From Cyanobacteria bacterium P01_H01_bin.74 (GTDB taxonomy: Bacteria > Cyanobacteriota > Vampirovibrionia > Vampirovibrionales > Vampirovibrionaceae): a stretch of 64,000 nucleotides of DNA. The stretch covers positions 1,898-65,897 of the forward strand of contig JBCDLA010000001.1 of assembly GCA_038745945.1 (NCBI GenBank), written 5' to 3'. The position numbers and the translations under genes are program-made. Below the pieces are notes generated by a model. That model was not told the DNA's origin, ran no database searches, and worked only from the letters and a program-made list of their open reading frames with translations. Shown here piece after piece: positions 1-64,000 of this stretch (positions within the stretch are counted from its first letter, which is position 1; every line of letters begins with the position of its first letter).

Positions 1-634
1 TCATCGTTTCAGCGTCCAAAAACAACTGAAAAAAAGGATTACCCAGATCGTAATGATTCTGGATATTGGTGACACTGTTTTGTTTGTTGTTGTCTTTCAG
101 CAAATGCACAAACCGATTAAAACTGCCCAGCAGATTTATTTTCCAATCTTTTGACCCACTGCCTTCTAATACAGTCGATTGGCTGACATTAACAATAAAC
201 CACCGAATCACAGCGGCAATATCCGGGGTATCCCACATGCCTTGCATGTAGGCTTCAGAAAACCCAATATGACCAAAGAGAATGACTTGCCTGAAAAATT
301 CATCTGAGTGCACAATAATATGCGGCGTGGCTGCAGGCTCTGTAGCGTTATCTTGTGAGGTATTTATCCCAAAGCGCAAGGTTTGCGTATGCGGCAGCGG
401 CAAACTCAGCAAGAGCTGGCCTTGAGACATCGATTTCAGCGCATTTAAAAAAATCAGGCAGCATTGGCGGGAAATCCAGTCCATTGACTGAAGGGCTGGC
501 TTGATCTGTTTTGGATGGTCGTATAAAACCGAGTGATCTGTGCGCTTTTCAACACCTTGGCAATCAACGGTCCTTGAGGTGGTCTTTGACGTAGTCTTCG
601 GGTCTAAAAAATCAATATCGGCTTGCGTGGGCAT
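1..634 (-). CDS. cfa: Cyclopropane-fatty-acyl-phospholipid synthase family SAM methyltransferase. Partial: the N-terminal part is in the window and the gene continues past the left edge.
   Basis: Minus-strand ORF with ATG at ~634, not in the ORF track because it runs off the edge. My translation ends ...IQNHYDLGNPFFQLFLDAETM(MYS), which matches the conserved HYDLGNDFF..LFLD..MMYS block of CFA synthases. Confidence 0.6.
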   Translation of the reverse strand, partial: MPTQADIDFLDPKTTSKTTSRTVDCQGVEKRTDHSVLYDHPKQIKPALQSMDWISRQCCLIFLNALKSMSQGQLLLSLPLPHTQTLRFGINTSQDNATEPAATPHIIVHSDEFFRQVILFGHIGFSEAYMQGMWDTPDIAAVIRWFIVNVSQSTVLEGSGSKDWKINLLGSFNRFVHLLKDNNKQNSVTNIQNHYDLGNPFFQLFLDAETM

Positions 635-721
635 AGAGCTGGTGTTGTTTTCTAAGTTGTTGTGGTTACAGTTGCTGTTTGCAATATTTTTCAAAATTTA
701 TGCAGGCTAAATTTGTACAGA

Positions 722-1210
722 CTAAACTTGTGCAGGGTGATTACGCAAGGCCGGAATATAAATAAACGCACTCACAATCAGGGAAGCCCCAATGCCCAGA
801 TTAATACTACCGCGAAGCAAAGGGGGGACACCAATCACGTTAAGCAAAACCGCAATCATCACCATAATCGAGATCATAACCCAGCTTCTTATACTGTAAA
901 CTGAAAGGGGCCGTTTTTTCTCAGTTAACGCATTCAGCCGATCAATATTTCTTTTACAGGTTTTTGAGAGGACAAATTTGCCTTTTGCACCCCCAATGAT
1001 CAAGGCCAGTGCTATGCTGATCAGCACTAGGGTCATATTTTCCGCCAAAGTGTATCCAGCAATAAAGTCAATGCCACGCAAGGTCATAATTAATCCGCCG
1101 ACCATCCAGATCCCACAAGCCAGAAGCATTAGTTCTTTTTTACCCAGCTTGATGGGCAAAAAAAACAGGGCAAGAAATACAAATGGCATCACTGGAATGG
1201 TTGTAGGCAT
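722..1210 (-). CDS. Hypothetical polytopic membrane protein (about 4-5 TM helices).
   Basis: 162-aa ORF, hydrophobic throughout, no recognisable motif. Confidence 0.4.
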   Translation of the reverse strand: MPTTIPVMPFVFLALFFLPIKLGKKELMLLACGIWMVGGLIMTLRGIDFIAGYTLAENMTLVLISIALALIIGGAKGKFVLSKTCKRNIDRLNALTEKKRPLSVYSIRSWVMISIMVMIAVLLNVIGVPPLLRGSINLGIGASLIVSAFIYIPALRNHPAQV

Positions 1211-1465
1211 AAGGCGTTGGCTTTCTTAAGTTTAACAAGTGTATTCGGCTGAGGGCGAGATGAGAATGAGGAACAAAGCTCAGGGTATCTATTTTGCATC
1301 GCACAGAGGGAGATGACAAGGATTCTTGAAAAAACAATAATTCATAAAGCAGTTCAAATTTTGGCGGAACGATTTTGAAATGGCTGTGCAGTTTAAAAAA
1401 CCAATGATTGCCTGAAAGTGTGTTGTTCCTGTTAAAAAGATTATTAAGGCTTAAATTATTAACGG

Positions 1466-2413
1466 TTAAAGCTGATACTTTTGAACCAGTGCCCTCACCC
1501 GTGAATCGCTGATGGGGTGACTTTGCAAGAACTCAGGCGTGCCATTATTGGGCGATGCCGCTTTCAGTATTTCAAATACACGCAATGCTGCTTTTGGGTT
1601 GTAAGCAGCAGTCCGCATCAGCCGAACCCCCAAATCATCCGCCTGGTATTCCAGTGTTCTGGAAGATCGCTTGTCCACAAGGCCGATGCCCAACTGACTT
1701 GCGAGATCGAGAATTTGGCTTTGATTGGTAAACCGACTTAACACGTAACGGTTGAGCAACGACAAGCCCACTTGACGCCGTTGGGTTTTGCCAATATGAT
1801 TCAGCAGAATATGGCTTAACTCATGGGAAATCACAAAAGCCCGTTCATCGGCCGTGCGTAAATTGTTTAACAGACCGCTAGTAATGACAATCGATTGGCC
1901 GTCGGTCGCTGCATTAAGCGTGTTGCTGTTCTGAACGGCTATGCCTTTTACTTCATCGCTGGGAATGTTGTTTGCCCGCATCAGGCTGCTTAAGATCACC
2001 TCGGGCTGAATGCTTTTGCTGACCTGGCCCGTGTAAACAGCCTGTGCCAGATAGGTTTTGTTTTGGGGCTGACTGGCCACTGCTTTTTTCTTTAAGGGTT
2101 GTACTGGATTTGAAGCACTTTTTTTCACTTTGGGGGTATTAAAACGGCTATAAGGCTTGTAATATCGGCCATAGCCGGGGGTATACGGCATGTTTTGCGC
2201 TTGAGCGACTAAACGCCCATCCCCCAAAAAAGCCAGCAATACTACTGACAACAGGCCTAAAACCCAACCACGGTTGACGTGCTTAACAGTCCTCCTTTCC
2301 GTGAGAAAATGATAAAACTTGGCCGATAAAATCAAAGCATTTTTTTTCACAAAAAACCTGTGCTTATTTGTTAACATCATAAAAAGTCTAAAATCTTTTA
2401 AAAATCGAAACAT
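1466..2413 (-). CDS. M48-family Zn metallopeptidase (HExxH), membrane-anchored or secreted.
   Basis: HELSHILLNH motif (HExxH plus downstream His) with an N-terminal hydrophobic anchor. The start may be an internal Met. Confidence 0.6.
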   Translation of the reverse strand: MFRFLKDFRLFMMLTNKHRFFVKKNALILSAKFYHFLTERRTVKHVNRGWVLGLLSVVLLAFLGDGRLVAQAQNMPYTPGYGRYYKPYSRFNTPKVKKSASNPVQPLKKKAVASQPQNKTYLAQAVYTGQVSKSIQPEVILSSLMRANNIPSDEVKGIAVQNSNTLNAATDGQSIVITSGLLNNLRTADERAFVISHELSHILLNHIGKTQRRQVGLSLLNRYVLSRFTNQSQILDLASQLGIGLVDKRSSRTLEYQADDLGVRLMRTAAYNPKAALRVFEILKAASPNNGTPEFLQSHPISDSRVRALVQKYQL

Positions 2414-2487
2414 GGAGAATCAATTGAATTCAATTGACTGTGGCATAAACCCTTTTAGACGCGCAACAGGCAAACATGTTTCTGCCA

Positions 2488-3969
2488 TCAGGTCACTGTC
2501 ATGATTGGGCGGTTGGACAAGTAGGGCAAATGACGCTCAGTGATGATTTCACCAGGCAACAAAACGGGAATGCCGGGGGGACAACTGGCAATGACTTCTT
2601 TTGCAATTTTTCCGACCGCAGCTTCTGGCATCAACGGGCTACCCTGGCTGAAAAAAGCCGCTCTCGGGGACAATGCCATTTGGGGCAAAAAGCTGCGGTC
2701 GGAAAAATTGGCTTCCGTTTTTTCTACATCAATTTTTTCTATGTCAATTTTTTCTATATCAGGGCTTTCTGCTGGCTTAGAAATCTCTTTTAAAAGGCTG
2801 AAATCAGACCCTTCATAAGCGTGTAATGCTTCAAGCAGCCGGTCAAAATCTGCTGCAGTTAAACCGATATTCCCCATATACAAGGCTGAACGGTGGTTGA
2901 TGGACTCGTAAGCAATGCCGTTCGGTTGTGTTTCAAGCGGGATGGCCCATTGATCGGGTGGGGTTATGTGATGCTGGTTGTGGTGTTTAATAACCAGCTT
3001 TGCCGGATCCCAATAGTTTCTGGCTTCTTCTGTTTGAGGTGAAAATACTGAAAAAGCATTCAACTGTGCTTTTGCTTTTTGACGAAACTGTTTAACCCAC
3101 TGGAAACAGTTTGAAATCGTCGCTTTACCCTTAGCACTGGCCAAAAAGCCGACAGTACTTTCAAGGCTCGCAAGCAACAGGTAAGATGGGCTGGTTGTTT
3201 GTAACACATTGAGTGCCTGCTGAAAAGCAGCAGGATCAATACGGGATCCATGCGGCAAGTGGGCAATAGCGGTCTGGGTTAAACTGGTCGCACTTTTGTG
3301 TAACGACTGTACCACCACATCACAGGCAAAGTGGGCCGCTGATACCGGCAAATTCTCAAAGAAGGGCCACAAACTGCCATGTGCCTCATCAACAATAAGA
3401 AGTAGATTGTTCTTTTGGCACCAGGTTGCAATGGCTGCAATGTCTGAGCCAATGCCTTCATACGTGGGCGAGGGTAAAATAAGTGCTTTGCAATCTGGCT
3501 GACGCTTTTTAGCAGTCTCCAGGGCGTCAATAGATAATGCCCCCCAGAATCCCCACTGGCTGTAGTAATCTGCATTTGGTAATACCCATACGGGCTGTGC
3601 ACCGGTTAAGACCAGCCCGTTTATCACACTGCGGTGGCAGTTCCGGCTTACCAGCACTTTATCGCCAGCCTTTAATGCAGTCAGCATTGCTGCCATCAGG
3701 CCAACACTGGCACCATTAATTAGGTAATAACTTCTCTGAACCCCAAAGATTTCCGCTGCCCATGCTTGGGACTCAGCAATACAGCCTGTTGGTTCAGAGA
3801 GCACATCCAAATCATCAACTTCTGTTAAGTCAAACTGAAAAGCTGTTTCAGATCCAAGCGCAAGCCGTTTTTTAAAGAGGGTACCGTTTCCCGCATGGCC
3901 TGGGACATGAAAGCGAGCCCTCTTTTTTTTCTGATAATCTATTAAGGCCTGGTTAATAAACACACACAA
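2488..3969 (-). CDS. PLP-dependent Orn/Lys/Arg decarboxylase family enzyme (SpeA-like arginine/lysine decarboxylase).
   Basis: N-terminal FHVPGHAG..G and the SLHKSATSLTQTA PLP-lysine region, ~490 aa. The C-terminal part contains an (EKIDI)x3 pentapeptide tandem repeat. Confidence 0.75.
   Translation of the reverse strand: MCVFINQALIDYQKKKRARFHVPGHAGNGTLFKKRLALGSETAFQFDLTEVDDLDVLSEPTGCIAESQAWAAEIFGVQRSYYLINGASVGLMAAMLTALKAGDKVLVSRNCHRSVINGLVLTGAQPVWVLPNADYYSQWGFWGALSIDALETAKKRQPDCKALILPSPTYEGIGSDIAAIATWCQKNNLLLIVDEAHGSLWPFFENLPVSAAHFACDVVVQSLHKSATSLTQTAIAHLPHGSRIDPAAFQQALNVLQTTSPSYLLLASLESTVGFLASAKGKATISNCFQWVKQFRQKAKAQLNAFSVFSPQTEEARNYWDPAKLVIKHHNQHHITPPDQWAIPLETQPNGIAYESINHRSALYMGNIGLTAADFDRLLEALHAYEGSDFSLLKEISKPAESPDIEKIDIEKIDVEKTEANFSDRSFLPQMALSPRAAFFSQGSPLMPEAAVGKIAKEVIASCPPGIPVLLPGEIITERHLPYLSNRPIMTVT
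2718..2762. repeat. 15-nt x3 in-frame tandem repeat (tttttctaYRtcaat) inside the decarboxylase gene, encoding IEKID IEKID VEKTE.
   Basis: Read directly from the sequence. Confidence 0.75.
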
Positions 3970-4036
3970 TTTATAGAGACCGTTTATTCAGACAGCTCAG
4001 TTTGATTGCCGTAAAACTTGGGGTTATTTCAGCAAT

Positions 4037-6223
4037 TTATTTGGACGGCACTGCATTTAAGGGTTCAAATCCGTGTTCGGCACGCTCTTCATCGGTGACT
4101 CCTTTGATGGTCAAGTTGATCCGGCCCCGGTCATCAATATCAATGACTTTCACCAAGACTTCTTGATCCACTTTCAAGATGTCCTCCACTTTTTGCACCC
4201 GGTAAGGCGCCAGTTGCGATATATGGACCATGCCATCTTTACCGGCAAACAGTTCTACAAACGCCCCAATAGGAATAATGCGAACCACTTTGCCTTTGAC
4301 CAGCATGCCCCGCTCGACTTTCCGGGTTAAGCGTTCAATAATTTCCTGCGCTTTTTCCGCGCCATCACCGCCGGTTGCCGTGATGGTGACCAGGCCGCTG
4401 TCTTCAATGTCAATATTGGCACCGGTTTCTTCAATAATTGACCGAATCATTTTACCCCCAGGGCCAATCACGCTGCCAATCATTTCTTTATCGATGGATA
4501 AGGTGACAATTTTTGGTGCGTATTTCGACAAGGCTGGCCTTGGCGCACTAATTGCTTCTGCCAGGCGATCCAGAATAAACATGCGTCCGGTTTTGGCTTG
4601 CTCAAGGGCTGTTTTCATAATTTCAAGTGAAATGCCTTGAATCTTAATATCCATTTGCAAGGCTGTAACCCCCTCGCGGGTGCCAACCACTTTAAAGTCC
4701 ATGTCCCCCAGAAAGTCTTCAACGCCTTGGATGTCAGAAAGTACAATGGATCGATCGCCTTCTTTAATCAGGCCCATTGCTATACCGCCAACGGGGGCTT
4801 TTATCGGAACACCAGCATCCATAAGGGCCAGTGTGCTGCCGCAGGTTGAAGCCATGCTGGTTGATCCGTTGGATTCCAATATATCAGAATTAACCCGAAT
4901 GGTATAACCAAAAGCCTCTTTACTGGGGATAACGGGCGCCAAACCACGCTCAACCAGAAGACCATGGCCAATTTCCCGGCGTCCAGCACCACGCATGGGC
5001 TTTACTTCACCCACAGAAAAACCTGGAAACGAATAATGATGAAGCCAGCGTTTCTCGGTAAGCGGATCAACCCCGTCAAATTTTTGTGCTTCACCCGGTC
5101 CGCCCAGTGTGGCAACAGACAGGGCCTGCGTATTTCCTCGCGTAAAGAGGCCTGATCCATGAACCCGGGGCAACAGCGAGACCTGACAGTTAATCGGGCG
5201 AATGTCTTCCGGCATGCGCCCATCCGCCCGCACAGACTCTTCCATAATCATTGTGCGCATCACAGATTTTTCAATTTTTTTGAACGATTCACCCAAAAAG
5301 TTCAAGGTTTGCTCCGCCAAAAACAGTTTCATCGCATCATCATCCGGCTTTTCTTCTAAAGCTGCAGTTAATTTTTCTTTGGCTTCAGCCAGCATCACCT
5401 TGCGGGCATCACGGTCAAACTCGTGATAGGCCTTATTAATGTCTTCCTCAACCGTTTCGCGGGCAAATGCTTCCACTTGCTCAACAGCGGCTTTATGCTC
5501 AAAAACAAAGGCTGTTTTTTCAACACCGCATTGGGCTGCAAATTCTTTTTGGACAGCAACCTGAGACTTAATGTGGGTGTGAGCAAAAGCAAGCGCTTCC
5601 AGTAAATCTGCTTCACTGACAAATTCTGCACCGGCTTCCACCATCATAATGGAGCTTTCAGTGCCTGCGACCACCAGATCCAAATCGCTTTTTTCAGACT
5701 GGCTGAATGTTGGGTTTAAAACGAATTCGCCATTAACACGTCCCACACGGACCCCACCAATAGGACCATCAAATGGCAATCCTGATAGCTCAAGAGCCAA
5801 AGATGCACCAAAAATTGCCAGTACATCAGGCTGAGTTTCACCGTCTAAGCTCAGGGTTGATACAACCACTTGAACGTCATTTTTAAAGCCTTCAGGCCAC
5901 AGGGGGCGGATTGGCCGGTCAATTAAGCGCGCCATCAGCGTTGCCTTATCTGTTGGCTTGCCTTCACGCTTTAAGTATCCACCAGGCAACCTGCCGACAG
6001 CATACAAGCGCTCTTCAACGTCAATTAACAACGGAAAAAAATCAATCCCTGCCCGTGGGTTTTCGCTACCGGTTGCAGTTACCAGCAAAACCGTTTCATC
6101 GCAACGTAAAATTACTGACCCTTGGGCTGATTTTGCGATCATACCCGTTTCAATGCTGACAGTATGCTTGCCGATAGTCAGTGTTTTGCTTTGCTTATTG
6201 GGAAAAAGAATTTGTTCATTCAT
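4037..6223 (-). CDS. pnp: Polynucleotide phosphorylase (PNPase).
   Basis: 728 aa with two RNase PH domains, KH and S1 domains. FFPLLIDVEERLYAVGRLPGGYLKREG and GSTSMASTCGSTLALMDAGVPI motifs. Canonical position downstream of rpsO. Confidence 0.95.
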   Translation of the reverse strand: MNEQILFPNKQSKTLTIGKHTVSIETGMIAKSAQGSVILRCDETVLLVTATGSENPRAGIDFFPLLIDVEERLYAVGRLPGGYLKREGKPTDKATLMARLIDRPIRPLWPEGFKNDVQVVVSTLSLDGETQPDVLAIFGASLALELSGLPFDGPIGGVRVGRVNGEFVLNPTFSQSEKSDLDLVVAGTESSIMMVEAGAEFVSEADLLEALAFAHTHIKSQVAVQKEFAAQCGVEKTAFVFEHKAAVEQVEAFARETVEEDINKAYHEFDRDARKVMLAEAKEKLTAALEEKPDDDAMKLFLAEQTLNFLGESFKKIEKSVMRTMIMEESVRADGRMPEDIRPINCQVSLLPRVHGSGLFTRGNTQALSVATLGGPGEAQKFDGVDPLTEKRWLHHYSFPGFSVGEVKPMRGAGRREIGHGLLVERGLAPVIPSKEAFGYTIRVNSDILESNGSTSMASTCGSTLALMDAGVPIKAPVGGIAMGLIKEGDRSIVLSDIQGVEDFLGDMDFKVVGTREGVTALQMDIKIQGISLEIMKTALEQAKTGRMFILDRLAEAISAPRPALSKYAPKIVTLSIDKEMIGSVIGPGGKMIRSIIEETGANIDIEDSGLVTITATGGDGAEKAQEIIERLTRKVERGMLVKGKVVRIIPIGAFVELFAGKDGMVHISQLAPYRVQKVEDILKVDQEVLVKVIDIDDRGRINLTIKGVTDEERAEHGFEPLNAVPSK

Positions 6224-6399
6224 AACAGGGATTGATCTTTCTGTGTCAGATTTGCTGTGTCAAATTTGGATGACATCGATTTTAAATTTTATATGTTATT
6301 AACAGCAGATAGCGCATTACGTTTTTAATGCAATGTTTTATGTCGTGCTGTCTAGAAAATAGAAAGTAAGTGTACTGCCCTCAAGTTTTTTAAAATACA

Positions 6400-6448
6400 A
6401 GATTAAAAACACAAAAGCGAGCAATTCATTTTCCATTTTGCTCGCTTT
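6400..6448 (-). terminator. Rho-independent terminator/attenuator hairpin between rpsO and pnp.
   Basis: Minus-strand RNA reads AGCGAGCAA-AAUGGAAAAUGAA-UUGCUCGCU followed by UUUUGUGUUUUU, immediately 3' of the rpsO stop. This is analogous to the E. coli rpsO-pnp intercistronic terminator/RNase III region. Confidence 0.55.
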
Positions 6449-6455
6449 AAATCAG

Positions 6456-6725
6456 TTACCGGCGGATGCCGAGCCGCTTGATGAGAGCCTGATAGGCATC
6501 CACTGTGATTTTTGATTTGATGTAGCGCAATAAGCGTTTGCGGCTACCTACCATCATTTGCAGCCCCCGTTGGCAAGAAAAATCTTTGGGATTCTTTTTT
6601 AAATGCTCGGTTAATTCACGGATTTTATGGGTCAATGCTGCAATTTGAACAACACTACTGCCTGTATCCTTTTCATTTTGTGCAAAAGGTTGAATAAATT
6701 CTTTTTGTTTTTGCGGTTGCGCCAT
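6456..6725 (-). CDS. rpsO: 30S ribosomal protein S15.
   Basis: 89 aa, typical S15 sequence (GSSVVQIAALTHKIRELTEHLKKNPKD...). Confidence 0.95.
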   Translation of the reverse strand: MAQPQKQKEFIQPFAQNEKDTGSSVVQIAALTHKIRELTEHLKKNPKDFSCQRGLQMMVGSRKRLLRYIKSKITVDAYQALIKRLGIRR

Positions 6726-6755
6726 AGGGATATACTCACTTTGTGCATTCAGTTA

Positions 6756-6785
6756 TTGTGTATTAAAACATTGTGTATTAAAACT
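6756..6785. promoter_or_regulatory. Perfect 15-bp tandem direct repeat (ttgtgtattaaaaca x2) in the rpsO 5' leader/promoter, within the divergent intergenic region.
   Basis: Seen 30-60 nt upstream of the rpsO start codon. Candidate operator or S15 autoregulatory element. Confidence 0.35.
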
Positions 6786-6939
6786 TTAATGCATTAATAA
6801 GATGCGTTGATGCATTCTATTATGTATATTAATAAATAAATTACAATAGCATCTTCAAAGGCCAATTATAAAAAGTAATCACTTAAAACCAGTAAACGAT
6901 TTAAATAGCCAGGATTTTGAATTAAGGAATGACCACGCA

Positions 6940-7788
6940 TTGCAGAAAGCGACTTTAATGAGCAGGATTCAACGAAACAGTATATATCAGTCAAACCAGC
7001 TCAAAGTCCTCTTTTCTTTCACCACGAGTCTAATGGCTTGCTTTCTGACCTGTGTCTTGTTTTTTTCAGGATGCCAACAGAATGAACCGCCCCCAACCCC
7101 TGAAAATGCAGCCGCAGTCCAAGAAGAGTTGCAAGGCATTCGAGGCCTGATTGAGGCTGGGAATTTTCAGGAGGCTTTTTTACGCCTCAATGGCGCTCTG
7201 GATATAGACCCCAAAAATCCAAAAATTCACCTGAATCTGGCTTGGCTGTATCTTTATACAAAAGATATGCAAAAAGCGTTGCAGGAAATTTCAACTTTGC
7301 GCAAACTTAGCCCTGATTTACCCGAAATTGATCACTTGCAAGGCGTTTTTGATCAAAACCAGGCACAGCAACTCCAACAAAACGGACAGCCCCTGGTCGG
7401 AGAACAACTGCATAAACAAGCAGTCTTTCGGCTGCAAAAAGCACTGAACCATGACAAAAACAACCATCAGATTTTCTTTGACATTGCCACCAGCCTGTCG
7501 GCCATTGACAGAAATCAGGAGGCCTTAAGCTTTCTTGATTCGGGTTTTGATTACATTCCGACAGCCGATTTGGAAACCCAGGTCAATTTTCAGATTGCCA
7601 TCTGCGCGTTGCATGCCAAAATGAACATGTTTGAAGAGGCCATCCTTGATTGCGAACAAGCCGCGACCTTTGCCAACACCGATGCCGCCAAGGAACGGAT
7701 TGTGAACCTGATTGAAAATATGAAATTGTTGAATCCAGGTTTTGAATTGCCAGAAAATGCCAAAAAACTCGACGCCCTTCAGCCTTAG
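6940..7788 (+). CDS. TPR-repeat lipoprotein.
   Basis: Lipobox-like ...LFFSGC after a hydrophobic segment. TPR-like helical repeats (LNLAWLYLYTKDMQKALQEI...). The true start is probably the internal Met at ~6958. Confidence 0.5.
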   Translation: MQKATLMSRIQRNSIYQSNQLKVLFSFTTSLMACFLTCVLFFSGCQQNEPPPTPENAAAVQEELQGIRGLIEAGNFQEAFLRLNGALDIDPKNPKIHLNLAWLYLYTKDMQKALQEISTLRKLSPDLPEIDHLQGVFDQNQAQQLQQNGQPLVGEQLHKQAVFRLQKALNHDKNNHQIFFDIATSLSAIDRNQEALSFLDSGFDYIPTADLETQVNFQIAICALHAKMNMFEEAILDCEQAATFANTDAAKERIVNLIENMKLLNPGFELPENAKKLDALQP

Positions 7789-7900
7789 TGCCAAGTTTAT
7801 GCTTGTTAGTTAAGGTAAATAAGAAACTGAGAGGCTTTAGTCAAGTGGAGTAAAAATATTCATTGTTGATTTAAAATTAAATTGCTTTAAAATAAAAGTC

Positions 7901-8287
7901 ATGATCTATTCAATTCTTTCAAGTGTGGCAATATTACTCTTGTTTGTGGGTTGGTTAAACCGCAAAAAAATACGCACCCATATGGCCTTTATGTCAACGG
8001 CATTTGTTTTAGACATTGCCATACTGCTGATGGTTGAACTCAATAAAAGTGCCATTTTAACCACCAGCAAAAATTTATTTAATCCCCAAGCTGGTACGGC
8101 GTTGCTGTTATTTCATGTTTTGGTTTCAGTCTTGATGCTGGTGTTTTATGTGATGCAGTTGCGTACAGGGTATCTGGCGTTTCAAGGTGTGCATCAGACA
8201 GTTACATTTCACCGGAATGTCGGAATGGCCTTTTTTACGTGCCGGTTGCTCAACTACATCACCAGTTTCTGGGTGATTACAAGTTAA
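7901..8287 (+). CDS. Small hypothetical membrane protein (about 4 TM).
   Basis: 128-aa hydrophobic ORF, convergent with the acidic family protein. Confidence 0.35.
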   Translation: MIYSILSSVAILLLFVGWLNRKKIRTHMAFMSTAFVLDIAILLMVELNKSAILTTSKNLFNPQAGTALLLFHVLVSVLMLVFYVMQLRTGYLAFQGVHQTVTFHRNVGMAFFTCRLLNYITSFWVITS

Positions 8288-8314
8288 AAAGCACTGTAAG
8301 CCGGGGATTGCTTA

Positions 8315-10186
8315 TTACCTTTCATCATTATTAGGGTTGTCTTCATCATTGTCTCCCAGGCCTTCATATTCTGCGAGACCAAATTCATCTAAAAATTCTG
8401 CTCGTGAATATTCATCGTAGCCAAATTTATCAAAGTATCCGCTGTAGATAAAATCGACAATTTCTGACACAGCAATTTGCTGATTTCCCATTTCTGGTCC
8501 GGTATCATCATCATTTTCAGGGTTGTCGTGCCAGTTTCCTCGCCGGTCTAAATATTGAACAATGGGCACTGATCTGCCAATACCTTTACCCAGCTGTTCT
8601 TTGAGGAGGGTAAGGGCAGCTATTAGCTTTTCGTCTTCTTGTGCATTTTCAGTAATGAAACTAGAAACTGAGTCTCCAGTAATTACACCTTTCTTATCGC
8701 CGTCTTTAACAACAATATCAGCCAAGTATGGTGCCAAGGTTTCAAGCCATTCCAAGTAGCGGCCTTTTTCTTCGTCTGTATCATCACTCCAGTCTCTGTG
8801 ATTCTCACCTGCTGAATCCATATCGTCAGGGTTAATTACAAAAGTATCATTACTGCTTGAATAGTAATTGATATTAAAATCATCATAAAAAGGCGGCGGA
8901 GAAGGCGGTGGCGGTTCTGTACCTTGCTCTTCATCACCCGGTGTATCGCCTGTTTCCTCTGTATCCGGCTCATCAGCCCCTGCCGGCGCTTCAGAAGACC
9001 AAGTATCGTAATTCTCTTCAATGTAATCATCAATATTGCCTGTATTCAGTTTTGCTTTCAGAAAATCTTTGGGTATGCCCAACTGTGCTCCGAGCTTGGC
9101 TGCTGTTTCTATACTAATTCTTACTTTACCCTCATGTAATGTATAGTTATCGGTTAACGTTTCAACCAGTGAACTGCCTTCCATTTCAGTCATAAAGTAA
9201 ATCAAGGTATCCAATGCCTGTTTCTTGACAGTGGACAGTGATCCTGTTTTTCCTCGGTAGTCTCTTATTTCATCGATGTCGATATAATCATCACCGTCAT
9301 CACTGTTTTCAATCTGATCCCACATGTTTATAAATTCTTTGACTGTTTTCTTTTTGGCTTCAAAATGCTCGTCTTCCCCACTATCATCTGCCCATTTGTA
9401 AGAATCAACAAACCCGGAATCTCGGATGCCGTATATGGTTACATTATCATCGGTAGTTTCATAGGCAATGCCGTTGTATATATAGTAACGTGGGTTATTA
9501 GAGTTACCCCCTGAACCGCCATCAGCCCCTGTGACCCCAGGGGCCCACTGACTTGCGCCTACACCAGATGCACCAGCAACGGTTCTGCTTATTGGTTTCT
9601 CATACAAGTTAAAATAGTTACCGCCTGTGCTATCAAGTCTGCCAAGTGGTACCATTCCACCGCCAGCTGTTGGACTACGGTAATTGCTTCGGCAGCAGCA
9701 ACACCCACAACCATTGCCATGGGTGAGATGGGTATTCATTTGGTGCTGATGCACCCCATACGAATGTAAAGTGGCGTGTTTTAAACCATTGGTTTGGTTA
9801 TCGGAGTTTGCTACATTTTCTTGATTTAAAAATAGCCTGTTGTTCAGCTGTTCATAAAAGTCAGACTGCTGATTGATGTTATTGGCTGTTAATAAGATAG
9901 GTCCCTGCCAGTTCTGTATGGCAATATAGGCACTATTGTTCTGCTCAGCACCAGGGGGGTACCAAACATTTTCTTGCCCTGGCATGTTGATTGCGTTTGT
10001 ACGGAGGTCAAAAAAGGTAACATTTGAGCCATATTGCTTAAAAAAGTAATCATCGGCTTCCAAATCCAATACCTCTGCAAATGGATTGGCGTGATTCTCG
10101 ATATTTGCTGAAAAATTCTTTGCAAACATGACACATCTCAAACGTTGAGCCCTATCATCCACTGAAACGCTAAAATCTTTGCACAA
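8315..10186 (-). CDS. Large (~600 aa) highly acidic, N/Y/D-rich protein with a GNGCGCCCC cysteine cluster and no signal peptide. Member 1 of a 3-member in-window paralogous family; likely foreign or effector-like.
   Basis: The ORF-track start at 10186 is TTG; the first ATG is at 10129 (MFAKNF...). The N-terminal ~110 aa align with ORF 30015..30584: NPF-x4-DL vs NPY-x4-DL; QYGSNVTFF vs DYGVDNTVPY; NSAYIAIQNWQGP vs NYNAWLSRTNWTTNPG; QSDFYEQLNNRLFL vs NSAIEMVENLGFVL. The C-terminal ~380 aa are D/E-rich. The gene is flanked by a 540-bp AT-rich non-coding stretch. Confidence 0.5.
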   Translation of the reverse strand: MCKDFSVSVDDRAQRLRCVMFAKNFSANIENHANPFAEVLDLEADDYFFKQYGSNVTFFDLRTNAINMPGQENVWYPPGAEQNNSAYIAIQNWQGPILLTANNINQQSDFYEQLNNRLFLNQENVANSDNQTNGLKHATLHSYGVHQHQMNTHLTHGNGCGCCCCRSNYRSPTAGGGMVPLGRLDSTGGNYFNLYEKPISRTVAGASGVGASQWAPGVTGADGGSGGNSNNPRYYIYNGIAYETTDDNVTIYGIRDSGFVDSYKWADDSGEDEHFEAKKKTVKEFINMWDQIENSDDGDDYIDIDEIRDYRGKTGSLSTVKKQALDTLIYFMTEMEGSSLVETLTDNYTLHEGKVRISIETAAKLGAQLGIPKDFLKAKLNTGNIDDYIEENYDTWSSEAPAGADEPDTEETGDTPGDEEQGTEPPPPSPPPFYDDFNINYYSSSNDTFVINPDDMDSAGENHRDWSDDTDEEKGRYLEWLETLAPYLADIVVKDGDKKGVITGDSVSSFITENAQEDEKLIAALTLLKEQLGKGIGRSVPIVQYLDRRGNWHDNPENDDDTGPEMGNQQIAVSEIVDFIYSGYFDKFGYDEYSRAEFLDEFGLAEYEGLGDNDEDNPNNDER

Positions 10187-10683
10187 TTATTTATCAAATA
10201 ATTGACTCATTAAATCATTGTTTTTACTCTATGCATTCAGGTGAACAAGAGACAGAGATTTGACGACGCATCCCCCAAAAAATCTTTTTGAGTTACTTGT
10301 CTAAAAATGTATCCAATTGGAATACATTCCTGTAAAATCAGTTCTGTCTGTTTTTCAGATAGGAATTTTTTCTACTACTTTTACTCAATTGCATAAAAAC
10401 CTGCAAATGTATTTTTGTGCTATGATTCACTTGTAAAAAGATATTGATGCGCAAATAGCTTTAGCGTTATTCTATGAAATTTTAGTGAGTTGAAGTTTTT
10501 TATCAAGTACAAGTAAGGGTTCAACAAGTACTAAATTCGAGTAAAAACTTATAATTTAAACACATATGTCCCGCCCCCCGAACTGTTAAAACACTACTAA
10601 ACTTTATAATACGCTGACTTTAGAATAAAAATGCACTCTAAATTCTTGAATCTTATTGCAAATAATTCTCATTTGGTTTATAA

Positions 10684-10700
10684 TTGAGAATAAATCTCAA
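10684..10700. promoter_or_regulatory. Perfect palindrome TTGAGA-ATAAA-TCTCAA about 30 bp upstream of the 143-aa ORF; candidate operator.
   Basis: Seen in sequence. Confidence 0.3.
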
Positions 10701-10726
10701 TAGAGAGCACTTTTAGGAGTAAAAAA

Positions 10727-11158
10727 ATGATTCTTAAAGAATTAAAATCCCTTCAAACTTTAGCGGATATCAATGACCGACCGCAAAGGCAGGCCGTTTA
10801 TCTTGCAGTCTTGAAAAATTTCAGTCGAGAAGAAACAAGGTTATTTTTTAAATTATATAATGCTGTAGCGCTCAGTTGCTCAGTTACAAATAAGTTTTAT
10901 GAACTTTTTTATCAATTTGATCAAAAGAAACCCATTGCCTTTCTCAGTAAGCATTTTATTGAATTGTTTACAATATGGAAAAATTGTCAATGCAATGGCG
11001 ATTATCAACTTAAGGCACAAGTTGCTTGTTTGTTAGAAGATTTAAATATAGCAGCAATCGCAAATCGTAAAGCTTTATGCCTCCATCATGCAGCATTAAA
11101 AAATCAGGAAATGAAAGAGATAAAATATAAATTGCGTGCTAAAGGTTCAAAAAATTAA
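10727..11158 (+). CDS. Hypothetical 143-aa protein with no recognisable domain.
   Basis: ATG with a strong SD (TAGGAGT at -8). Sits inside an AT-rich islet. Confidence 0.45.
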   Translation: MILKELKSLQTLADINDRPQRQAVYLAVLKNFSREETRLFFKLYNAVALSCSVTNKFYELFYQFDQKKPIAFLSKHFIELFTIWKNCQCNGDYQLKAQVACLLEDLNIAAIANRKALCLHHAALKNQEMKEIKYKLRAKGSKN

Positions 11159-11194
11159 AATAACATCTATCAATAAAGGAAAGAGAAAACGGTT

Positions 11195-11653
11195 ATGAAA
11201 ATCAATGTTCTATACGGCTCTGAAACAGGCAATGCAGAAGATTTGTCGGAGCAAACTTCTGAACGGCTTAAGAAAGAAGGGTTTGAGTCAGAGCATACCA
11301 GTATGGATGATTACAGTGTTGATATGTTAAGTCAGTTTGATGGTATGTTAATTATTATTACCAGTACGTGGGGAGATGGTGAGCCGCCATCCAATGCGAT
11401 GGATTTTCATGGGGCCATGGCCACAAAGCCCAATATTAATCTTGAAAAACTAAGGTTTGCTGTTCTGGGGCTGGGTGATACCAGTTATCCTGAGTTTTGT
11501 AAATGTGCGCAAGATTTTGATGAATGGCTTGAAGAATTAGGTGCAAAAAGAATATTAACCCGTGTTGACTGTGATATTGATTATGAAGAACCCTACGAAA
11601 CATGGCTGAATAATCTTGTTGATGCCATTAAAAAACAGGTTGTTGCTGCTTAA
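11195..11653 (+). CDS. Short-chain flavodoxin, MioC/CysJ-FMN-domain-like.
   Basis: VLYGSETGNAEDLSEQ phosphate-binding loop, ...TSTWGDGEPPSN..., LGLGDTSYPEFC. ~150 aa, the MioC-type architecture. Confidence 0.7.
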   Translation: MKINVLYGSETGNAEDLSEQTSERLKKEGFESEHTSMDDYSVDMLSQFDGMLIIITSTWGDGEPPSNAMDFHGAMATKPNINLEKLRFAVLGLGDTSYPEFCKCAQDFDEWLEELGAKRILTRVDCDIDYEEPYETWLNNLVDAIKKQVVAA

Positions 11654-11953
11654 TCTGACGAATTGGTTGCTTTTTATTGCCAAGAATAGTTTTAAATGCA
11701 ATCTAAACAGTATTGTTTAGATTATGCTTTTTTTATTTTTCATGTCGGCTCTAGGTCGTTTAAGAATATGTTAATAGGTATCTTAAAGCCAATGAGTTGG
11801 GAGTGATTAAACAATTAAGTTTGGTATTGCTAAACAACAGTCTCAAAAAAAAAGCTTGTGCCATTCCAGATCAAAAGCCATAATGTCTCTTTAGCGAGCG
11901 ATGTCGGTTTTTTTACTGGATGCTATAATTTTTATACGTGATATACAGGGATT

Positions 11954-12661
11954 TTAGTTGTTGTGCCGCGCTATTTTTTTAATAGCCAGAGCTGCTCGCT
12001 CACTGATAGCAGGACTTTCACTTTGTTTTGCTTCACGTAAGGCCTGATTGATGCCAGATTCAGACACCCCTATCTCACCGGATGCCCAAATTGCCAGTGC
12101 AATCAAGTCCTCGTTATCTGCTGTCTGAATAATAGTCAGTAAGGGGGGGAGTGCCTCTTTGGCCTTTAACACACCCAGCTGCCACGCGGCAATGCAGCGG
12201 ATGTCCTCTGAATGTGCTGAAGACAACAGCGAAATTAAAGGCGTAATTGCCAATTGACCCAGTTTGCCCAGGGATTCTGCTGCGGCTTGAAAGATGGTGT
12301 TGTCTTCATCATTGAGTGCGGCAATTAAAACTGGGATACTTTTTGCATCCTGTGTGAATCCTAAGCCTTGAATAGCAAAAAGGCGTAAAGCCTTGTCTTC
12401 ACCCTCAAGCAATGACAGCAGTTCATCAAGTCCTGTTTTTCCGCCCACTCTGCCCAGAGCCAAGGCTGCTGCATTTCTTAAGTCCGGCGAATGGCTGTCG
12501 TCATTGAGAATATCAATAAAAGCCGGCAGGCAAAGTCCCGGTTCATATTTTTCAACCATATACAGCAATGCGTTAATTTTACTGTCAGTCGGGTAACTGT
12601 CCTGACGAATAATTGACAGTGCTGTTTCTAAGGGGGAGGGCTCGTTTTCTTGCATCGTCAT
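11954..12661 (-). CDS. HEAT/PBS-lyase-type repeat protein.
   Basis: Tandem ~30-aa repeats with (D/N)xxVRxxAAxALGxIG-like units (LRNAAALALGRVGG, LRLFAIQGLGF, IRCIAAWQLGVL, LIALAIWASGEIG). Confidence 0.65.
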   Translation of the reverse strand: MTMQENEPSPLETALSIIRQDSYPTDSKINALLYMVEKYEPGLCLPAFIDILNDDSHSPDLRNAAALALGRVGGKTGLDELLSLLEGEDKALRLFAIQGLGFTQDAKSIPVLIAALNDEDNTIFQAAAESLGKLGQLAITPLISLLSSAHSEDIRCIAAWQLGVLKAKEALPPLLTIIQTADNEDLIALAIWASGEIGVSESGINQALREAKQSESPAISERAALAIKKIARHNN

Positions 12662-12820
12662 CCTTGAACAGTATCACAAAAGATTGTGGTGTTTTTAAAA
12701 TTAAGCAAGCCATACCAAATAAAAACGATTATAATTTAAAAGAGGGAAAATGCTTGGCCAAAACGATTTTTGTTGAGGGCTTTCATTCAAAATTTATGGG
12801 GTGAAGGCCTGAAGCAAGCA

Positions 12821-12852
12821 ATGTATCAAAAATGTGTCATAAATGTGTCAAA
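12821..12852. promoter_or_regulatory. Three direct copies of AATGTnTCA spaced 11 bp apart (one helical turn) in the divergent promoter between the HEAT-repeat gene and the GHL10 gene.
   Basis: caATGTATCAaaAATGTGTCAtAAATGTGTCAaaaaa, ending ~20 nt upstream of the ATG at 12872. Confidence 0.4.
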
Positions 12853-12871
12853 AAATTAGTTGATCAAATTC

Positions 12872-15800
12872 ATGAAAAACACCCCGATAAAAAGCGTCGT
12901 TTATGTCATTGTTATTGCTTGGGTTATTGTTTTCCAAGCAACCGTTGCAACAAGTCGCAGTGCAGACTTAAACGACATGCCGATTCTCCATATTAATGGG
13001 TCTCAAAACGATAACAACACGCCAGCGGTTCAACGCCTGATTGAAATCTCAAAGCAACAGGGTGATCGGCCCCTGATTGTAAAACCCAGCGATTATCTGC
13101 GCCCATTAAAAGCCGAATGGATTGTACTTCCGGTTCCCCAGAAACTACAGACGCCATACAGCCACACGGCCATTCAGACCAGTATTTTTAATATTGCAAA
13201 CAGCCAAAAAACCCTGATCATGGCCTTGCCAGAAAATCCGGATCAATCCGTAATGAATATGCTGGAGCAATTGGGCATTATTTGTGATGGCACAGAAAAG
13301 ATTAAAGTTACGGGCCTTCAGTGGCTTCAAACCAAGCAAGCAACCCAACAGGAGTCTGAAAAAGAGACAACGGCCCCAGCCTATGAAATATCCCCTGTGA
13401 AAACGCCACTGCAAACTGAGGCTAAAAATAAGATCTCGCTGTTAAAAATTATTCCGTCAGCCCAAGATATTGTTGCTGCAAAGTGGCAAGACCGCCTGCC
13501 GGCTGTTGTCATCCGAAAACAGGCTGGCTTGCGTCTGGTATTATTTAATCTGCCGCTTCAAGCTTTGCACCTGCCTTACGGCAAAGTGTTGCATCAAACA
13601 CTTGCCATGCTTTACCCGGATTTTATGGATGCCCCTGACAGCCCCCCTTCTGCCAGTCAGCACCTGGTCTATCACGAGAATAAATCCGAACCCCTGAAGC
13701 CACTGTCGCTATTGGCCATTCATCCACAACAGACAGCCACCAGTAAAAAAGCGCTTGCGCCAGATAAGACAAATGCGCCAGAAAAAACGCCCTTAATTCC
13801 ACTGGATCAAACAGCAGCAGCGTTCTTGGCCAACAAGCGTCTTTTTTTTGATAACAAGCGTTTTGACAATGCGCATTTTACTGGAAAATTGCCGGTGCTT
13901 AACCCTAAAAACTCTCCACAACAAGGTGCAGCCCAAGCTGAGGCTGGCTTTGTCATAGACGGCCCAGCGCAACAAGCAACAAACGCGGCGAGTAGCAATT
14001 TTACCAGCCGCCTGCTAAAACAATTGGCAGAAACAGTTTACGATCGCAGCAAGCCATTGTCTGAGCCGCCTGAAATCATTTTAAACCTGCATCCCTTGCC
14101 TGAAAAGCAAGCAGCAAAAAACACTGACGCAAGTTCTAAGAAAACAGAGGCAAACGCAGCGCAATCATCGAATCCATCCGATCCGTTGCCGCTAAAAACA
14201 GAAGACAGTGCCATTGACTCGGTATTGGAAACCATTCTTGGGACAGAGAACAACGACAGTAATAAAAAGAACGAAAACAAAGCAATCAGACCTGATCATA
14301 AAAGCCATCACAAGCAAAAAGGCCGTCAAAGAACCCAGAAATACTTTAGCTTTTTGGACCCAGTCTCTGCTTCTCAAGCCCTTCAACCCAATTACGATCG
14401 GGGACTGTACCACAGTTATCTTAACCTCTTGGAGGCAATGATGGACAGGACCCGTCAAAACCTGGCCACCAATGCCCTGCTGGGATTCAATCTGGATAAC
14501 TCAGCCATAAATAGCAACCTTGAAAAAACCGCGCAAGCAAAAAAAGAATTTAAAGCCCACTACAAGCCAGGCCAGACACAAGCAGGTTTAAACCACTTTG
14601 AAGTGGGTTATAAAGCGGCAATGGCTGCACTCAGTGACTCTGAGGTGGTTTCACCTGTGGGCGCCAATGCCATTTGGCTGGACCGGGGCACCATTGTTTC
14701 ATTGGGCAACGCAGACCGGCTGCGCAGTCATATTCAACAATTGCACCAGGCGGGCATTAATCTGATTTATTTTGAGACCATCAATGCCGGTTACCCGATT
14801 TATCCCAGTAAACTGGTTGCGCAAAATCCGTTGATCCAAGGTTGGGACCCGCTGGCAGTTGCCATCGATGAATCCCATCGGCTGGGTATGGAATTGCACG
14901 CCTGGGTGTGGAGTTTTGCAGTCGGCAATACCCGACACAACGCCATTATTGGAAAACCCGCCCACTATCCGGGGCCGGTATTTGACCGTTACCCGGCCTT
15001 ACGGCAAGAAATGCTGGTTAACCGGTACGGCAAACACCGGCCAGCAGGCCAGCACGAGTACTGGCTCAGCCCGGCCAGTGAGAAATCTCGTGCGTTTTTA
15101 AAAAACTACTACAGAGAAATTGTTGAAAATTATGCCGTAGACGGCTTGCACCTGGATTATATTCGTTACCCATTTCAGAAGTACAGCAGCCAGATGGGCT
15201 ACGAACGCGTTGGACAAGAAGCTTATGCATCAGAGACAGGCCGTTTGTCTCATCACTTTCACCAACGCAGCACGCCCCACTGGATCCGGTGGAAATCCAG
15301 GCAAGTCAGTCAATTTGTACAAGACATTGCAACGACAATGCGCGCGATTCAACCCGATTTGATTCTTTCTGCCGCGGTCTTTCCCATGCCGCGTGCTTCT
15401 CGTATAACAGCCATTCAGCAGGATTGGGAAACCTGGCTGGACAATGGCTGGGTCGACATGATTAACCCGATGGTCTATACGCGCAACCCGCAAAAATTCA
15501 AACGGCTGATTGCCCAAATCAAGCAGAGCCCCAAACACGATCCGGTCCTTTACCCAGGCATAGCCATGCACAAAATTGATGCCAATCAGTTGTACCTGGA
15601 ACTCAAGGCCTTGAAAGAAACCGGCCTGGTGGGAAATACACTGTTTGCCAGCGCCTATTTTAATTCCCCCAAGCGTACAGTTTTGTCGTCTGGCCTGGCG
15701 CACTTAAAACACACCAAGACAAAGCCCTACACAGAAAACACAAACTACGCCGGCAACGAAAAAAACCCAAAAGAAATGACCAGCCAGCATTCATCCCCGT

Positions 15801-16384
15801 CCCAAACTGGACTTACCGGAAACCCAGCCCCCGTATCCCCAAAACCTTTTATTGCCTTGCCGCACCGCGACCCCATCAAAAAAGCCCAATTGCTTGCCAC
15901 TTTTTTTAAAACCCACTGGCAAGCGTTTCATAAAAATACACAGCCAGACAGTGGCATTCAATTGGTCAATATTCGTGTTAATCAAGAAACTCAAACAGGC
16001 CAGGCAACTCGCCCCAAATCCCCGGTAAAGCCAGCGGTTGTGTTTACTGATAAAAAGCAGCTCGCATTAACGCAGTCTGGTATTCAGCCTGCGGTCTACA
16101 ACGGTGTGATTGCCGCAGTGCCAGCAAAACAAAACCAAGCAACCCAGGCCGTCAATCAAAAACTGCACGTGTTTCTTGAGGAATTAAACAATCATGCCAG
16201 CCTGTCCGAAACCCAGACAACCCCTGGACCGGCGAAAACTGATACGCTCGAAATGGCGCTCAACGCGCTGCAAGATGCAGTTAAAAACTGGTCGGTGGAA
16301 TTGCCTGAAGCCCATGCCCCTGTGGCTGATTTTTTCAAGCAGACGCTGGCCCAAACCCAGACCGTTCTTATTTTTTGCCGCTAA
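12872..16384 (+). CDS. Large secreted protein (~1170 aa) with a central glycoside-hydrolase-like family 10 domain (GHL10/DUF4015, YngK-like), a K/N/Q-rich low-complexity linker, and unknown N- and C-terminal regions.
   Basis: Signal peptide MKNTPIKSVVYVIVIAWVIVFQATVATS. GHL10-type block ...NLIYFETINAGYPIYPS...GMELHAWVWSF...VDGLHLDYIRYP.... The ORF-track start at 12860 is TTG; the first ATG is at 12872. Confidence 0.7.
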   Translation: MKNTPIKSVVYVIVIAWVIVFQATVATSRSADLNDMPILHINGSQNDNNTPAVQRLIEISKQQGDRPLIVKPSDYLRPLKAEWIVLPVPQKLQTPYSHTAIQTSIFNIANSQKTLIMALPENPDQSVMNMLEQLGIICDGTEKIKVTGLQWLQTKQATQQESEKETTAPAYEISPVKTPLQTEAKNKISLLKIIPSAQDIVAAKWQDRLPAVVIRKQAGLRLVLFNLPLQALHLPYGKVLHQTLAMLYPDFMDAPDSPPSASQHLVYHENKSEPLKPLSLLAIHPQQTATSKKALAPDKTNAPEKTPLIPLDQTAAAFLANKRLFFDNKRFDNAHFTGKLPVLNPKNSPQQGAAQAEAGFVIDGPAQQATNAASSNFTSRLLKQLAETVYDRSKPLSEPPEIILNLHPLPEKQAAKNTDASSKKTEANAAQSSNPSDPLPLKTEDSAIDSVLETILGTENNDSNKKNENKAIRPDHKSHHKQKGRQRTQKYFSFLDPVSASQALQPNYDRGLYHSYLNLLEAMMDRTRQNLATNALLGFNLDNSAINSNLEKTAQAKKEFKAHYKPGQTQAGLNHFEVGYKAAMAALSDSEVVSPVGANAIWLDRGTIVSLGNADRLRSHIQQLHQAGINLIYFETINAGYPIYPSKLVAQNPLIQGWDPLAVAIDESHRLGMELHAWVWSFAVGNTRHNAIIGKPAHYPGPVFDRYPALRQEMLVNRYGKHRPAGQHEYWLSPASEKSRAFLKNYYREIVENYAVDGLHLDYIRYPFQKYSSQMGYERVGQEAYASETGRLSHHFHQRSTPHWIRWKSRQVSQFVQDIATTMRAIQPDLILSAAVFPMPRASRITAIQQDWETWLDNGWVDMINPMVYTRNPQKFKRLIAQIKQSPKHDPVLYPGIAMHKIDANQLYLELKALKETGLVGNTLFASAYFNSPKRTVLSSGLAHLKHTKTKPYTENTNYAGNEKNPKEMTSQHSSPSQTGLTGNPAPVSPKPFIALPHRDPIKKAQLLATFFKTHWQAFHKNTQPDSGIQLVNIRVNQETQTGQATRPKSPVKPAVVFTDKKQLALTQSGIQPAVYNGVIAAVPAKQNQATQAVNQKLHVFLEELNNHASLSETQTTPGPAKTDTLEMALNALQDAVKNWSVELPEAHAPVADFFKQTLAQTQTVLIFCR

Positions 16385-16415
16385 TGCCAAAAACCCCAAC
16401 CGTTATAAAAAATCG

Positions 16416-18656
16416 TTATAAAAACTTGCCCTGCAGGATTTCAAGGGCATGCTGTTTTGACTCTTCTTCCGCAGCAGAGAGAGCAGAACCTGCACTCGGC
16501 GGCTGGGCCAGTAAATCAGGCGGTATCTGTTCTGATTCTGGGATAGGGCCTTGCGCCTCTAGTGGATGCTTTTCAAGTCCTTGATTTTCAAGTCCTTGCT
16601 TTTCAAGTCCTTGACTTTCAGGCCCTGCTTTAACGCTTTCCTGAGGCTGTGGCTGTGTATCATAAGGGGGCGTGTGAAAAGTCTGTTTGGCTTGGTTCGG
16701 CAAATTAACTTGATTTGGTTGTTGCGGCTGCTCGGGCGTCTCATTTGGACTGGGGGGACTGGGGGGACTGTGGCTTACGATTGCTGAATCTTTAAGGGCG
16801 GAATCGAGTTTCTGGATTTCAGTGCAGTCAATCTGAACCGGATATCCCAAGACTTTTTCAGCGGCTTTTTCCAGATGCAGCATTTTATCGGGTCGGGTGA
16901 CTGTTGCCAGATTTATATGGCCCACACAGCCAACGGTCAGCTTGTTGTTGGTGTGATTTAACAACTGTGTTTGTTGTTGTAAAAGTGAGCGGTACATGCG
17001 GCTGGGAATTTGCGCGCAAATGTTTTGATAAAGCGCGGCAAAAGCGCTCTGCTTTTCCAATGGGGTTTCTGCAGGAGGATTGAGATGCAAAGTTTGCGGC
17101 TTATCTACGAGAGGAGCTGAATGCTGCTCATTATCCGGTGCTGTTGTCTGCTGGGTTGGAGGGGCTGCCTGTTTGGCTGATGGCATTGATTTTTTGAGCA
17201 AAGGCTTATCTATCTTATCCTTATCTAGCTTATCTAGAGTCTTTGAAGTCTCTAAATTCTCTAAATCTGTTTTTTCAGGTGAGACAGGCGCAGAGACAGG
17301 CTTGTAAGCTTGCGAAGAATTTTTTATTGCCGAGCCGTTTTCAGAAGCAGAAAGGCTTGGCTTTTTTTGAGCCGGTAAAGGCTGGCCAGGCATTTTTTCA
17401 AGCGGCGTACCTCGACTGTCAGTCCCTTGGTCTTGCATGTCTTGTAAAAGGGCTTCAAGCTTTTCAACGCGGGCTTGCAGGGTTTCCAACTGATAAATTT
17501 CATGCCGGTAAACCAGTTCTAATAAGCCAATTTCAAGCCACAACCCTGGGTTTTGCGTGTTTCGGATATTTCTTTCCGTTTCAGCCAGCCGGTTAAGCAA
17601 TTGAGGCAGTAAGGTTTGACTTTCAAGCAGGTCAGCCTGTTGCAAAAGCGCCTGGTAATACTCGGCTGAGAGCCCCAGTGATGGCTGCATCTTCCCAGAG
17701 CCATCGGTCTGAACAACCAGCAGGTTTCTGAAATGCTGGGTCAGATCTTTTAAAATTTGGGTGGGCTGAACCCCTTGACCAATCAGTTCCCCCAGGTGAC
17801 TGAGCAGCAATTGGCCATCCTGTTTTAAGACCGAATCGCCCAGTGCCAGCACCACGTCATCAGACAGGGCGCCTGTAAACCTCAAAATATCATCGTGCTG
17901 AATGGTTATCCCCGGTTGGGCCCGCCCCATCACGGATACCTGATCCAGCAAGCCAACGGCATCCCTTAAACCTCCCTTTGCGTGGCGGGCAATGGTGTGC
18001 AATGCTTCAGGGGAAATGGTTATTGCTTCCCAGTCGGCAATGGTGCGCAGGCGGTCTACAATTTCCTGGGTGCCAATGCGGGCAAAGTCAAAACGCTGAC
18101 ACCGGCTGACAATGGTCTGCAAGACCTTGTGCGCTTCAGTGGTCGCAAAAATAAAGATGACATTTTCAGGCGGTTCTTCCAATGTTTTAAGCAGGGCATT
18201 AAAGGCCTGCGTGGTCAGCATATGGACTTCATCAATGATATAAACCTTATACCGTCCAGAAATGGGACGATACTGGCAGCTTTCAATCAGTTCCCGGGCA
18301 TCATTGACCCCGTTATTGCTGGCAGCATCAAACTCAATAATATCCAAGGCCTGACCTTCTGCAATGCCTGTGCAAGAAGCGCACTGCAGACATGGCTCTG
18401 GTGAAGCGCCTTGTTCACAATTGAGAGATTTTGCAAAAATCCGGGCTGCAGAAGTTTTACCTGTCCCTCTGGGGCCGCAAAACAGGTAGGCATGAACCAC
18501 TTTTTGCAGAGCAATGGCATTGCACAATGTCTGGGTAATGATGGATTGACCGCAAAGGTCCACAAAAGTTTTTGGGCGATACTTTCGGTACAGCGGAATG
18601 TAACGCTCAATTTTGGTTTTATTGTCTTGCTCAGTGGCATGCATTGGTTGGGGCAA
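16416..18656 (-). CDS. dnaX: DNA polymerase III subunits tau/gamma, with an unusually long low-complexity C-terminal region.
   Basis: Walker A GPRGTGKTS, a CxxC Zn module, and AAA+/clamp-loader domains I-III. 746 aa. Internal repeats QGLEK, DKLDK and SPP. Confidence 0.9.
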   Translation of the reverse strand: MPQPMHATEQDNKTKIERYIPLYRKYRPKTFVDLCGQSIITQTLCNAIALQKVVHAYLFCGPRGTGKTSAARIFAKSLNCEQGASPEPCLQCASCTGIAEGQALDIIEFDAASNNGVNDARELIESCQYRPISGRYKVYIIDEVHMLTTQAFNALLKTLEEPPENVIFIFATTEAHKVLQTIVSRCQRFDFARIGTQEIVDRLRTIADWEAITISPEALHTIARHAKGGLRDAVGLLDQVSVMGRAQPGITIQHDDILRFTGALSDDVVLALGDSVLKQDGQLLLSHLGELIGQGVQPTQILKDLTQHFRNLLVVQTDGSGKMQPSLGLSAEYYQALLQQADLLESQTLLPQLLNRLAETERNIRNTQNPGLWLEIGLLELVYRHEIYQLETLQARVEKLEALLQDMQDQGTDSRGTPLEKMPGQPLPAQKKPSLSASENGSAIKNSSQAYKPVSAPVSPEKTDLENLETSKTLDKLDKDKIDKPLLKKSMPSAKQAAPPTQQTTAPDNEQHSAPLVDKPQTLHLNPPAETPLEKQSAFAALYQNICAQIPSRMYRSLLQQQTQLLNHTNNKLTVGCVGHINLATVTRPDKMLHLEKAAEKVLGYPVQIDCTEIQKLDSALKDSAIVSHSPPSPPSPNETPEQPQQPNQVNLPNQAKQTFHTPPYDTQPQPQESVKAGPESQGLEKQGLENQGLEKHPLEAQGPIPESEQIPPDLLAQPPSAGSALSAAEEESKQHALEILQGKFL
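16568..16625. repeat. 15-nt x3.5 in-frame tandem repeat (ttttcaagtccttga) in the dnaX 3' region, encoding QGLEK repeats.
   Basis: Seen in sequence. Additional 6-9-nt repeats lie at ~17205-17275 (DKLDKDKIDK) and ~16753-16772 (SPPSPPSP). Confidence 0.7.
17361..17367 (-). promoter_or_regulatory. dnaX: In-frame slippery heptamer A_AAA_AAG (codons Q430-K431-K432) in dnaX; candidate -1 programmed frameshift site producing a gamma-like short form.
   Basis: Codons CAA AAA AAG sit at aa 430-432, almost exactly the E. coli tau/gamma shift position (Lys430). The -1 frame reads GCC AAG CCT TTC TGC TTC TGA, i.e. six codons then a stop. Confidence 0.5.
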
Positions 18657-18794
18657 TCACTCCACGATGAACAACATCAGTTTTTTTGTTCAGAAATTTG
18701 TTTAGAAATTTTTTCATAAACAAGTTCAATAATTGGTGGCAAGCCGCTTATAATTCAACCGCTTGCTTTCAGTATCAGGTATTGGTCCTAACCC

Positions 18795-19331
18795 TTAATC
18801 CCTGAAAGCTTCCTCGAGATCAAAATCGAGAACGTCATTGGCAATCTCGTCCGGTGTCTCTGGTTGCTCATCGGCTTGAACTGCCGATGAATGAATTTCA
18901 AGTTTGACCGCTGCGGTTACCTTGGGCGACAGTTTAATGCTGAGTGCATAATCACCCACCTGATTAATGGGCCGATCCACATTCAGTGTGCGTCGATCAA
19001 TTTCAAAGCCCAGCTGCTGACTGAGCATGCCCGCCAATTCTTTGGTGGTAATGGTACCGTATAAACGCCCTGTTTTTCCGCTGTGAGCTTCCAGGGTTAA
19101 AATACCCAAACCTTTGATTTTTTCTGCTTTTTCAAGATCAGCCTGATGTTTTTGTGCAGCTTTTTCGCGGATGCGTTGAATGCGTTGATCCAGATCTTTC
19201 TGAGAGCCTTTAGTGAGCAAAATGGCAATTTTTTTGGGAAGCAAAAAATTCCGGAAAAACCCGTCTTTCACTGTAACAATATCACCCACACTGCCCAATG
19301 ATTCGTACTCTTTTATTAAGATGACTTTCAT
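18795..19331 (-). CDS. rplI: 50S ribosomal protein L9 with an acidic C-terminal extension.
   Basis: MKVILIKEYESLGSVGDIVTVKDGFFRNFLLPKKIA is the typical L9 N-domain. Confidence 0.9.
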   Translation of the reverse strand: MKVILIKEYESLGSVGDIVTVKDGFFRNFLLPKKIAILLTKGSQKDLDQRIQRIREKAAQKHQADLEKAEKIKGLGILTLEAHSGKTGRLYGTITTKELAGMLSQQLGFEIDRRTLNVDRPINQVGDYALSIKLSPKVTAAVKLEIHSSAVQADEQPETPDEIANDVLDFDLEEAFRD

Positions 19332-19361
19332 GTGTGGTTTGCTCCAAAAAGTTTCTAAAAT

Positions 19362-20270
19362 TTGTGTGTTAATGTTACAGTAAAGTTTTTTCTACTGCAA
19401 ACAGAATTTAGAGTTATTGTAAAAAATTATCAACCCTGTGAGATTTCAAGTGCTGTCATGCAAGACAAGTTATCCGTTGCCGTTACCGGCAGCCCATTAG
19501 AAGAAACAGCGTCGCAAAAGCCGTCAACAGAAAACCACCCCGATTTCATGCCCACATACAAAACGGTCAGCATCCTTATTCCCGTATTTAATGAAGTCAA
19601 CTCATTAGAAGCCTTGCTGGCCAAGCTTGCGGGGGTTGATTTTTGCGGCCTAAAAAAAGAGTGGATTATCGTTGATGACGGCTCAAATGACGGAACCCGG
19701 GCTATTCTGGAACGCCTGAAAGCGGAAGGTTGCCCGTCATACCTGAGCCAGAAAATTATTTTCCACGAGCACAATAAAGGCAAAGGCGCAGCGCTAAGAA
19801 CGGCCATTCAAGAAGCCACAGGCGATATTATTGTTATCCAGGATGCTGATCTGGAATATGACCCAGCGGATTACCCGGCACTCATTGAAAAAATTATTGC
19901 AGGCGAAGCTGATGTGGTCTACGGCAGCAGGTTCCAGTCTCGAGTCAGCCAAAAAGCATTTGCAGGCTTGCATTACTGGGGAAACAAGCTGCTCACACAA
20001 ATCACCAATCTTTTGTTTGGGGCAAAAATTACCGACATGGAAACCTGTTACAAGGCTTTCAAACCGGAATTGATCAAAACCGTTAAAATCCGCTCAGACC
20101 GCTTTGACTTTGAGCCTGAAATTACCGCCAAAGTGCTGAAACAGGGATGTAAAATCGTTGAGGTCCCCATTTCTTATCATGGCCGCCAGTTTCATGAAGG
20201 AAAAAAAATTACTTGGCTGGACGGTCTGTTTGCAATAAAAGCATTAATAAGGTTCCGTTTTTTTGATTAA
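19362..20270 (+). CDS. Family 2 glycosyltransferase (polyprenyl-phosphate sugar transferase-like, DPM1/ArnC/GtrB type).
   Basis: ILIPVFNE...VDDGSNDGT...QDADLEYDP...VYGSRF. The real start is probably an internal Met at ~19458 or ~19548. Confidence 0.7.
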   Translation: MCVNVTVKFFLLQTEFRVIVKNYQPCEISSAVMQDKLSVAVTGSPLEETASQKPSTENHPDFMPTYKTVSILIPVFNEVNSLEALLAKLAGVDFCGLKKEWIIVDDGSNDGTRAILERLKAEGCPSYLSQKIIFHEHNKGKGAALRTAIQEATGDIIVIQDADLEYDPADYPALIEKIIAGEADVVYGSRFQSRVSQKAFAGLHYWGNKLLTQITNLLFGAKITDMETCYKAFKPELIKTVKIRSDRFDFEPEITAKVLKQGCKIVEVPISYHGRQFHEGKKITWLDGLFAIKALIRFRFFD

Positions 20271-20319
20271 TTTTCTCATTAATATTCTCTAGACCCTCTA
20301 AAATCCAGACACATCCTTC

Positions 20320-20964
20320 ATGTCAATCCTTACGCCTCCTGTTGCTCCAACTTTACAGGACAACCATGAAATTCTCGACACGTTGGCCAACCGTGTTTCA
20401 CAGTGCACCCAATGCAAGCTGGCCGCTTCAAGAATACAAACTGTTTTTTACGACGGCAATCCCAATGCCCGGTTAATGCTGATTGGTGAAGCCCCCGGCC
20501 AGCAAGAAGATGAGCAGGGCCACCCTTTTGTGGGACGCTCGGGCCAGTTGCTTACCCAAATGATGGCCTCTGTTGGTATTGACCGCAAGCGGGATACTTA
20601 TATCTGCAATATTGTCAAATGCCGCCCCCCGGGGAACCGCAAGCCTGAAGCCGATGAAATGATGGCTTGCTCAGGCTTTTTGCAAGCCCAGTTGTCTATT
20701 GTTCAGCCAGCCATGATTTTGTTGGTTGGCAGCACTGCAGTGCAAGGCATTTTAAAAATTCAGCAGGGTATCACCAAAATCCGCGGCAAATGGGTTGATT
20801 ACCTGATTAATACCACGGGCAACCAAATGACTGTGGCCCAAGCCATGCCCATTTTTCACCCGGCTTACCTGCTTCGCAATGCCTCCATGCAAGAAAATAG
20901 CCCCAAATGGCTCACCCTCCAAGACCTGAAAGCAGTTTCGGAAAAGCTGAAATCGCTTCGTTAA
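20320..20964 (+). CDS. Uracil-DNA glycosylase, family 4 (UdgA-type, Fe-S).
   Basis: GEAPGQQEDEQGHPFVGRSGQLL motif and Cys residues appropriate for a 4Fe-4S cluster (C..C...C). Confidence 0.75.
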   Translation: MSILTPPVAPTLQDNHEILDTLANRVSQCTQCKLAASRIQTVFYDGNPNARLMLIGEAPGQQEDEQGHPFVGRSGQLLTQMMASVGIDRKRDTYICNIVKCRPPGNRKPEADEMMACSGFLQAQLSIVQPAMILLVGSTAVQGILKIQQGITKIRGKWVDYLINTTGNQMTVAQAMPIFHPAYLLRNASMQENSPKWLTLQDLKAVSEKLKSLR

Positions 20965-20978
20965 GGCCACAGAAAGGC

Positions 20979-21003
20979 AAAAAAAAACCGCAATCAATGC
21001 GGT
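20979..21003 (-). terminator. Possible minus-strand intrinsic terminator.
   Basis: An A9 run followed by the hairpin ACCGCA-ATCAA-TGCGGT on the plus strand. This gives hairpin plus U-run on the minus strand, downstream of the ABC-F gene. Confidence 0.35.
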
Positions 21004-21256
21004 CATTTCGCTTAGCAGTAGTAGGAATTTGTGAAGACCTGTTAAAGTGAAAACGGGTTAAACACGCGAAAAGCTTTTCCCAAACAGTTTTAAAGCAGTA
21101 TTTGCATCATCTGCCAGTATTTGTATCATCTGAATGAAGCTCAGATTTAGTTCACATCAGTTTTATACCGCGTCACGTTAGCCATCAAACAGCATATTAC
21201 AAGTCTGTAACATGTAAGAAATGACGGCGCGCACAGCATCGCCAACATCAGACCGC

Positions 21257-23182
21257 TTAATCAAAAACCAAAAGCGCGTTGCTTAATTCTTCCCAACTTG
21301 TATTTAACGCGGTTAAAGCCAGTTTTTTTTCTTCCAGGGTGGCATTAAGATGCACCAGTTTTCCGTAATCTTGCTGGTTGCCCGGGTGGTTCAATTCTTC
21401 GGAGAGGCTTTCAATGCTGGTTTCTAATGAAACAATTTTTTTCTCGCATTGCTTTAACTGCTTTTCAATGTCTTTCTTTTGCTGAAAAGGGCTTTTTTTT
21501 GCAGTCGCCATTGTACTGTCAGCGTTTCGGGCACTGCTAGATGGGGCCGACTTTTTGGGACGTGGGATCTTTGAACGCAGTTCCTGGCGTTTTTGCAGGT
21601 AATACTCGTAGCCGCCGGCATAGCAAATAACCTGGCCATTGTAAATTTCCCAAATCTGGGTTGCCAGTGCATCAATAAAATAGCGATCATGGGAAATACT
21701 CAAAATAGAGCCTTCATAGTCTTTAAAGGCTTGGGTTAGTACTTCTTTTGAGGGCAGATCCATGTGGTTGGTCGGCTCATCCAACAACATAAAATTACAG
21801 CCCGACAGAATCAATTTTGCCAGCGCAACTTTGCTCTTTTCGCCCCCACTGAGTACCCCCACTTTTTTATAAACATCTTCACCGGTGAATAAAAAGCGGG
21901 CCAGCAAGCCACGCACATCCGTATGCGTCAGCTTGGGAGAAATATCGTGCAGGGTGTCAAACAAAGTCTTGCTGCCGTCCAGTGTTTCCAACTGATTTTG
22001 CGAAAAGTAGCCCGGTTTTACATTGTAGCCAAAATTAATTTCACCTGAGGAGACAGGTTCCAGGCCAAGCACAAGACGGAGAAATGTGGTTTTTCCGGTG
22101 CCGTTTTCACCCAAGAGAAAAATACGCTCGCCACGGCCCAAGTAGCCGTCAACACCGGCAAACAATGGCAGGTTCTCATACGATTTTGATACCCCGGTTA
22201 ACGTCATCACATCCCGGCCGCTGGGGTCTGGCAACGGAAATTTGACTTTTATCTTGGAATGATCAACATCGGGTGCCTCCAGGCGCTCGATTTTGGCCAG
22301 TTGTCGCTCGCGGCTTTTGGCTTGGGTTCCACGGGAAGCACTGGCCTTAAAGCGCTCGACAAAGGCTGTTTGCTTTTCAATTTCTTTTTGCTGCCGGGAA
22401 TAGGCTGCCGTAGCCCGCTCGATATGAGCTGCCTTTTGTTCCAGATATTGGGTGTAATTGCCTGGCCAGAGTGTTAATTTTCCTTTTTCAACTTCTGCAA
22501 TTTCTGTGGTCACTTCATCCAGAAAATGGCGATCATGAGAGACCATGACAATGCCGCCTTCGTAAGTTTTTAAAAACGACTCAAGCCACTCACAGGACGC
22601 GAGATCCAGGTGATTGGTCGGCTCATCCAGCAGCAGAATGTCAGCCCCTTCCAGCAGCACCTTGGCCAAATTGATGCGCATTTGCCAGCCCCCGCTGAAA
22701 GAAGCCGTCAGTTTTTCAGCGTCTTCTTCCTGAAATGCCAGGGTCTTCAGAATTTTTGCAATGCGTGCATCCAAACTGTCGGGGTCAAAAGCAGCAAGCC
22801 GATCTTGAATGGCCATTAAACGCTCTAAAATAGCTGCTTGCTTGTCTTCTTCAAAAACAACTTCCAGCTGTTTCACCAGGTTGTCTTCTTCCTGGCGCAG
22901 CGTATCAATATTGCCGTAAACCGAGCGCATTTCTTCCTGCAATGTGTGGGTTAGGGTTAATGCGGGTTCTTGCGAGAGATAATTGACCTTAAGCCCTGGT
23001 GATTGATTGATCGATCCCTGCTGCGGGGTCACCATTCTCATCAACAATTTCAGGATAGTCGATTTGCCCGCTCCATTTCGGCCCACCAGGCCCAGCCTGC
23101 TTTTTGTGGTGATTTCAAGGGTCAGATCAGAAAACAGCGTAAATGATCCAAAAGAGAGTGAAATGGCATTGAGTTGAAGCAT
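21257..23182 (-). CDS. ABC-F family ATPase (Uup/EttA-like, two NBDs plus C-terminal coiled coil; no TMD).
   Basis: Two Walker A motifs (GRNGAGKST, GENGTGKTT), two signature LSGG-type motifs, and a linker. 641 aa. Confidence 0.85.
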   Translation of the reverse strand: MLQLNAISLSFGSFTLFSDLTLEITTKSRLGLVGRNGAGKSTILKLLMRMVTPQQGSINQSPGLKVNYLSQEPALTLTHTLQEEMRSVYGNIDTLRQEEDNLVKQLEVVFEEDKQAAILERLMAIQDRLAAFDPDSLDARIAKILKTLAFQEEDAEKLTASFSGGWQMRINLAKVLLEGADILLLDEPTNHLDLASCEWLESFLKTYEGGIVMVSHDRHFLDEVTTEIAEVEKGKLTLWPGNYTQYLEQKAAHIERATAAYSRQQKEIEKQTAFVERFKASASRGTQAKSRERQLAKIERLEAPDVDHSKIKVKFPLPDPSGRDVMTLTGVSKSYENLPLFAGVDGYLGRGERIFLLGENGTGKTTFLRLVLGLEPVSSGEINFGYNVKPGYFSQNQLETLDGSKTLFDTLHDISPKLTHTDVRGLLARFLFTGEDVYKKVGVLSGGEKSKVALAKLILSGCNFMLLDEPTNHMDLPSKEVLTQAFKDYEGSILSISHDRYFIDALATQIWEIYNGQVICYAGGYEYYLQKRQELRSKIPRPKKSAPSSSARNADSTMATAKKSPFQQKKDIEKQLKQCEKKIVSLETSIESLSEELNHPGNQQDYGKLVHLNATLEEKKLALTALNTSWEELSNALLVFD

Positions 23183-23430
23183 AGCGGACCAATAAGGCGG
23201 TTTAAAATACAGGAAAGCGAAAGATTCAAGTATACGAAATTACGGCAGTATGAAAACACATATCATTGCTCATTACTTTATAGTAACACCAATCCATTTG
23301 GCAAATTGCACGGGGAGAGCAATCGACTGCTGCTTTATTATGAGGCTGCGTTTCGGGCTGTGCAATTTAAAACCTTTAAAACGCTGTTTTTTCTTTAATT
23401 TATTTTTTTACTCTCAAGCTATTTTTTCCC

Positions 23431-24255
23431 TCAAGCTGTGTTGTCTGTAGCGGTGGCAGCTGCCATTGACTCAATGGCAAGGTTGTGGCGCTCAGCAAAA
23501 GCTCTCATTGCAGGGCTATCGACATAAAGGGTCTGGTCGGCTTCAGTTACCAGGGCTTTTAAGCCGGCACGCTTCATGCATTTCAGTGTTTGAAGCCCAA
23601 CAGTTGGAATATCAAAGCGGTTGTCCTGATTGGGCTTGGCCACTTTCACAAGAACCCCGCCCTTTTTACCAGCCAGTTTTCCGGCGCGCTTAATACAGTG
23701 ATCAGTACCTTCAATGGCCTCAATGGCAATGGCCATCCCTTCATGCACCACCACTGACTGCCCAATATCCAAGCGGCCCATTTCTTTGGCCAATTCAAAG
23801 CCATAACTGGCATCCTTGCGTTGTTGGGCAGATAGCACGGTTCTGGTCATCTGCCCGGCGGGCAGTAAAAACGACTGCAAAAAAAGGCTCTGCGGCAATA
23901 CGTTAATGCCGTGGTGGGCCAGGGCATTAATCAGCCAGAGCATCACGGCATCGTCATTCAGGCGTGAAAGGCTTTTTATGGCTTTCAAAGCCATCTCATC
24001 CAGACGCGGATCTTTTAAAAGCAGCCACTTGTTGACCTTGCCTGCAAAAACGGCAGCCGTAATGTTTTCCTTGTTCAGCAGGGTTAACGTCCGGTTGAGA
24101 AGCCCCGGCACCAGTTTATACCCGGCGTGCCCGCATACTTTTTTCAGGGTTTTGTTGTCGTGGCCAATCATGTACGGCACAACCGAAATATTTTTTTGAA
24201 TGGCTGTTTCTGCCACATAGACCGGCAGAGATCCGGCCCCTGCAAACAAGGCCAT
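23431..24255 (-). CDS. lpxI: DUF1009/LpxI-like protein (putative UDP-2,3-diacylglucosamine hydrolase LpxI).
   Basis: ~275 aa, MALFAGAGSLPV... N-terminus and a ...RFDIPTVGLQT... block reminiscent of LpxI. Weak, recalled from memory. Confidence 0.45.
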   Translation of the reverse strand: MALFAGAGSLPVYVAETAIQKNISVVPYMIGHDNKTLKKVCGHAGYKLVPGLLNRTLTLLNKENITAAVFAGKVNKWLLLKDPRLDEMALKAIKSLSRLNDDAVMLWLINALAHHGINVLPQSLFLQSFLLPAGQMTRTVLSAQQRKDASYGFELAKEMGRLDIGQSVVVHEGMAIAIEAIEGTDHCIKRAGKLAGKKGGVLVKVAKPNQDNRFDIPTVGLQTLKCMKRAGLKALVTEADQTLYVDSPAMRAFAERHNLAIESMAAATATDNTA

Positions 24256-24332
24256 TTTTTTTACTGCAGCAACCGGGGCATTGCTGTTCTCTTTGTTTTC
24301 TGATCTTGGGTTTTCAGCAGTATTCAGGGGGG

Positions 24333-24746
24333 TTAGCCTTGTAGCTTAGGGTATTTTTCTTTGAGCAGGGTATGCAGTTTTCTCATATTAACGGCATAAT
24401 CATTTTTGACTCTGCGGTATATTTCTAAGGCTTGTGATTCGTCATAAGTATGTGACAAAAGGTTTCTATCATCTGCCATGTCTAGCCATGTTTCATCAGT
24501 CTCACTAAGCCAGCCTTGCAGGTAAGCTTCTTGGATACTTGGCTTTGGCCCTCTGGCTTCGATGGCAATATATTCCTTGAGAACCCATTTCAATAACTTC
24601 CAGCATTGCTCACAAGCAAGAACAAAAGAAAGCAGTGCTGAATTACGATAATCTTCATTATCTTCAGGAAGTTTCAAGGTTCGCTCAAGGTTTTTGAGGG
24701 TTTTGCTGAAATTCTGAAAGGCTTTGGCTGCTCTAATTTCGCTCAT
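24333..24746 (-). CDS. HEPN-superfamily nucleotidyltransferase-substrate-binding protein (HI0074-like), putative type VII TA toxin.
   Basis: 137 aa with an Rx4H HEPN motif (RNLLSH). Overlaps the upstream MNT gene by 14 nt. Confidence 0.65.
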   Translation of the reverse strand: MSEIRAAKAFQNFSKTLKNLERTLKLPEDNEDYRNSALLSFVLACEQCWKLLKWVLKEYIAIEARGPKPSIQEAYLQGWLSETDETWLDMADDRNLLSHTYDESQALEIYRRVKNDYAVNMRKLHTLLKEKYPKLQG

Positions 24747-25059
24747 ACAGGATTTGACCTTCTTGTAAAATACTCTCTTTGAGCGCGTTTGTGGCTGTAT
24801 TCATATTGACAAGATCAATTTTGAGTAATGTTTTAATCGTTGCGTCCTCAACATCAGCCAGGCGTTTTATTTTTTGCCATTCCTGTGCTTTAAAATCTCC
24901 TTCAACGGCAATATCGATATCGGAGTAAAAATCGTTATCACCCCGTGCACGAGAACCGAAGAGAATAATTTTATCAACGTCAGGAAACAGGCTTATTTGT
25001 TTAACCAGTGCGTCAATAGCAGATGGTTTAATCTTTGGATTATAGCGGTGTTTTGACAT
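24733..25059 (-). CDS. Minimal nucleotidyltransferase (MNT, HI0073-like), putative antitoxin of the HEPN/MNT pair.
   Basis: LFGSRARGD...SDIDIAV is the pol-beta NTase signature (GS...D.D). 108 aa. Confidence 0.75.
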   Translation of the reverse strand: MSKHRYNPKIKPSAIDALVKQISLFPDVDKIILFGSRARGDNDFYSDIDIAVEGDFKAQEWQKIKRLADVEDATIKTLLKIDLVNMNTATNALKESILQEGQILYERN

Positions 25060-25333
25060 CCTGATACCGTTTTCCAGTATTGGCTATAACATCGTCAAAT
25101 AAAATCTGGCCAATGGCGAAATGTTTAAAGTCCTCGACAACTTCCTTGGCTGCAGTTAACCCGTCAAAGCGTTGTTGTGCTATCGCCTTGGTGACAGTCT
25201 GTTTTAAAAACTTTCAGGTTGTCTGTGCATGTCTGCCATGATTTCAGTATAGCACTGTCAGATTGACGCTTAAAGCCATCAAGACCCTCTAAAGTCAGGT
25301 GTTGTGATTTTAAGTATTTCAGAAGTTGGCCGT

Positions 25334-26221
25334 TTATGCCAGATCATTCAAAAAAACATCCGCATCCATTTCTGACAGGGGCTGAACGTTATTGAGCTTG
25401 TTAACAAAGGTCTCCGCCTCCAGCATATCGATACTGGGCACCGAACTGGGTGAAAACCGCTGTTTTTTTCTGATATTGGCTTCCAGCAAGATGCCATCAC
25501 TTTCTGCATAATATAACCCGGTTTCAGATTGAGGCTTGCAGGTGTTTTCTACCAGTAGGGGGATTTCTGAGGCGGCTTTGATGACTGCAAACTCTGTTGA
25601 TGACAGATCATAGTCATTTAGCACAAAGCCAATGTTATTCACTAAGGGATCGGGCAAACAGTCTACCGCGCTCTGAATGGACTGCTGAATAACGGCTGGA
25701 TTGCGGAACGCCGTATCGTTTGAATTGGTGAATGCAGCGCGTTGGTTGCAGTTAATATCAACCAGGAGATAAGGCATTTTGGCTTGCAGTTGCTGCTGAT
25801 AGGCCAGTAATTCACTAAAGCGGCTGTTGGCAATGCCAGAAGGCGTGAGTTTTGCCCCGGCAAGCACCGAGAGGCGGATAAAACATGCCCCCGTGTTTAC
25901 GGCAATGGCAAGGGCTGTTTCGGGATCGTTGTGGAGGACTGAAACACCAACTGGCAACCGGGTCAGCTGAATAATGGAGGTGGTTAATTGTGCAATGGCA
26001 ATGGCTGCTGCGTGATCCAGACGGGTATTGTTCACCCCGGGGCTGGTGGTGTTTTCAAGCATTAGGCCATCCACCCCAGCTGAAGCCAGTGTTGTCGCAT
26101 CCTGCTCGGCGCGGGCCGTCAACAGTTCCCAATCACTTGACCAAAAGGCAGAACCGGGCAAAGGCATCAATGCAACTTTCCCGATGATGGGTTTGGGTTT
26201 TCCAAAGATTTTAGCTACCAT
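25334..26221 (-). CDS. BtpA/SgcQ family TIM-barrel protein.
   Basis: N-terminal ...KPIIGKVALMPLPGS... matches the BtpA-family hallmark (IGmvHLlPLPGsP). Confidence 0.65.
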   Translation of the reverse strand: MVAKIFGKPKPIIGKVALMPLPGSAFWSSDWELLTARAEQDATTLASAGVDGLMLENTTSPGVNNTRLDHAAAIAIAQLTTSIIQLTRLPVGVSVLHNDPETALAIAVNTGACFIRLSVLAGAKLTPSGIANSRFSELLAYQQQLQAKMPYLLVDINCNQRAAFTNSNDTAFRNPAVIQQSIQSAVDCLPDPLVNNIGFVLNDYDLSSTEFAVIKAASEIPLLVENTCKPQSETGLYYAESDGILLEANIRKKQRFSPSSVPSIDMLEAETFVNKLNNVQPLSEMDADVFLNDLA

Positions 26222-26328
26222 AGGATTATTTTAATATCAAAATAAACAAAGCTGTAAAAAATTTAGCGGCAAAAATTGACCGGATAAATTTTCTCAGTGA
26301 GATTAAACGCTTAAGAGCCCAGAATGTT

Positions 26329-27735
26329 ATGAAATACAAGCAATCAGTGGTTGCCGTTGTTGGTCGTCCCAATGTTGGCAAATCAACATTTGTCAATCGC
26401 ATTATCGGTGCCCGCTCGGCCATTGTTGATGACACACCGGGGGTAACCCGTGACCGCTCTTATCATGAGGTCTCGTGGCAAGGCCACACTTTTACCCTGA
26501 TTGATACAGGGGGTATTATGCCTGAGCCTGATTTGGAAACCCACCCGTTTGCTGAACTGATTAATCTTCAAGTTGATATTGCAGTTACGGAAGCCGATTT
26601 AATTGTCTTTCTGGTGGATGGCCATGACGGCGTCACTCCGGTTGATGAAACCATTGCCCAAGCGCTTCGCCAAAGCAACAAACCGGTTTTGCTGGCGGTC
26701 AATAAAATTGACAACCCGGCGCAACAGCATAACAGCGCTGAGTTTTTCAGCCTGTCATTGGGCACGCCGTATAGTTTATCGGCCTTGCACGGCAATATTG
26801 GGGTTGGGGATCTGTTAGATGAAGTCCTGAAAAGTCTACCCGCCGCCGATACGGAGCCAGACGAAGACGGCGGGATTAAAATTGCATTGGTGGGCCGTCC
26901 CAATGTCGGGAAATCCTCATTGCTGAATGCCATGCTGGGGGAAGACCGGGCCATTGTCAGCGATATCTCAGGGACCACCCGTGATGCCATTCAAGCGCCT
27001 CTGGTGGTTGATGATCAACTCTTCTGGCTCGTTGATACAGCCGGCATCAGAAAGAAAGGCAAAGTTGGCTATGGGATTGAGCAGTTTTCGGTCGATCGCT
27101 CCCTGCGGGCCATCCGTAGTGCTGATGTGACGGTTATGGTCCTGGATGCCACAGAAAATGAGTCCAACACCCTGGGCAACATGGTGACCGATCAGGACAA
27201 AAAAATTATTGAAACCAGCAATGCTGCCGGGAAAGCCTTGGTCATTCTCATTAACAAGTGGGATTTAATTGCCAATAAAACGCCCAGCTCAAGCGATCAA
27301 TTAAAAAAAAGACTGCTGCTGGAACTGCCGCATGCCAGCTTTGCAGCCTTTGTCTTTACCAGTGCCGTCAAAAAGCAACGGATTACCGCTGTTTTTAATT
27401 GGGTGAAAACCGTTTATGACAATGCCTCACGACGAATCAAAACCAGCTTGATAAACGAAGTTCTCTCGGAAGCCTTTGTTTTATCCCCCCCTCCGCCCAT
27501 CAAAAACAAACGCCTGAAACTTCTGTACGCGACCCAGGTTAGCAGCAATCCGCCGACCTTTATTTTATTTGTCAATGATGCCAAGCTGTTTAAAGACAAT
27601 TACAAACGCTACCTGGACCGCAAGCTCAGGGAAAGCTTTGAATTTTTTGGGACACCCTTGGTGATTGCAGCCCGTTCTCGTGATGAAAAAAAGCCTTCAA
27701 AACCCAAACGTTCAACAGTTAAGCCCGGGAAATAA
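26329..27735 (+). CDS. der: Ribosome-biogenesis GTPase Der (EngA), with tandem GTPase domains and a KH-like C-terminus.
   Basis: Two G1 motifs (GRPNVGKST, GRPNVGKSS) and DTAG/DTGG motifs. Confidence 0.9.
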   Translation: MKYKQSVVAVVGRPNVGKSTFVNRIIGARSAIVDDTPGVTRDRSYHEVSWQGHTFTLIDTGGIMPEPDLETHPFAELINLQVDIAVTEADLIVFLVDGHDGVTPVDETIAQALRQSNKPVLLAVNKIDNPAQQHNSAEFFSLSLGTPYSLSALHGNIGVGDLLDEVLKSLPAADTEPDEDGGIKIALVGRPNVGKSSLLNAMLGEDRAIVSDISGTTRDAIQAPLVVDDQLFWLVDTAGIRKKGKVGYGIEQFSVDRSLRAIRSADVTVMVLDATENESNTLGNMVTDQDKKIIETSNAAGKALVILINKWDLIANKTPSSSDQLKKRLLLELPHASFAAFVFTSAVKKQRITAVFNWVKTVYDNASRRIKTSLINEVLSEAFVLSPPPPIKNKRLKLLYATQVSSNPPTFILFVNDAKLFKDNYKRYLDRKLRESFEFFGTPLVIAARSRDEKKPSKPKRSTVKPGK

Positions 27736-27747
27736 CCACCCCACCCA

Positions 27748-28377
27748 TTGATTATGCCAATACCCTCACTCCCAGCCGATTTTATAAACCCTTATTTTAT
27801 TTACCCTCTTGTTGCACTGATAGGCTACTTGATTGGTGCCATTCCGACAGCCTATCTGGTGGTCAAAAAACTGACCGGCCAAGACATCCGTAACATTGGC
27901 AGCGGCAATGTGGGTGCCACCAATGTAAAACGGGCAGCAGGTTTTAAACCTTACCTCTTTACGATGGTTGTCGACGGATTAAAGGGACTCATCCCGGTTT
28001 TGATTGTAAAAGGTGTGTTCCCTGCGTATTACTGGCTGCACATTCTGGTGGCACTCAGTACAGTTGTTGGCCACAGTAAATCCATTTATCTCGGCTTTTC
28101 CGGGGGAAAGTCAGCTGCAACGGGCTTGGGCGGTGTTCTTGCGTTGGCACCGATTCCTGCAAGCCTTTTGGGCTTGTTTGCTTTTGGCATTACCAAAGCA
28201 ACACGCTTTGTTTCAGTGGGTTCAATTGCAACCAGCTTTTTGGCCCCTTTACTGCTCTATTTGTTTGGGATGCCATGGCCTTACAGCCTGTATGCAGGGT
28301 TTGCAGGGCTTTATATTATTTTCATGCATAAAAATAATATCTCACGGTTGATAAAAGGAACGGAGAACCGCATTTAG
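27748..28377 (+). CDS. plsY: Glycerol-3-phosphate acyltransferase PlsY.
   Basis: GSGNVGATNV motif, ~200-aa membrane protein, conserved der-plsY-gpsA neighbourhood. Confidence 0.85.
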   Translation: MIMPIPSLPADFINPYFIYPLVALIGYLIGAIPTAYLVVKKLTGQDIRNIGSGNVGATNVKRAAGFKPYLFTMVVDGLKGLIPVLIVKGVFPAYYWLHILVALSTVVGHSKSIYLGFSGGKSAATGLGGVLALAPIPASLLGLFAFGITKATRFVSVGSIATSFLAPLLLYLFGMPWPYSLYAGFAGLYIIFMHKNNISRLIKGTENRI

Positions 28378-28378
28378 T

Positions 28379-29401
28379 ATGAAAAAATTGGCCATTCTGG
28401 GTGCAGGGAGCTGGGGGTTAACCCTTTCCTGGCTGGCATCAGGCAATGAGGCAGGCAATATCCCAAAGCAGGTCTGTTTGTGGGACAGAAGCTCAGAGAA
28501 AATTACAGCACTAAAAAAAAACAGAACCGTCAGCTTTCCTGTTTCATTAACGCTGCCGGATGCATTGACCCTAACCACTAATCTTTCTGAGGCGGTGGCC
28601 GATGCTGATGTCATTGTATTGGTTGTGACTGTTTCGGGAACACAGCCTGTTCTGGAAAAGATCCATGCCGATTGCTCGATTTCTAAAAACACGATTCTGG
28701 TTAATGCCTCCAAGGGTATTGCATTTCCCAGTTTGAAGCGTCTTTCAGAAATTATCCATGAAGTCTTTCCCGACAATCCCTGTGCTGTTTTGTCTGGGCC
28801 AACCTTGGCACGAGAAATACTGGCAGGCTTGCCTACAGCTTGCTCAATTGCTTGTCAAGGCCCCGAAACCGCTTCTTTTTTGCAGTCCTATTTGTCTCAT
28901 AATCTTTTTCGTTTGTATTCCAACAGTGATGTTGTCGGCGTTGAATTGGGCGGAGCTCTCAAAAATATTTTTGCCATTGCAAGCGGTTATATGCGCGAAA
29001 AAAAACTGGGGGACAATGCAGTAGCTGCCATGTTGACCCGAGGGTTATCTGAAATGACCCGCTTCAGTGTATCTATGGGGGCAAATCCTGACACATTGTA
29101 CGGGATGAGTGGCTTGGGTGATTTGCTGGCCACGGCAAACAGTCCCCTCAGCAGAAATTATCAGGTTGGTGCCTCACTAGCAAAGGGAGAAAAACTTGAA
29201 GACATCTTAAGCCGTCTTCAAATGGTTGCAGAAGGGGTTAAAACAACGCACGCGGTCTATGCGTTATCAAAATCAGCTGGTCTAGAAACCCCCATTGTTG
29301 ATATGGTTAAGCACTGTCTGGCAGAACCGCTTTCTGACAGCATGATTATTAAAAACCTGATGACTCGCAAGCTAAAAGCAGAAGGATGTGGTGTTAAGTA
29401 G
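28379..29401 (+). CDS. gpsA: NAD(P)H-dependent glycerol-3-phosphate dehydrogenase.
   Basis: ILGAGSWG Rossmann motif, GALKNIFAIASG, LGDLLAT. 340 aa. Confidence 0.9.
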   Translation: MKKLAILGAGSWGLTLSWLASGNEAGNIPKQVCLWDRSSEKITALKKNRTVSFPVSLTLPDALTLTTNLSEAVADADVIVLVVTVSGTQPVLEKIHADCSISKNTILVNASKGIAFPSLKRLSEIIHEVFPDNPCAVLSGPTLAREILAGLPTACSIACQGPETASFLQSYLSHNLFRLYSNSDVVGVELGGALKNIFAIASGYMREKKLGDNAVAAMLTRGLSEMTRFSVSMGANPDTLYGMSGLGDLLATANSPLSRNYQVGASLAKGEKLEDILSRLQMVAEGVKTTHAVYALSKSAGLETPIVDMVKHCLAEPLSDSMIIKNLMTRKLKAEGCGVK

Positions 29402-30014
29402 CACCTGTAATGCCTTAAAAGTGCTAAATCAGAGAAGAGAGCAAGTTAAGTATTTTTATAATATAACGTGTTTGCTCATTGAATATTTATTTGAATTGTT
29501 CTTCAATTTACTTTCTATGTTTTGTCATACTCTTTAGGTTGTGACTGTTTTTTGCTCATATTGTATGAGAACAAATTTTAATGTAGCTGCGCCATCGGCT
29601 ACCTACCATTCAAAGTCTGGTTGAATGTTAATTACCCCAGGAATGACTTAAGCATGTCTTTTCAAATATTTCATCAACTTCTTTGATAAAAGCATCTGTA
29701 TTAGTGTGTTTTCATTCACTATAATTGCAGAAACATCTTAGAAAGATTCTTCTGCAATTCGAATTCGAAGAACAGCATTAATAAACTGCTGGTTATTTTT
29801 TGCAATACTGCTCTAGGCAGATTTTCTTACTGGAAAGTCGTGATTCTGTTTAACTCATGCCTTATCTGAACTATCTCATATGTCGTTCCTACCTTTAATT
29901 CATTATAATTCTACCGCCTATAGAACAATAGGATTTTTTATCTCAGTTTTTTAGTTTTGACTACACTACCTACGAACAGAAAACGAATCTAATTTATTAA
30001 ATTTTTAACAGTTT

Positions 30015-30584
30015 CTAACCAAAATAAGGAATAAAATGATTTATCCCTGGTGGGTTTGATTCATAAAAAGTATTTGTAGTACTTGTACTCAAGCTGTTAA
30101 GGCCGGGTTGAACCTGCCACGATGTGTTCACAGGACTCTCTTGACTGATATCAACACCGAAGCGAAGGTTATTATTACCCGCTGAACTAACGCCAGAGGA
30201 ACCTGTATCTGGTGGTGGCGCAGCAGATACACCACTGGTTGGTGCAATACCGAAAAAGGGATCAATAATTCTGATGTCATAATCAGAATTGTACTCGGGT
30301 AACTGACTGGCATAGTCGTAGCCAGTGTAAGCGCCATCTTCAGTGTATGGTGGTGTAACCGTCTTGTGTTGTGCTTCTGCTCCCAATACAAAACCAAGGT
30401 TTTCTACCATTTCAATGGCACTATTGACCCCTGGGTTTGTGGTCCAGTTGGTTCTGGACAGCCATGCATTGTAGTTGGCTGTGGTGTAAGGGACAGTGTT
30501 ATCTACACCATAATCGGTAATTGGACCATTGTGGCTAAATGGTGGTAAATCTGGCTTTGGGTTATACGGGTTGAGAAAATACAT
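30015..30584 (-). CDS. N/Y/T/P-rich protein (~189 aa) with no signal peptide. Member 2 of the paralogous family.
   Basis: The internal ATG (MYFLNPYNP...) is preceded by a strong SD (AAGGAGGAG), so the real start is ~30584 rather than 30632. N-terminal blocks align with ORF 8315..10186. The C-terminal GNNNLRFGVD block resembles the N-terminus of ORF 58202..58753. Isolated between 600-bp and 350-bp AT-rich non-coding stretches. Confidence 0.5.
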   Translation of the reverse strand: MYFLNPYNPKPDLPPFSHNGPITDYGVDNTVPYTTANYNAWLSRTNWTTNPGVNSAIEMVENLGFVLGAEAQHKTVTPPYTEDGAYTGYDYASQLPEYNSDYDIRIIDPFFGIAPTSGVSAAPPPDTGSSGVSSAGNNNLRFGVDISQESPVNTSWQVQPGLNSLSTSTTNTFYESNPPGINHFIPYFG

Positions 30585-30985
30585 AAAACCGTTCTCCTCC
30601 TTGTTTGAAACACGAGAAACTGTTAACAACATGTCTTATTAGTTTCTCACTCAGATAATTTTTTAAAGACGGTTACATAGTATTGCGGATTTTTTCGGCA
30701 ATGCTGATTGCTCAACAATTACCAATATGCAATGGGTATAAACCGTGATGATGACACAAATTTTTCTAAATACCTACTCAAGAAAAACAGGAAATGTCTT
30801 TCTTATTTTTTAAAAATCTTCTATCAATTATATAAAAACAAGTATTTGGGTTTTTGTGCTAATGGCTTACCTATAATGAAATATAAAAGGATGGAAAATA
30901 TAAGTAACCCTGACAATGACAAAATTCATTTTCCTGTGCAAAATATCCATTACTAGTTTTGAATGCAAAAAACAAGCCTGTAAAA

Positions 30986-32674
30986 TTATGATGCACAGTA
31001 TAAGTAATACAGCAGCGTTCGGACACCAAAGCCAGTCCCGCCTGCCGGAGTTTCTGGGGTCTCGGTGCTGGTGAAGGCAGGACCGGCAATATCCAAATGA
31101 GTCCAGGCCTGGCCTTCAGTAACAAAGGTTTTTAAAAACATGCCTGCAGCAATGGTGCCGGCCTCACCTTTTGCCCCGGCATTTTTCAGGTCAGCCACAT
31201 CACTTTTTAGCAGCGGCGCATAATCCTCATCAAGCGGCAGCTGCCAGAGCTTTTCACCGGCCTGCTCACCAGAAGCCTTTAATGCGTGAATCATCGCATC
31301 AGATGTCCCCATGGCAGCAGCAGCCACTTTGCCCAAAGCCACAATACTGGCCCCCGTTAATGTAGCCAAATCAATTATTTCAGAAGCCTTTGTATACTGT
31401 TGCGCGTAGGTCAAGGCATCGCATAAAATCAGTCGGCCTTCTGCGTCGGTGTTATTGACCTCCACGGTTTGTCCACTCATTGAGGTCACGATATCACCGG
31501 GTTTTGCGGCATTGCCGTTGGGCATGTTCTCACAGGCCGGGATAATGCCGTGGACTGTTGTTTTCAACTCCCCCAGTGATGCAATGGCCTGCATAACCGC
31601 CAAAACAGTAGCAGCACCTGCCATATCAATTTTCATTAATTCCATGCTGGCTGGTGGTTTTAAAGAAAGGCCACCGCTGTCAAATGTAATGCCTTTTCCC
31701 ACCAGGGCCACTGTTTTTTCCGAGGGCGTTGCAGATGCCAGCTTGGGGGTATACGTCAGATGAATTAAATAAGCCGGTGTCGTACTGCCTCGGGCAACCA
31801 GTTCAAAACAGTGCATTCCCATTGCTTTGGCCTCTTCCAGGGACAACACCTTGCAAGACAGGCCCTGAATAGACGCTGCCGTTGTTTTAAGAAAGGTCGG
31901 GGTTATGAAATTGGCGCTGTCATTCACCCAGTCACGGGCAGCATGGGTTGCATCTGCAAGGGTTTCGGCAAAAGCCTGCTTTTTGGAGATCGCTTCAACC
32001 TCACCCTCAGTCATTCCTTCTGGCAACACAACAGACACAGCAGAAACTGTGGGAACCTCACGCTTTTTGGGTTGACCAGAAGGCCCAACGGTGGTTTTTC
32101 GCTGATTAAATTTGTAATTGCTTAACAAAGCCCCTTCGGCGATTGCGCAAAACAACGCGTCAAGCGGTATTGAATCTTGCGTAGCAGGGGATGGGATGGA
32201 CTTATTTAACAATAACTGAAGCCTTACTGATTCTGTTTTAACAGGCATTGCCGAGCTGTTGCACAGTTTAATGACCGCCGCCGCCGCACGACGAAGCACT
32301 TGTGAGGTTATCTTTTCTTCTTTGCCCAGACCGACCAGTACAATGCACGGCAGTGCTGCTTGTCCATAGGCAGGCAAAACCAGGGTTTCTTTGGGTTTGC
32401 CAGAAAACTTTAAAGCTGATGACGACAAAAAAGCAGTGAAGGCCTCCGCCTCATTTTTCGGGAAATGCCTGCTTAGCCATTCGCTCACAGGCCCCAAGTC
32501 TGCGGTTGATTCTGTGGTTTGGGCAGTGTGTGTTTTTTCATCAGCAGGCATGCTTTTAGAAAAAACACCAAAAGCGAGCACTTCATTATTCATCTGGCTA
32601 TCTGGCTGTTTTGTGTGACTCACATGTATGGCGTCAATAATGTCTTGGTTTTGAAGAAATGACAGTTTTGTCAT
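30986..32674 (-). CDS. pepA: Leucyl aminopeptidase (M17) with an N-terminal extension.
   Basis: NTDAEGRL and VGKGITFDSGG motifs. 562 aa. Confidence 0.85.
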   Translation of the reverse strand: MTKLSFLQNQDIIDAIHVSHTKQPDSQMNNEVLAFGVFSKSMPADEKTHTAQTTESTADLGPVSEWLSRHFPKNEAEAFTAFLSSSALKFSGKPKETLVLPAYGQAALPCIVLVGLGKEEKITSQVLRRAAAAVIKLCNSSAMPVKTESVRLQLLLNKSIPSPATQDSIPLDALFCAIAEGALLSNYKFNQRKTTVGPSGQPKKREVPTVSAVSVVLPEGMTEGEVEAISKKQAFAETLADATHAARDWVNDSANFITPTFLKTTAASIQGLSCKVLSLEEAKAMGMHCFELVARGSTTPAYLIHLTYTPKLASATPSEKTVALVGKGITFDSGGLSLKPPASMELMKIDMAGAATVLAVMQAIASLGELKTTVHGIIPACENMPNGNAAKPGDIVTSMSGQTVEVNNTDAEGRLILCDALTYAQQYTKASEIIDLATLTGASIVALGKVAAAAMGTSDAMIHALKASGEQAGEKLWQLPLDEDYAPLLKSDVADLKNAGAKGEAGTIAAGMFLKTFVTEGQAWTHLDIAGPAFTSTETPETPAGGTGFGVRTLLYYLYCAS

Positions 32675-32772
32675 ATGTTGCCTCTCTGTTTAAATGCCTT
32701 TCTGTTTAAAATTTTTTAAGGTTTGAAATTATTTTGTTTTTTGATTTTTTGGCCGTTTAATCACCAGGCGGT

Positions 32773-33399
32773 TTAATCGGGTGTGACCAGTTGTGAGCGA
32801 ACCCGGCCTGAGAAAGAAACATCGCTGAAATCCAAGCTAAATTTGCAGCGATCGGCCTGCGTTTGTCCGTTAGGAAAGGTTAAAGTGACACCACCGCTGG
32901 CCTGAACGTAATCACTGCTTGCATCCCAAACCATGGTTGGGGCTGTCAGCTTATTGGACGAAACAGCTGCGTTATCCGCTGACTGGTCTTTGTCTACAGT
33001 CTCAGACTCAACAGACTGAACAACCACGCCGCCAGAAAGCGTTACCGCATTGTTTTCATTGGTATACTGCCCCTTGGGTGCAGTAAAGGTGAGCAGTGGC
33101 TTTCCGGCTGCATTAAAAAAAACACCATTCACGTCATTCAGTTTGGCAGAAGCCCGGTCTTCAGCATAAATGGCCTGTTGTGCAATAATTTTCCACTTTT
33201 TACGATCGCCTTCTGTCACCAGAAAAGAGACCGTCTCGCCGACCAGTCCTGTTTCGTCAGCATTGCGTTCTTTTGCCGTGTTTTTTGAAGGCGCCTGAAT
33301 GCTCTCAAGAGAAAACTGGCGGGTATTCCAGACAGCAGCAATTAATACAGCCCCCAAAATACAGGCCGTAATCAGCAGGACTTTGCGGCTTGCTTTCAT
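32773..33399 (-). CDS. LptC-like periplasmic protein with an N-terminal TM anchor.
   Basis: Single N-terminal TM followed by a beta-rich ~180-aa region, the size and shape of LptC. Weak. Confidence 0.4.
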   Translation of the reverse strand: MKASRKVLLITACILGAVLIAAVWNTRQFSLESIQAPSKNTAKERNADETGLVGETVSFLVTEGDRKKWKIIAQQAIYAEDRASAKLNDVNGVFFNAAGKPLLTFTAPKGQYTNENNAVTLSGGVVVQSVESETVDKDQSADNAAVSSNKLTAPTMVWDASSDYVQASGGVTLTFPNGQTQADRCKFSLDFSDVSFSGRVRSQLVTPD

Positions 33400-33400
33400 T

Positions 33401-34444
33401 TTACGACAATGCGTGCGGCGTTAACTGGTAGGCATCAACCGCCTTTGCAATCAGAGGAAGCAATTGATCTAAGGCAGAATCCAGCGTTGCATTAATTGAA
33501 CACCCTGCAGCCAGCCGGTGGCCGCCACCATTAAACTGTGCCATGATTTCTGAAACATCAATGGTTTCACGATCACTGCGAATACTAACCTTGGTGGTAC
33601 CCGCCGGGGTTTCTCGAATCACGAAGGCGACCACGACTGTATCAATCCGCCGCAACAATTCAACAATGCCTTCAACATATTCTTCTGGCGAGTGCATTTC
33701 AGCCAGAAGGCTTTGTGTTACCACCGTCCAGGCAACGGTTTTATCAGTATTAAAACTTGCATTTAAAAATGCTTTGGCGTGCAGCTGAAGTTTCTCAAGG
33801 GGTTGTTCTTCAAACATTTGCCGGTAGATAAATTCAGGCCGGGCACCTGCAGAGACCAGTTGGCTGGCAATTTGAAGCACTTTTCCGGTTGTATTGCTGT
33901 AGCGAAAACAGCCTGTATCGGTAATAATGCCCACATACAGACATGTTGCAACATTTTCATCGACCGGGATATTCATTGCCATCAGTAAATCATAAATGAC
34001 TTCCGTACTGGCAGCTGCAGACGTATCAATCAGGTTCAGTGTGGCAAACCCGACGTTGCTGATATGATGATCGATGTTGACAGACAGCTTGGCAGCATTG
34101 AAAACAGGCTGTGCCAGCCCCAGACGATCCGGGGAGCCGCAGTCAACGGAAATGGCCATATCGTATTCTGTGCACAGTTTGTTGGCATCATCTTCCATGT
34201 GCATCACCCAGCCAATGCCCGGCAAGAACGAAAAGACATCCGGCATTTTGCCTGAAATAACACAGTCAATTCGGTCCAGGTGTTTTACATGCTCACCCAA
34301 TGCCAGTTTTAAGGCCAGCATCGAGCCCAGCGTATCGCCATCAGGACCCACATGGGCAGTAATAAAGACTGTTTTGCAGGTTTTCAAGTGGTCAATAAAC
34401 GGTTGAAAAATGATACAATCTCCCAAAAAAGTCTTTGATTTCAA
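33401..34444 (-). CDS. nrnA: DHH/DHHA1 phosphoesterase (NrnA-like oligoribonuclease/pAp phosphatase).
   Basis: DHH motifs (HVGPDGDTLGS, DHH) and DHHA1 GGGH (FNGGGHRLAAG). Confidence 0.8.
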   Translation of the reverse strand: MKSKTFLGDCIIFQPFIDHLKTCKTVFITAHVGPDGDTLGSMLALKLALGEHVKHLDRIDCVISGKMPDVFSFLPGIGWVMHMEDDANKLCTEYDMAISVDCGSPDRLGLAQPVFNAAKLSVNIDHHISNVGFATLNLIDTSAAASTEVIYDLLMAMNIPVDENVATCLYVGIITDTGCFRYSNTTGKVLQIASQLVSAGARPEFIYRQMFEEQPLEKLQLHAKAFLNASFNTDKTVAWTVVTQSLLAEMHSPEEYVEGIVELLRRIDTVVVAFVIRETPAGTTKVSIRSDRETIDVSEIMAQFNGGGHRLAAGCSINATLDSALDQLLPLIAKAVDAYQLTPHALS

Positions 34445-34538
34445 TACAAACGCTTCAAATGCAAATAATAGTTTAACGCAAACATTTGTTTCAAGCAGTG
34501 TGTTTTGTACAATAAACTATTAAAACAAGGAAATAACA

Positions 34539-35651
34539 ATGAGATCAGTCACTGTGTCTGAAAAGCCCTTGCCAGATAATATTGAAAAACCAGAAGCGTT
34601 CGAAAAAACCGCTGTTCAAACAATAATTGATCTGGTTGAAACCCTCCGCAATCCGGTTTCAGGATGCCCGTGGGACTTAAAGCAAACCCATCAAAGCTTG
34701 CGGAAATACCTGCTGGAAGAAAGTTATGAAACCCTGGAAGCCATCGACAACCTGCCATCACAAGACGTGTTTGACCAGTGCAGCCGTGATCCTGGAACCC
34801 AGGCAGAAATAGCGTCAGCCTATGGCCACCTTAAAGAAGAACTGGGCGATGTATTGCTTCAGGTCTTGCTGCACAGCCAGATTGCCAAAGACAACGGCCA
34901 GTTCTCATTTGAAACGGTTTGTGCAGGACTTGCTGAAAAAATGATACGCCGGCACCCCCATGTCTTTTCGTCTAAAGCCCAGATGTCAGGATCTTCGCTT
35001 TCTGCGGACCATGTTGCTGAAAACTGGGCGAAGATTAAGCAGCAAGAAAAACGCGCCAAACAGAACCAGTCCACTCAGAGTCCACAAGAGATACCCAATA
35101 GCCCGTTCAGGAGCATTATGGATGAGATTGGCAGTGCACAACCGGGCCTCAGTCAAGCCTATGCGGTCAGTAAAAAAGCCGTATCTGTTGGGTTTAAATG
35201 GCCCAATTTTGATTCGCTGTGGGCTTGCGTGATGAGCGAATTCGATGAATTCCGGCTTGAGGCCGAGCAATTGCATCAGCTTGAAAATCAACCAGACCCA
35301 GCACAAGATGATGCTCAGGGCTTAGAGAACCCAAAAGCCCTGCAAAAAGGAGCCTTGCAAAAAGAAAAAGAGGCCCTGAAAGAAAAGCTTGAAGAAGAGT
35401 TCGGCGATATACTGTTTGCAACAGTCAATTTGGCCCGAGAATTTGACATATCGCCTGAAATTGCCCTCAGTCGTGCAACCCGAAAATTTAAAACCCGTTT
35501 CGCTGAAATGGAACGCGCGATTGCAGAAAAAAATATGATCGATCAGTCTAAGGAAGACAGTCAGGAAAAACAAATGGCTGCAATGAAACAAATTGACTTT
35601 GAAACCTGGGACCAGTACTGGCGTGAAGCAAAGACACATACGGCAAAATAA
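34539..35651 (+). CDS. mazG: MazG-family nucleoside triphosphate pyrophosphohydrolase (tandem MazG domains).
   Basis: EELGDVLLQVLLHSQIA and EEFGDILFATVNLAR EExxD/E motifs. Confidence 0.8.
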   Translation: MRSVTVSEKPLPDNIEKPEAFEKTAVQTIIDLVETLRNPVSGCPWDLKQTHQSLRKYLLEESYETLEAIDNLPSQDVFDQCSRDPGTQAEIASAYGHLKEELGDVLLQVLLHSQIAKDNGQFSFETVCAGLAEKMIRRHPHVFSSKAQMSGSSLSADHVAENWAKIKQQEKRAKQNQSTQSPQEIPNSPFRSIMDEIGSAQPGLSQAYAVSKKAVSVGFKWPNFDSLWACVMSEFDEFRLEAEQLHQLENQPDPAQDDAQGLENPKALQKGALQKEKEALKEKLEEEFGDILFATVNLAREFDISPEIALSRATRKFKTRFAEMERAIAEKNMIDQSKEDSQEKQMAAMKQIDFETWDQYWREAKTHTAK

Positions 35652-35907
35652 TTCTATTGTTCTAAAATCCATTGCCCTAAAATCAATTTACATTTAAAAA
35701 TATTCTGACACCTTTATTCAATGAATTGTTTTTATGCAAATATAGAAAGAGTAAAAGGTTATTGATAAAGGCCACAAACGCACAGCACCCTGTTAACGTG
35801 TATACCACGTGTTTTAATGGCAGAAGGGTTCCGTTTCACCATGTAGTAAGGAAATTTGAATCAGCAGGCGACACCATGTTCTGTTGCACGAAAGGATAGT
35901 CTGAATT

Positions 35908-36378
35908 ATGGGTAAGAAAGAAGATAAAACACAGAATATTGTAATGAAAGCAAAGAAAAGACGGTATGATGGCGGATCGGAAGTTTCGCTGATTGAAATG
36001 ATTGAACGCCGCAAAACAGACGATGAAAAAAAAGCCAAAGATATTCTGGCCAGCAATCCACTGATTGCCAGTGCAACTGAGGCAAAATCTGCGCCGAAGT
36101 CGTTTCAACCCAATGTTGATTTAAAATCCAAAAAAAACAAGCCACTTGGCAAAGTCTCCAGCGCTCTGGTTAAAGGTCCACTTCAGATTTGTATTGGCAT
36201 TGTTGGTGTGTTTACCTCCGTGCTGGGCATTTATGTCTTCCAGGTTCAAAAACAAGACAAGTTGGCAGAACAAAGCAAAGTGGTATTTAAAGAATGTTTG
36301 GCCAGCATTCAAAAAGGGTGCCTGGATACGTTAAAATCCCCCTTTATTGCAGCAAAAAGTGTTCTGTTTAAAAATTAA
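35908..36378 (+). CDS. Hypothetical K-rich small protein with a single C-terminal TM (tail-anchored).
   Basis: ORF flanked by AT-rich DNA, moderate RBS, no homology recognised. Confidence 0.3.
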   Translation: MGKKEDKTQNIVMKAKKRRYDGGSEVSLIEMIERRKTDDEKKAKDILASNPLIASATEAKSAPKSFQPNVDLKSKKNKPLGKVSSALVKGPLQICIGIVGVFTSVLGIYVFQVQKQDKLAEQSKVVFKECLASIQKGCLDTLKSPFIAAKSVLFKN

Positions 36379-36815
36379 AATGCCAGCAAGTTAATTCGAT
36401 GGCAAGCAAGAGAGAATACAATACCGGATGATTCAATGCGTTTACTGAACAAACAAGAAGTACTAAAAGCCAGCGTGATAAACAATACCTCAATTCTGTA
36501 CAAACCCGTCATTTTTCGTGGTTCTTAAAATACTGCTGTTAAAGTCCATCAGGAATAAAAACAAAAAATACCTGATATAAAAAATGCATACCATAAAGTC
36601 TTTTTGAAAATAGCATCTAGCAGACACTTCAATAATATTTTTAGAGACTGCTAAAAACAAAAAGTATGCAAAAAATGTGAAAAGTCAGCAAAATCAAGAA
36701 ATTTGATTTTCAATCCGGGGTCAGTGTTGTAAAATAGCCAGACGGTAAATTAAGCCATCTGCTTGATTTAAAGTAAACTGCCTCTTGAGTTACTACATAT
36801 GATTTAATCAAATAA

Positions 36816-38336
36816 TTGCCGATGACACGCCCTTTAAATCTACCACCAGAACACCCTGTTCGTGTTCGAATTGCGCCCAGTCCCACAGGAAATTTACATG
36901 TCGGGACAGCACGGACGGCCTTATTTAATTATATGTTTGCCAAACGGCACAACGGTCAGTTTATCCTGCGCATTGAAGATACCGATTTAAGCCGGTCAAA
37001 ACCCGAGTATAAAGACAATATATTTAAAAGTTTACAGGAGATTGGGTTAAACTGGGACGAAGGCCCTGATATTGGCGGAGACTACGGGCCTTATAAGCAA
37101 TCAGAGCGGCTACCGGTTTACAAAACTTGGGCTGAAAAATTAATTGCAGCAGACTTTGCTTATTATTCATACGAAACCCAGGCAGAACTGGATGCTGCCC
37201 GTGAAAAAGCTCAAGCTGAAAAACGACCCAATATATATAACGGCGCTTGTCGTGATCCTGAGATCAGAAAAACCTTGTCTCAGCAACCTGATGAAACGGG
37301 ACAACCCAGAAAACCGTCCTTGCGGTTCAAAATTCCTAAAGCCGCGGGAACTTTAACATTTAAAGACCTGGTACGCGGTGATGTCTCCTTTGATACGGCA
37401 TTGCTCGGCGATTTTGTCATCATGAAATCAGACGGCACGCCCAGCTACAATTTTGCGGTTGTGGTGGATGACATTACGATGGCAATCAGTCATATTATTC
37501 GTGGCGAAGATCACATCTCAAACACACCGCGTCAAATCCTGCTGTACAACGCTTTCGAAACCCCCTTACCCCAATTTGCCCATGTGGGTATGATTCTTGC
37601 ATCTGATCGCAGCAAACTCTCTAAACGCCATGGGGCGGTTGCTGTTTCCGACTACATTGCCCAAGGCTATTTGCCTGAGTCATTCTGTAATTTTATGGCA
37701 CTGATGGGCTGGTCCCCACCGGATGGCGAAGAAGTTGCTGCCCTGAGCCATTTTATTGCGCAATTCAGTCTTGAGCGCATCACCCACAGCCCGGCTGTCT
37801 TCGAGATGGACAAGCTCAACTTCTTGAACGGCAAACGCATCCGCACAATGGCAGTGCCCGAGCTGCTTTTACTTGTTCAGCCCTACTTAACCCAATTTGA
37901 CCTGACCCATTACCCCAACGAACGGTTGCTACAAATCTTAGAGGCAGTCCGCGAGCCTTTAACGCGGCTGAATGAATTTCCTGATGCGGTGTCTTATTTC
38001 TTTGGACGTGCCATTGCCATTGAGGCAACACTCATTGATGAGGTACTGACAGGAGAGACGCCTCACCAGGTGCTGACTGCATTTCAATTGGAATTTATGC
38101 CCACAGCAGCATTTGATAATCAAGCTCTTCTGACCGATCAACTCAAAGCCTTCACCAAACAATTAAAACCCATTAAAGTTAAAACCATTATGTGGGCCAT
38201 TCGCGCTGCATTGACTGGGCGCGTTCATGGGGCTGAGCTGTCAACTATTCTTTTTATTCTGGGAAAAGAAACGGTTGCACACCGCCTGAATGCAGCACTG
38301 GCCTTGTGCTTGCCCACAGAAAAAACCACAAGCTGA
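36816..38336 (+). CDS. gltX: Glutamyl-tRNA synthetase.
   Basis: HVGTARTA (HIGH-type) and KLSKR (KMSKS) motifs. 506 aa. Confidence 0.9.
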   Translation: MPMTRPLNLPPEHPVRVRIAPSPTGNLHVGTARTALFNYMFAKRHNGQFILRIEDTDLSRSKPEYKDNIFKSLQEIGLNWDEGPDIGGDYGPYKQSERLPVYKTWAEKLIAADFAYYSYETQAELDAAREKAQAEKRPNIYNGACRDPEIRKTLSQQPDETGQPRKPSLRFKIPKAAGTLTFKDLVRGDVSFDTALLGDFVIMKSDGTPSYNFAVVVDDITMAISHIIRGEDHISNTPRQILLYNAFETPLPQFAHVGMILASDRSKLSKRHGAVAVSDYIAQGYLPESFCNFMALMGWSPPDGEEVAALSHFIAQFSLERITHSPAVFEMDKLNFLNGKRIRTMAVPELLLLVQPYLTQFDLTHYPNERLLQILEAVREPLTRLNEFPDAVSYFFGRAIAIEATLIDEVLTGETPHQVLTAFQLEFMPTAAFDNQALLTDQLKAFTKQLKPIKVKTIMWAIRAALTGRVHGAELSTILFILGKETVAHRLNAALALCLPTEKTTS

Positions 38337-38381
38337 CCCCTTTTTTATACTGACTATCAGCCAATACCACAGGCCATTGCA

Positions 38382-39161
38382 ATGACATCGTTCTCTCAAA
38401 TTTTGGCTGTTATTCCTGCCCGTTATGAATCAACCCGGTTTCCCGGAAAGCCACTCGCTGATATTTATGGAAAGCCGATGATCCAACATGTCTGGGAACG
38501 GGTTTGTGCGGTTTTACCCACTGAGCAGGTGATTGTTGCAACCGATGATGCGCGTATTTACTCAGTGGTTGAATCGTTTGGGGCGATAGCAGCAATGACA
38601 AAGAGTACCCATGAGTCAGGAACTGACCGCGTTTGGGAGGTCGCCAGCAATCGCCCTGAATTTGACTGGGTGCTGAATGTGCAAGGTGATGAACCGTTTT
38701 TACCCACAGATCATATTCAAAAACTTTGTCAAGCCAGTGAAACCGCCAGTTATTCAGATGCAGATATTTTAACATTGGTCACCCCAATAACAGACGTTGA
38801 AGAATGGCAGAATCCCAATTCTGTGAAAGCAGTTTTGGGTCAAAACAAGCAGGCATTGTATTTTTCCCGAGCTGCCATTCCTTTTAACCGCAATGCCCCC
38901 AAGCAATTGCCTGCACAGACATACCGGCATCTGGGGCTTTATTTGTACCGCAGGCAAGCTTTACAAACCATTACCGATGCTTGTCCACACCCGCTGGAAT
39001 ACACTGAAAAACTGGAACAACTGCGCGCACTGGCATTGGGGTTTTGCATTCAGGCTGATGTTGTGGAGAATACCCCCACTGGCATTGATACCCCAGAAGA
39101 TTTGCACCTGTTACTGAATCAAACCCCATCAGCTTCTTGCCATTCAGTTAAAGCTAAATAA
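38382..39161 (+). CDS. kdsB: 3-deoxy-manno-octulosonate cytidylyltransferase (CMP-Kdo synthetase).
   Basis: VIPARYESTRFPGKPL N-terminus, QGDEP motif, ~259 aa. Confidence 0.85.
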   Translation: MTSFSQILAVIPARYESTRFPGKPLADIYGKPMIQHVWERVCAVLPTEQVIVATDDARIYSVVESFGAIAAMTKSTHESGTDRVWEVASNRPEFDWVLNVQGDEPFLPTDHIQKLCQASETASYSDADILTLVTPITDVEEWQNPNSVKAVLGQNKQALYFSRAAIPFNRNAPKQLPAQTYRHLGLYLYRRQALQTITDACPHPLEYTEKLEQLRALALGFCIQADVVENTPTGIDTPEDLHLLLNQTPSASCHSVKAK

Positions 39162-39317
39162 GATAAATTTTATAAAATAGCGGTGAGGCTAAAAAACGAA
39201 AACGGTTTAGTCTCTGTTTTTAATACTATTCTTTTTTCAACCCCAAATTCTTATTCATCAAAAACACTTGAAAGCTATTAAAAGACTTTTGGGCTTTACG
39301 TCCTTTATTGGGATGTA

Positions 39318-39394
39318 TGGGGCGAGTGATGGGGCTCGAACCCACGAATACCGGGACCACAACCCGGGGCCTTAACCACTTGGCTACACCCGCC
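39318..39394 (-). tRNA. tRNA-His (anticodon GUG) with the encoded G(-1) and a 3' CCA.
   Basis: Minus-strand sequence GGCGGGTGTAGCCAAGTGGTTAAGGCCCCGGGTTGTGGTCCCGGTATTCGTGGGTTCGAGCCCCATCACTCGCCCCA folds as a cloverleaf. Anticodon loop TTGTGGT. Extra 5' G pairing with C73 is typical of tRNA-His. Confidence 0.9.
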
Positions 39395-39579
39395 ATATGT
39401 CTTTAATGGTTTGAATAGTAATCAAAAGACCAGGGAAACTCAAGCGTTTTTTTTACTTTTTACTTATAATAAACTTCCAAAAGCTTGATTATTAGACCCG
39501 CAAGGTCCAGGACAATTTTTTTGATAGACGATTAATTTCTACAATCTTATTCTTTACTGAAATCAAAAGAGACAAATCG

Positions 39580-40536
39580 ATGCAAATGACCAACGAGCAA
39601 ATAGACGCACTGTTTCATCAACTGGTTGATGATTTTTCCAAACACCACCCACTAATGCCACAAGTGGTTCAAGAATTGTTAAACAGACAACAGGTTACCT
39701 CTGATCAAATTGAAGGATTTTTTAAAGAAACCCTGCAGAGTCTTGAAGACTGGACTATTGATTTAATTTTTTCGCCACAATTCACCCCGACCCTTGAAGA
39801 CAAGGCGCCTTACGCCAATATCTTACAAAACAGAACATTGTCAAACGAACAGTGCGAGCAAATTAAAGCCAAAGTTCTTGACAAAAATTTGACCATTGCG
39901 TTCTATTTTGCCGAACAAGATATTACGCTGAAAACTGACTTGCATGATTGTTTCCTGGATCGTTATGTTGACCGCTTAGGCTTAACAGATTCAATTTCAG
40001 ACAGCGTTTTACAACACCTGACTGAAATCATTAAAACAGTTTATCAACAATCTCAAACAAGCCAAGCAACACCGCTCACACAAACAGAAGCAATGGGTCT
40101 GGCACTGGCCAGTGTTCGCAATAAAACCTGGCAAAAACCTGAAATCCACCAAATACTTGAAGCCTATTTGATTGGTTTACAAGCCTTCTTGGATGATGAA
40201 ATTGCCCAGCAGTCTGAATTGCCCCCCATTGCGTTTAATTTGCATAATGCCTTGCTGCATCTGGTTGATTTTGTTAAAACTTACCGGCCTGAAGCCATTG
40301 CAGATATACCCAAACTGGCAGACAGTTTAATCAAATCTTGTGAGCGGGATATGGAAACTGTGGGTTCCCAAGGATTTCACGATGAATACCTGAAAAACCT
40401 TTACGCACAGAACGAGGTTACCACAGGAAAGTCAGATGAAGTCTGGCAGCATTATTACACCATGATTCAACAGGCCAATTACTTGAAACATATTGTATCT
40501 CATGCAATAAAAGCAATGGCAAAGGCGTCTGTTTAG
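39580..40536 (+). CDS. Hypothetical 318-aa all-alpha soluble protein, unknown function.
   Basis: Long ORF next to tRNA-His, flanked by AT-rich non-coding DNA. No motif recognised. Confidence 0.45.
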   Translation: MQMTNEQIDALFHQLVDDFSKHHPLMPQVVQELLNRQQVTSDQIEGFFKETLQSLEDWTIDLIFSPQFTPTLEDKAPYANILQNRTLSNEQCEQIKAKVLDKNLTIAFYFAEQDITLKTDLHDCFLDRYVDRLGLTDSISDSVLQHLTEIIKTVYQQSQTSQATPLTQTEAMGLALASVRNKTWQKPEIHQILEAYLIGLQAFLDDEIAQQSELPPIAFNLHNALLHLVDFVKTYRPEAIADIPKLADSLIKSCERDMETVGSQGFHDEYLKNLYAQNEVTTGKSDEVWQHYYTMIQQANYLKHIVSHAIKAMAKASV

Positions 40537-40917
40537 TCTTTATTTTAATCTGCCTCTTAGGGCCTGTTGAGACTATTATTTGTAATCATTATTTTTCAAA
40601 GCATTTTTTGTATTAAAACGAAAATTTCTTTTACAAATACTTTTTTTTTATTTTGTTAGAGGTTTTGGTTCTCTCTTATCCCCCAGCCGTTTATTTACAT
40701 AAAAGGCTTCTACTTTCTACTTTGCGATTCAGTCTTCCCATAGGGCACACAGTTGAAAGAGTGATAAGCAACTGATTAACTTGCCTTGTCTTTGAATTGT
40801 GTTTAGGAGAAAGAAGAAATCGGACGTTTCTTCTGCTACCCAGCAGCTTATATCGGAAAGGGTGTCGCTTTCCCTTAACAAAGTAAATAAAGAAAAAAAT
40901 GTTTGAGAAGACTTTTC

Positions 40918-42279
40918 CTAAACATGCACCGTGTCATTTTGTTCTTGTGTTTCAAGCTTGTCCGATAGTTTTTCAGGCAATGATTTCTCAGACTTGCAGC
41001 CCAATTTTTCAAACTTTTTCAACTGGGCAACAATCCCCCGCCTGCCGGTTAAAGTGGTTTCGGTTTCTTCATACTGATGGCCAACCTGCTCCAGGCGTTC
41101 GCCCAGTTTTTCAAATTTTGAGAGAAACAAAGCCGCCCGACGGTGAAGTTCTTCGCCCAAGGCTTGAATTTCTTGAGCATTTTGAGACAACTTGGCTTGA
41201 TCCCAGCCGTAGGCAACTGTTTTTAAAATGGCCATTAAAACCAATGGACTGGCAAGCAGTACTTTTCGCTGAAAAGCTGCTTCCATCAGCAAAGGCTTCT
41301 CTTCCAGGGCTACCCTTAGCATCGACTCTCTAGGGACGTAAAGCACCACAAAATCAATGCTGTTTTTATGCAACGCGGCGTACCCTTTCACATTCAGCGA
41401 CAAGATTTCTTTTTCCAGGGCATCGGCATGTTTTTTCCGGGCTTTTTGGGCGGCTTCCGTGTTGTTGCTGTCATCTGCCAGTAATAACTGCTCAAGGTTA
41501 ACCAGTATGGTTTTTGCATCAATATAGATAACCCGCTCATTGGGCAAGAACAGGGTAATATCGGGCCGAAGGCTGTTTTGGATCTTTTGGGCTTCAAAAT
41601 GGACGCCGGGCTGCAACCCAGACATTTCAAGCAGTCGGGTAAGCGCCAACTCGCCCCAATCCCCTCGACCCTTGCTGTTGCTGAGGGCTTCTGCCAGTCT
41701 GTCTTTGACCTGAACCAGTTGTGCGGTTTGACTCACCAGCAGTTCAATATGATTCTTAAGCCCAGCCGTGTCACTGATCTGTTGTTTTTCCAGGGCTTTC
41801 ACCTGTTTTTCATGGGCCAGAATAATATCTTTTAAAGGTTTTACCACCAAACCGAGCCGCTCCTCCATAGTGGCTTGCATTGTGGCTTGCCGCTTGATGT
41901 CAGTTTTTTCTTGGCGGGTTTCCATATCGGTCTGCAATGCCTGAAGCACTGTTTTACTGAGTTGCTCAAACTGACTGGCCTGATCAGCTTCTGTTTTTAA
42001 TTGCTCTTCTAATCGGGTTTGCAAGGTTGCATTGCTTAGGGCCAGCTCGGTATTCTCAAGCCGAAGCTGATCCTGCATGGATTCAAGCGTGGCGACTTGA
42101 TTGGTTAATTCTGTTTTTAACTGGGCATTGCTGGTCTCAAGATGCTCTTGGGTCAACTGGGCCAGCGCATTTTGCTGCTTAAGTTTCATGTTGAAGACAA
42201 CCCAGCAGACCAGGGCTGTCAACAAAGCACCCCCTGCGACACTTGAAAAAATAAATACCCAATCAGACAGAACCATCAT
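40918..42279 (-). CDS. rmuC: DNA recombination protein RmuC.
   Basis: N-terminal TM, long coiled coil, C-terminal RmuC block (...RPDITLFLPNERVIYIDAKTILVNLEQL...). Confidence 0.75.
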   Translation of the reverse strand: MMVLSDWVFIFSSVAGGALLTALVCWVVFNMKLKQQNALAQLTQEHLETSNAQLKTELTNQVATLESMQDQLRLENTELALSNATLQTRLEEQLKTEADQASQFEQLSKTVLQALQTDMETRQEKTDIKRQATMQATMEERLGLVVKPLKDIILAHEKQVKALEKQQISDTAGLKNHIELLVSQTAQLVQVKDRLAEALSNSKGRGDWGELALTRLLEMSGLQPGVHFEAQKIQNSLRPDITLFLPNERVIYIDAKTILVNLEQLLLADDSNNTEAAQKARKKHADALEKEILSLNVKGYAALHKNSIDFVVLYVPRESMLRVALEEKPLLMEAAFQRKVLLASPLVLMAILKTVAYGWDQAKLSQNAQEIQALGEELHRRAALFLSKFEKLGERLEQVGHQYEETETTLTGRRGIVAQLKKFEKLGCKSEKSLPEKLSDKLETQEQNDTVHV

Positions 42280-42354
42280 TTTAAGAAGACCCTTTTATTT
42301 CTTGCGCTTAATAAAAACTCTCAATAAAAACTAAATTAAAACCAATTATAAAAA

Positions 42355-43434
42355 CTAAGCCGCTGAGACCCATTGGGCAACCAGGCTTTCTGCAAGCCGC
42401 ACGGCATTCAGGGCAGCACCAATGCGCAGGTTGTCTGCCACAACCCAGAGATTAACCCCAAATTCAGGGTTGGACGTATCTTGACGAATCCGCCCGACAT
42501 ACACCGGATCTTTGCCAGAAACCTCAATGGGGGTGGGGAAAGCATCCGGAGTTTCAGCAACCACCACATCTGATGTTTTTTTCAGGACTTCGCTGACCGC
42601 ACTGGGTGAAACGGGTTGGTTAAAATCCAGGGTCACCGCTTCGCTATGGCCAATCAGAACTGGCACCCGGACAGCAGTCACGGTAATTTTCAGATCAGGC
42701 CGGTGCAATATTTTTCGGCTTTCATGAATGACCTTGGTTTCTTCTTTGGTATAGCCCGCTTCAAGGCCTGCGTCGACAAAGCGATCAATTTGCGGCACCA
42801 GATTAAAAGCAATGGGCCTGGAAAAAACAGTGTTTTCAGCCTGCTCTTTGCCGTCGAGCGCCATACCCATTTTGTTCATCACGGTTCTTGTAGTCTGAAT
42901 TAACTCGTCCATACCGTCTTTACCGGCCCCGCTCACCGACTGGTATGTGCTGACAATCGCCCGGTTGATGCCAAAGGCGGTATCAAGGGCTTTAAACACA
43001 GGCATCAACTGGGCTGTTGAACAATTGGGGTTTGAGATAACGCCCTGGTGGTTAGCAATATCGGCATCATTGACACCGGCCACAACCAGTGGAACCCCGT
43101 CAGCCAGGCGAAAAAAGCTGGTATTGTCAATCACAACACAACCCCGTTTAACTGCTTCAGGAACCAGTGTTTCGCTAACGGCCCCACCCGCTGAGGCCAA
43201 AACAATGTCGACCCCTTCAAAGGCTTCAGGCGTTGATTCAACCACGGTGTTACTGTTTCCCTGGAAAGAAACGGTACTTCCTGCTGTGCGTTTACTGGCC
43301 ATCGGAATGAGTGTACCAACCGGAAACTTGCGGTCTTGAAGAATCTGAATCAGGTGAGCCCCCACCAGGCCAGTTGCCCCCAGAATGGCAACCGTAAACC
43401 CGTCTTTTTTACCCAGTAAGTTGAATGTCGCCAT
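42355..43434 (-). CDS. asd: Aspartate-semialdehyde dehydrogenase.
   Basis: VAILGATGLVG, NPNCST (active-site Cys), SGAG. Close overall resemblance to Bacillus-type Asd. Confidence 0.9.
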   Translation of the reverse strand: MATFNLLGKKDGFTVAILGATGLVGAHLIQILQDRKFPVGTLIPMASKRTAGSTVSFQGNSNTVVESTPEAFEGVDIVLASAGGAVSETLVPEAVKRGCVVIDNTSFFRLADGVPLVVAGVNDADIANHQGVISNPNCSTAQLMPVFKALDTAFGINRAIVSTYQSVSGAGKDGMDELIQTTRTVMNKMGMALDGKEQAENTVFSRPIAFNLVPQIDRFVDAGLEAGYTKEETKVIHESRKILHRPDLKITVTAVRVPVLIGHSEAVTLDFNQPVSPSAVSEVLKKTSDVVVAETPDAFPTPIEVSGKDPVYVGRIRQDTSNPEFGVNLWVVADNLRIGAALNAVRLAESLVAQWVSAA

Positions 43435-43627
43435 AATTGGGGCTTCCTTGTTAATAAAACGTCTATAAATCGTTTACAGATAAATCAGAATTTGCGTTCA
43501 AAAAAATTTGAGTGCAAAAAGTGCTTTAAAAAATTTTCACTGCGTTTTTTTAGAAATCTTGAATGAAACGCAGTATAATAGTAACGCAACAGCACTGCAT
43601 GTGCACCCACAGAATGAAAGATCAGCT

Positions 43628-44578
43628 ATGCCAGCCTTGTTTCCAGAAATTGAGCCCTTAAAAACGTTTTACCTGCCGGTTGGTGATGGGCATGCGCTTT
43701 ATGTTGAAGAACTGGGCAACCCAGAAGGACAACCCATTGTCTTTTTGCACGGGGGTCCTGGTGGCGGATTTACTGAAAAGCACCGGCAAGTTTTTGATCC
43801 TGCCTATTACCGAATTGTCCTGTTTGATCAGCGTGGTTCCGGGAAAAGCACACCGCATGCATCATTGGATGCCAATACAACCTGGCACCTGGTTGATGAT
43901 CTAGAGCATTTGCGCACCCACCTTGACATTGTGCAATGGGTCGTTTTTGGCGGATCTTGGGGCAGTACGTTGGCACTAGCCTATGCACAAACTCACCCCA
44001 ACCGGGTCAAGGCGTTGGTTTTGCGCGGCATCTTTTTATGCCGTCCTGAAGAAATTAACTGGTTTTACGAATGGGGCGGCGCCTCCTGGTTATTCCCCCA
44101 ATTTTGGCAGGATTATGCCGCATATATTCCAGAAAAAGATCAGAACCATCTGGTTGCAGCCTATTACAAACGTTTAACCAGCAACAACATTGTTGAACGC
44201 CTGCAAGCTGCAAAATCCTGGAGCCGGTGGGAAGGGGCAACCAGTAAACTCGTTCCCGATGAAGCGGTAATGCACTCGTTTGAAGCAGATGCGCATGCCC
44301 TGGCTATTGCCCGGATTGAATGCCACTATTTTTATCACCATTGCTGGCTTGAACCCAATCAGTTGCTGAACAATGCCGGTAAAATCAGTCATATCCCCAC
44401 CTGGATTGTGCACGGCCAATACGATGTCATTTGTCCGTTCAGAAATGCGTGGGAGCTTTATCAAGCACTCCCTGAAGCCCATTTTCACTGCATTCCAGAT
44501 GCCGGACACGCCATGAGTGAGCCGGGTATTCTAAAAATTTTGCTTGCCGCCTTGGAAACCATTAAAACCCTCAATTGA
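43628..44578 (+). CDS. pip: Proline iminopeptidase (alpha/beta hydrolase, S33).
   Basis: FLHGGPGGG and GGSWGSTLAL (nucleophile elbow). The ORF-track start at 43508 is upstream; the ATG at 43628 has an RBS and gives a typical ~316-aa protein. Confidence 0.8.
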   Translation: MPALFPEIEPLKTFYLPVGDGHALYVEELGNPEGQPIVFLHGGPGGGFTEKHRQVFDPAYYRIVLFDQRGSGKSTPHASLDANTTWHLVDDLEHLRTHLDIVQWVVFGGSWGSTLALAYAQTHPNRVKALVLRGIFLCRPEEINWFYEWGGASWLFPQFWQDYAAYIPEKDQNHLVAAYYKRLTSNNIVERLQAAKSWSRWEGATSKLVPDEAVMHSFEADAHALAIARIECHYFYHHCWLEPNQLLNNAGKISHIPTWIVHGQYDVICPFRNAWELYQALPEAHFHCIPDAGHAMSEPGILKILLAALETIKTLN

Positions 44579-44588
44579 ATACACTAAA

Positions 44589-44909
44589 ATGCCAGCCTTT
44601 GAAAATATTGACAACAGTACACTTGAAGCCCTTTTGAAACAGAAAGATCCGCCTGTTCTGATAGACGTAAGGACCCCTGAGGAATGGGCTTACTTGGGGC
44701 ATATTCCGCAAGCCCAACTCATGCCGCTGCACACACTGTCAGGAAAACTGAGCACGCTGTCAAAAACACAGCCGGTTGTGATTGTCTGTGAGCATGGGGT
44801 GAGAAGTGCTGACGCCAGTGCCTATTTGTGTCAAAATGGATTTTCATCTGTATCGCACCTGCAAGACGGGATGGCACACTGGCCTGGGGAACGCGAATTT
44901 GGCCCTTAA
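44589..44909 (+). CDS. Single-domain rhodanese (sulfurtransferase).
   Basis: Active-site loop VIVCEHGVRS. The start is the internal ATG at 44589 (MPAFEN...); the ORF-track start overlaps pip in another frame. Confidence 0.7.
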   Translation: MPAFENIDNSTLEALLKQKDPPVLIDVRTPEEWAYLGHIPQAQLMPLHTLSGKLSTLSKTQPVVIVCEHGVRSADASAYLCQNGFSSVSHLQDGMAHWPGEREFGP

Positions 44910-44998
44910 GCCAAATTACACTGTGCCGAAAGCCTTTTGAAAGCTGTTTGAATTAGAAAGCCGTCTGCAAAAATACTGACTTAGAAAGTGTGTGTCCA

Positions 44999-46120
44999 AT
45001 GGGCAATGAAACGACCAAAGAAACGGTGATTGAAGCATTAAAACAGGTGGTCGATCCTGAAAAAAATCAGAGCATTGTAGCTTTAAACATGGTTGATTTT
45101 GCCAGTGTCTGTGAAGACAAAGTCAAAGTGGATATAATTCTGCCAGCCACCGATTACGTTCACCGAGAAGCCATTTTTGCCAGCGCCAAACAAGCTATTC
45201 TTGAACTGGATGGGATTCAAGAAGCCACTGTGGGCATTTCCTTAAAAACCCCGGCCAAAAACAAACCGTTTCAACGACCAGCAGATAAACCAACAGCCCC
45301 AGTAGCAGCCAAACAACTGTTGCCCAACATTAAAAATGTGATTGCCATTTCCAGTGGTAAAGGCGGGGTGGGTAAAACATCGGTTTCCGTGAATCTGGCT
45401 TGTGCTTTGTCTCAGCTGGGGTATAAAGTGGGAATTGTTGACGCCGATATCTACGGGCCCAATGTCCCCATTATGATGGGCCTCCGCGGTGAAAAAATTA
45501 CGCAGGAAAGCGAATCCGGGAAACCCATGCCCCCGGAAAATTACGGCATTAAAGTCATCAGCGTGGCTTTTTTGATTAAAGAAGAGAAACCAGTAGTCTG
45601 GCGAGGCCCACTCTTAGATCGGATTATCCGGCAATTTCTCAGTGATTTTGAATGGGGCGAACTGGATTTTCTGCTGGTTGACCTTCCCCCCGGAACAGGA
45701 GACGCCCAGTTAACGATTATGCAGGCAGCTGCCCTGTCGGGTGCCGTTATTGTAACCACCCCACAAGAAGTGGCCTTACACGACAGCAGAAAAGGCTTGG
45801 CCATGTTTACCGAGCAAAAAATACCGTGCCTGGGCATTATTGAAAACATGAGTTATTTCTTGTGCAACCGCGGCGAGCGCTATGAGATTTTTGGCCATGG
45901 CGGTGGCAAGGCCGCTGCCAAAGCACTGGGTGTCCCCTTCCTGGGTGAATTGCCGCTGGTCATTGAGCAGCGTGCTGAAGCCGATGACGGTAAGCCCATT
46001 GTGATTGCCTCGCCAGACAGTGACCAGGCAGAGCGCTTCAGAGGGCTTTCAACGCAACTGATTGAAAATCTGAAGCAGGCACAGCACGTGGCAAAGCATG
46101 CCAGTGGGGTACCTTCATAA
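44999..46120 (+). CDS. apbC: Fe-S cluster carrier ATPase Mrp/ApbC (NBP35 family) with an N-terminal DUF59/MIP18 domain.
   Basis: SGKGGVGKTS deviant Walker A and a CxxC-type motif (FLCNRGE). The ORF-track start at 44990 is GTG; ATG is at 44999. Confidence 0.85.
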   Translation: MGNETTKETVIEALKQVVDPEKNQSIVALNMVDFASVCEDKVKVDIILPATDYVHREAIFASAKQAILELDGIQEATVGISLKTPAKNKPFQRPADKPTAPVAAKQLLPNIKNVIAISSGKGGVGKTSVSVNLACALSQLGYKVGIVDADIYGPNVPIMMGLRGEKITQESESGKPMPPENYGIKVISVAFLIKEEKPVVWRGPLLDRIIRQFLSDFEWGELDFLLVDLPPGTGDAQLTIMQAAALSGAVIVTTPQEVALHDSRKGLAMFTEQKIPCLGIIENMSYFLCNRGERYEIFGHGGGKAAAKALGVPFLGELPLVIEQRAEADDGKPIVIASPDSDQAERFRGLSTQLIENLKQAQHVAKHASGVPS

Positions 46121-46210
46121 GCGCTTAGTCAACAGCTCTCTAGCAATTCAAGACGCAAGAAGTGACACGCACCGTTTGGACGCATTTTAAAAAAATTAAT
46201 TTAAAAAATA

Positions 46211-46576
46211 ATGAATAAAAATTCCGTAATGCATGCCAAAAGTTTTTCGGACAGTGTCAAATTTGCATGCCGTGGCATTCAATTGATTGCACGATCTGAA
46301 AGAAATTTTCGCACCCACCTGATTCTTGCTGGACTGGCTATTGCTGTGGGCTTATTGCTCCATTTTTCTTGGATTAAGTGGGTTGTCTTAACCATGGGCA
46401 TTGCTTTTATGCTGGTTGTTGAAATGCTGAACACCGCCATTGAATTTCTCGTGGACTGGCAAGCTGATGGCACTTACAGCACCCAGGCCGCCCAGGTCAA
46501 GGATATGGCTGCCGGTGCATGCCTGACCACCGCCCTTGCAATGGTTGTGGTGGGGGTATTTTTGCTCTGGGGCTAA
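46211..46576 (+). CDS. dgkA: Diacylglycerol kinase (prokaryotic DgkA).
   Basis: 121 aa, 3 TM, conserved EMLNTAIE motif. Confidence 0.8.
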   Translation: MNKNSVMHAKSFSDSVKFACRGIQLIARSERNFRTHLILAGLAIAVGLLLHFSWIKWVVLTMGIAFMLVVEMLNTAIEFLVDWQADGTYSTQAAQVKDMAAGACLTTALAMVVVGVFLLWG

Positions 46577-46768
46577 TACGGTGATTGTGCTGCAAATGGC
46601 TAGGCTAAAAGGATTGTATTTTTTAATGGCATCTTGCCCTCAAAAGGGCATCATCAAGCCCAACGCCAGAGGTATCTTTCATTAAAAAAACTAGAAAAAC
46701 TAACTATGAGTAAGCCTCTGTTTGTTCAATACTATTGGCAGTAAAATAAAGAATTATTTATTGGTAAG

Positions 46769-48400
46769 GTGTTGAAAACGATCCCACGCGCAAGACAAGA
46801 TCAACTGACTAAAGCAACCAAACAACCATTTTTATTGTCGGTTGTTTTTTTACTGATGGCTTTTTGTTCTATTCAAATCAGCTATGCAGCCGAAAAGCAA
46901 GCCTCACCCGGAGCACTTGAAAAAAACAAAGCTGTTCAGCAAGCCGTAAAGGCCATTCCACCCGATCTTTCTGAAGGCAAGACGCCAGGGGCGCTGTCTT
47001 TTTTTAATGTTTTTAAAAATGATGCAGAAACAGAGTTAACCCCGCAGACCCTGCAACAGCTTCAGCTGATTGAAACAGAATTGGACACACAGCCTTTAAC
47101 GGCCAGCATTAGTAAAAAAGAAGCTTTTTTTATTGATATGCAAACGGTTTTGGCCCTAATTCAAGCCCAGAACCTGGCCGTTCAGTCAGGCAAGCTTACT
47201 GAAGATCAGGCCAAAAATCAGTTTCACCAGTCATTAAGCCGAATGCTGCTGCCTGATTTTATTGGCAGTTACGATCATTCCCGGTTTCAGGGTGCCATTC
47301 AGGTTTTTGGCAGCCAGACAGTGACCATTTTCCAGACCAGTGTTGTACCCCAATTAACAGCATCCTGGCAGATTAATCCGGGCGGCCAGGATCTGTTTAC
47401 AGCACTGGCAAACCGGCAGCGCATAAAAAGTAGTCAGTTTTCTCTGGAAGAAAGCCTGCAGGATCAGTGGACCTCTGCGGCCAATGAGTACCTGGCATTA
47501 ATCAGCTCGGCCTTGTTAATTGAAAGTGCCAAACTGGCTGTTGATGAAGCCGAACGCGAAGTTGCGCTGAATCAGGCCAAAATGGATGCCGGTGTGGGAA
47601 TCAAAATTGATCTCCTGCGTGCCAAAGCCGATTTGTTACTTCAAGAGCAAACCTTGATGGAAGCCTCAACCCAGCGCAACAAAGCGGAGCAGGATTTATT
47701 TCAGCGCCTGAATTTAGACAATACCATCCGGCTGACGGTTTCAAAAAAAGACACCGATCCCAAAGTTTTACTGGCACTTGATATGCCAGAAAAGACACTG
47801 TTAAAGCTGGCAATTGAAAACAGCCCGAAAGTTAAAAAACTGGATCGGGAAGTGCTGGCTTTAAAACACGAGGTTAAGGCTGTTCTGGGGCGGTTGGTGC
47901 CTTCGGTTAATTTGCAAACCTACATTAACGGGACGGGTCCGGCATTCGATGCCCTTGGATTAAGCCGTTTTGGTGGCTTTCGTGTTGAAACCCGCCTGTT
48001 TGAGCAATCCGGGCTTGCAATACCATTGGCCTACCATGAAAAAAAGCTGGCCTTAAAACAAAAACAGCTGGAACACCAGCAGGCCTTACTGGCACTGAAA
48101 GCCGCTGTTATTAACGCACACAACGAGTCAATGCTGGCAGCCAAAACCATTTTCAAAACCCAGGAAGCGGTTGCTGTCAACCAGGAAGCCTATCAGCTGG
48201 CAACAGGACGCTATAAAGCCGGGGTTGGCATCCAGCTGGATGTTATTGACAGCCACTTGGCCCTGATTACAGCCCGAACGGACTTAATTAAGGCAATTTT
48301 GTCGTTTAATCAGTCCCAGATTAAATTGCTGAATGCGGTTGGCATGGTTAGCCCCAATACCCTCATCAACGGAGTGGATCCCAATGCAATTGCCCTTTAA
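46769..48400 (+). CDS. Outer-membrane efflux protein (TolC/OprM family).
   Basis: Signal peptide, two OEP-type helical repeats (e.g. ...YQLATGRYKAGVGIQLDVIDSHLALITARTDLIKAI...), first gene of the RND operon. GTG start. Confidence 0.7.
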   Translation: MLKTIPRARQDQLTKATKQPFLLSVVFLLMAFCSIQISYAAEKQASPGALEKNKAVQQAVKAIPPDLSEGKTPGALSFFNVFKNDAETELTPQTLQQLQLIETELDTQPLTASISKKEAFFIDMQTVLALIQAQNLAVQSGKLTEDQAKNQFHQSLSRMLLPDFIGSYDHSRFQGAIQVFGSQTVTIFQTSVVPQLTASWQINPGGQDLFTALANRQRIKSSQFSLEESLQDQWTSAANEYLALISSALLIESAKLAVDEAEREVALNQAKMDAGVGIKIDLLRAKADLLLQEQTLMEASTQRNKAEQDLFQRLNLDNTIRLTVSKKDTDPKVLLALDMPEKTLLKLAIENSPKVKKLDREVLALKHEVKAVLGRLVPSVNLQTYINGTGPAFDALGLSRFGGFRVETRLFEQSGLAIPLAYHEKKLALKQKQLEHQQALLALKAAVINAHNESMLAAKTIFKTQEAVAVNQEAYQLATGRYKAGVGIQLDVIDSHLALITARTDLIKAILSFNQSQIKLLNAVGMVSPNTLINGVDPNAIAL

Positions 48401-49823
48401 ATTCAGACTTTACCCATGGATGCTGCTTATTTTAACGGCCACCACCATCGGCTTGAGCAGTGTTCTGTTTTCAGGCTGTAATGGTCTGTTTGAAAAACCC
48501 ATGCCCGTTGTGGATGTCCTTCAGGTGTCTACTGCGCCCTGGACAGTGACCTATGATGCCAGCGGCACAGTTGAAGCCAATAAAAAGGTCGATTTAAACG
48601 CTGAAGTGATGGGCACGGTAGCGGCTGTTTTGGTTTCAGAAGGACAAGCCGTTAAAAAAGGCCAGGTGCTGATGCGGCTAAAAAACGAAAAACAACGTGC
48701 ACAAGCCGCCCAGTCTTCTGCGGGCATTCTGGTTTCTCAACAGCAGGTGTCCCAGCAGGCCGCTGCCATCCAACAGGCTGAAGCCCGGGTAAGCAGTACA
48801 AAAACACAACTGGATCTGGCGCAATCAGAATTGACCCGTTATCAAAAACTGTACGAGCAGGATTATATCTCCCAACTGGAGCGTGACCAACGGGAAAGCA
48901 AAGCCCTGGATGCAGCAGCAATGTATCAGGAAAGCCTTCAAGCGTTGGCTGCAGCCAAGGCCAGTTTTCAATCAGCCAAAGCCAGTGTGACACAAGCGCA
49001 ATCAACGTTCCGTTACAACCAGGCGTTGCAAGACGAAACCATAATTCGCACCCCTTTTTCAGGGACTATCGGCTATCAGTTTGTTAAATTGGGCGCCCAT
49101 GTGGGGGTAAATGAAAAATTGCTGACCCTGGTCGATGCTCGTTCTTTTGATATCCGCTTTTCGGTCCCGGAACGTTTTCTCACCCAGCTGAAACTGGGTA
49201 TGCCGGTTCAGGTCTTTCCGACCGGGCAAACTGAAAAAAAACCGCTGGTCGCCAGCGTCGATTTTATTGACCCTGTTATTGATGAAGCCACCCACAGCAT
49301 TCAGCTGAAAGCAAGGGTCAATGCCTCTGAGCGGCTAAAACACGGTTTATTCTGTACGGTGAAGCTGGCCCTGAAAAAACTGAGCAATGTCGTGGTTCTG
49401 CCAGACGATGTGATTGTACCTTTGGGCGAAAAAACCTTGGTCTATATTTTAGAACCCGACAATAGCCCGCCTGGGGACCCAGAAAAAAAGAAAGAGAAAG
49501 AAAATGCTACTGCTAACACCGGTTTAGATAAAGCACAAGGCAATGGCAGACTTGTCCCGATGATTGCCCGGCAGCGTGAAGTGATTATCGAAAACCGGAA
49601 TTCTACCAAGGTTCAACTGAAGCGCGGCCTAACGGCTGGCACACTGATTGTGCGGAATGGCCTGCAGAAAGTCCAGGAAGGCCTGAAAGTCAATGCCCGC
49701 TTTCCAGAAAAAGGATTATCAGTCCCATTGGCATCATCAGATCAGACAGATCAGGCCAAATTGCATACGGCCCCCACAGAAGAGCTGCTTCAACCCGAAT
49801 CAACATCCAGTCAAAAGAATTAA
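48384..49823 (+). CDS. RND efflux membrane-fusion (periplasmic adaptor) lipoprotein, HlyD/AcrA family.
   Basis: Lipobox LFSGC, coiled-coil hairpin, beta-barrel block (RTPFSGTIGYQFVKLGAHVG). The start at ATG 48384 overlaps the OMP gene's 3' end. Confidence 0.75.
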   Translation: MQLPFKFRLYPWMLLILTATTIGLSSVLFSGCNGLFEKPMPVVDVLQVSTAPWTVTYDASGTVEANKKVDLNAEVMGTVAAVLVSEGQAVKKGQVLMRLKNEKQRAQAAQSSAGILVSQQQVSQQAAAIQQAEARVSSTKTQLDLAQSELTRYQKLYEQDYISQLERDQRESKALDAAAMYQESLQALAAAKASFQSAKASVTQAQSTFRYNQALQDETIIRTPFSGTIGYQFVKLGAHVGVNEKLLTLVDARSFDIRFSVPERFLTQLKLGMPVQVFPTGQTEKKPLVASVDFIDPVIDEATHSIQLKARVNASERLKHGLFCTVKLALKKLSNVVVLPDDVIVPLGEKTLVYILEPDNSPPGDPEKKKEKENATANTGLDKAQGNGRLVPMIARQREVIIENRNSTKVQLKRGLTAGTLIVRNGLQKVQEGLKVNARFPEKGLSVPLASSDQTDQAKLHTAPTEELLQPESTSSQKN

Positions 49824-49859
49824 ACCTGTTAAAAGAATAAAAAAGGACAAAACCGCCCC

Positions 49860-52800
49860 ATGTGGATTGCTGACGTTTGTGTCAAACGCCCTGTGCTTGC
49901 AACAGTCATCTCCATTTTAATGGTCTTGTTTGGTGCAGTCAGCTACACGTTTTTAACCGTCAGAGAATACCCCGATATTGACCCGCCGATTGTCTCGGTC
50001 AGCACAGTCTATACGGGGGCCAATGCCGGGGTTATGGAAACAACAGTCACAGAGCGCCTGGAAGAAGAGCTGATCGGTATAGAAGGCGTTCGCAGTATGA
50101 CCTCCGTCAGTAATGAGGGCAACAGCAATGTGGTGCTTGAGTTTGAACTGGAACGCGATGTCAATGTTGCGGCTCAAGACGTGCGAGATCGGGTGAACCG
50201 GGCGCGCAACAATTTGCCCAACGATGTTGAAGAGCCTATTATAACCAAACAGGACTCGGATGCTAGTGCGATTATCTGGATGGGTCTGGCGGGTGAAAAC
50301 TACACGCCCTTGCAAATTACAGACTATGCCGATCGCTACATTAAAAACGAGCTGCAAACCGTGGATGGGGTTTCACAAATTATTATTGGCGGTGCTCGCG
50401 AGTACTCCATGCGCTTGTGGCTGGATCCGCAAAAAATGGCATCACGAAAAATTTCTGTGACCGATGTTGAACGGGCCTTGCAAAATAAAAATGTAGAAGT
50501 GCCTTCAGGCCGTGTGGAAGGCAAATTGCGGGAATTTACAATTAAGACCATCGGTGAACTGAAAAGCCCGGAAGCGTTTAACCGGCTGATTATTAAAGCG
50601 GTTAACGGCAAGAATATCTATCTGTCAGACATTGGCCGGGCTGAAATCGGCGCCCGAGATACCCGCTCTTTTGTTCGTTTAAACGGCATGCCCGCTGTGG
50701 GCCTTGGTATTGTCAAGCAATCAAAAGCCAACACGCTGGATGTTGCCAAAGCCATTAAGAAAAAAGTGCCTGACATTATTAAACGCCTGCCCCCCGGTAT
50801 GACACTGCGGCCCGCTTACGACAGTTCAATTTACATTCAAAAATCGATTGATGAAGTGGTTGAATCGTTAATTGTCGCTTTTTTTCTGGTAGTAGTGGTG
50901 GTGTACTTGTTTCTGCAGAGTGCCCGGGCAACGTTCATTCCGGCCATCTCGATTCCCATTTCGCTGATTGCCACATTCAGCATTATGATTCTGCTGGATT
51001 ATTCCATTAACACCATTACCCTGCTGGGGATGACACTGGCCATTGGCCTGGTTGTTGACGATACAATTGTGGTGCTCGAAAATATCTACCGACGCATTGA
51101 AAAAGGGGAAACCCCCAAAGAAGCTGCCATTAAGGGCACACGCGAAATTGGCTTTGCCATTATTGCGACCACCGCTGTGCTTGTGGCAGTGTTTCTGCCC
51201 ATTTTGTTTCTTGGGGGCATTTTGGGACGGATTCTCAAAGAGTTTGCCGTGGTTATGGCGGGCTCGGTTCTGATTTCCGGCTTTGTGTCGCTTAGTCTAA
51301 CACCGATGCTGTGTGCCAAACTGCTTAAAGCCAAGCAGCCATCCGACGAGGCCAGACAAAACCGGTGGGGAATACAGGCCCAATTGGAAAAGATTTTAGA
51401 GGCGAGCAACCGCACGATTGAAAACAGCCGACAAAAATTCAGCAGCAGCTTGTCCCGGTTAATTAATAAAAAGCGGACAGTGACGACTGTGGTTCTTGTT
51501 CTGGCTTTTATTTCAATGGGGCTGTATGTTGTCTTGCCCCGTGAATTCTTGCCCACCGAAGATCAGGGCAATATTTACACCATTATTACAGCCCCTGAAG
51601 GATCAACGGTTGACTACACCGACATCTCAATCCGCAAGGCCGAGCAGGTTTTAAAAGCGTTGCCAGAATTAAAAACCGTGTTCTCGGTCCTGGGCTTAAC
51701 CAATGGGCAGACCAATTCTGGAATTCTGTTCAGTCACCTGGTTGACGAGCGAAGTAGGAAAGCCCAAACCATTGTGAGTGATCTGCTGCCCAAAATGCTG
51801 GCGATTCCTGAGGCACTTGTCTTTCCTATCACTCCGCCATCCAGCCCAACCGCATCATTTGGCAAGCCCATTGAAATGGCCATTCAGTCGACTGGCAGCA
51901 TTGAAGATCTCAATACGGTGATGCAGATTGTAAAAAACCGGGCAGAAAAAGAAATATTTGGGCTAATTAACCTGGACACCGACTTAAAACTGAATAAGCC
52001 CCAGGTTGAAATTGAAGTGGATCGTGAAAAAGCAGCAGCCCTTGGGGTTTCTGTGCGGGATGTTGCCCGTACGATGCAGGTCATGTTTGGCGGCCTGGAT
52101 TTGTCAAGCTTTCAGCTGCGTGGCAAGCGCTACGATGTAATGGTACAGGCGGAAACCCCCATGCGGCTGTCGCCCAGTCAGTTAGACGGACTTTACGTTG
52201 GCAGCGATAAAGGCACCGTCATTCCCTTAACCAGTGTGATTAACCGTACCGAATCGGTTGCCCCCAATGCGTTAAACCACTACAACCGGTTTCGCTCCAT
52301 AACACTCAGTGGGGCACTGTTGCCCATTCCTGGCATCAGTCTGGGCAGCGTGCTTGAACAAATGCAAGCCATTGCCACAGAAGAACTGCAACCGGGCATG
52401 AAAATTGCCTGGAAAGGCGAAGCCCGGGAATTTTTTGAAGCCAACACAGCCACCTTTTTTGCCTTTGCGTTGGCTTTGTTGATTGTTTTTCTGGTTTTAG
52501 CCGCACAATTTGAAAGCTTTATTGACCCTGTTATTGTGATTTTAACCGTACCGCTGGCCATGGCGGGGGCGTTGTTTACCCTGTTTGTTCTGTCGTATGT
52601 GCCCGTGCTGATTAAGCTTATTCCGGTGTTTGCCAACTGGCAGACCATTACCTACGGGCTCAATATTTACAGCCAAATTGGCCTGGTTTTGCTGGTGGGA
52701 CTGGTCACCAAAAACGGCATTCTGATTGTTGAATTTGCCAATCAAATCCGCGAAGATCACCCTGAGAAAAGTATCCGAGCGGCAGTCCTGGAAGCTGCGC

Positions 52801-53015
52801 AAGTTCGTTTCAGACCCATTGTTATGACATCCATTGCCACCATTTTTGGGGCCATCCCCATTGCAGTTGGATTGGGCTCCGGCATTGATGGGCGAAAGCC
52901 GATGGGCGCCGTTATTATTGGCGGGATGTTTTTTGCCACATTCTTGACCCTGTATGTCATTCCCATGGCATACGAGTGGGTGAAAGCCAGAAGAGAAAGA
53001 CAAGTGCAGGGTTAA
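49860..53015 (+). CDS. RND multidrug efflux transporter (AcrB/HAE1-like), 12 TM.
   Basis: 1051 aa with the typical AcrB N-terminus and two large periplasmic loops. Confidence 0.9.
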   Translation: MWIADVCVKRPVLATVISILMVLFGAVSYTFLTVREYPDIDPPIVSVSTVYTGANAGVMETTVTERLEEELIGIEGVRSMTSVSNEGNSNVVLEFELERDVNVAAQDVRDRVNRARNNLPNDVEEPIITKQDSDASAIIWMGLAGENYTPLQITDYADRYIKNELQTVDGVSQIIIGGAREYSMRLWLDPQKMASRKISVTDVERALQNKNVEVPSGRVEGKLREFTIKTIGELKSPEAFNRLIIKAVNGKNIYLSDIGRAEIGARDTRSFVRLNGMPAVGLGIVKQSKANTLDVAKAIKKKVPDIIKRLPPGMTLRPAYDSSIYIQKSIDEVVESLIVAFFLVVVVVYLFLQSARATFIPAISIPISLIATFSIMILLDYSINTITLLGMTLAIGLVVDDTIVVLENIYRRIEKGETPKEAAIKGTREIGFAIIATTAVLVAVFLPILFLGGILGRILKEFAVVMAGSVLISGFVSLSLTPMLCAKLLKAKQPSDEARQNRWGIQAQLEKILEASNRTIENSRQKFSSSLSRLINKKRTVTTVVLVLAFISMGLYVVLPREFLPTEDQGNIYTIITAPEGSTVDYTDISIRKAEQVLKALPELKTVFSVLGLTNGQTNSGILFSHLVDERSRKAQTIVSDLLPKMLAIPEALVFPITPPSSPTASFGKPIEMAIQSTGSIEDLNTVMQIVKNRAEKEIFGLINLDTDLKLNKPQVEIEVDREKAAALGVSVRDVARTMQVMFGGLDLSSFQLRGKRYDVMVQAETPMRLSPSQLDGLYVGSDKGTVIPLTSVINRTESVAPNALNHYNRFRSITLSGALLPIPGISLGSVLEQMQAIATEELQPGMKIAWKGEAREFFEANTATFFAFALALLIVFLVLAAQFESFIDPVIVILTVPLAMAGALFTLFVLSYVPVLIKLIPVFANWQTITYGLNIYSQIGLVLLVGLVTKNGILIVEFANQIREDHPEKSIRAAVLEAAQVRFRPIVMTSIATIFGAIPIAVGLGSGIDGRKPMGAVIIGGMFFATFLTLYVIPMAYEWVKARRERQVQG

Positions 53016-53054
53016 TACGGTTATTTATACAGGCCCATTTTTTTTTTTAGAAAC

Positions 53055-53131
53055 CCTGTTTATTTTTTCCAGTCCAACTATTTTTTCCAACCCTCTTATT
53101 TTTGCCAACCCTTTTATTTTTGCCAACCCCA
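53055..53131. repeat. Tandem 18-nt repeats (ttatttttgccaaccc-like, 3-4 copies) spanning the stop codon of the DUF1353 gene; each copy re-encodes GWQK/GWKK plus a stop.
   Basis: On the minus strand: GGTTGGCAAAAATAA AAG GGTTGGCAAAAATAA GAG GGTTGGAAAAAATAG TTG GACTGGAAAAAATAA. The first unit is the real gene end (...WGWQK*). Confidence 0.6.
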
Positions 53132-53563
53132 CCGGCCAAAAAGCCGAACAGCCTTAAACATGGCCCACCGCTTTTTGGGACCCACACCGCTTTCTTTCAT
53201 CACGCGCATAAACAGCCGGTCACATTGCTTGCGGGTCCAGACCACATGACTAATATTTTCCCAGGTGTCTGGTGGAATTAATTTGTAATGATAGTCTGTT
53301 GCCCGTGTGCCTTTGGGCTTGTTGGTGAAGTACAGGAAATCATGCAAAACAGCTGCCCCGCGGTGCAACCCGTCGGGCAGAATGCCAAAAACTGACCACA
53401 CCCAGCGTGGTACACTCGCAATATCGGTTTCAAAGCCCGTGGGCACAATTAATTTATAACAGGTATTGTTTTTGGCCACCCACTCATACTGGTAGTCTTC
53501 GGTTAGCACAAACGTGCGATCAGAAAGCGGATCCAGCTGGGGCCAAATGATAGGAAAAGTCAT
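53114..53563 (-). CDS. DUF1353-family protein.
   Basis: FETDIASVPRWVW...GAAVLHDFLY matches the DUF1353 signature (F.TDGASIPR...HD.LY). Confidence 0.6.
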   Translation of the reverse strand: MTFPIIWPQLDPLSDRTFVLTEDYQYEWVAKNNTCYKLIVPTGFETDIASVPRWVWSVFGILPDGLHRGAAVLHDFLYFTNKPKGTRATDYHYKLIPPDTWENISHVVWTRKQCDRLFMRVMKESGVGPKKRWAMFKAVRLFGRWGWQK

Positions 53564-53612
53564 ATGAAACTCGCATCAATAAAATACACAATATTTAAAA
53601 AATGGCTGGCAA

Positions 53613-55571
53613 TTAAAAGGCATTAACCGGCAAACTGGGGCGATCAAAGAAATGATTCAACTCACGCACAGAAATGGTGTGGGCAATGGGGCGCCCGTGC
53701 GGACAGGTCCATGGCAGTACTGAATCCAGCCAGCCTGTGATCACCTGTGTCATGGCTTCCTGGCTTAATAAATCACCCGCCCGAACAGCGGCATGACAGG
53801 CCAGTGTTGCAATTAACAAATCAGTATCCAGTGCCATACTTCCGGTTTCTTCCAGTTGCGCTATGAGGTTTTCAAACAAACCCCCATGGGTAAACATTTT
53901 ATCACGGCCCACAAAAACCAAGGGCACCCCGCAAAGACTCACCCGAGACTTTTCAATGGTATACAAAAATCCCAGTTTGGCAAACTGGGGCTGATACTGG
54001 GTTAACAAGTCCTGCTGGGTGGGGGACAGCAACAACGGGACACTGGCAATTAAGTGCTGAATGGCTGGGGTTTCTGCTGAGAAATTGCGCGACAATTGCT
54101 CAAAAATCATCCGCTCGCTGGCAATGTGCTGATCAACCACCATTAAGCCCTGCGGTGTTTCCAAGAGAATATACGTGTTGAACAACTGATTCAGCACTTT
54201 AAACGGCTGGGTTTTTACGGAATTCTCTTGCTGGTTAAGCGTTTCAGCAGGAACTGGCTCAGTATCAGAATGAGCGCTTAAAGGCCCTGGCTGCTGTGCG
54301 GGTTCATAAAGGGCAAGGGCGCCTTGTACGGCATCTGCCTGTACATCATGTACAGCAGCAGCATCTTTTGAATAGCCATAGCCCTGCTGAAAAGAAGAGT
54401 GACCTGCCGATGAGAACCTTGCCGGTAAGAGGCCTTGTGGCTGAGATGCGAATTCAGTGGATTTTAATGCCTCTGGCGATACTGTTAAATGGTCTGGAGG
54501 ACTGTCTTGTTCTCTGTTTAGCGGGGCTTGGCCGGTTGGGCTAGGGTCAAGAATCTGGGTGCCTGCGGCAATTAAAGCCTCACGAATACCCGCTTTGACA
54601 AAAGAAAAAATGGTATTGGCTTCCGCATAGCGGACTTCGCGCTTGGCCGGGTGCACGTTAATATCCACTTGGGTGGGGGGAAGGATTAAAAATAAAACAC
54701 TGAACGGGTAGCGCCCGTGGGGTAATAGTGACTCATACGCCACTTCGGTTGCCTTTTGTAGGACAAGGCATTTGACTGCACGGTTGTTGACAAAATTGAC
54801 CATCCACCGGCGGCTGCTTTTCATGATACCCGGTGCAGACACAAAGCCCGTTACAAAAAAACCAAAAGAAGCATCATCGTATGCTACCGGTATTAACGGC
54901 AAATCCTGCTGGTTGCGTTTGTAGACAATGTCCAGCACCGATTTTAAATCGGTTGCCCCCGCGGTATTCAGTACCGTTTTGTCATTTATGATTAAATGAA
55001 TTTGTACAGCAGGGTTTGCAAGCGCCAACAATTGCACGGTTTCCTCAATGTGGGCCAACTCGGTTTGGGGACGCTTTAGAAACTTCAGCCGGGCCGGTGT
55101 GTTGTAAAACAGATCCTCAACCGTCATAATGGTGCCCACAGCACAGCCCACATCCGTCAGGACTGTCTCACCGGAAGGCTTGACAGAAACCTGCGTGCCT
55201 TGATGCGCCTCCTGGGTTCGGGTCTGGCATGTTAAATGAGAAATGGCGGCGATACTGGCCAGTGCCTCTCCTCGAAAGCCCAGCGTGGTAATGTTATCCA
55301 AATCGTCTGCGGCTTTTATTTTGCTGGTGGCATGGTTTAAAAAAGCAAGCGCGGCATTTTCAGGCGTCATACCATACCCGTTGTCTGCAATACGGCAGTT
55401 GCGTCCAGCATTGCTGATGATAATCTCAACTCGAGTGGCCCCGGCATCAATGGCATTCTCCAGCAGTTCTTTTACCACAGACGCTGGGCGCTCTATGACT
55501 TCACCTGCCGCAATGCGGTTGACCAGGTGCGCTGGCAAGACCTGAATTTTAGACTGTTCAGTGGCAATCAT
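53613..55571 (-). CDS. mutL: DNA mismatch repair protein MutL.
   Basis: GHKL ATPase N-terminus (ELLENAIDAGA, DNGYGM, GFRGEAL), long linker, C-terminal dimerisation domain. Confidence 0.9.
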   Translation of the reverse strand: MIATEQSKIQVLPAHLVNRIAAGEVIERPASVVKELLENAIDAGATRVEIIISNAGRNCRIADNGYGMTPENAALAFLNHATSKIKAADDLDNITTLGFRGEALASIAAISHLTCQTRTQEAHQGTQVSVKPSGETVLTDVGCAVGTIMTVEDLFYNTPARLKFLKRPQTELAHIEETVQLLALANPAVQIHLIINDKTVLNTAGATDLKSVLDIVYKRNQQDLPLIPVAYDDASFGFFVTGFVSAPGIMKSSRRWMVNFVNNRAVKCLVLQKATEVAYESLLPHGRYPFSVLFLILPPTQVDINVHPAKREVRYAEANTIFSFVKAGIREALIAAGTQILDPSPTGQAPLNREQDSPPDHLTVSPEALKSTEFASQPQGLLPARFSSAGHSSFQQGYGYSKDAAAVHDVQADAVQGALALYEPAQQPGPLSAHSDTEPVPAETLNQQENSVKTQPFKVLNQLFNTYILLETPQGLMVVDQHIASERMIFEQLSRNFSAETPAIQHLIASVPLLLSPTQQDLLTQYQPQFAKLGFLYTIEKSRVSLCGVPLVFVGRDKMFTHGGLFENLIAQLEETGSMALDTDLLIATLACHAAVRAGDLLSQEAMTQVITGWLDSVLPWTCPHGRPIAHTISVRELNHFFDRPSLPVNAF

Positions 55572-55641
55572 TAATGTAAGGCATCATTTAATAAAGCTTG
55601 GTTTAATAAAACTTGGTGTAATAAAGCATAAGAAAAACGGC

Positions 55642-56625
55642 TTATGGCTGCAGGGCGCGTAATTCTTGATAAAGTTCTTGTTCCCGCGGGGTTAACGTTT
55701 TAGGAATTATGCCTTTAAGCCTCACCAGCAAATCCCCTGGATTTTTACCCAATTTATCAGGCAGGCCTTGCCCTTTTAAGCGCAGGATTGTGCCAGGCTG
55801 CGTTCCTTGCGGGATGGTCAGGGTTAATGGCTTTCCAGCCAATGTTGAAATTGACCAGTCGCCTCCCAGAGCTAAGACCGGAACCGGCACGGCGGCATTG
55901 CAGACAAGGACATCATCTTCCACCGAAAAAACCGGATGGCTGCGGTACTGCACGACCAACATCAAATCACCCTGTCGACTTCCTGCTCGGCGGCCTTCTC
56001 CCCCCAGACGGATTTTTTGTCCGGGCCTTACCCCCTTGGGAATTTTAACAGTCATTCGTTTGTTTGACAGGGTTAAAATTTCTTTTTGCGTGCCTGTAAA
56101 CACGTCCTCTAAATCCAGCGGCAAGGGCTGTTCAATATCAAGATTTTCTGGCGGGCGTTGTTGACGTTGTTGCTGAGCCCGGTGGTTTGATTGTTGATAG
56201 CCTTGTCGTTGTCCAGCTTGCCCAGAATAACCAGATAAAATATCTTCTAAGTTGATCTGCCCACCCGAAAACCCAGCCCCACCGGCCTGTCCTGCAGCAG
56301 CCCCAAACAGCATTTCAAAAAAGTTAGAAAAGCCCCCCATATTGCCAAACTGGCCCCCCATATTCACCCCGTCGAAGCCGGGTGGTGGGTTAAAGTTTTG
56401 GCCCTGGCGCCAGTTTGCGCCCAGACTATCATAGAGTTGTCGCTTTTTGGGATCCCCCAGAGCTTCGTATGCTTCGTTCAGTTCTTTGAAGGCTTCTCCC
56501 CCATCTGGGTTCACATCTGGATGAAGCTTTCTGGCTTTTTTGCGGTAAGCACTCTTAATTTCAGCGTCGCTTGCACTGCGCGAAACGCCTAAAATTTTGT
56601 AATAGTCTTTGTATTTGACGCTCAT
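55642..56625 (-). CDS. cbpA: DnaJ-class curved-DNA-binding protein CbpA-like (J domain + G/F region + CTDs, no Zn finger).
   Basis: J domain DYYKILGVSRSASDAEIKSAYRKKARKLHPDVNP with HPD. G/F-rich region. 327 aa. Confidence 0.8.
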   Translation of the reverse strand: MSVKYKDYYKILGVSRSASDAEIKSAYRKKARKLHPDVNPDGGEAFKELNEAYEALGDPKKRQLYDSLGANWRQGQNFNPPPGFDGVNMGGQFGNMGGFSNFFEMLFGAAAGQAGGAGFSGGQINLEDILSGYSGQAGQRQGYQQSNHRAQQQRQQRPPENLDIEQPLPLDLEDVFTGTQKEILTLSNKRMTVKIPKGVRPGQKIRLGGEGRRAGSRQGDLMLVVQYRSHPVFSVEDDVLVCNAAVPVPVLALGGDWSISTLAGKPLTLTIPQGTQPGTILRLKGQGLPDKLGKNPGDLLVRLKGIIPKTLTPREQELYQELRALQP

Positions 56626-57333
56626 GGTATTGGGTACTGAAAAAGGCTTAATTTTTTTAAATACTGATTAAACAATAAGCAAACTGGGACGCTAGCTCAG
56701 AATTAAACAATTAATCTATCGTAAAAACACCACAACAGCATAGGGATAATATTATAACAGTTCATTTTTGGGCGGTTTAACGCCACAGATTTTTAGACAA
56801 CGTTATCCTGGAATTTTATACCCGGGAAACTCTGAAAGGTATCCATAGTGCACTAATACCCTGCAACAGTACTCATAGTACAACAATCACGATAGCTCAT
56901 CGGCTGTAGAGTATCTGCTACCCTGTATATTACTCTAAATTATTTCATGTAACTTCAATGGGGTCTAAAGTTTTGAGTTTTTTGTAAGCTTTTGCTAATT
57001 TTGTAGGGTCGCCTAATTTTCATCAACGTTGTCATACAAACAACGATGCCTTTAGTTTGGTTAAAACACCCAAAAAAATAAGAACAAGGACTCAATTGTG
57101 AGATACATCCCCTCAATTTTTAATGGCCCAATTTTTTTATCCCGAAAAAAAACAAACCTTACCTTACCTTCCCGTCAATCCTTTCTTCACGTTCTAAACA
57201 AAATTCACGAAATACGCCGTTAAATCAACCCAAACAGAACCCTTCAATTTCAACCAGACTTGCGCCAGTCCTCAATCTATGGACTAACTTTAAAAAAACA
57301 GCCAGTAGCCGTGTTTATGACTTAAACAGGACC

Positions 57334-57927
57334 TTGCGCACAAACTGGTCTGCCTTGCATTCCGGAACAAAACGACGCCTCAAGCCGATTGTTTGGGGGA
57401 CAGCCAAGCATATAAAAAATGCCTCGGTGAAAACGGTCACTTTATTGCAAATAAGTTTATTGCCAGCTGTATTTATGGTGTCTGCTTACAATGCCGTTAA
57501 ATTGCCTCGATTGCAAGATCAAATTGCAAATCAAGCTAACGAAATAGCCGGTCTTCATCGTGTCGCGGCCTCAAAAAATGCTTTTACACTAAAGTTGTTT
57601 GCCGCTGGTGCAGGACTATCCACTATACTTACAGGCATTTCAGTGTTCGCTCTTAAAAATCAATTGAACGATGTAAAAACCGATATAAAAAATGATCTTG
57701 AATCAGTTTTAGGCTTTATGATAAGAAATACAGAGAATCTTGTTTCAACAGTTTGTGCAAACCCTACTCCCATTCTTAATAAACAACATAATCCAAGTGG
57801 GCCAGTTCTCCCAAACGCCTCCTTAAAATATGGTTTAGAGCCTCGACTTTTCAAATTTCTTGGGATCAAACCCCATAAACCAGGACTGGGCAATCTCTTG
57901 AACAAATTAGGATTACCAAAAAAATAA
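57334..57927 (+). CDS. Hypothetical membrane-associated protein (2 predicted TM). Uncertain gene.
   Basis: ORF within an AT-rich islet; TTG start in the track. Convergent with family member 3. Confidence 0.25.
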   Translation: MRTNWSALHSGTKRRLKPIVWGTAKHIKNASVKTVTLLQISLLPAVFMVSAYNAVKLPRLQDQIANQANEIAGLHRVAASKNAFTLKLFAAGAGLSTILTGISVFALKNQLNDVKTDIKNDLESVLGFMIRNTENLVSTVCANPTPILNKQHNPSGPVLPNASLKYGLEPRLFKFLGIKPHKPGLGNLLNKLGLPKK

Positions 57928-58201
57928 AGCCAATTGCCATCCAATTTGTAAGCTTATCAGCCGCTACACAGAATTTTATTTCCTTTCTAATTCTAACCTG
58001 GATTTCTCATCGCCAAGTTGTTACTGAGAAAAGATAAAAAGACGTAATAATTAAAATTGAGTTTTTCTTGACAAATCTTGATAAACTGGAAAAAAAGATT
58101 TCGATGAATTGCGATTATAAGTATACCTTTTTTTATAGAGTTGATGATGTTTCGCTTGATTTTTCATCAGAATCTTAAAATAGCTTCGTTTCTTTAGGTC
58201 C

Positions 58202-58753
58202 TTACCATTTTGTAGTAGCAGGATTACGCTCAGTTGCATCCAGTATATTTTGTTCTTCACCCACTGTTATGTTTTTGAGCCGCTCAAACCGATCTGTTAA
58301 ATCGCCCGTTTTTGACTGTTCCATCTCTCTTTCTTCTTTTCTTTTGTTATAAAAGTCATCAGCTTTATTATTAGCCTCAGGACTGAATAAATATTGCACC
58401 CTTTCGGGATTATATAATTTGGGGTAACCAACATAGCCGTCTCTTTCAGGCCCATCAGCATCAAAATTAACATTAGGGTTATTTCTTCGGACTGCTGCTT
58501 GTCTTTCTTCCCTTAATTTAGCTTCTTGATCGGCTTGGGTTAACCGTTCAAGGATTTCAGGATTATTTAATTTTTCCACTCTTGGTCCATTATAATTAGC
58601 ACCTTGTTCCAGATATTTAGCGTAAGCAACATCTTTTGATCTATCATATACTTCCCAATCAGTATCTTCTGAATCTTTTGGAGGCTTATCCCCCCCGAAG
58701 CGAAGAGTCGAATCAGTGTTATAGGAATTATTACCAGGGAAAAAGGAAACCAT
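58202..58753 (-). CDS. Hydrophilic N/D/E/Y/P-rich 183-aa protein with no signal peptide. Tentative member 3 of the paralogous family.
   Basis: N-terminal FFPGNNSYNTDSTLRFGGD resembles the GNNNLRFGVD block of ORF 30015..30584. YPKLYNPERVQYLFS resembles FLNPYNPKPDLPPFS. ATG start with a moderate RBS, in an AT-rich islet. Confidence 0.4.
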   Translation of the reverse strand: MVSFFPGNNSYNTDSTLRFGGDKPPKDSEDTDWEVYDRSKDVAYAKYLEQGANYNGPRVEKLNNPEILERLTQADQEAKLREERQAAVRRNNPNVNFDADGPERDGYVGYPKLYNPERVQYLFSPEANNKADDFYNKRKEEREMEQSKTGDLTDRFERLKNITVGEEQNILDATERNPATTKW

Positions 58754-58880
58754 TTTAAATCTTTCTATTGTTTTTTAAGTGCTGTGTGAACTAAGTGATG
58801 CGTGAACATATTACTAATGAATTGATAAAACCATTCCCATAAACGCATGTCAATTCAGTTTTGTGCGCAATCCAACAGAA

Positions 58881-60314
58881 TTATGCAGGCACAGCGCCAG
58901 GGTATTTCCCGCTAAAGCACGCTGTACACGGGTCACTAAACCCTGAAAGCGACACCATATTCTCCACAGAAAGATACATCAGTGTGGTAACACCCAAAAA
59001 TTGCCGGATGGCTTCGGTATCGGGCTGCTGGTTGGCAATCAGCTCCGCGGGCTGGGACATGTCAATGCCGTAAAAGCACGGGTGCGTCACTTTGGCCGAA
59101 GACACCCGCAGATGAATTTCTTTCACCCCGCAAGACCACAGCATTCTCACCAGATTTCGGCTGGTATTGCCCCGCACAATCGAGTCATCCACCACAACAA
59201 TGCGCTTGCCGTAAAGCACGTCCTTCAGCGGGTTCAGCTTCAACTGAATACCCTTTTCCCGCAGCTCATGGCTGGGGTTAATAAATGTTCGGCCCACGTA
59301 GCGGTTTTTAATCAAGCCTTCGGCAAAGGGAATGCCTGAAGCCCGGCTGTAGCCAATGGCTGCCACTGTCCCAGAATCAGGTACTGGGATAACAATATCG
59401 GCTTCCACAGGCGGCGATATTTCAGCCAGCTTTTTGCCCAGATTCATCCGGTACTGATAGACCGACTGCTGGTTAATCGTGCTGTCTGGGCGGGCAAAAT
59501 AGACCAATTCAAACACACAGAGCTTTTCTTCTTTGGCCAGGGCCTGAGATTCAATAAATGCGGAAGTGGTCACCCCATTCCCTTGCAACTGCAGGCTGGA
59601 ATAATAATCATCAATGCGCGCACTGACAATTTCGCCTGGCAGCAAGTCACGCTCAAATGTGGCGCCCACAATATCCAGTGCTGCCGTTTCTGAAGCAAAA
59701 ACCAGTGCCCCTGTTCGGGTTCGCCCCATGCACAAAGGCCGTAAACCCAGCGGATCCCGGGCTGCAATGAGGGTGTCACCAGTTGCCACCACAATTGAAA
59801 ACGCCCCTTCACAAGTGCTTAACGCTTTCTGAACAGCTTCTTCAACGTCGCAGCCTTCGGTATTCAGCATAAAATTGATGGTCATGGCCATCACATGGCT
59901 GTCGCTGTCACCATGCCCCAGATAGCCGCGTTCTTTCAGAAAGACTGTTAACTCGTTGGTATTGGTTAAATTGCCGTTATGGGCCAGTGTTAAGGCCCCT
60001 TGATTGGTCCGAACCACCACGGGTTGGGCATTGCCCAGGCTGCTTGTGCCAGTCGTTGAGTACCGGGTGTGGCCAATGCCCACCTGGCCGGTCATTTGAT
60101 CGAGAATAGTCTGGTTAAACACTTGATTGACCAGACCCATTTCTTTCTGCAAGCGCAGCTGATGGTTATCGTACACGGCCATGCCGCAGCTTTCTTGCCC
60201 GCGGTGCTGCAAGGCATACAAACCAAAAAAAATGGTATGCCCCAACCCCGAGGAATTGCGGTCCATAATGCCAAATACACCACAGGCTTCGTTTAAAGAC
60301 TTATAATGAATCAT
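58881..60314 (-). CDS. purF: Amidophosphoribosyltransferase.
   Basis: CGVFGI N-terminal nucleophile, PRTase motif (VVVDDSIVRGNT), Fe-S Cys residues. Confidence 0.9.
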   Translation of the reverse strand: MIHYKSLNEACGVFGIMDRNSSGLGHTIFFGLYALQHRGQESCGMAVYDNHQLRLQKEMGLVNQVFNQTILDQMTGQVGIGHTRYSTTGTSSLGNAQPVVVRTNQGALTLAHNGNLTNTNELTVFLKERGYLGHGDSDSHVMAMTINFMLNTEGCDVEEAVQKALSTCEGAFSIVVATGDTLIAARDPLGLRPLCMGRTRTGALVFASETAALDIVGATFERDLLPGEIVSARIDDYYSSLQLQGNGVTTSAFIESQALAKEEKLCVFELVYFARPDSTINQQSVYQYRMNLGKKLAEISPPVEADIVIPVPDSGTVAAIGYSRASGIPFAEGLIKNRYVGRTFINPSHELREKGIQLKLNPLKDVLYGKRIVVVDDSIVRGNTSRNLVRMLWSCGVKEIHLRVSSAKVTHPCFYGIDMSQPAELIANQQPDTEAIRQFLGVTTLMYLSVENMVSLSGFSDPCTACFSGKYPGAVPA

Positions 60315-60505
60315 AATTGTTTAAAGGCTGTTGTCTTCCGAATATTGCGTTGTTGCATTAATGGCCATCATTATTATTAAAATGCAATCATACAGATGAA
60401 AAAAATTGACGACTGAAAAACTGAATACGGAAAAAAGACAAGCTTAAAAATTTAATAAGCAATTAGAGATTGAACAAGCAAGCGGTCGTGATACAGGCAC
60501 ATGTC

Positions 60506-62995
60506 TTATCTTGCATGAACCGACAGCCACTGCTGTTTAATGGCATGCAGATCAATGGGAGGGACTTCGGCAGTCAATTTCAGGGCAAAGTGATCATTGG
60601 TTGTTTCACCGAGACGGGCAAAAGACAACCCTGCCTTCTCGGCAGCCTGCCAGATAGGTTCTTCTTGCCCAGCCTCGTAAGCAATAATATAACTGCAAGC
60701 AGTTTCACCAAACCATTTCAAATCAAGTCGCTGGTTTTTCCCAGAATTGCTGCGCTCAGCCAGCAGTGATGACAACTGGTTTTGGCTGCAGTCCAGGCCC
60801 GCTTCATTAAAGAAAGCCATTTCCAGCAAGGTCGGCAAAACGCCACCCAGAGATACATCCTGAACAGCCACCACTTGCCGGGCATCAATCAGCGACAAGA
60901 GCAGTGCAATGGCTTTGGCCTCATAGGCCACATTGACCTCTGGCGGGGCTCCTTCAACGTTGCCTGTACGAAGCTTTAAATACTCTGTACTGCCCAGAAC
61001 CGGGTTAAAATGCCCAATCAGCGCCAGCGATACAAGCGTTTCTTTGGGGGCGGGCAGTGCCGCACCCATGATTTGGGAGTCATCGTTAATCAGGCCGGCC
61101 ATGCCAATGGTTGGTGTTGGGTAAATGGCTTCATCCCCATATTCGTTATAGAGGCTGACATTTCCGCTAATCACCGGTGTATTCAGACCCAGACAGGCAT
61201 CTTTTATGCCCTGAACGGCATAATGCAGCTGATGATAAATTTCTGACCTTTCAGGGTTCCCAAAATTCAGGTTGTCAGTGACTGCCAGTGGCTTAGCACC
61301 CGTACATGCCAGGTTTCTGGCTGCTTCAGTAACGGCATACAGGCTGCCTTTGTAAGGATCAGTGTGAACATACCGCGGGTTACAGTCAACGGTCAAGCTT
61401 AAGGCTTTTCCGCTAAAGCGGCCGTCTTTTTGCCGCAACCGAATCACACCAGCCGTTAAGTGCGCTGAATCAAGCACAGTAGCGTTTTGAACGTGGCGGT
61501 CGTATTGCTGGATGACACCCACCGGTTTTGCAATGTTTTGAGACCGCATCATTTTTTCAAGGAACTGGCGCAGCTCTTGGGGGTTAATATCTGGCAGACC
61601 CTTTAAAACATCTTTCTCCCGACGGGCTTTTGCAGACGGGGGCTCATCGGGCATTAATTGCCGGTGATATGATGGGGCCAGGTCCGTCAGCAGCTTGGCT
61701 GGTACACAAGCCACTTGTTCATTGTGGTGCCGAATGTCTATGGTACAATCTGCCGTAATTTCACCAATAACAGCAGAAGCAACCCCCCACTTGGTAAAAA
61801 TATCTTGGATAGCTTGGGTTTTGCCACGTTCAATCACCAGCAGCATTCGTTCTTGTGACTCAGAAAGCAGGTATTCATGGGGCTGCATTCCAGGCTCTCG
61901 TGCTGGGACCGCATCCAGATTAATCTGAATGCCAACATTGCCCTTTGCAGCCATTTCTGCACTGGAACTGGTTAAGCCTGCGGCCCCCATATCCTGGGCT
62001 GCTACAACATGGCCGGTTGCAAAGGCTTCTAAACAGGATTCAATCAGCAGCTTTTCAGCAAAGGGGTCACCCACCTGCACAGCCGGACGATCTGCCGTGC
62101 TGTTTTCATCCAGCGCCTTGCTGGCAAAGGCTGCCCCGCCCATGCCGTCTTTTCCGGTTGCAGATCCCACATACAAGACTGGATTTCCCACCCCGTAAGC
62201 CTTGGAAGAAATATCATTGCGGTCATAAAGAATGCCAACCGCCATCGCATTCACCAAGGGATTGCCATTGTAGCAGTCTTCAAAAAAGACATCTCCGGCA
62301 ATGGTTGGCACGCCAACACAGTTGCCATAGTGGGCAATGCCATTCACTGCCCGAGAAAACAAGTAGCGGTTGTGCTTTTCTGTATAGTTAGTTTCTGTAT
62401 AGTTAGTTTCTGTATAGTTAGTTTCTGTATAGTTAGTTTCTGTATAGTTAGTTTCTGTATAATTAGTTTCTGAACAACTATTGTTTTCTGTGTCTTTGTT
62501 TTCTAGATTTGGAGAAGCCGCTACTGGTCCAAAGCGCAATGCATTCAAGTTGGCAATGGGCCGGGCATTCATTGTAAAAATATCTCTGAGTATCCCACCT
62601 ACACCAGTTGCAGCCCCCTGAAACGGCTCCACAGCGGTGGGATGGTTGTGGCTTTCAATTTTAAAAGCAATTTGTATGCCATCCCCAACATCAACAATGC
62701 CAGCATTTTCGCCTGGGCCCGCAACAACACAATCGCCTGTGCTCGGAAGCTGCTTTAGCAAGTGCCGTGAGTTTTTATAACAGCAGTGCTCGCTCCACAA
62801 CACACTGAACATGGCCAGCTCGTTAAAATTGGGCGGACGGTTTAAGTTGGCCTTAATTTTGCCGTACTCAGATTGCAGCAGGTTAAACTGTTTCAACAGG
62901 CCTTCCAGCTGATCATCAGGAATCTCAAAGTTTTTCCGGCAATCAGCGTCAGGCACTGGCTCTGATTTTAATGCTTGGGTGGGGTCAGGCGACAT
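60506..62995 (-). CDS. purL: Phosphoribosylformylglycinamidine synthase subunit PurL (FGAM synthase II) carrying a ~60-aa low-complexity insertion.
   Basis: PurM-like tandem domains (e.g. ...GAATGVGGILRDIF..., ...DNLNFGNPE...). 829 aa versus the typical ~740. Confidence 0.9.
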   Translation of the reverse strand: MSPDPTQALKSEPVPDADCRKNFEIPDDQLEGLLKQFNLLQSEYGKIKANLNRPPNFNELAMFSVLWSEHCCYKNSRHLLKQLPSTGDCVVAGPGENAGIVDVGDGIQIAFKIESHNHPTAVEPFQGAATGVGGILRDIFTMNARPIANLNALRFGPVAASPNLENKDTENNSCSETNYTETNYTETNYTETNYTETNYTETNYTEKHNRYLFSRAVNGIAHYGNCVGVPTIAGDVFFEDCYNGNPLVNAMAVGILYDRNDISSKAYGVGNPVLYVGSATGKDGMGGAAFASKALDENSTADRPAVQVGDPFAEKLLIESCLEAFATGHVVAAQDMGAAGLTSSSAEMAAKGNVGIQINLDAVPAREPGMQPHEYLLSESQERMLLVIERGKTQAIQDIFTKWGVASAVIGEITADCTIDIRHHNEQVACVPAKLLTDLAPSYHRQLMPDEPPSAKARREKDVLKGLPDINPQELRQFLEKMMRSQNIAKPVGVIQQYDRHVQNATVLDSAHLTAGVIRLRQKDGRFSGKALSLTVDCNPRYVHTDPYKGSLYAVTEAARNLACTGAKPLAVTDNLNFGNPERSEIYHQLHYAVQGIKDACLGLNTPVISGNVSLYNEYGDEAIYPTPTIGMAGLINDDSQIMGAALPAPKETLVSLALIGHFNPVLGSTEYLKLRTGNVEGAPPEVNVAYEAKAIALLLSLIDARQVVAVQDVSLGGVLPTLLEMAFFNEAGLDCSQNQLSSLLAERSNSGKNQRLDLKWFGETACSYIIAYEAGQEEPIWQAAEKAGLSFARLGETTNDHFALKLTAEVPPIDLHAIKQQWLSVHAR
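62377..62478. repeat. 15-nt x ~6.5 perfect in-frame tandem repeat (gtttctgtatagtta) inside purL, encoding (TNYTE)n.
   Basis: Seen directly. The protein shows SETNYTETNYTETNYTETNYTETNYTETNYTEKHN. Confidence 0.85.
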
Positions 62996-63291
62996 CGGTC
63001 AATGGGGATCTCATTTAACGATACGAAATAGCTTTTGTATTATCACATAAACAGTTAAAAGCGCGCGTGCCAGATCAGCCAGTCAGCCTAGACCAAGTGA
63101 TCACTGTTTTTTAAAAAGAATAAAACCAGAGGAGGAGGAGGACCCTTGTAAAATTCAGTATACTAAAAAAAGCAACGGCACTGGTCATATTATGGGTATT
63201 GCCAGAAGCCTTGGAACGGGCTAGATCTTAGGTTATACCTTCTGAACTTGGTTCTATCGAAAATCGGGAAAATAATCGAGGGTTGTCTTGA

Positions 63292-63999
63292 ATGGATAAA
63301 ATGAGTTTATCCGGTTTGCTGGTTTCCGTTTGTGTGATTGGCACGGCCTTGTGGCTGGGAAAAGTTCCTGCATCAACCGTGTTTAACCCGGAAGCCCTGG
63401 TCCTGGTTTTTGGGGGAACGCTGGCCGCAACCGTGACCAGCTTCAAGTGGCAGACCCTCAAAGATGCCCTGATGCTGCTGCAGTCCCTGAACCGGCAGTC
63501 GGTTGCCCCGTCAGTCAATCAGGCTGTCAATGAAATCATGGACATTGTGCATTTTGTGCGTGAAGAAGGCGTACTGGCCTTACAGCCCTTATTGCCCCAA
63601 ATTGAAACCGATTATTTGCGCAAGGGCCTGGTGATGGTGATGGATAATTACACAGAGTCTGCCATTCTCAGTGCCATGCAGTATGAAGCCGATGCCATTG
63701 TTAACCGCCAGCTGGGTGCCGCAAAAGTGCTTGAAACCGCTGGCGGCTACGCCCCCACCATGGGCATTCTTGGGGCTGTGATTGGCATTATCTCTATTGC
63801 GCAAGTGACTATTGGAATGCAATCTTTAGGGCCAGGGCTGGCCAGTGCGTTCAGTGCCACCATGTTTGGGGTGGCATTGTCGAATCTTATTTTATTGCCG
63901 CTTTCTTTGCGGGTCAAACAATTGGCCTGGGACAATCAGATACTTTGCGCCCTGATTCAGGAGGCTGTTCTCTGCATAAGAAACGGCGAACACCCTGCA
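63292..63999 (+). CDS. motA: Flagellar motor stator protein MotA/PomA (MotA/TolQ/ExbB proton-channel family). Partial: continues past the right edge.
   Basis: Not in the ORF track (no stop in the window). My translation gives MDKMSLSGLLVSVCVIGTALWLG...LVLVFGGTLAATV...ETAGGYAPTMGILGAVIGII..., which aligns with PomA/MotA (GDVAPAMGMIGTLVGL). Confidence 0.65.
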   Translation, partial: MDKMSLSGLLVSVCVIGTALWLGKVPASTVFNPEALVLVFGGTLAATVTSFKWQTLKDALMLLQSLNRQSVAPSVNQAVNEIMDIVHFVREEGVLALQPLLPQIETDYLRKGLVMVMDNYTESAILSAMQYEADAIVNRQLGAAKVLETAGGYAPTMGILGAVIGIISIAQVTIGMQSLGPGLASAFSATMFGVALSNLILLPLSLRVKQLAWDNQILCALIQEAVLCIRNGEHPA

Positions 64000-64000
64000 A

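Follow-up and report, generated by a model that had tools for sequence, protein, structure and literature searches.

A conserved His/Met/Cys segment in a two-copy orphan protein of a Vampirovibrionales genome, a candidate soft-metal site

The gene described here lies in a 64-kb stretch of DNA (the window) from the metagenome-assembled genome (MAG) P01_H01_bin.74. The coding sequence of a 604-aa orphan protein, MEM0950517.1 (AAGI66_00050), occupies 8315..10129 on the minus strand, stop codon included; all features given below lie on this strand. A minus-strand open reading frame is present at 8315..10186, and its translation holds HSYGVHQHQMNTHLTHGNG, CGCCCC, DDGDDYIDIDE, EEQGTEPPPPSPPP and DNDEDNPNNDER. 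The mechanical call of this frame runs on 5' to a TTG at 10186. Translation most likely begins with the ATG at 10129, giving 604 residues, because the annotated protein begins there and the alignment with its paralogue begins at the same Met. The extension to the TTG is probably untranslated.

When 1.84 billion representative proteins were scanned exhaustively with HMMER (phmmer), a single homologue emerged: a 623-aa paralogue, 40% identical, which the same MAG carries on a different contig. We refer to the 604-aa protein as P0001 and to the paralogue as P0002. In both genes the reading frame is intact over about 600 codons, and identity between the two is 56/65/36% at codon positions 1/2/3, a pattern that indicates purifying selection on the protein. 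A word-indexed search of 5.8 billion proteins, using the protein, a two-sequence profile and the motif alone, returned the query itself or nothing. No relative of P0001 was found in JGI metagenome contigs, IMG/VR viral contigs or PLSDB plasmids, and contigs of Vampirovibrionales relatives gave no tblastn match. The initial annotation had named the protein ‘Family member 1’, but the window holds no second member by tblastn, all-versus-all blastp (E up to 0.5), phmmer --max or a search of the two-paralogue profile against six-frame segments; the sole relative is elsewhere in the genome. To date the family is known from a single Vampirovibrionales genome, which carries two diverged copies.

The placement of the MAG in Vampirovibrionales follows from its PNPase, which is 76, 63, 61 and 59% identical to those of Vampirovibrionales MAGs, with the next-best matches, at most 54% identical, in other phyla. 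The bacterium itself is a non-photosynthetic cyanobacterium and is uncultured. One copy of the gene is flanked by genes for a DUF420 protein, a TPR lipoprotein and a flavodoxin, the other by an aminotransferase, threonine synthase and ATP synthase genes. There are no secretion-system genes in the 64-kb window or in the 10-kb paralogue locus, and neither copy is adjoined by metal-homeostasis or envelope/matrix genes. The closest Vampirovibrionales contig (L003) keeps the PNPase and TPR genes and stops short of the target position; synteny is lost in more distant relatives.

Upstream of the coding sequence lies a conserved non-coding element, GTTTTTATGCAATTGAGTAAAAGTAGTAGAAAAAAT, at 10365..10400, 236 nt from the ATG. 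This 36-nt box, TTTTTATRCAATTGAGTAWAAGTAGTAGAAAAAA, is identical at 34 of 36 positions (94%) to a block that precedes the paralogue ATG by 174 nt (E 6e-12). It is the best-conserved DNA of the whole locus and has no second copy in the window. Within it is an imperfect palindrome, TTTTA-NN-CAATTG-NN-TAAAA, and we regard the element as a candidate operator or promoter element. It belongs to no Rfam family, and a sigma-70 promoter scan calls nothing there in either locus. One metagenome match to the element (L083) was taken as chance, as only the 22 nt searched match and the contig is unrelated and AT-rich.

The alignment of the two copies divides the protein into alternating conserved and variable parts. 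Residues 1-18 (10076..10129) form a conserved, non-hydrophobic peptide, M-[FL]-AKNFS-x2-I-x4-NPFA, which may direct export or targeting, or may mediate an interaction. Of the 20 columns that open the alignment, 11 are identical, against 1-6 per 20 over the next 100 residues. Residues 19-117 (9779..10075) are N/Q-rich and poorly conserved; AlphaFold gives them pLDDT values of 21-29, which, given the shallow alignment, are no proof of disorder. After the His/Met/Cys segment comes a variable linker rich in Gly, Ser and Ala (residues 147-212; 9494..9691), where the two copies differ by large indels and one small block, GNYF-x-x-Y-x-x-P, is conserved. The best-conserved part is the central domain (residues 213-380; 8990..9493), at about 50% identity. 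In its model (pLDDT 59, pTM 0.60), three short strands precede a helical part that contains two helix-loop-strand-helix units. An acidic, Pro-rich variable linker (residues 381-415, ...DEPDTEETGDTPGDEEQGTEPPPPSPPP; 8885..8989), whose paralogue counterpart is Gly/Asp-rich, leads to the mainly helical, acidic C-terminal domain (residues 416-604; 8318..8884), in which the blocks RYLEWLE and QYLDRRG are conserved and the tail is acidic.

Searches of known families and structures gave P0001 no home. Neither the whole protein nor three segments of it had a credible Pfam match at E up to 10, and NCBIfam, PHROGs and PADLOC likewise gave none. A Lactamase_B Pfam match was rejected at 16.6 bits, under the cut-off of 22.7, and PDB sequence matches of the two-copy profile, all with E >1, were rejected as chance. 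No homology to a mundane enzymatic family, an outcome that would have counted against the special properties initially proposed, was thus found in the family and PDB searches. The full-length AlphaFold model is unusable (pLDDT 36). A Foldseek search of the central-domain model against the PDB found nothing with E <2, TM-scores being at most 0.26. The idea that the two helical domains arose by internal duplication was rejected (hhalign probability 0.1%).

The composition of the protein is unusual in three respects. All five of its Cys are residues 141 and 143-146, in one six-residue window; 6 of its 11 His fall within residues 118-137; and its pI is 4.2, with 92 D/E versus 32 K/R and a net charge of -60 over residues 226-604, as expected from the very low pI and D/E-packed C-terminal region noted initially. 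Chance expectations computed from the residue composition of the 34 remaining long ORFs in the window are about 3e-7 per protein for at least 5 Cys in 6 residues and about 1e-3 for at least 6 His in 20 residues, and the D/E excess has P about 1e-13. None of those 34 ORFs has even 3 Cys in a six-residue window, and the Cys string is the most Cys-dense spot in the proteome of the window. The neighbouring flavodoxin is also acidic (pI 4.27, 19.7% D+E), and the acidity of P0001 is marked, not unique. Hydropathy bears out the reported absence of a signal peptide: there is no hydrophobic N-terminus and no membrane segment (maximum 19-residue Kyte-Doolittle mean 0.67), so that the description of the Cys cluster as ‘juxtamembrane-like’ is inapt. 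P0001 is a soluble, strongly acidic, multi-domain protein.

The Cys cluster and the His stretch lie side by side within 9550-9780, as first described, with CGCCCC at 9709..9692 and the His stretch from 9766. The His/Met segment comprises residues 118-137 (9719..9778), with H118, H122, H127, H129, M131, H134 and H137; H118, H127, H129, M131 and H137 are unchanged in the paralogue. The Cys string, C141-G-C143-C144-C145-C146 (9692..9709), holds every Cys of P0001, and the cluster is conserved rather than absent or variable in the only homologue. There the matching string is C-Q-C-C-C-C-C, one Cys longer, and contains all six Cys of that protein. Both copies share the invariant motif G-[VI]-H-Q-H-x-M-N-T-x3-H-G-x2-C-x-C-C-C-C, flanked by fast-evolving low-complexity stretches; the surrounding 100 residues have diverged almost wholly. 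The Cys codons (TGT/TGC) differ synonymously between the copies and third positions are saturated at 36% identity, so selection acts on the residues themselves, and neither recent gene conversion nor a triplet-repeat artefact accounts for the match. Since the motif is retained in the second copy, the sole detectable relative, we take it to be real and under selection.

We tentatively propose that the His/Met/Cys segment is an exposed, flexible candidate site for a soft metal. This is our best reading, held at clearly less than even confidence. Invariant Cys, His and Met are the classical soft-metal ligand set, and here they are clustered (C141, C143-146, H118, H127, H129, H137 and M131) between variable low-complexity flanks. 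With no signal peptide or membrane segment in the protein, the thiols should be reduced and free for metal. The motif, its conservation and the lack of export signals and of any known domain are observed, and a cytoplasmic location, metal binding itself and the choice of metal are inferred. Five or six thiolates, together with imidazoles and a thioether, would coordinate one ion or a small number, the candidates being Cu(I), Zn(II), Ni(II) and thiophilic ions of the Cd/As type. Segments of this sort are known from the chaperones SlyD (the unstructured His/Cys-rich tail) and HypB (CXXCGC), from metallothioneins and from Cys-rich extensions of P1B-type ATPases; the present one would work in a similar manner, and the actual activity or partner binding would reside in the conserved central and C-terminal domains.

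The likeness to these systems is one of segment, not of family. As in the SlyD tail, HypB CXXCGC and Helicobacter pylori Hpn, the segment is short and probably unstructured and combines several His with CC/CxC in a presumably cytoplasmic acidic protein. Here, however, it is internal rather than terminal and its His are spaced out instead of forming runs; sequence homology is absent, as is any chaperone domain, whether FKBP/PPIase, GTPase or another. To our knowledge, none of SlyD, HypB and Hpn has four to five Cys in a row. In Pfam and NCBIfam searches we found neither the FKBP-type PPIase and IF chaperone domains of SlyD nor the SIMIBI-class P-loop GTPase domain of HypB, UreG and CobW. Thiolate clusters of the C-x-C/C-C type, which bind Zn, Cd, Cu and Pb, are present in SmtA/BmtA, in ZntA (CCCDGAC) and in the CC-dipeptide/His tail of plant HMA4. 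P0001 resembles such metallothioneins and ATPase extensions in its dense C-x-C and C-C, sometimes accompanied by His. It differs from them in having one cluster of 5-6 Cys in about 600 residues and no transporter domain; there is no Metallothio_Pro or other metallothionein Pfam match, and a 604-aa protein with a single six-residue cluster contrasts with the about 55 aa and the Cys9His2-type zinc-finger-like fold of SmtA/BmtA. A literature search for ‘CCCC motif’ yielded only spaced four-Cys zinc or Fe-S motifs, irrelevant here. Stretches of His with CC/CxC bind Ni, Zn and other soft metals in known cases: the CXXCGC of Escherichia coli HypB is a sub-picomolar Ni site, and as many as 7 Ni bind to the unstructured tail of SlyD, in which His, Cys, Asp and Glu abound (PMC7055735).

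Several points count against a metal site. P0001 has no homology to a metallochaperone, metallothionein or transporter, neither copy has a metal-homeostasis neighbour, its His density is below that of classical His-rich tails, and the segment is without a usable structural model (pLDDT <30). In addition, the non-ligand residues Q, N, T and G of the motif are as invariant as the ligands, so the motif could instead serve for recognition by a modifying enzyme or a partner.

A different reading, raised initially, is that the protein is injected into a eukaryotic prey or host, where DHHC palmitoyltransferases would S-acylate the Cys string and so anchor the acidic domains to a host membrane. We think this unlikely. 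Less likely again is the fuller proposal of a new family of effectors injected into prey or host by a marine or aquatic Vampirovibrionales bacterium, with the S-acylated string tethering an acidic scaffold to host membranes and the 36-nt box marking a predation regulon. The setting is suggestive, as the PNPase places the source bacterium in Vampirovibrionales, whose sole cultured member, V. chlorellavorus, is an epibiotic predator of Chlorella with T4SS protein delivery proposed (PMC4451040). There is, however, no sign that this MAG is predatory, and secretion-system genes are absent from both the window and the surroundings of the paralogue. The family has effector-type traits, being lineage-restricted, duplicated and fast-evolving, with a conserved N-terminal peptide and no signal peptide, and the upstream box common to both copies is of a kind often seen in effector regulons. 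Substrates of the Agrobacterium VirB/D4 system, the type of T4SS proposed for V. chlorellavorus, carry a positively charged C-terminal signal, the opposite of the last 30 residues here, with net charges of -9 in P0001 and -6 in P0002. Cysteine-string S-acylation motifs are known in eukaryotes from DNAJC5/CSP, SNAP-25 and PLSCR1. P0001 shares with these, and with host-palmitoylated effectors, adjacent Cys that lie in a flexible part of a soluble protein without a membrane segment, but it has no J domain (no DnaJ Pfam match) and no SNARE domain. Behind the string, the basic RSNYR of one copy is replaced by the acidic HYDETSDD of the other, so there is no conserved membrane-proximal patch. SspH2, SseI, GobX and LpdA are established cases of bacterial effectors palmitoylated by the host (PMC4951486), but known palmitoylated effectors have one or two Cys near a terminus and no internal string. 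What decides for us is that acylation sites lack conserved His/Met neighbours; the four His and the Met that are invariant at 40% identity are unexplained by acylation, and we therefore prefer the metal reading.

The same His and Met would also go unexplained if the Cys string formed intermolecular disulfides or a thiol redox switch, polymerising or tethering an acidic envelope, attachment-pad or cyst-matrix protein. The modular build, in which Gly-rich and Pro-rich linkers separate folded domains, would suit such a role, as would the high acidity seen in many extracellular matrix proteins and the placing of all Cys at one point, as in the interchain cystine knots of collagen III and minicollagens. 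Against this, the protein is without an export signal, adjacent Cys give strained vicinal disulfides that are seldom structural, and there are no adjacent envelope or matrix genes; we rate cross-linking as quite improbable. The alternative offered initially, a metal- or Ca-binding acidic scaffold, divides: its metal part fits better than acylation, and its Ca part is unsupported. Were EF-hand-like Ca2+ binding by the D/E-rich C-terminal 380 residues the main function, with the Cys string accessory, the net charge of -60 would be accounted for, and the paired helix-loop-strand-helix units of the central-domain model and the loop SDDGDDYIDIDE, which in P0001 only fits a relaxed 12-residue EF loop, would recall EF-hand proteins. 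Troponin C, CBL2 and the calpain PEF domain are indeed among the Foldseek matches, but these are all non-significant, with E >2 and TM-scores <=0.26. The candidate loop is REGTVVHLHLNE in the paralogue, hence its ligands are lost; there is no EF-hand Pfam match (E up to 10), and neither copy has a PS00018 match. The paralogue keeps the overall acidity, yet the acidic runs quoted initially correspond to non-acidic or Gly-rich sequence there, and the remaining runs sit in variable linkers. A Ca2+ scaffold therefore seems very unlikely to us. To the last of the rivals, an incidental slipped TGY triplet repeat of no specific function in a fast-evolving orphan gene, we give hardly any credence. TGT/TGC repeats do encode the string, the copies differ in length by one Cys, and the family is an ORFan, but the string is kept in both copies with synonymous turnover amid 100 almost wholly diverged residues, and both genes retain intact frames of about 600 codons with a codon pattern of purifying selection. 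The present data are strongly against it.

The case is based on one MAG, and no long-standing question depends on its outcome. On the preferred reading, a soft-metal site, HQHxMNT-x3-HG-x2-CxCCCC would be a compact ligand set of His, Met and a Cys string from a scarcely studied cyanobacterial branch that does not photosynthesise; we know of no characterised metalloprotein family that has it. If the segment were instead an anchor acylated in a host, P0001 would be the first candidate Vampirovibrionia effector with a eukaryote-type lipidation motif and would offer an experimental handle on the attack of algae by these bacteria. On either reading, it is a clean ORFan case in which function-bearing residues are pinpointed from one paralogue pair.

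The protein with the Cys string is encoded on the minus strand by an open reading frame (ORF) at 8315..10186, whose translation contains every string quoted in the initial annotation. CGCCCC lies at 9709..9692, after a His-rich stretch that begins at 9766, both on the minus strand. An identical database protein of 604 residues, MEM0950517.1 (AAGI66_00050), begins with the ATG at 10129; since the only homologue also aligns from exactly that Met, we have adopted the 604-residue numbering, and the residue numbers used initially are 19 higher. All five Cys are found at residues 141 and 143-146, and six of the 11 His lie within residues 118-137. The pI is 4.2, with 92 D/E against 32 K/R in residues 226-604. 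Given the composition of the window's other long ORFs, a 5-of-6 Cys window is expected ~3e-7 times per protein and the His cluster ~1e-3 times, and the acidic excess has P ~1e-13; none of these other ORFs has at least three Cys within six residues. The Cys, His and acidity observation is real and non-random, with clustering far beyond chance. The reported absence of a signal peptide also holds by hydropathy: averaged over 19 residues, hydrophobicity nowhere reaches the level of a signal peptide or membrane helix.

In an exhaustive phmmer search against 1.84 billion representatives of protein clusters (~15 billion proteins in all), the sole homologue was a 623-aa paralogue, 40% identical to the target from end to end (E 7e-94). 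This protein (MEM0951707.1, AAGI66_06140) is encoded on a different contig of the same MAG and sequencing run, beside aminotransferase, threonine synthase, homoserine dehydrogenase and ATP synthase genes. Word-indexed searching yielded no further relatives, nor did contigs from JGI metagenomes and viruses, or plasmids, and no credible match came from Pfam, NCBIfam, PHROGs, PADLOC or PDB sequences. On present data, the family is a genome-specific pair of ORFans, new in that it has no known relatives, and known from a single MAG. No paralogue was found within the 64-kb window, so the name ‘family member 1’ given initially fits nothing detectable there. Two ORFs at 30015-30632 and 58202-58753 (both minus strand) encode acidic, N/Y/P/G-rich proteins of 205 and 183 aa that lack Cys (pI 4.3 and 4.8) and have no Pfam match or signal peptide. 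No similarity is detectable between them or with the target; these may be what had been grouped as a family.

Both paralogous genes are intact, and their identity by codon position (56/65/36%) indicates purifying selection with saturated silent sites. Conservation is blocky. It begins with the first 18 residues (M-[FL]-AKNFS..I....NPFA), after which come ~100 N/Q-rich residues almost without conservation, and then the conserved motif G-[VI]-H-Q-H-x-M-N-T-x3-H-G-x2-C-x-C-C-C-C. A Gly-rich linker with many indels leads to the best conserved part, a central domain at residues 213-380 (~50% identity), which a variable acidic, Pro- or Gly-rich linker separates from a conserved, helical C-terminal domain. 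In the paralogue (pI 4.35), all six Cys likewise fall within the string. The Cys codons differ between the copies (TGT GGG TGT TGC TGC TGC in the target, TGC CAA TGT TGT TGC TGT TGC in the paralogue), so it is the residues that have been kept, not the DNA. The DDGDDYIDIDE run of the target aligns with REGTVVHLHLNE, its EEQGTEPPPPSPPP stretch faces Gly-rich sequence in the paralogue, and the two copies share acidity over only part of the C-terminal tail. Judged on this alignment, what marks the family is a negative charge overall and not the quoted acidic motifs: the low pI predicted initially holds for the target and is shared by the paralogue, while the specific acidic runs are unconserved.

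The best-conserved DNA of the whole locus, above any coding stretch, is a 36-nt non-coding block common to both paralogues (window 10400..10365, minus strand; paralogue's locus, 520..555). It is identical at 34/36 positions (E 6e-12), lies 236 nt (target) and 174 nt (paralogue) upstream of the ATGs in AT-rich, otherwise unalignable DNA, and holds the imperfect palindrome TTTTA-NN-CAATTG-NN-TAAAA, centred on CAATTG. The window has no second copy even with three mismatches, and no Rfam family matches. The block most obviously reads as an operator or promoter candidate common to both genes. A terminator-like hairpin at 10342-10364 (plus strand) abuts the block on the opposite strand, its T-tail being the complement of the block's A-run; at the corresponding place the paralogue has nothing but an AT-only stem, so the hairpin is probably not the conserved function. 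Farther upstream, a 21-nt imperfect inverted repeat at 10654-10702 (TATTGCAAATAATTCTCATTT / AATTGAGAATAAATCTCAATA), containing a perfect ATTGAGA-N5-TCTCAAT, overlaps a good sigma-70-like promoter (TTGCAA-17-TATAAT, 10656-10684) that precedes a 143-aa ORF and a flavodoxin gene. This repeat resembles a Fur-type iron box for a flavodoxin operon.

The PNPase gene 2 kb from the target shares 76, 63, 61 and 59% identity with PNPases of four Vampirovibrionales/Vampirovibrionaceae MAGs and at most 54% with all else among GTDB species representatives, which places the window in an uncultured member of Vampirovibrionales, a non-photosynthetic order of cyanobacteria. In the closest of these relatives (76%), the gene order TPR-lipoprotein-PNPase-decarboxylase-like is kept (2-307 and 839-3023 of its contig), and the contig breaks off precisely at the expected start of the target's position. 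A DUF420 membrane protein gene at 7901-8287 (plus strand) is convergent with the target, their stop codons 27 nt apart. One DUF420 member, CtaM, is required for aa3-type oxidase to work in Staphylococcus, and a link to copper handling would be pure speculation. From ORF translations, we take the rest of the window to encode DnaX, L9, Der, PlsY, GpsA, GltX, KdsB, Asd, MutL, PurF, PurL and an RND efflux pump; outside the target it thus reads as ordinary chromosomal housekeeping, with family searches confined to the target's neighbours. A 1174-aa protein (12860-16384, plus strand) has a GHL10 glycosyl-hydrolase-like domain in residues 604-907 only, its ~600 N-terminal and 270 C-terminal residues being unannotated and Q/P/A/K-rich. 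A 15-nt tandem repeat at 62377-62472 (6.4 copies, 98% matches) translates as (TNYTE)x6 within a large ORF (60506-62995, minus strand) resembling the purine-biosynthesis enzyme FGAM synthase, PurL; so clean an insertion in a housekeeping enzyme is unusual.

Within 29 residues, five Cys, four His and one Met, all of ligand type, are conserved between fast-evolving low-complexity flanks, and the most economical reading of this segment would be a flexible soft-metal site. The thiols are presumably reduced, as the protein has no export signal. We hold this reading tentatively and short of probable, because no metal gene is adjacent to either paralogue and the invariant Q, N, T and G may instead mark a recognition site. 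The initial annotation had also proposed a translocated effector whose Cys string is lipidated by a host cell, which we consider unlikely. The taxonomy lends it circumstantial plausibility: the epibiotic bacterium Vampirovibrio chlorellavorus preys on Chlorella, and protein injection via a conjugative-type T4SS has been proposed for it (PMC4451040), and palmitoylation of bacterial effectors by the host is well documented (PMC4951486). However, secretion genes are absent near both paralogues. The C-terminal tails of both copies are strongly acidic, opposite in charge to VirB/D4 signals. Known cases involve single terminal Cys residues, acylation leaves the invariant His and Met unexplained, and past the string one copy continues with basic residues and the other with acidic ones.

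Each remaining alternative is less likely than the effector. A disulfide or redox role of the Cys string seems improbable, and a calcium scaffold more so: neither Pfam nor the PROSITE pattern finds an EF-hand in the target, and its single EF-like loop is unconserved. A full-length AlphaFold model from the two-sequence alignment was unusable (pLDDT 36). That of residues 205-385 (pLDDT 59, with 62-85 in the helices; pTM 0.60) predicts three short strands and, after them, two helix-loop-strand-helix units; Foldseek against PDB gave a best E of 2.2 and TM-scores of at most 0.26, with EF-hand proteins among the non-significant matches. The two helical domains show no detectable duplication of one another. 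An incidental repeat is the least credible alternative, and the leftover probability goes to something not yet conceived.

The initial interpretation is therefore supported in part: of the two ligands first suggested, a metal-type site is favoured and calcium binding is unsupported. Precedents for a soft-metal segment include the clusters of metallothioneins and Cys-rich extensions found in ATPases of the ZntA and HMA types. Functional precedents are the Ni site CXXCGC of HypB and, in SlyD, an unstructured tail rich in His, Cys, Asp and Glu (PMC7055735). These are analogies and not memberships: the domains defining each of these families were sought in the target, and all are absent. A His/Cys-rich segment of metal type in an acidic protein is an already known kind of feature; the motif of this protein is clean, conserved and unusual, and it belongs to an understudied lineage.

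Follow-up and report, generated by a model that had tools for sequence, protein, structure and literature searches.

An in-frame 15-nucleotide tandem repeat in a predicted disordered loop of PurL, and other short tandem arrays, in a stretch of a Vampirovibrionia genome

The stretch of DNA analysed (the window) is 64 kb of a genome of 45% GC content from an organism known from a single sample. Its annotated features include purL (FGAM synthase subunit II), dnaX (DNA polymerase III gamma/tau) and the gene of an Orn/Lys/Arg-family PLP decarboxylase, each of which carries one or more in-frame tandem arrays; the coordinates of these genes and of all arrays discussed are given in Table 1. The purL open reading frame (ORF) scores 876 bits against NCBIfam model NF002290, above the curated cut-off of 648, and 795 bits against TIGR01736. 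Its AlphaFold model (pTM 0.87) has Thermus PurL 3VIU as its best Foldseek match (TM 0.93, normalised to the target), all family-invariant columns are kept in a 27-sequence alignment, and a Pfam scan (E≤0.01) returns AIRS, AIRS_C and FGAR-AT_linker only. The ORF is PurL by curated HMM cut-off, PurM-superfamily fold and invariant residues alike; it forms a sequence cluster with one member, and its nearest relative is 66% identical. DnaX scores 431 bits against NCBIfam TIGR02397 and 487 bits against NF004046, and the decarboxylase matches Pfam families OKR_DC_1 (residues 7–320, 206 bits) and OKR_DC_1_C (residues 425–482).

Table 1. Coordinates of genes, tandem arrays and related features in the 64-kb window.
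Feature	Position	Strand	Basis and remarks
Decarboxylase gene (Orn/Lys/Arg-family PLP); 493-aa ORF, 491 aa as annotated	2488..3969	minus	Pfam
Decarboxylase array DIEKI/DIEKI/DVEKT (IEKID)	2718..2761	minus	TRF 15 nt x 2.9, 89%; inter-domain linker
dnaX; 746-aa ORF, 742 aa as annotated	16416..18656	minus	HMM
dnaX array QGLEK/QGLEN/QGLEK	16567..16631	minus	TRF 15 nt x 3.4, 91%; also 30 nt x 2.2
dnaX array SPP	16747..16770	minus	TRF 9 nt x 2.7, 100%; C-terminal tail
dnaX array (L)DKLDKDKIDK	17205..17234	minus	TRF 15 nt x 2.0, 93%; linker after domain III
purL; 829-aa ORF	60506..62995	minus	ORF, HMM and fold; hosts the main array
purL tandem array, apparently young	62377..62472	minus	TRF period 15, 6.4 copies, 98% matches, score 185
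Putative older, decayed in-frame copies of the purL unit: SPNLE (8/15), NKDTE (10/15), N, NSCSE (10/15)	62468..62515	minus	
Whole PurL insertion relative to Thermus PurL, aa 159–205	62381..62521	minus	phmmer alignment to 3VIU; predicted disordered loop
Weak array KALQKGALQKE in MazG-domain ORF (34524–35651)	35336..35364	plus	TRF 15 nt x 1.9, score 51
Intergenic array	694..736		TRF 15 nt x 2.9; identical in Logan contig L086
Intergenic perfect array, divergent promoter region	6755..6784		TRF 15 nt x 2.0
Intergenic array upstream of mutL	55587..55627		TRF 15 nt x 2.7

The purL array comprises six full units of 15 nt, at positions 62378–62467, together with a partial unit. The unit, ACT AAC/T TAT ACA GAA, encodes TNYTE in the frame of the PurL ORF, and the array translates as ETNYTE...(TNYTE)6, at residues 177–206. 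Five of the units are identical, including every synonymous site, and the 5'-most edge unit has a synonymous AAT for AAC; the array described in a first-pass annotation as 6.5 perfect copies is real, although not all of its copies are perfect. Because five units share all synonymous sites, the array appears to be a recent expansion. The annotation's view that the coding arrays are in frame and leave their genes intact also holds, as the unit is 15 nt long and the 829-aa ORF scores as a full-length PurL. The TRF score of the array, 185, compares with a mean maximum of 48 (largest 69) in 60 dinucleotide shuffles of the window. With up to two mismatches allowed the 15-mer occurs six times in the window, against 0.11 expected, and all six occurrences lie inside the array; the unit was not found elsewhere in the 64 kb.

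A microhomology of 6 nt, CAGAAA, borders the first unit at a spacing of 15 nt (tCAGAAAct...aCAGAAAag). The candidate decayed copies include two in-frame matches to the unit at 10/15, one −15 nt and the other −33 nt from the array, and the best match elsewhere in purL is 9/15 (2311 positions scanned). The CAGAAA flanks, the identical synonymous sites and the decayed copies upstream of the array point to slipped-strand duplication, repeated more than once. Promotion of slippage by hairpins was considered and rejected: single-strand DNA folds of the array gave z values of 0.44 and 0.23 for the two strands, no stabler than shuffles on either, so that a structural promoter of slippage is not evident.

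The array was compared with Logan contigs of SRR22824304, which are 100% identical to the window over positions 1–6736 and 54855–62406. Logan is an independent assembler, probably run on the same reads as the metagenome-assembled genome (MAG), so these contigs are not independent data. Contig L087 stops exactly 30 nt inside the purL array, which is k−1 for k=31, and a break at that point suggests a true tandem cycle in the k=31 de Bruijn graph; as such a graph would run through two units or fewer, at least about three purL units should be present in the reads. That the array or its copy number was made or distorted by short-read metagenome assembly is highly improbable. The array, at 96 nt, does exceed common k-mer sizes, and resolution of a tandem array needs k greater than the repeat (PMC6868369); the Logan gene index also lacks the full-length PurL of the window, and contig L087 ends inside the array. 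However, the position of the break fits a true tandem cycle, de Bruijn assemblers tend to collapse tandem arrays and usually do not expand them (PMC6868369), the edge unit is marked by its own substitution, and the flanks are unique. The second assembler moreover gives the decarboxylase and dnaX arrays in identical form: the DnaX protein is the same in the NCBI and Logan assemblies, the decarboxylase is the same in contig L086, and its array is confirmed at 100% identity. The purL array is thus real, with a six-unit copy number that rests on one MAG assembly, and short-read assemblies of this organism are likely to break at the locus and to misstate its copy number. Other alleles were sought in JGI metagenome contigs in two scans, one for an exact dimer of the unit and one for a 33-mer anchored in the flank, and neither had a match.

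The phmmer alignment places query residues 159–205 of PurL opposite residues 129–131 of the 3VIU chain, an insertion of about 46 aa relative to the Thermus protein and shorter than the approximately 60 aa first reported. In the AlphaFold model it sits between a strand (145–155) and a helix (201–227), and residues 163–199 are coil with pLDDT below 50; the insertion is accordingly predicted to be a disordered surface loop. Measured from anchor to anchor, this loop is 42–77 aa long in about 100 orthologues, which fill it with unrelated polar sequences, and 88 aa long in the window PurL, a spread which indicates that it is freely length-variable across the Vampirovibrionia/Melainabacteria clade. 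None of 119 orthologues has a comparable repeat, and peptide repeats of any kind are present in two of 120 homologues, being substantial only in the window PurL. Polar low-complexity sequence has been gained at this site again and again in other lineages. Long loops of two of these were inspected for cryptic periodicity; P0031 has a weak 15-nt self-match (73%) and P0040 has none. An intein or other mobile protein insertion is ruled out by the length of the insertion (46 aa, against more than 130 aa) and by its having no match to a Hint, endonuclease or other domain.

Since the loop is predicted to be disordered and varies freely in length, the added (TNYTE)6 is probably tolerated and close to neutral. 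It could instead be adaptive, giving PurL an array of modification or binding sites, a solubility tag or a regulatory tether. Each ETNYT resembles the D/E-X-N-X-S/T sequon, and its Thr and Tyr are candidate phospho-acceptors; six perfectly conserved units would also be expected under purifying selection if the tract had become favoured recently, and the repeated acquisition of polar low-complexity sequence at this site is in keeping with a use for it. We consider an adaptive role very unlikely, however, as identical synonymous sites among the units indicate recency rather than selection, no orthologue has the tract, and the tract is predicted to be disordered. PurL is cytoplasmic, whereas the machinery of sequon-dependent glycosylation is periplasmic. 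Queried with the 48-aa insertion, phmmer matched nothing among 1.84 billion representatives except unrelated, satellite-like ORFs encoding (ELNWT)n, (ELNYT)n and (EANWT)n, which also argues against a selected tract; homology of the inserted peptide to ORFs of this type was rejected, the likeness being compositional only.

The weaker arrays of dnaX and the decarboxylase are present as first annotated, with QGLEK, SPP and DKLDK detected by TRF in dnaX and IEKID in the decarboxylase. In an alignment with 59 DnaX orthologues, all of the dnaX arrays fall in columns of 0–0.27 identity: the QGLEK array lies in the non-conserved C-terminal tail (identity 0.02), and the columns of the DKLDK stretch have 0% occupancy. 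The decarboxylase array lies in a linker that is 36–83 aa long and unalignable among 70 orthologues, one of which (P0165) carries in the corresponding place a repeat of its own, (KFKKS)n. Every coding array in purL, dnaX and the decarboxylase thus occupies a linker or loop that was already hypervariable and non-conserved, a placement that the first-pass annotation missed and which is probably the main reason that the genes tolerate them. Its proposal that the arrays are lineage-specific insertions agrees with the orthologue comparison (purL repeat in 0/119; DKLDK columns empty in 59/59), and its description of them as near-perfect and recent is correct for purL, but the dnaX and decarboxylase arrays, with about three copies that are 88–91% identical, are older or decaying.

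Phase variation classically acts through tandem repeats, and mutL has one of the arrays immediately upstream. A contingency locus with on–off control of purL, dnaX or the decarboxylase is nonetheless extremely unlikely: intragenic arrays with at least 2.6 copies have TRF periods of 9, 15 or 30 only, so that changes in copy number would leave the reading frame unshifted, and the hosts are core metabolic and replication genes, not surface or restriction genes. A spacer of 70 nt separates the stop codon of a dnaJ-like gene from the mutL start codon; the array upstream of mutL takes up most of it, and no consensus promoter or terminator site was found in this array. mutL is the only repair gene in the window and looks intact.

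A shared motif or dispersed element was rejected as the source of the arrays, each of which has its own unit. The window as a whole is rich in them, and the following values are to be read with the ascertainment bias of a single 64-kb window flagged for its repeats: there are 17 TRF arrays scoring at least 50, against a mean of 0.4 in 60 dinucleotide shuffles, while real bacterial DNA totalling 1.42 Mb has 4.9 per 64 kb. This background consists of purL neighbourhoods from a reference-genome scan, not of random genome samples; among the matches listed, the scan returned diverse bacteria at no more than 47% identity and no Vampirovibrionia, and it was used as a general background. Arrays of period 15 number eight in the window, compared with 0.18 in shuffles and 0.99 per 64 kb in the background, and those of period 16 number four, compared with 0.32. 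Period 15 accounts for 8/25 window arrays and 22/236 background arrays (Fisher p=0.003). The commonest background period is 12, and a background peak at 7 is absent from the window, where TRF found no period-7 array scoring at least 40. Three peptide repeats were found in the 19,061 aa encoded by the window, all of period 5, compared with 16 in 440,227 aa of the background, one of which has period 5. Seven loci from relatives, taken individually and apart from the reference-genome background, contain no period-15 arrays, and their only arrays scoring at least 50 are one 12-nt array, one 170-nt repeat and one 75-nt repeat.

The genome-wide propensity for such repeats that had been suggested is therefore accurate in part. 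The window is repeat-rich relative to both relatives and the pooled background, and the enrichment is present in all three of its thirds, but "genome-wide" extrapolates from 64 kb, and overall array density is higher in three of 60 background loci, which are of the Nostoc/Xenococcaceae type (Nostoc, Anabaena and Xenococcaceae being among the densest). For this stretch, the higher load of duplications of about 15 bases than in relatives is the only unusual aspect.

One reading of this load is that the arrays arise throughout the genome not from generic slippage but from a mutational mechanism peculiar to the lineage, one that favours units of about 15 nt. A candidate would be weak processing of lagging-strand flaps, leaving short duplications bounded by microhomology. 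The excess of periods 15 and 16 in coding and intergenic DNA alike, the period of 5 in all three window peptide repeats (one of 16 in the background), the absence of such arrays from relatives and the microhomology at the border of the purL array would all be in line with it. The numbers are small, however, and the test is post hoc; the TRF score threshold favours periods of at least 13 for two-copy arrays, from which selection for frame would pick 15 within genes; and no defect in a repair gene is seen, the sole such gene in the window looking intact. No bacterial mechanism is known to have a 15-nt step, and we regard this reading as unlikely. Similarly doubtful is its fuller form, according to which a genome-wide process of approximately 15-nt duplication in linkers and intergenic DNA, distinctive of this Vampirovibrionia lineage, would continually lengthen disordered loops of essential proteins by duplication and decay, with the purL array as its newest product, polymorphic in the population.

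We propose instead, with good though not full confidence, that the purL array is a young in-frame minisatellite which arose by microhomology-seeded slippage or unequal exchange in a permissive, disordered loop and is probably near-neutral, and that the same process, more active in this lineage, gave rise at an earlier time to the arrays of dnaX and the decarboxylase. The two copies of CAGAAA, 15 nt apart, would have seeded the first duplication in purL, and slipped-strand mispairing, or unequal exchange among the copies, would then have added further 15-nt units head-to-tail. Repeated rounds of duplication may lengthen the loop, followed by point-mutational decay, of which NKDTE and NSCSE would be older copies. 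The dnaX and decarboxylase arrays may be earlier output of the same duplication process in equally unconstrained linkers. Compared with its relatives, this lineage would either duplicate such units more actively or fix the duplications more often; a bias to units of about 15 nt would act in coding and intergenic DNA, and within genes only multiples of three would survive.

The purL locus would then be a clean and datable case of loop growth in a conserved enzyme, in which duplication and expansion are followed by decay into unique low-complexity sequence. Duplication and decay would account for the range of 42–88 residues in the PurL loop across the clade, although their generality across lineages is a proposal. 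Only with further genomes of the lineage would the locus become a candidate length marker. A 15-nt bias that held genome-wide would point to an unusual property of replication or repair in this uncultured bacterium, which is related to predatory ones, and otherwise the arrays are ordinary.

Several known systems resemble these arrays in part. Some cyanobacterial genomes are very rich in short tandem arrays owing to the STRR heptanucleotide repeats, which have a 7-nt unit and are intergenic; the window arrays differ in their units of about 15 nt, in that half lie in frame within genes, and in having no period-7 peak. Pentapeptide-repeat proteins (PF00805), which are common in cyanobacteria, share the five-residue period. 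The purL array was rejected as a member of this family, as it has no PF00805 match (Pfam scan, E≤0.01), TNYTE is off the A(D/N)LXX consensus, and it is predicted to be coil; the PF00805 repeat is an ancient structural one that forms a right-handed quadrilateral beta-helix, whereas the six copies in purL, with their identity at the DNA level, point to recent duplication. Another partial parallel is with the polar, disordered, lineage-specific insertions in surface loops of conserved housekeeping proteins, best known from Plasmodium falciparum, which lengthen as their repeats expand and afterwards decay, although those of Plasmodium are Asn-dominated and belong to an extremely AT-rich eukaryotic genome, while purL carries discrete 15-nt repeats in a bacterium of 45% GC.

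Among bacteria, the GCTGGC x3 repeat in mutL of Salmonella and E. coli is, like that in purL, a short in-frame repeat in a housekeeping gene, and its copy-number change by slipped-strand mispairing is documented (PMC2955026). Its unit is 6 nt rather than 15 nt, and it encodes part of the ATP-lid, where deletion of a single unit abolishes protein function and serves as a mutator switch; the arrays in purL, dnaX and the decarboxylase are in contrast expected to be phenotypically silent. The nearest parallel is with the intragenic in-frame VNTRs of bacteria, such as the MLVA loci of Burkholderia pseudomallei and the pe/ppe variants of Mycobacterium tuberculosis, which likewise consist of near-identical head-to-tail units with a length that is a multiple of three, and whose origin is attributed to slipped-strand mispairing, as is proposed here for purL. 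Most tandem arrays in bacterial coding sequence are multiples of three (PMC1853098), and an in-frame bias is reported in structural variants of M. tuberculosis (PMC12817950). VNTR loci are defined by copy-number variation among strains and occur mostly in surface, virulence and PE/PPE genes, whereas the purL array is known from one genome and lies in a loop of a core enzyme. The purL array nevertheless has above-chance identity among its units, a unit divisible by three within an intact ORF, and no counterpart in orthologues, as is the case for slippage-type coding repeats, and its expansion is an ordinary slippage-type length expansion of an already-known kind.

The 15-nt repeat that the first-pass annotation had placed in purL is real: TRF recovers it in frame within an ORF of 829 aa, which is PurL, FGAM synthase subunit II (NF002290, 876 bits; cut-off 648). 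On the coding strand it reads TCA GAA / ACT AAT TAT ACA GAA / (ACT AAC TAT ACA GAA) x5 / AAG CAC, i.e. five identical units and a 5'-most unit with a single synonymous difference, and the unit does not recur in the 64-kb window outside the array. The highest array score in 60 dinucleotide shuffles of the window was 69; arrays scoring at least 50 number 17 in the window against 0.4 expected from the same shuffles. The repeats and associated features are listed in the table.

Tandem repeats and associated features of the window (TRF values where given)
Feature	Position	Strand	Repeat	Location or remark
purL (PurL ORF)	60506-62995	minus		
purL array, TNYTE	62377-62472	minus (coding)	15 nt, head-to-tail, 6.4 copies, 98% matches, score 185	PurL loop
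PurL aa 287-306	~62078-62137		sequence GGAAFASKALDENSTADRPAVQ	second low-confidence model segment
dnaX	16416-18656	minus		
dnaX QGLEK array		minus	15 nt x 3.4, 91%	
dnaX SPP array		minus	9 nt x 2.7, 100%	
dnaX DKLDK array		minus	15 nt x 2.0, 93%	
Orn/Lys/Arg-family decarboxylase	2488-3969	minus		
decarboxylase IEKID array		minus	15 nt x 2.9, 89%	
mutL (mismatch repair)	53613-55571	minus		
Array, CCAAGCTTTATTAAA on coding strand	55587-55627		15 nt x 2.7	most of 70-nt spacer 55572-55641, dnaJ-like gene to mutL start codon
Direct repeat AATGTGTCAAA	12820-12854		11 nt x 3.2	ends 5 nt ahead of start of 1174-aa GHL10-domain ORF (12860-16384)
Related repeat CTGTGTCA(G/A)ATTTG	6241-6268		x 2	just upstream of pnp start
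Array TTATTTTTGCCAACCCTA	53060-53129		18 nt x 3.9, 84%	between convergent AcrB-family gene (49833-53015, +) and DUF1353 gene (53114-53575, -)
Intergenic array, own unit	694-736		15 nt	
Intergenic array, own unit	6755-6784		15 nt x 2, perfect	
Intergenic array, own unit	18685-18720		12 nt x 3	directly upstream of dnaX start
Intergenic array, own unit	21096-21132		19 nt	

Logan assemblies of run SRR22824304 are identical to window positions 1-6736 and 54855-62406 (100%, gapless), confirming the decarboxylase array and two of the intergenic 15-nt arrays; the DnaX protein is also identical. Logan contig L086 (k=31) reaches 1204 nt outside the window start and stops at 6736, 19 nt short of the perfect repeat at 6755. 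Contig L087 stops at 62406, exactly 30 nt (two units) into the purL array. A tandem cycle leaves just such a break when the de Bruijn graph is built with k=31, so the reads contain about three units or more; the count of exactly six comes solely from the MAG assembly. Arrays of length k or more are not properly resolved by de Bruijn assembly, which tends to collapse them (PMC6868369). Short-k assemblies of this organism appear to be fragmented by tandem arrays.

Measured against the Thermus PurL structure 3VIU, the purL insertion is a clean 46 residues (query 159-205 versus chain 129-131), not the ~60 aa originally estimated. The distance from NARPIA to YGNCVGVP is 42-77 residues in ~100 orthologues, with polar and unrelated sequences; the 88 residues found here are the longest, and contain the sole tandem repeat in the set. 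The nearest PurL sequences (Vampirovibrio, Vampirovibrionales and Melainabacteria entries) are merely 65-66% identical. An AlphaFold2 model (27-sequence alignment, pTM 0.87) predicts residues 163-199 as coil with pLDDT <50, between strand 145-155 and helix 201-227, and its remainder matches 3VIU with a target-normalised TM of 0.93. Residues 287-306, also with pLDDT <50, are unrelated to the repeat and, by position, are the counterpart of a mobile catalytic loop that has been studied in the Salmonella enzyme, whose deletion mutants 6JT7 and 6JT8 were among the fold-search matches.

The dnaX and decarboxylase arrays likewise exist but are weaker than the purL array, and the near-perfection initially ascribed to all of the arrays is not borne out; apart from this and the insertion size, the original description was correct. 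DKLDK falls in alignment columns unoccupied in all 59 orthologues, and SPP and QGLEK lie in a low-identity tail that follows the conserved C-terminal domain and stops short of the last 20 residues, which are conserved too. IEKID falls in the decarboxylase linker that joins the Pfam major domain (aa 7-320) to the C-terminal domain (aa 425-482); across 70 orthologues this linker has 36-83 residues and is unalignable. Every array therefore occupies a pre-existing unconstrained loop or linker. One decarboxylase orthologue, P0165 (43% identical), has its own independent six-copy pentapeptide repeat (QSNFK/KSKFK, (KFKKS)n) in the same linker, so that an expansion, presumably also of 15-nt period, has struck this permissive site in a lineage unrelated to the present one.

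Five of the purL units agree at every synonymous site, which shows that the expansion is recent. The first unit is bordered by CAGAAA microhomology at 15-nt spacing, which is a typical slipped-strand duplication seed; hairpin propensity was looked for in the array and none was found. Directly upstream and in frame are NSCSE, NKDTE and SPNLE (10/15, 10/15 and 8/15 identity to the unit), while identity at the other purL positions (2311 scanned) never exceeds 9/15, and this resemblance indicates that the loop preserves an older, now decayed round of the same duplication. Slipped-strand mispairing seeded by CAGAAA would duplicate the 15-nt unit, and in repeated rounds earlier copies would decay as newer ones expanded within one PurL loop. 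Ordinary slippage in permissive loops is most likely the mechanism, and we regard it as quite probable.

Other identities were considered. Periods divisible by three rule out a frame-shifting contingency locus, and the purL insertion is not an intein. Membership in the pentapeptide-repeat protein family was rejected (no PF00805 match, wrong consensus, predicted coil), and the inserted peptide has no homologues, its matches being satellite ORFs alike in composition only. Each ETNYT matches the extended bacterial N-glycosylation sequon, D/E-X-N-X-S/T, six in succession (62378-62467, PurL aa 176-205), probably by coincidence since PurL is cytoplasmic.

Array density was compared with 1.42 Mb of background from 80 real bacterial purL neighbourhoods among the matches listed. 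Per 64 kb, and for a window that was picked for its repeats and represents 64 kb rather than a genome, arrays scoring at least 50 number 17 versus 4.9, those of them with a multiple-of-three unit 10 versus 2.3, and period-15 arrays 8 versus 1.0. Period 15 accounts for 8/25 arrays in the window and 22/236 in the background (Fisher p=0.003, post hoc), with TRF thresholds biasing two-copy arrays towards periods of at least 13. Enrichment is present in all three thirds of the window, and its density is matched by just 3 of 60 background loci (at least 15 kb), each from a cyanobacterium of filamentous or pleurocapsalean type. Seven loci of Vampirovibrionia relatives (~114 kb) have no period-15 arrays; the only arrays in them that score at least 50 are one 12-nt array, one 170-nt repeat and one 75-nt repeat. 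At the protein level, the 19,061 residues of the window include three peptide repeats, each with period 5, and the 440,227 of the background include 16, of which one has period 5 (a post hoc test). In sets of 120 orthologues per protein, two PurL, two decarboxylase and six DnaX sequences carry peptide repeats, and only the P01_H01_bin.74 MAG has one in all three. A putative lineage-level surplus of ~15-nt duplications, seen in one 64-kb stretch, is the sole mildly unusual aspect.

About half of the arrays scoring at least 40 lie within the non-coding ~10% of the window. A length change in the array preceding mutL could affect mutL translation or coupling; neither a sigma-70-like promoter nor a terminator was found in that spacer. 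MutL looks intact, with ATPase motifs, DQHIASERMIFE and CPHGRP endonuclease motifs all present. The repeats ahead of the GHL10-domain ORF and pnp have in common a TGTGTCA core and a phasing of ~11-14 nt, and for this reason may, speculatively, resemble response-regulator direct-repeat binding sites.

Tandem repeats that lie within bacterial genes and keep the reading frame form a recognised class (PMC1853098; PMC6868369; PMC12817950), and the mutL of Salmonella / E. coli provides a documented case of such a repeat in a housekeeping gene, with copy number changed by slipped strands (PMC2955026). VNTRs are defined by copy-number variability, whereas the purL array is known from one genome. From the known in-frame bacterial repeats the present case differs only in organism, host genes, unit size, and a readable history of duplication and decay.
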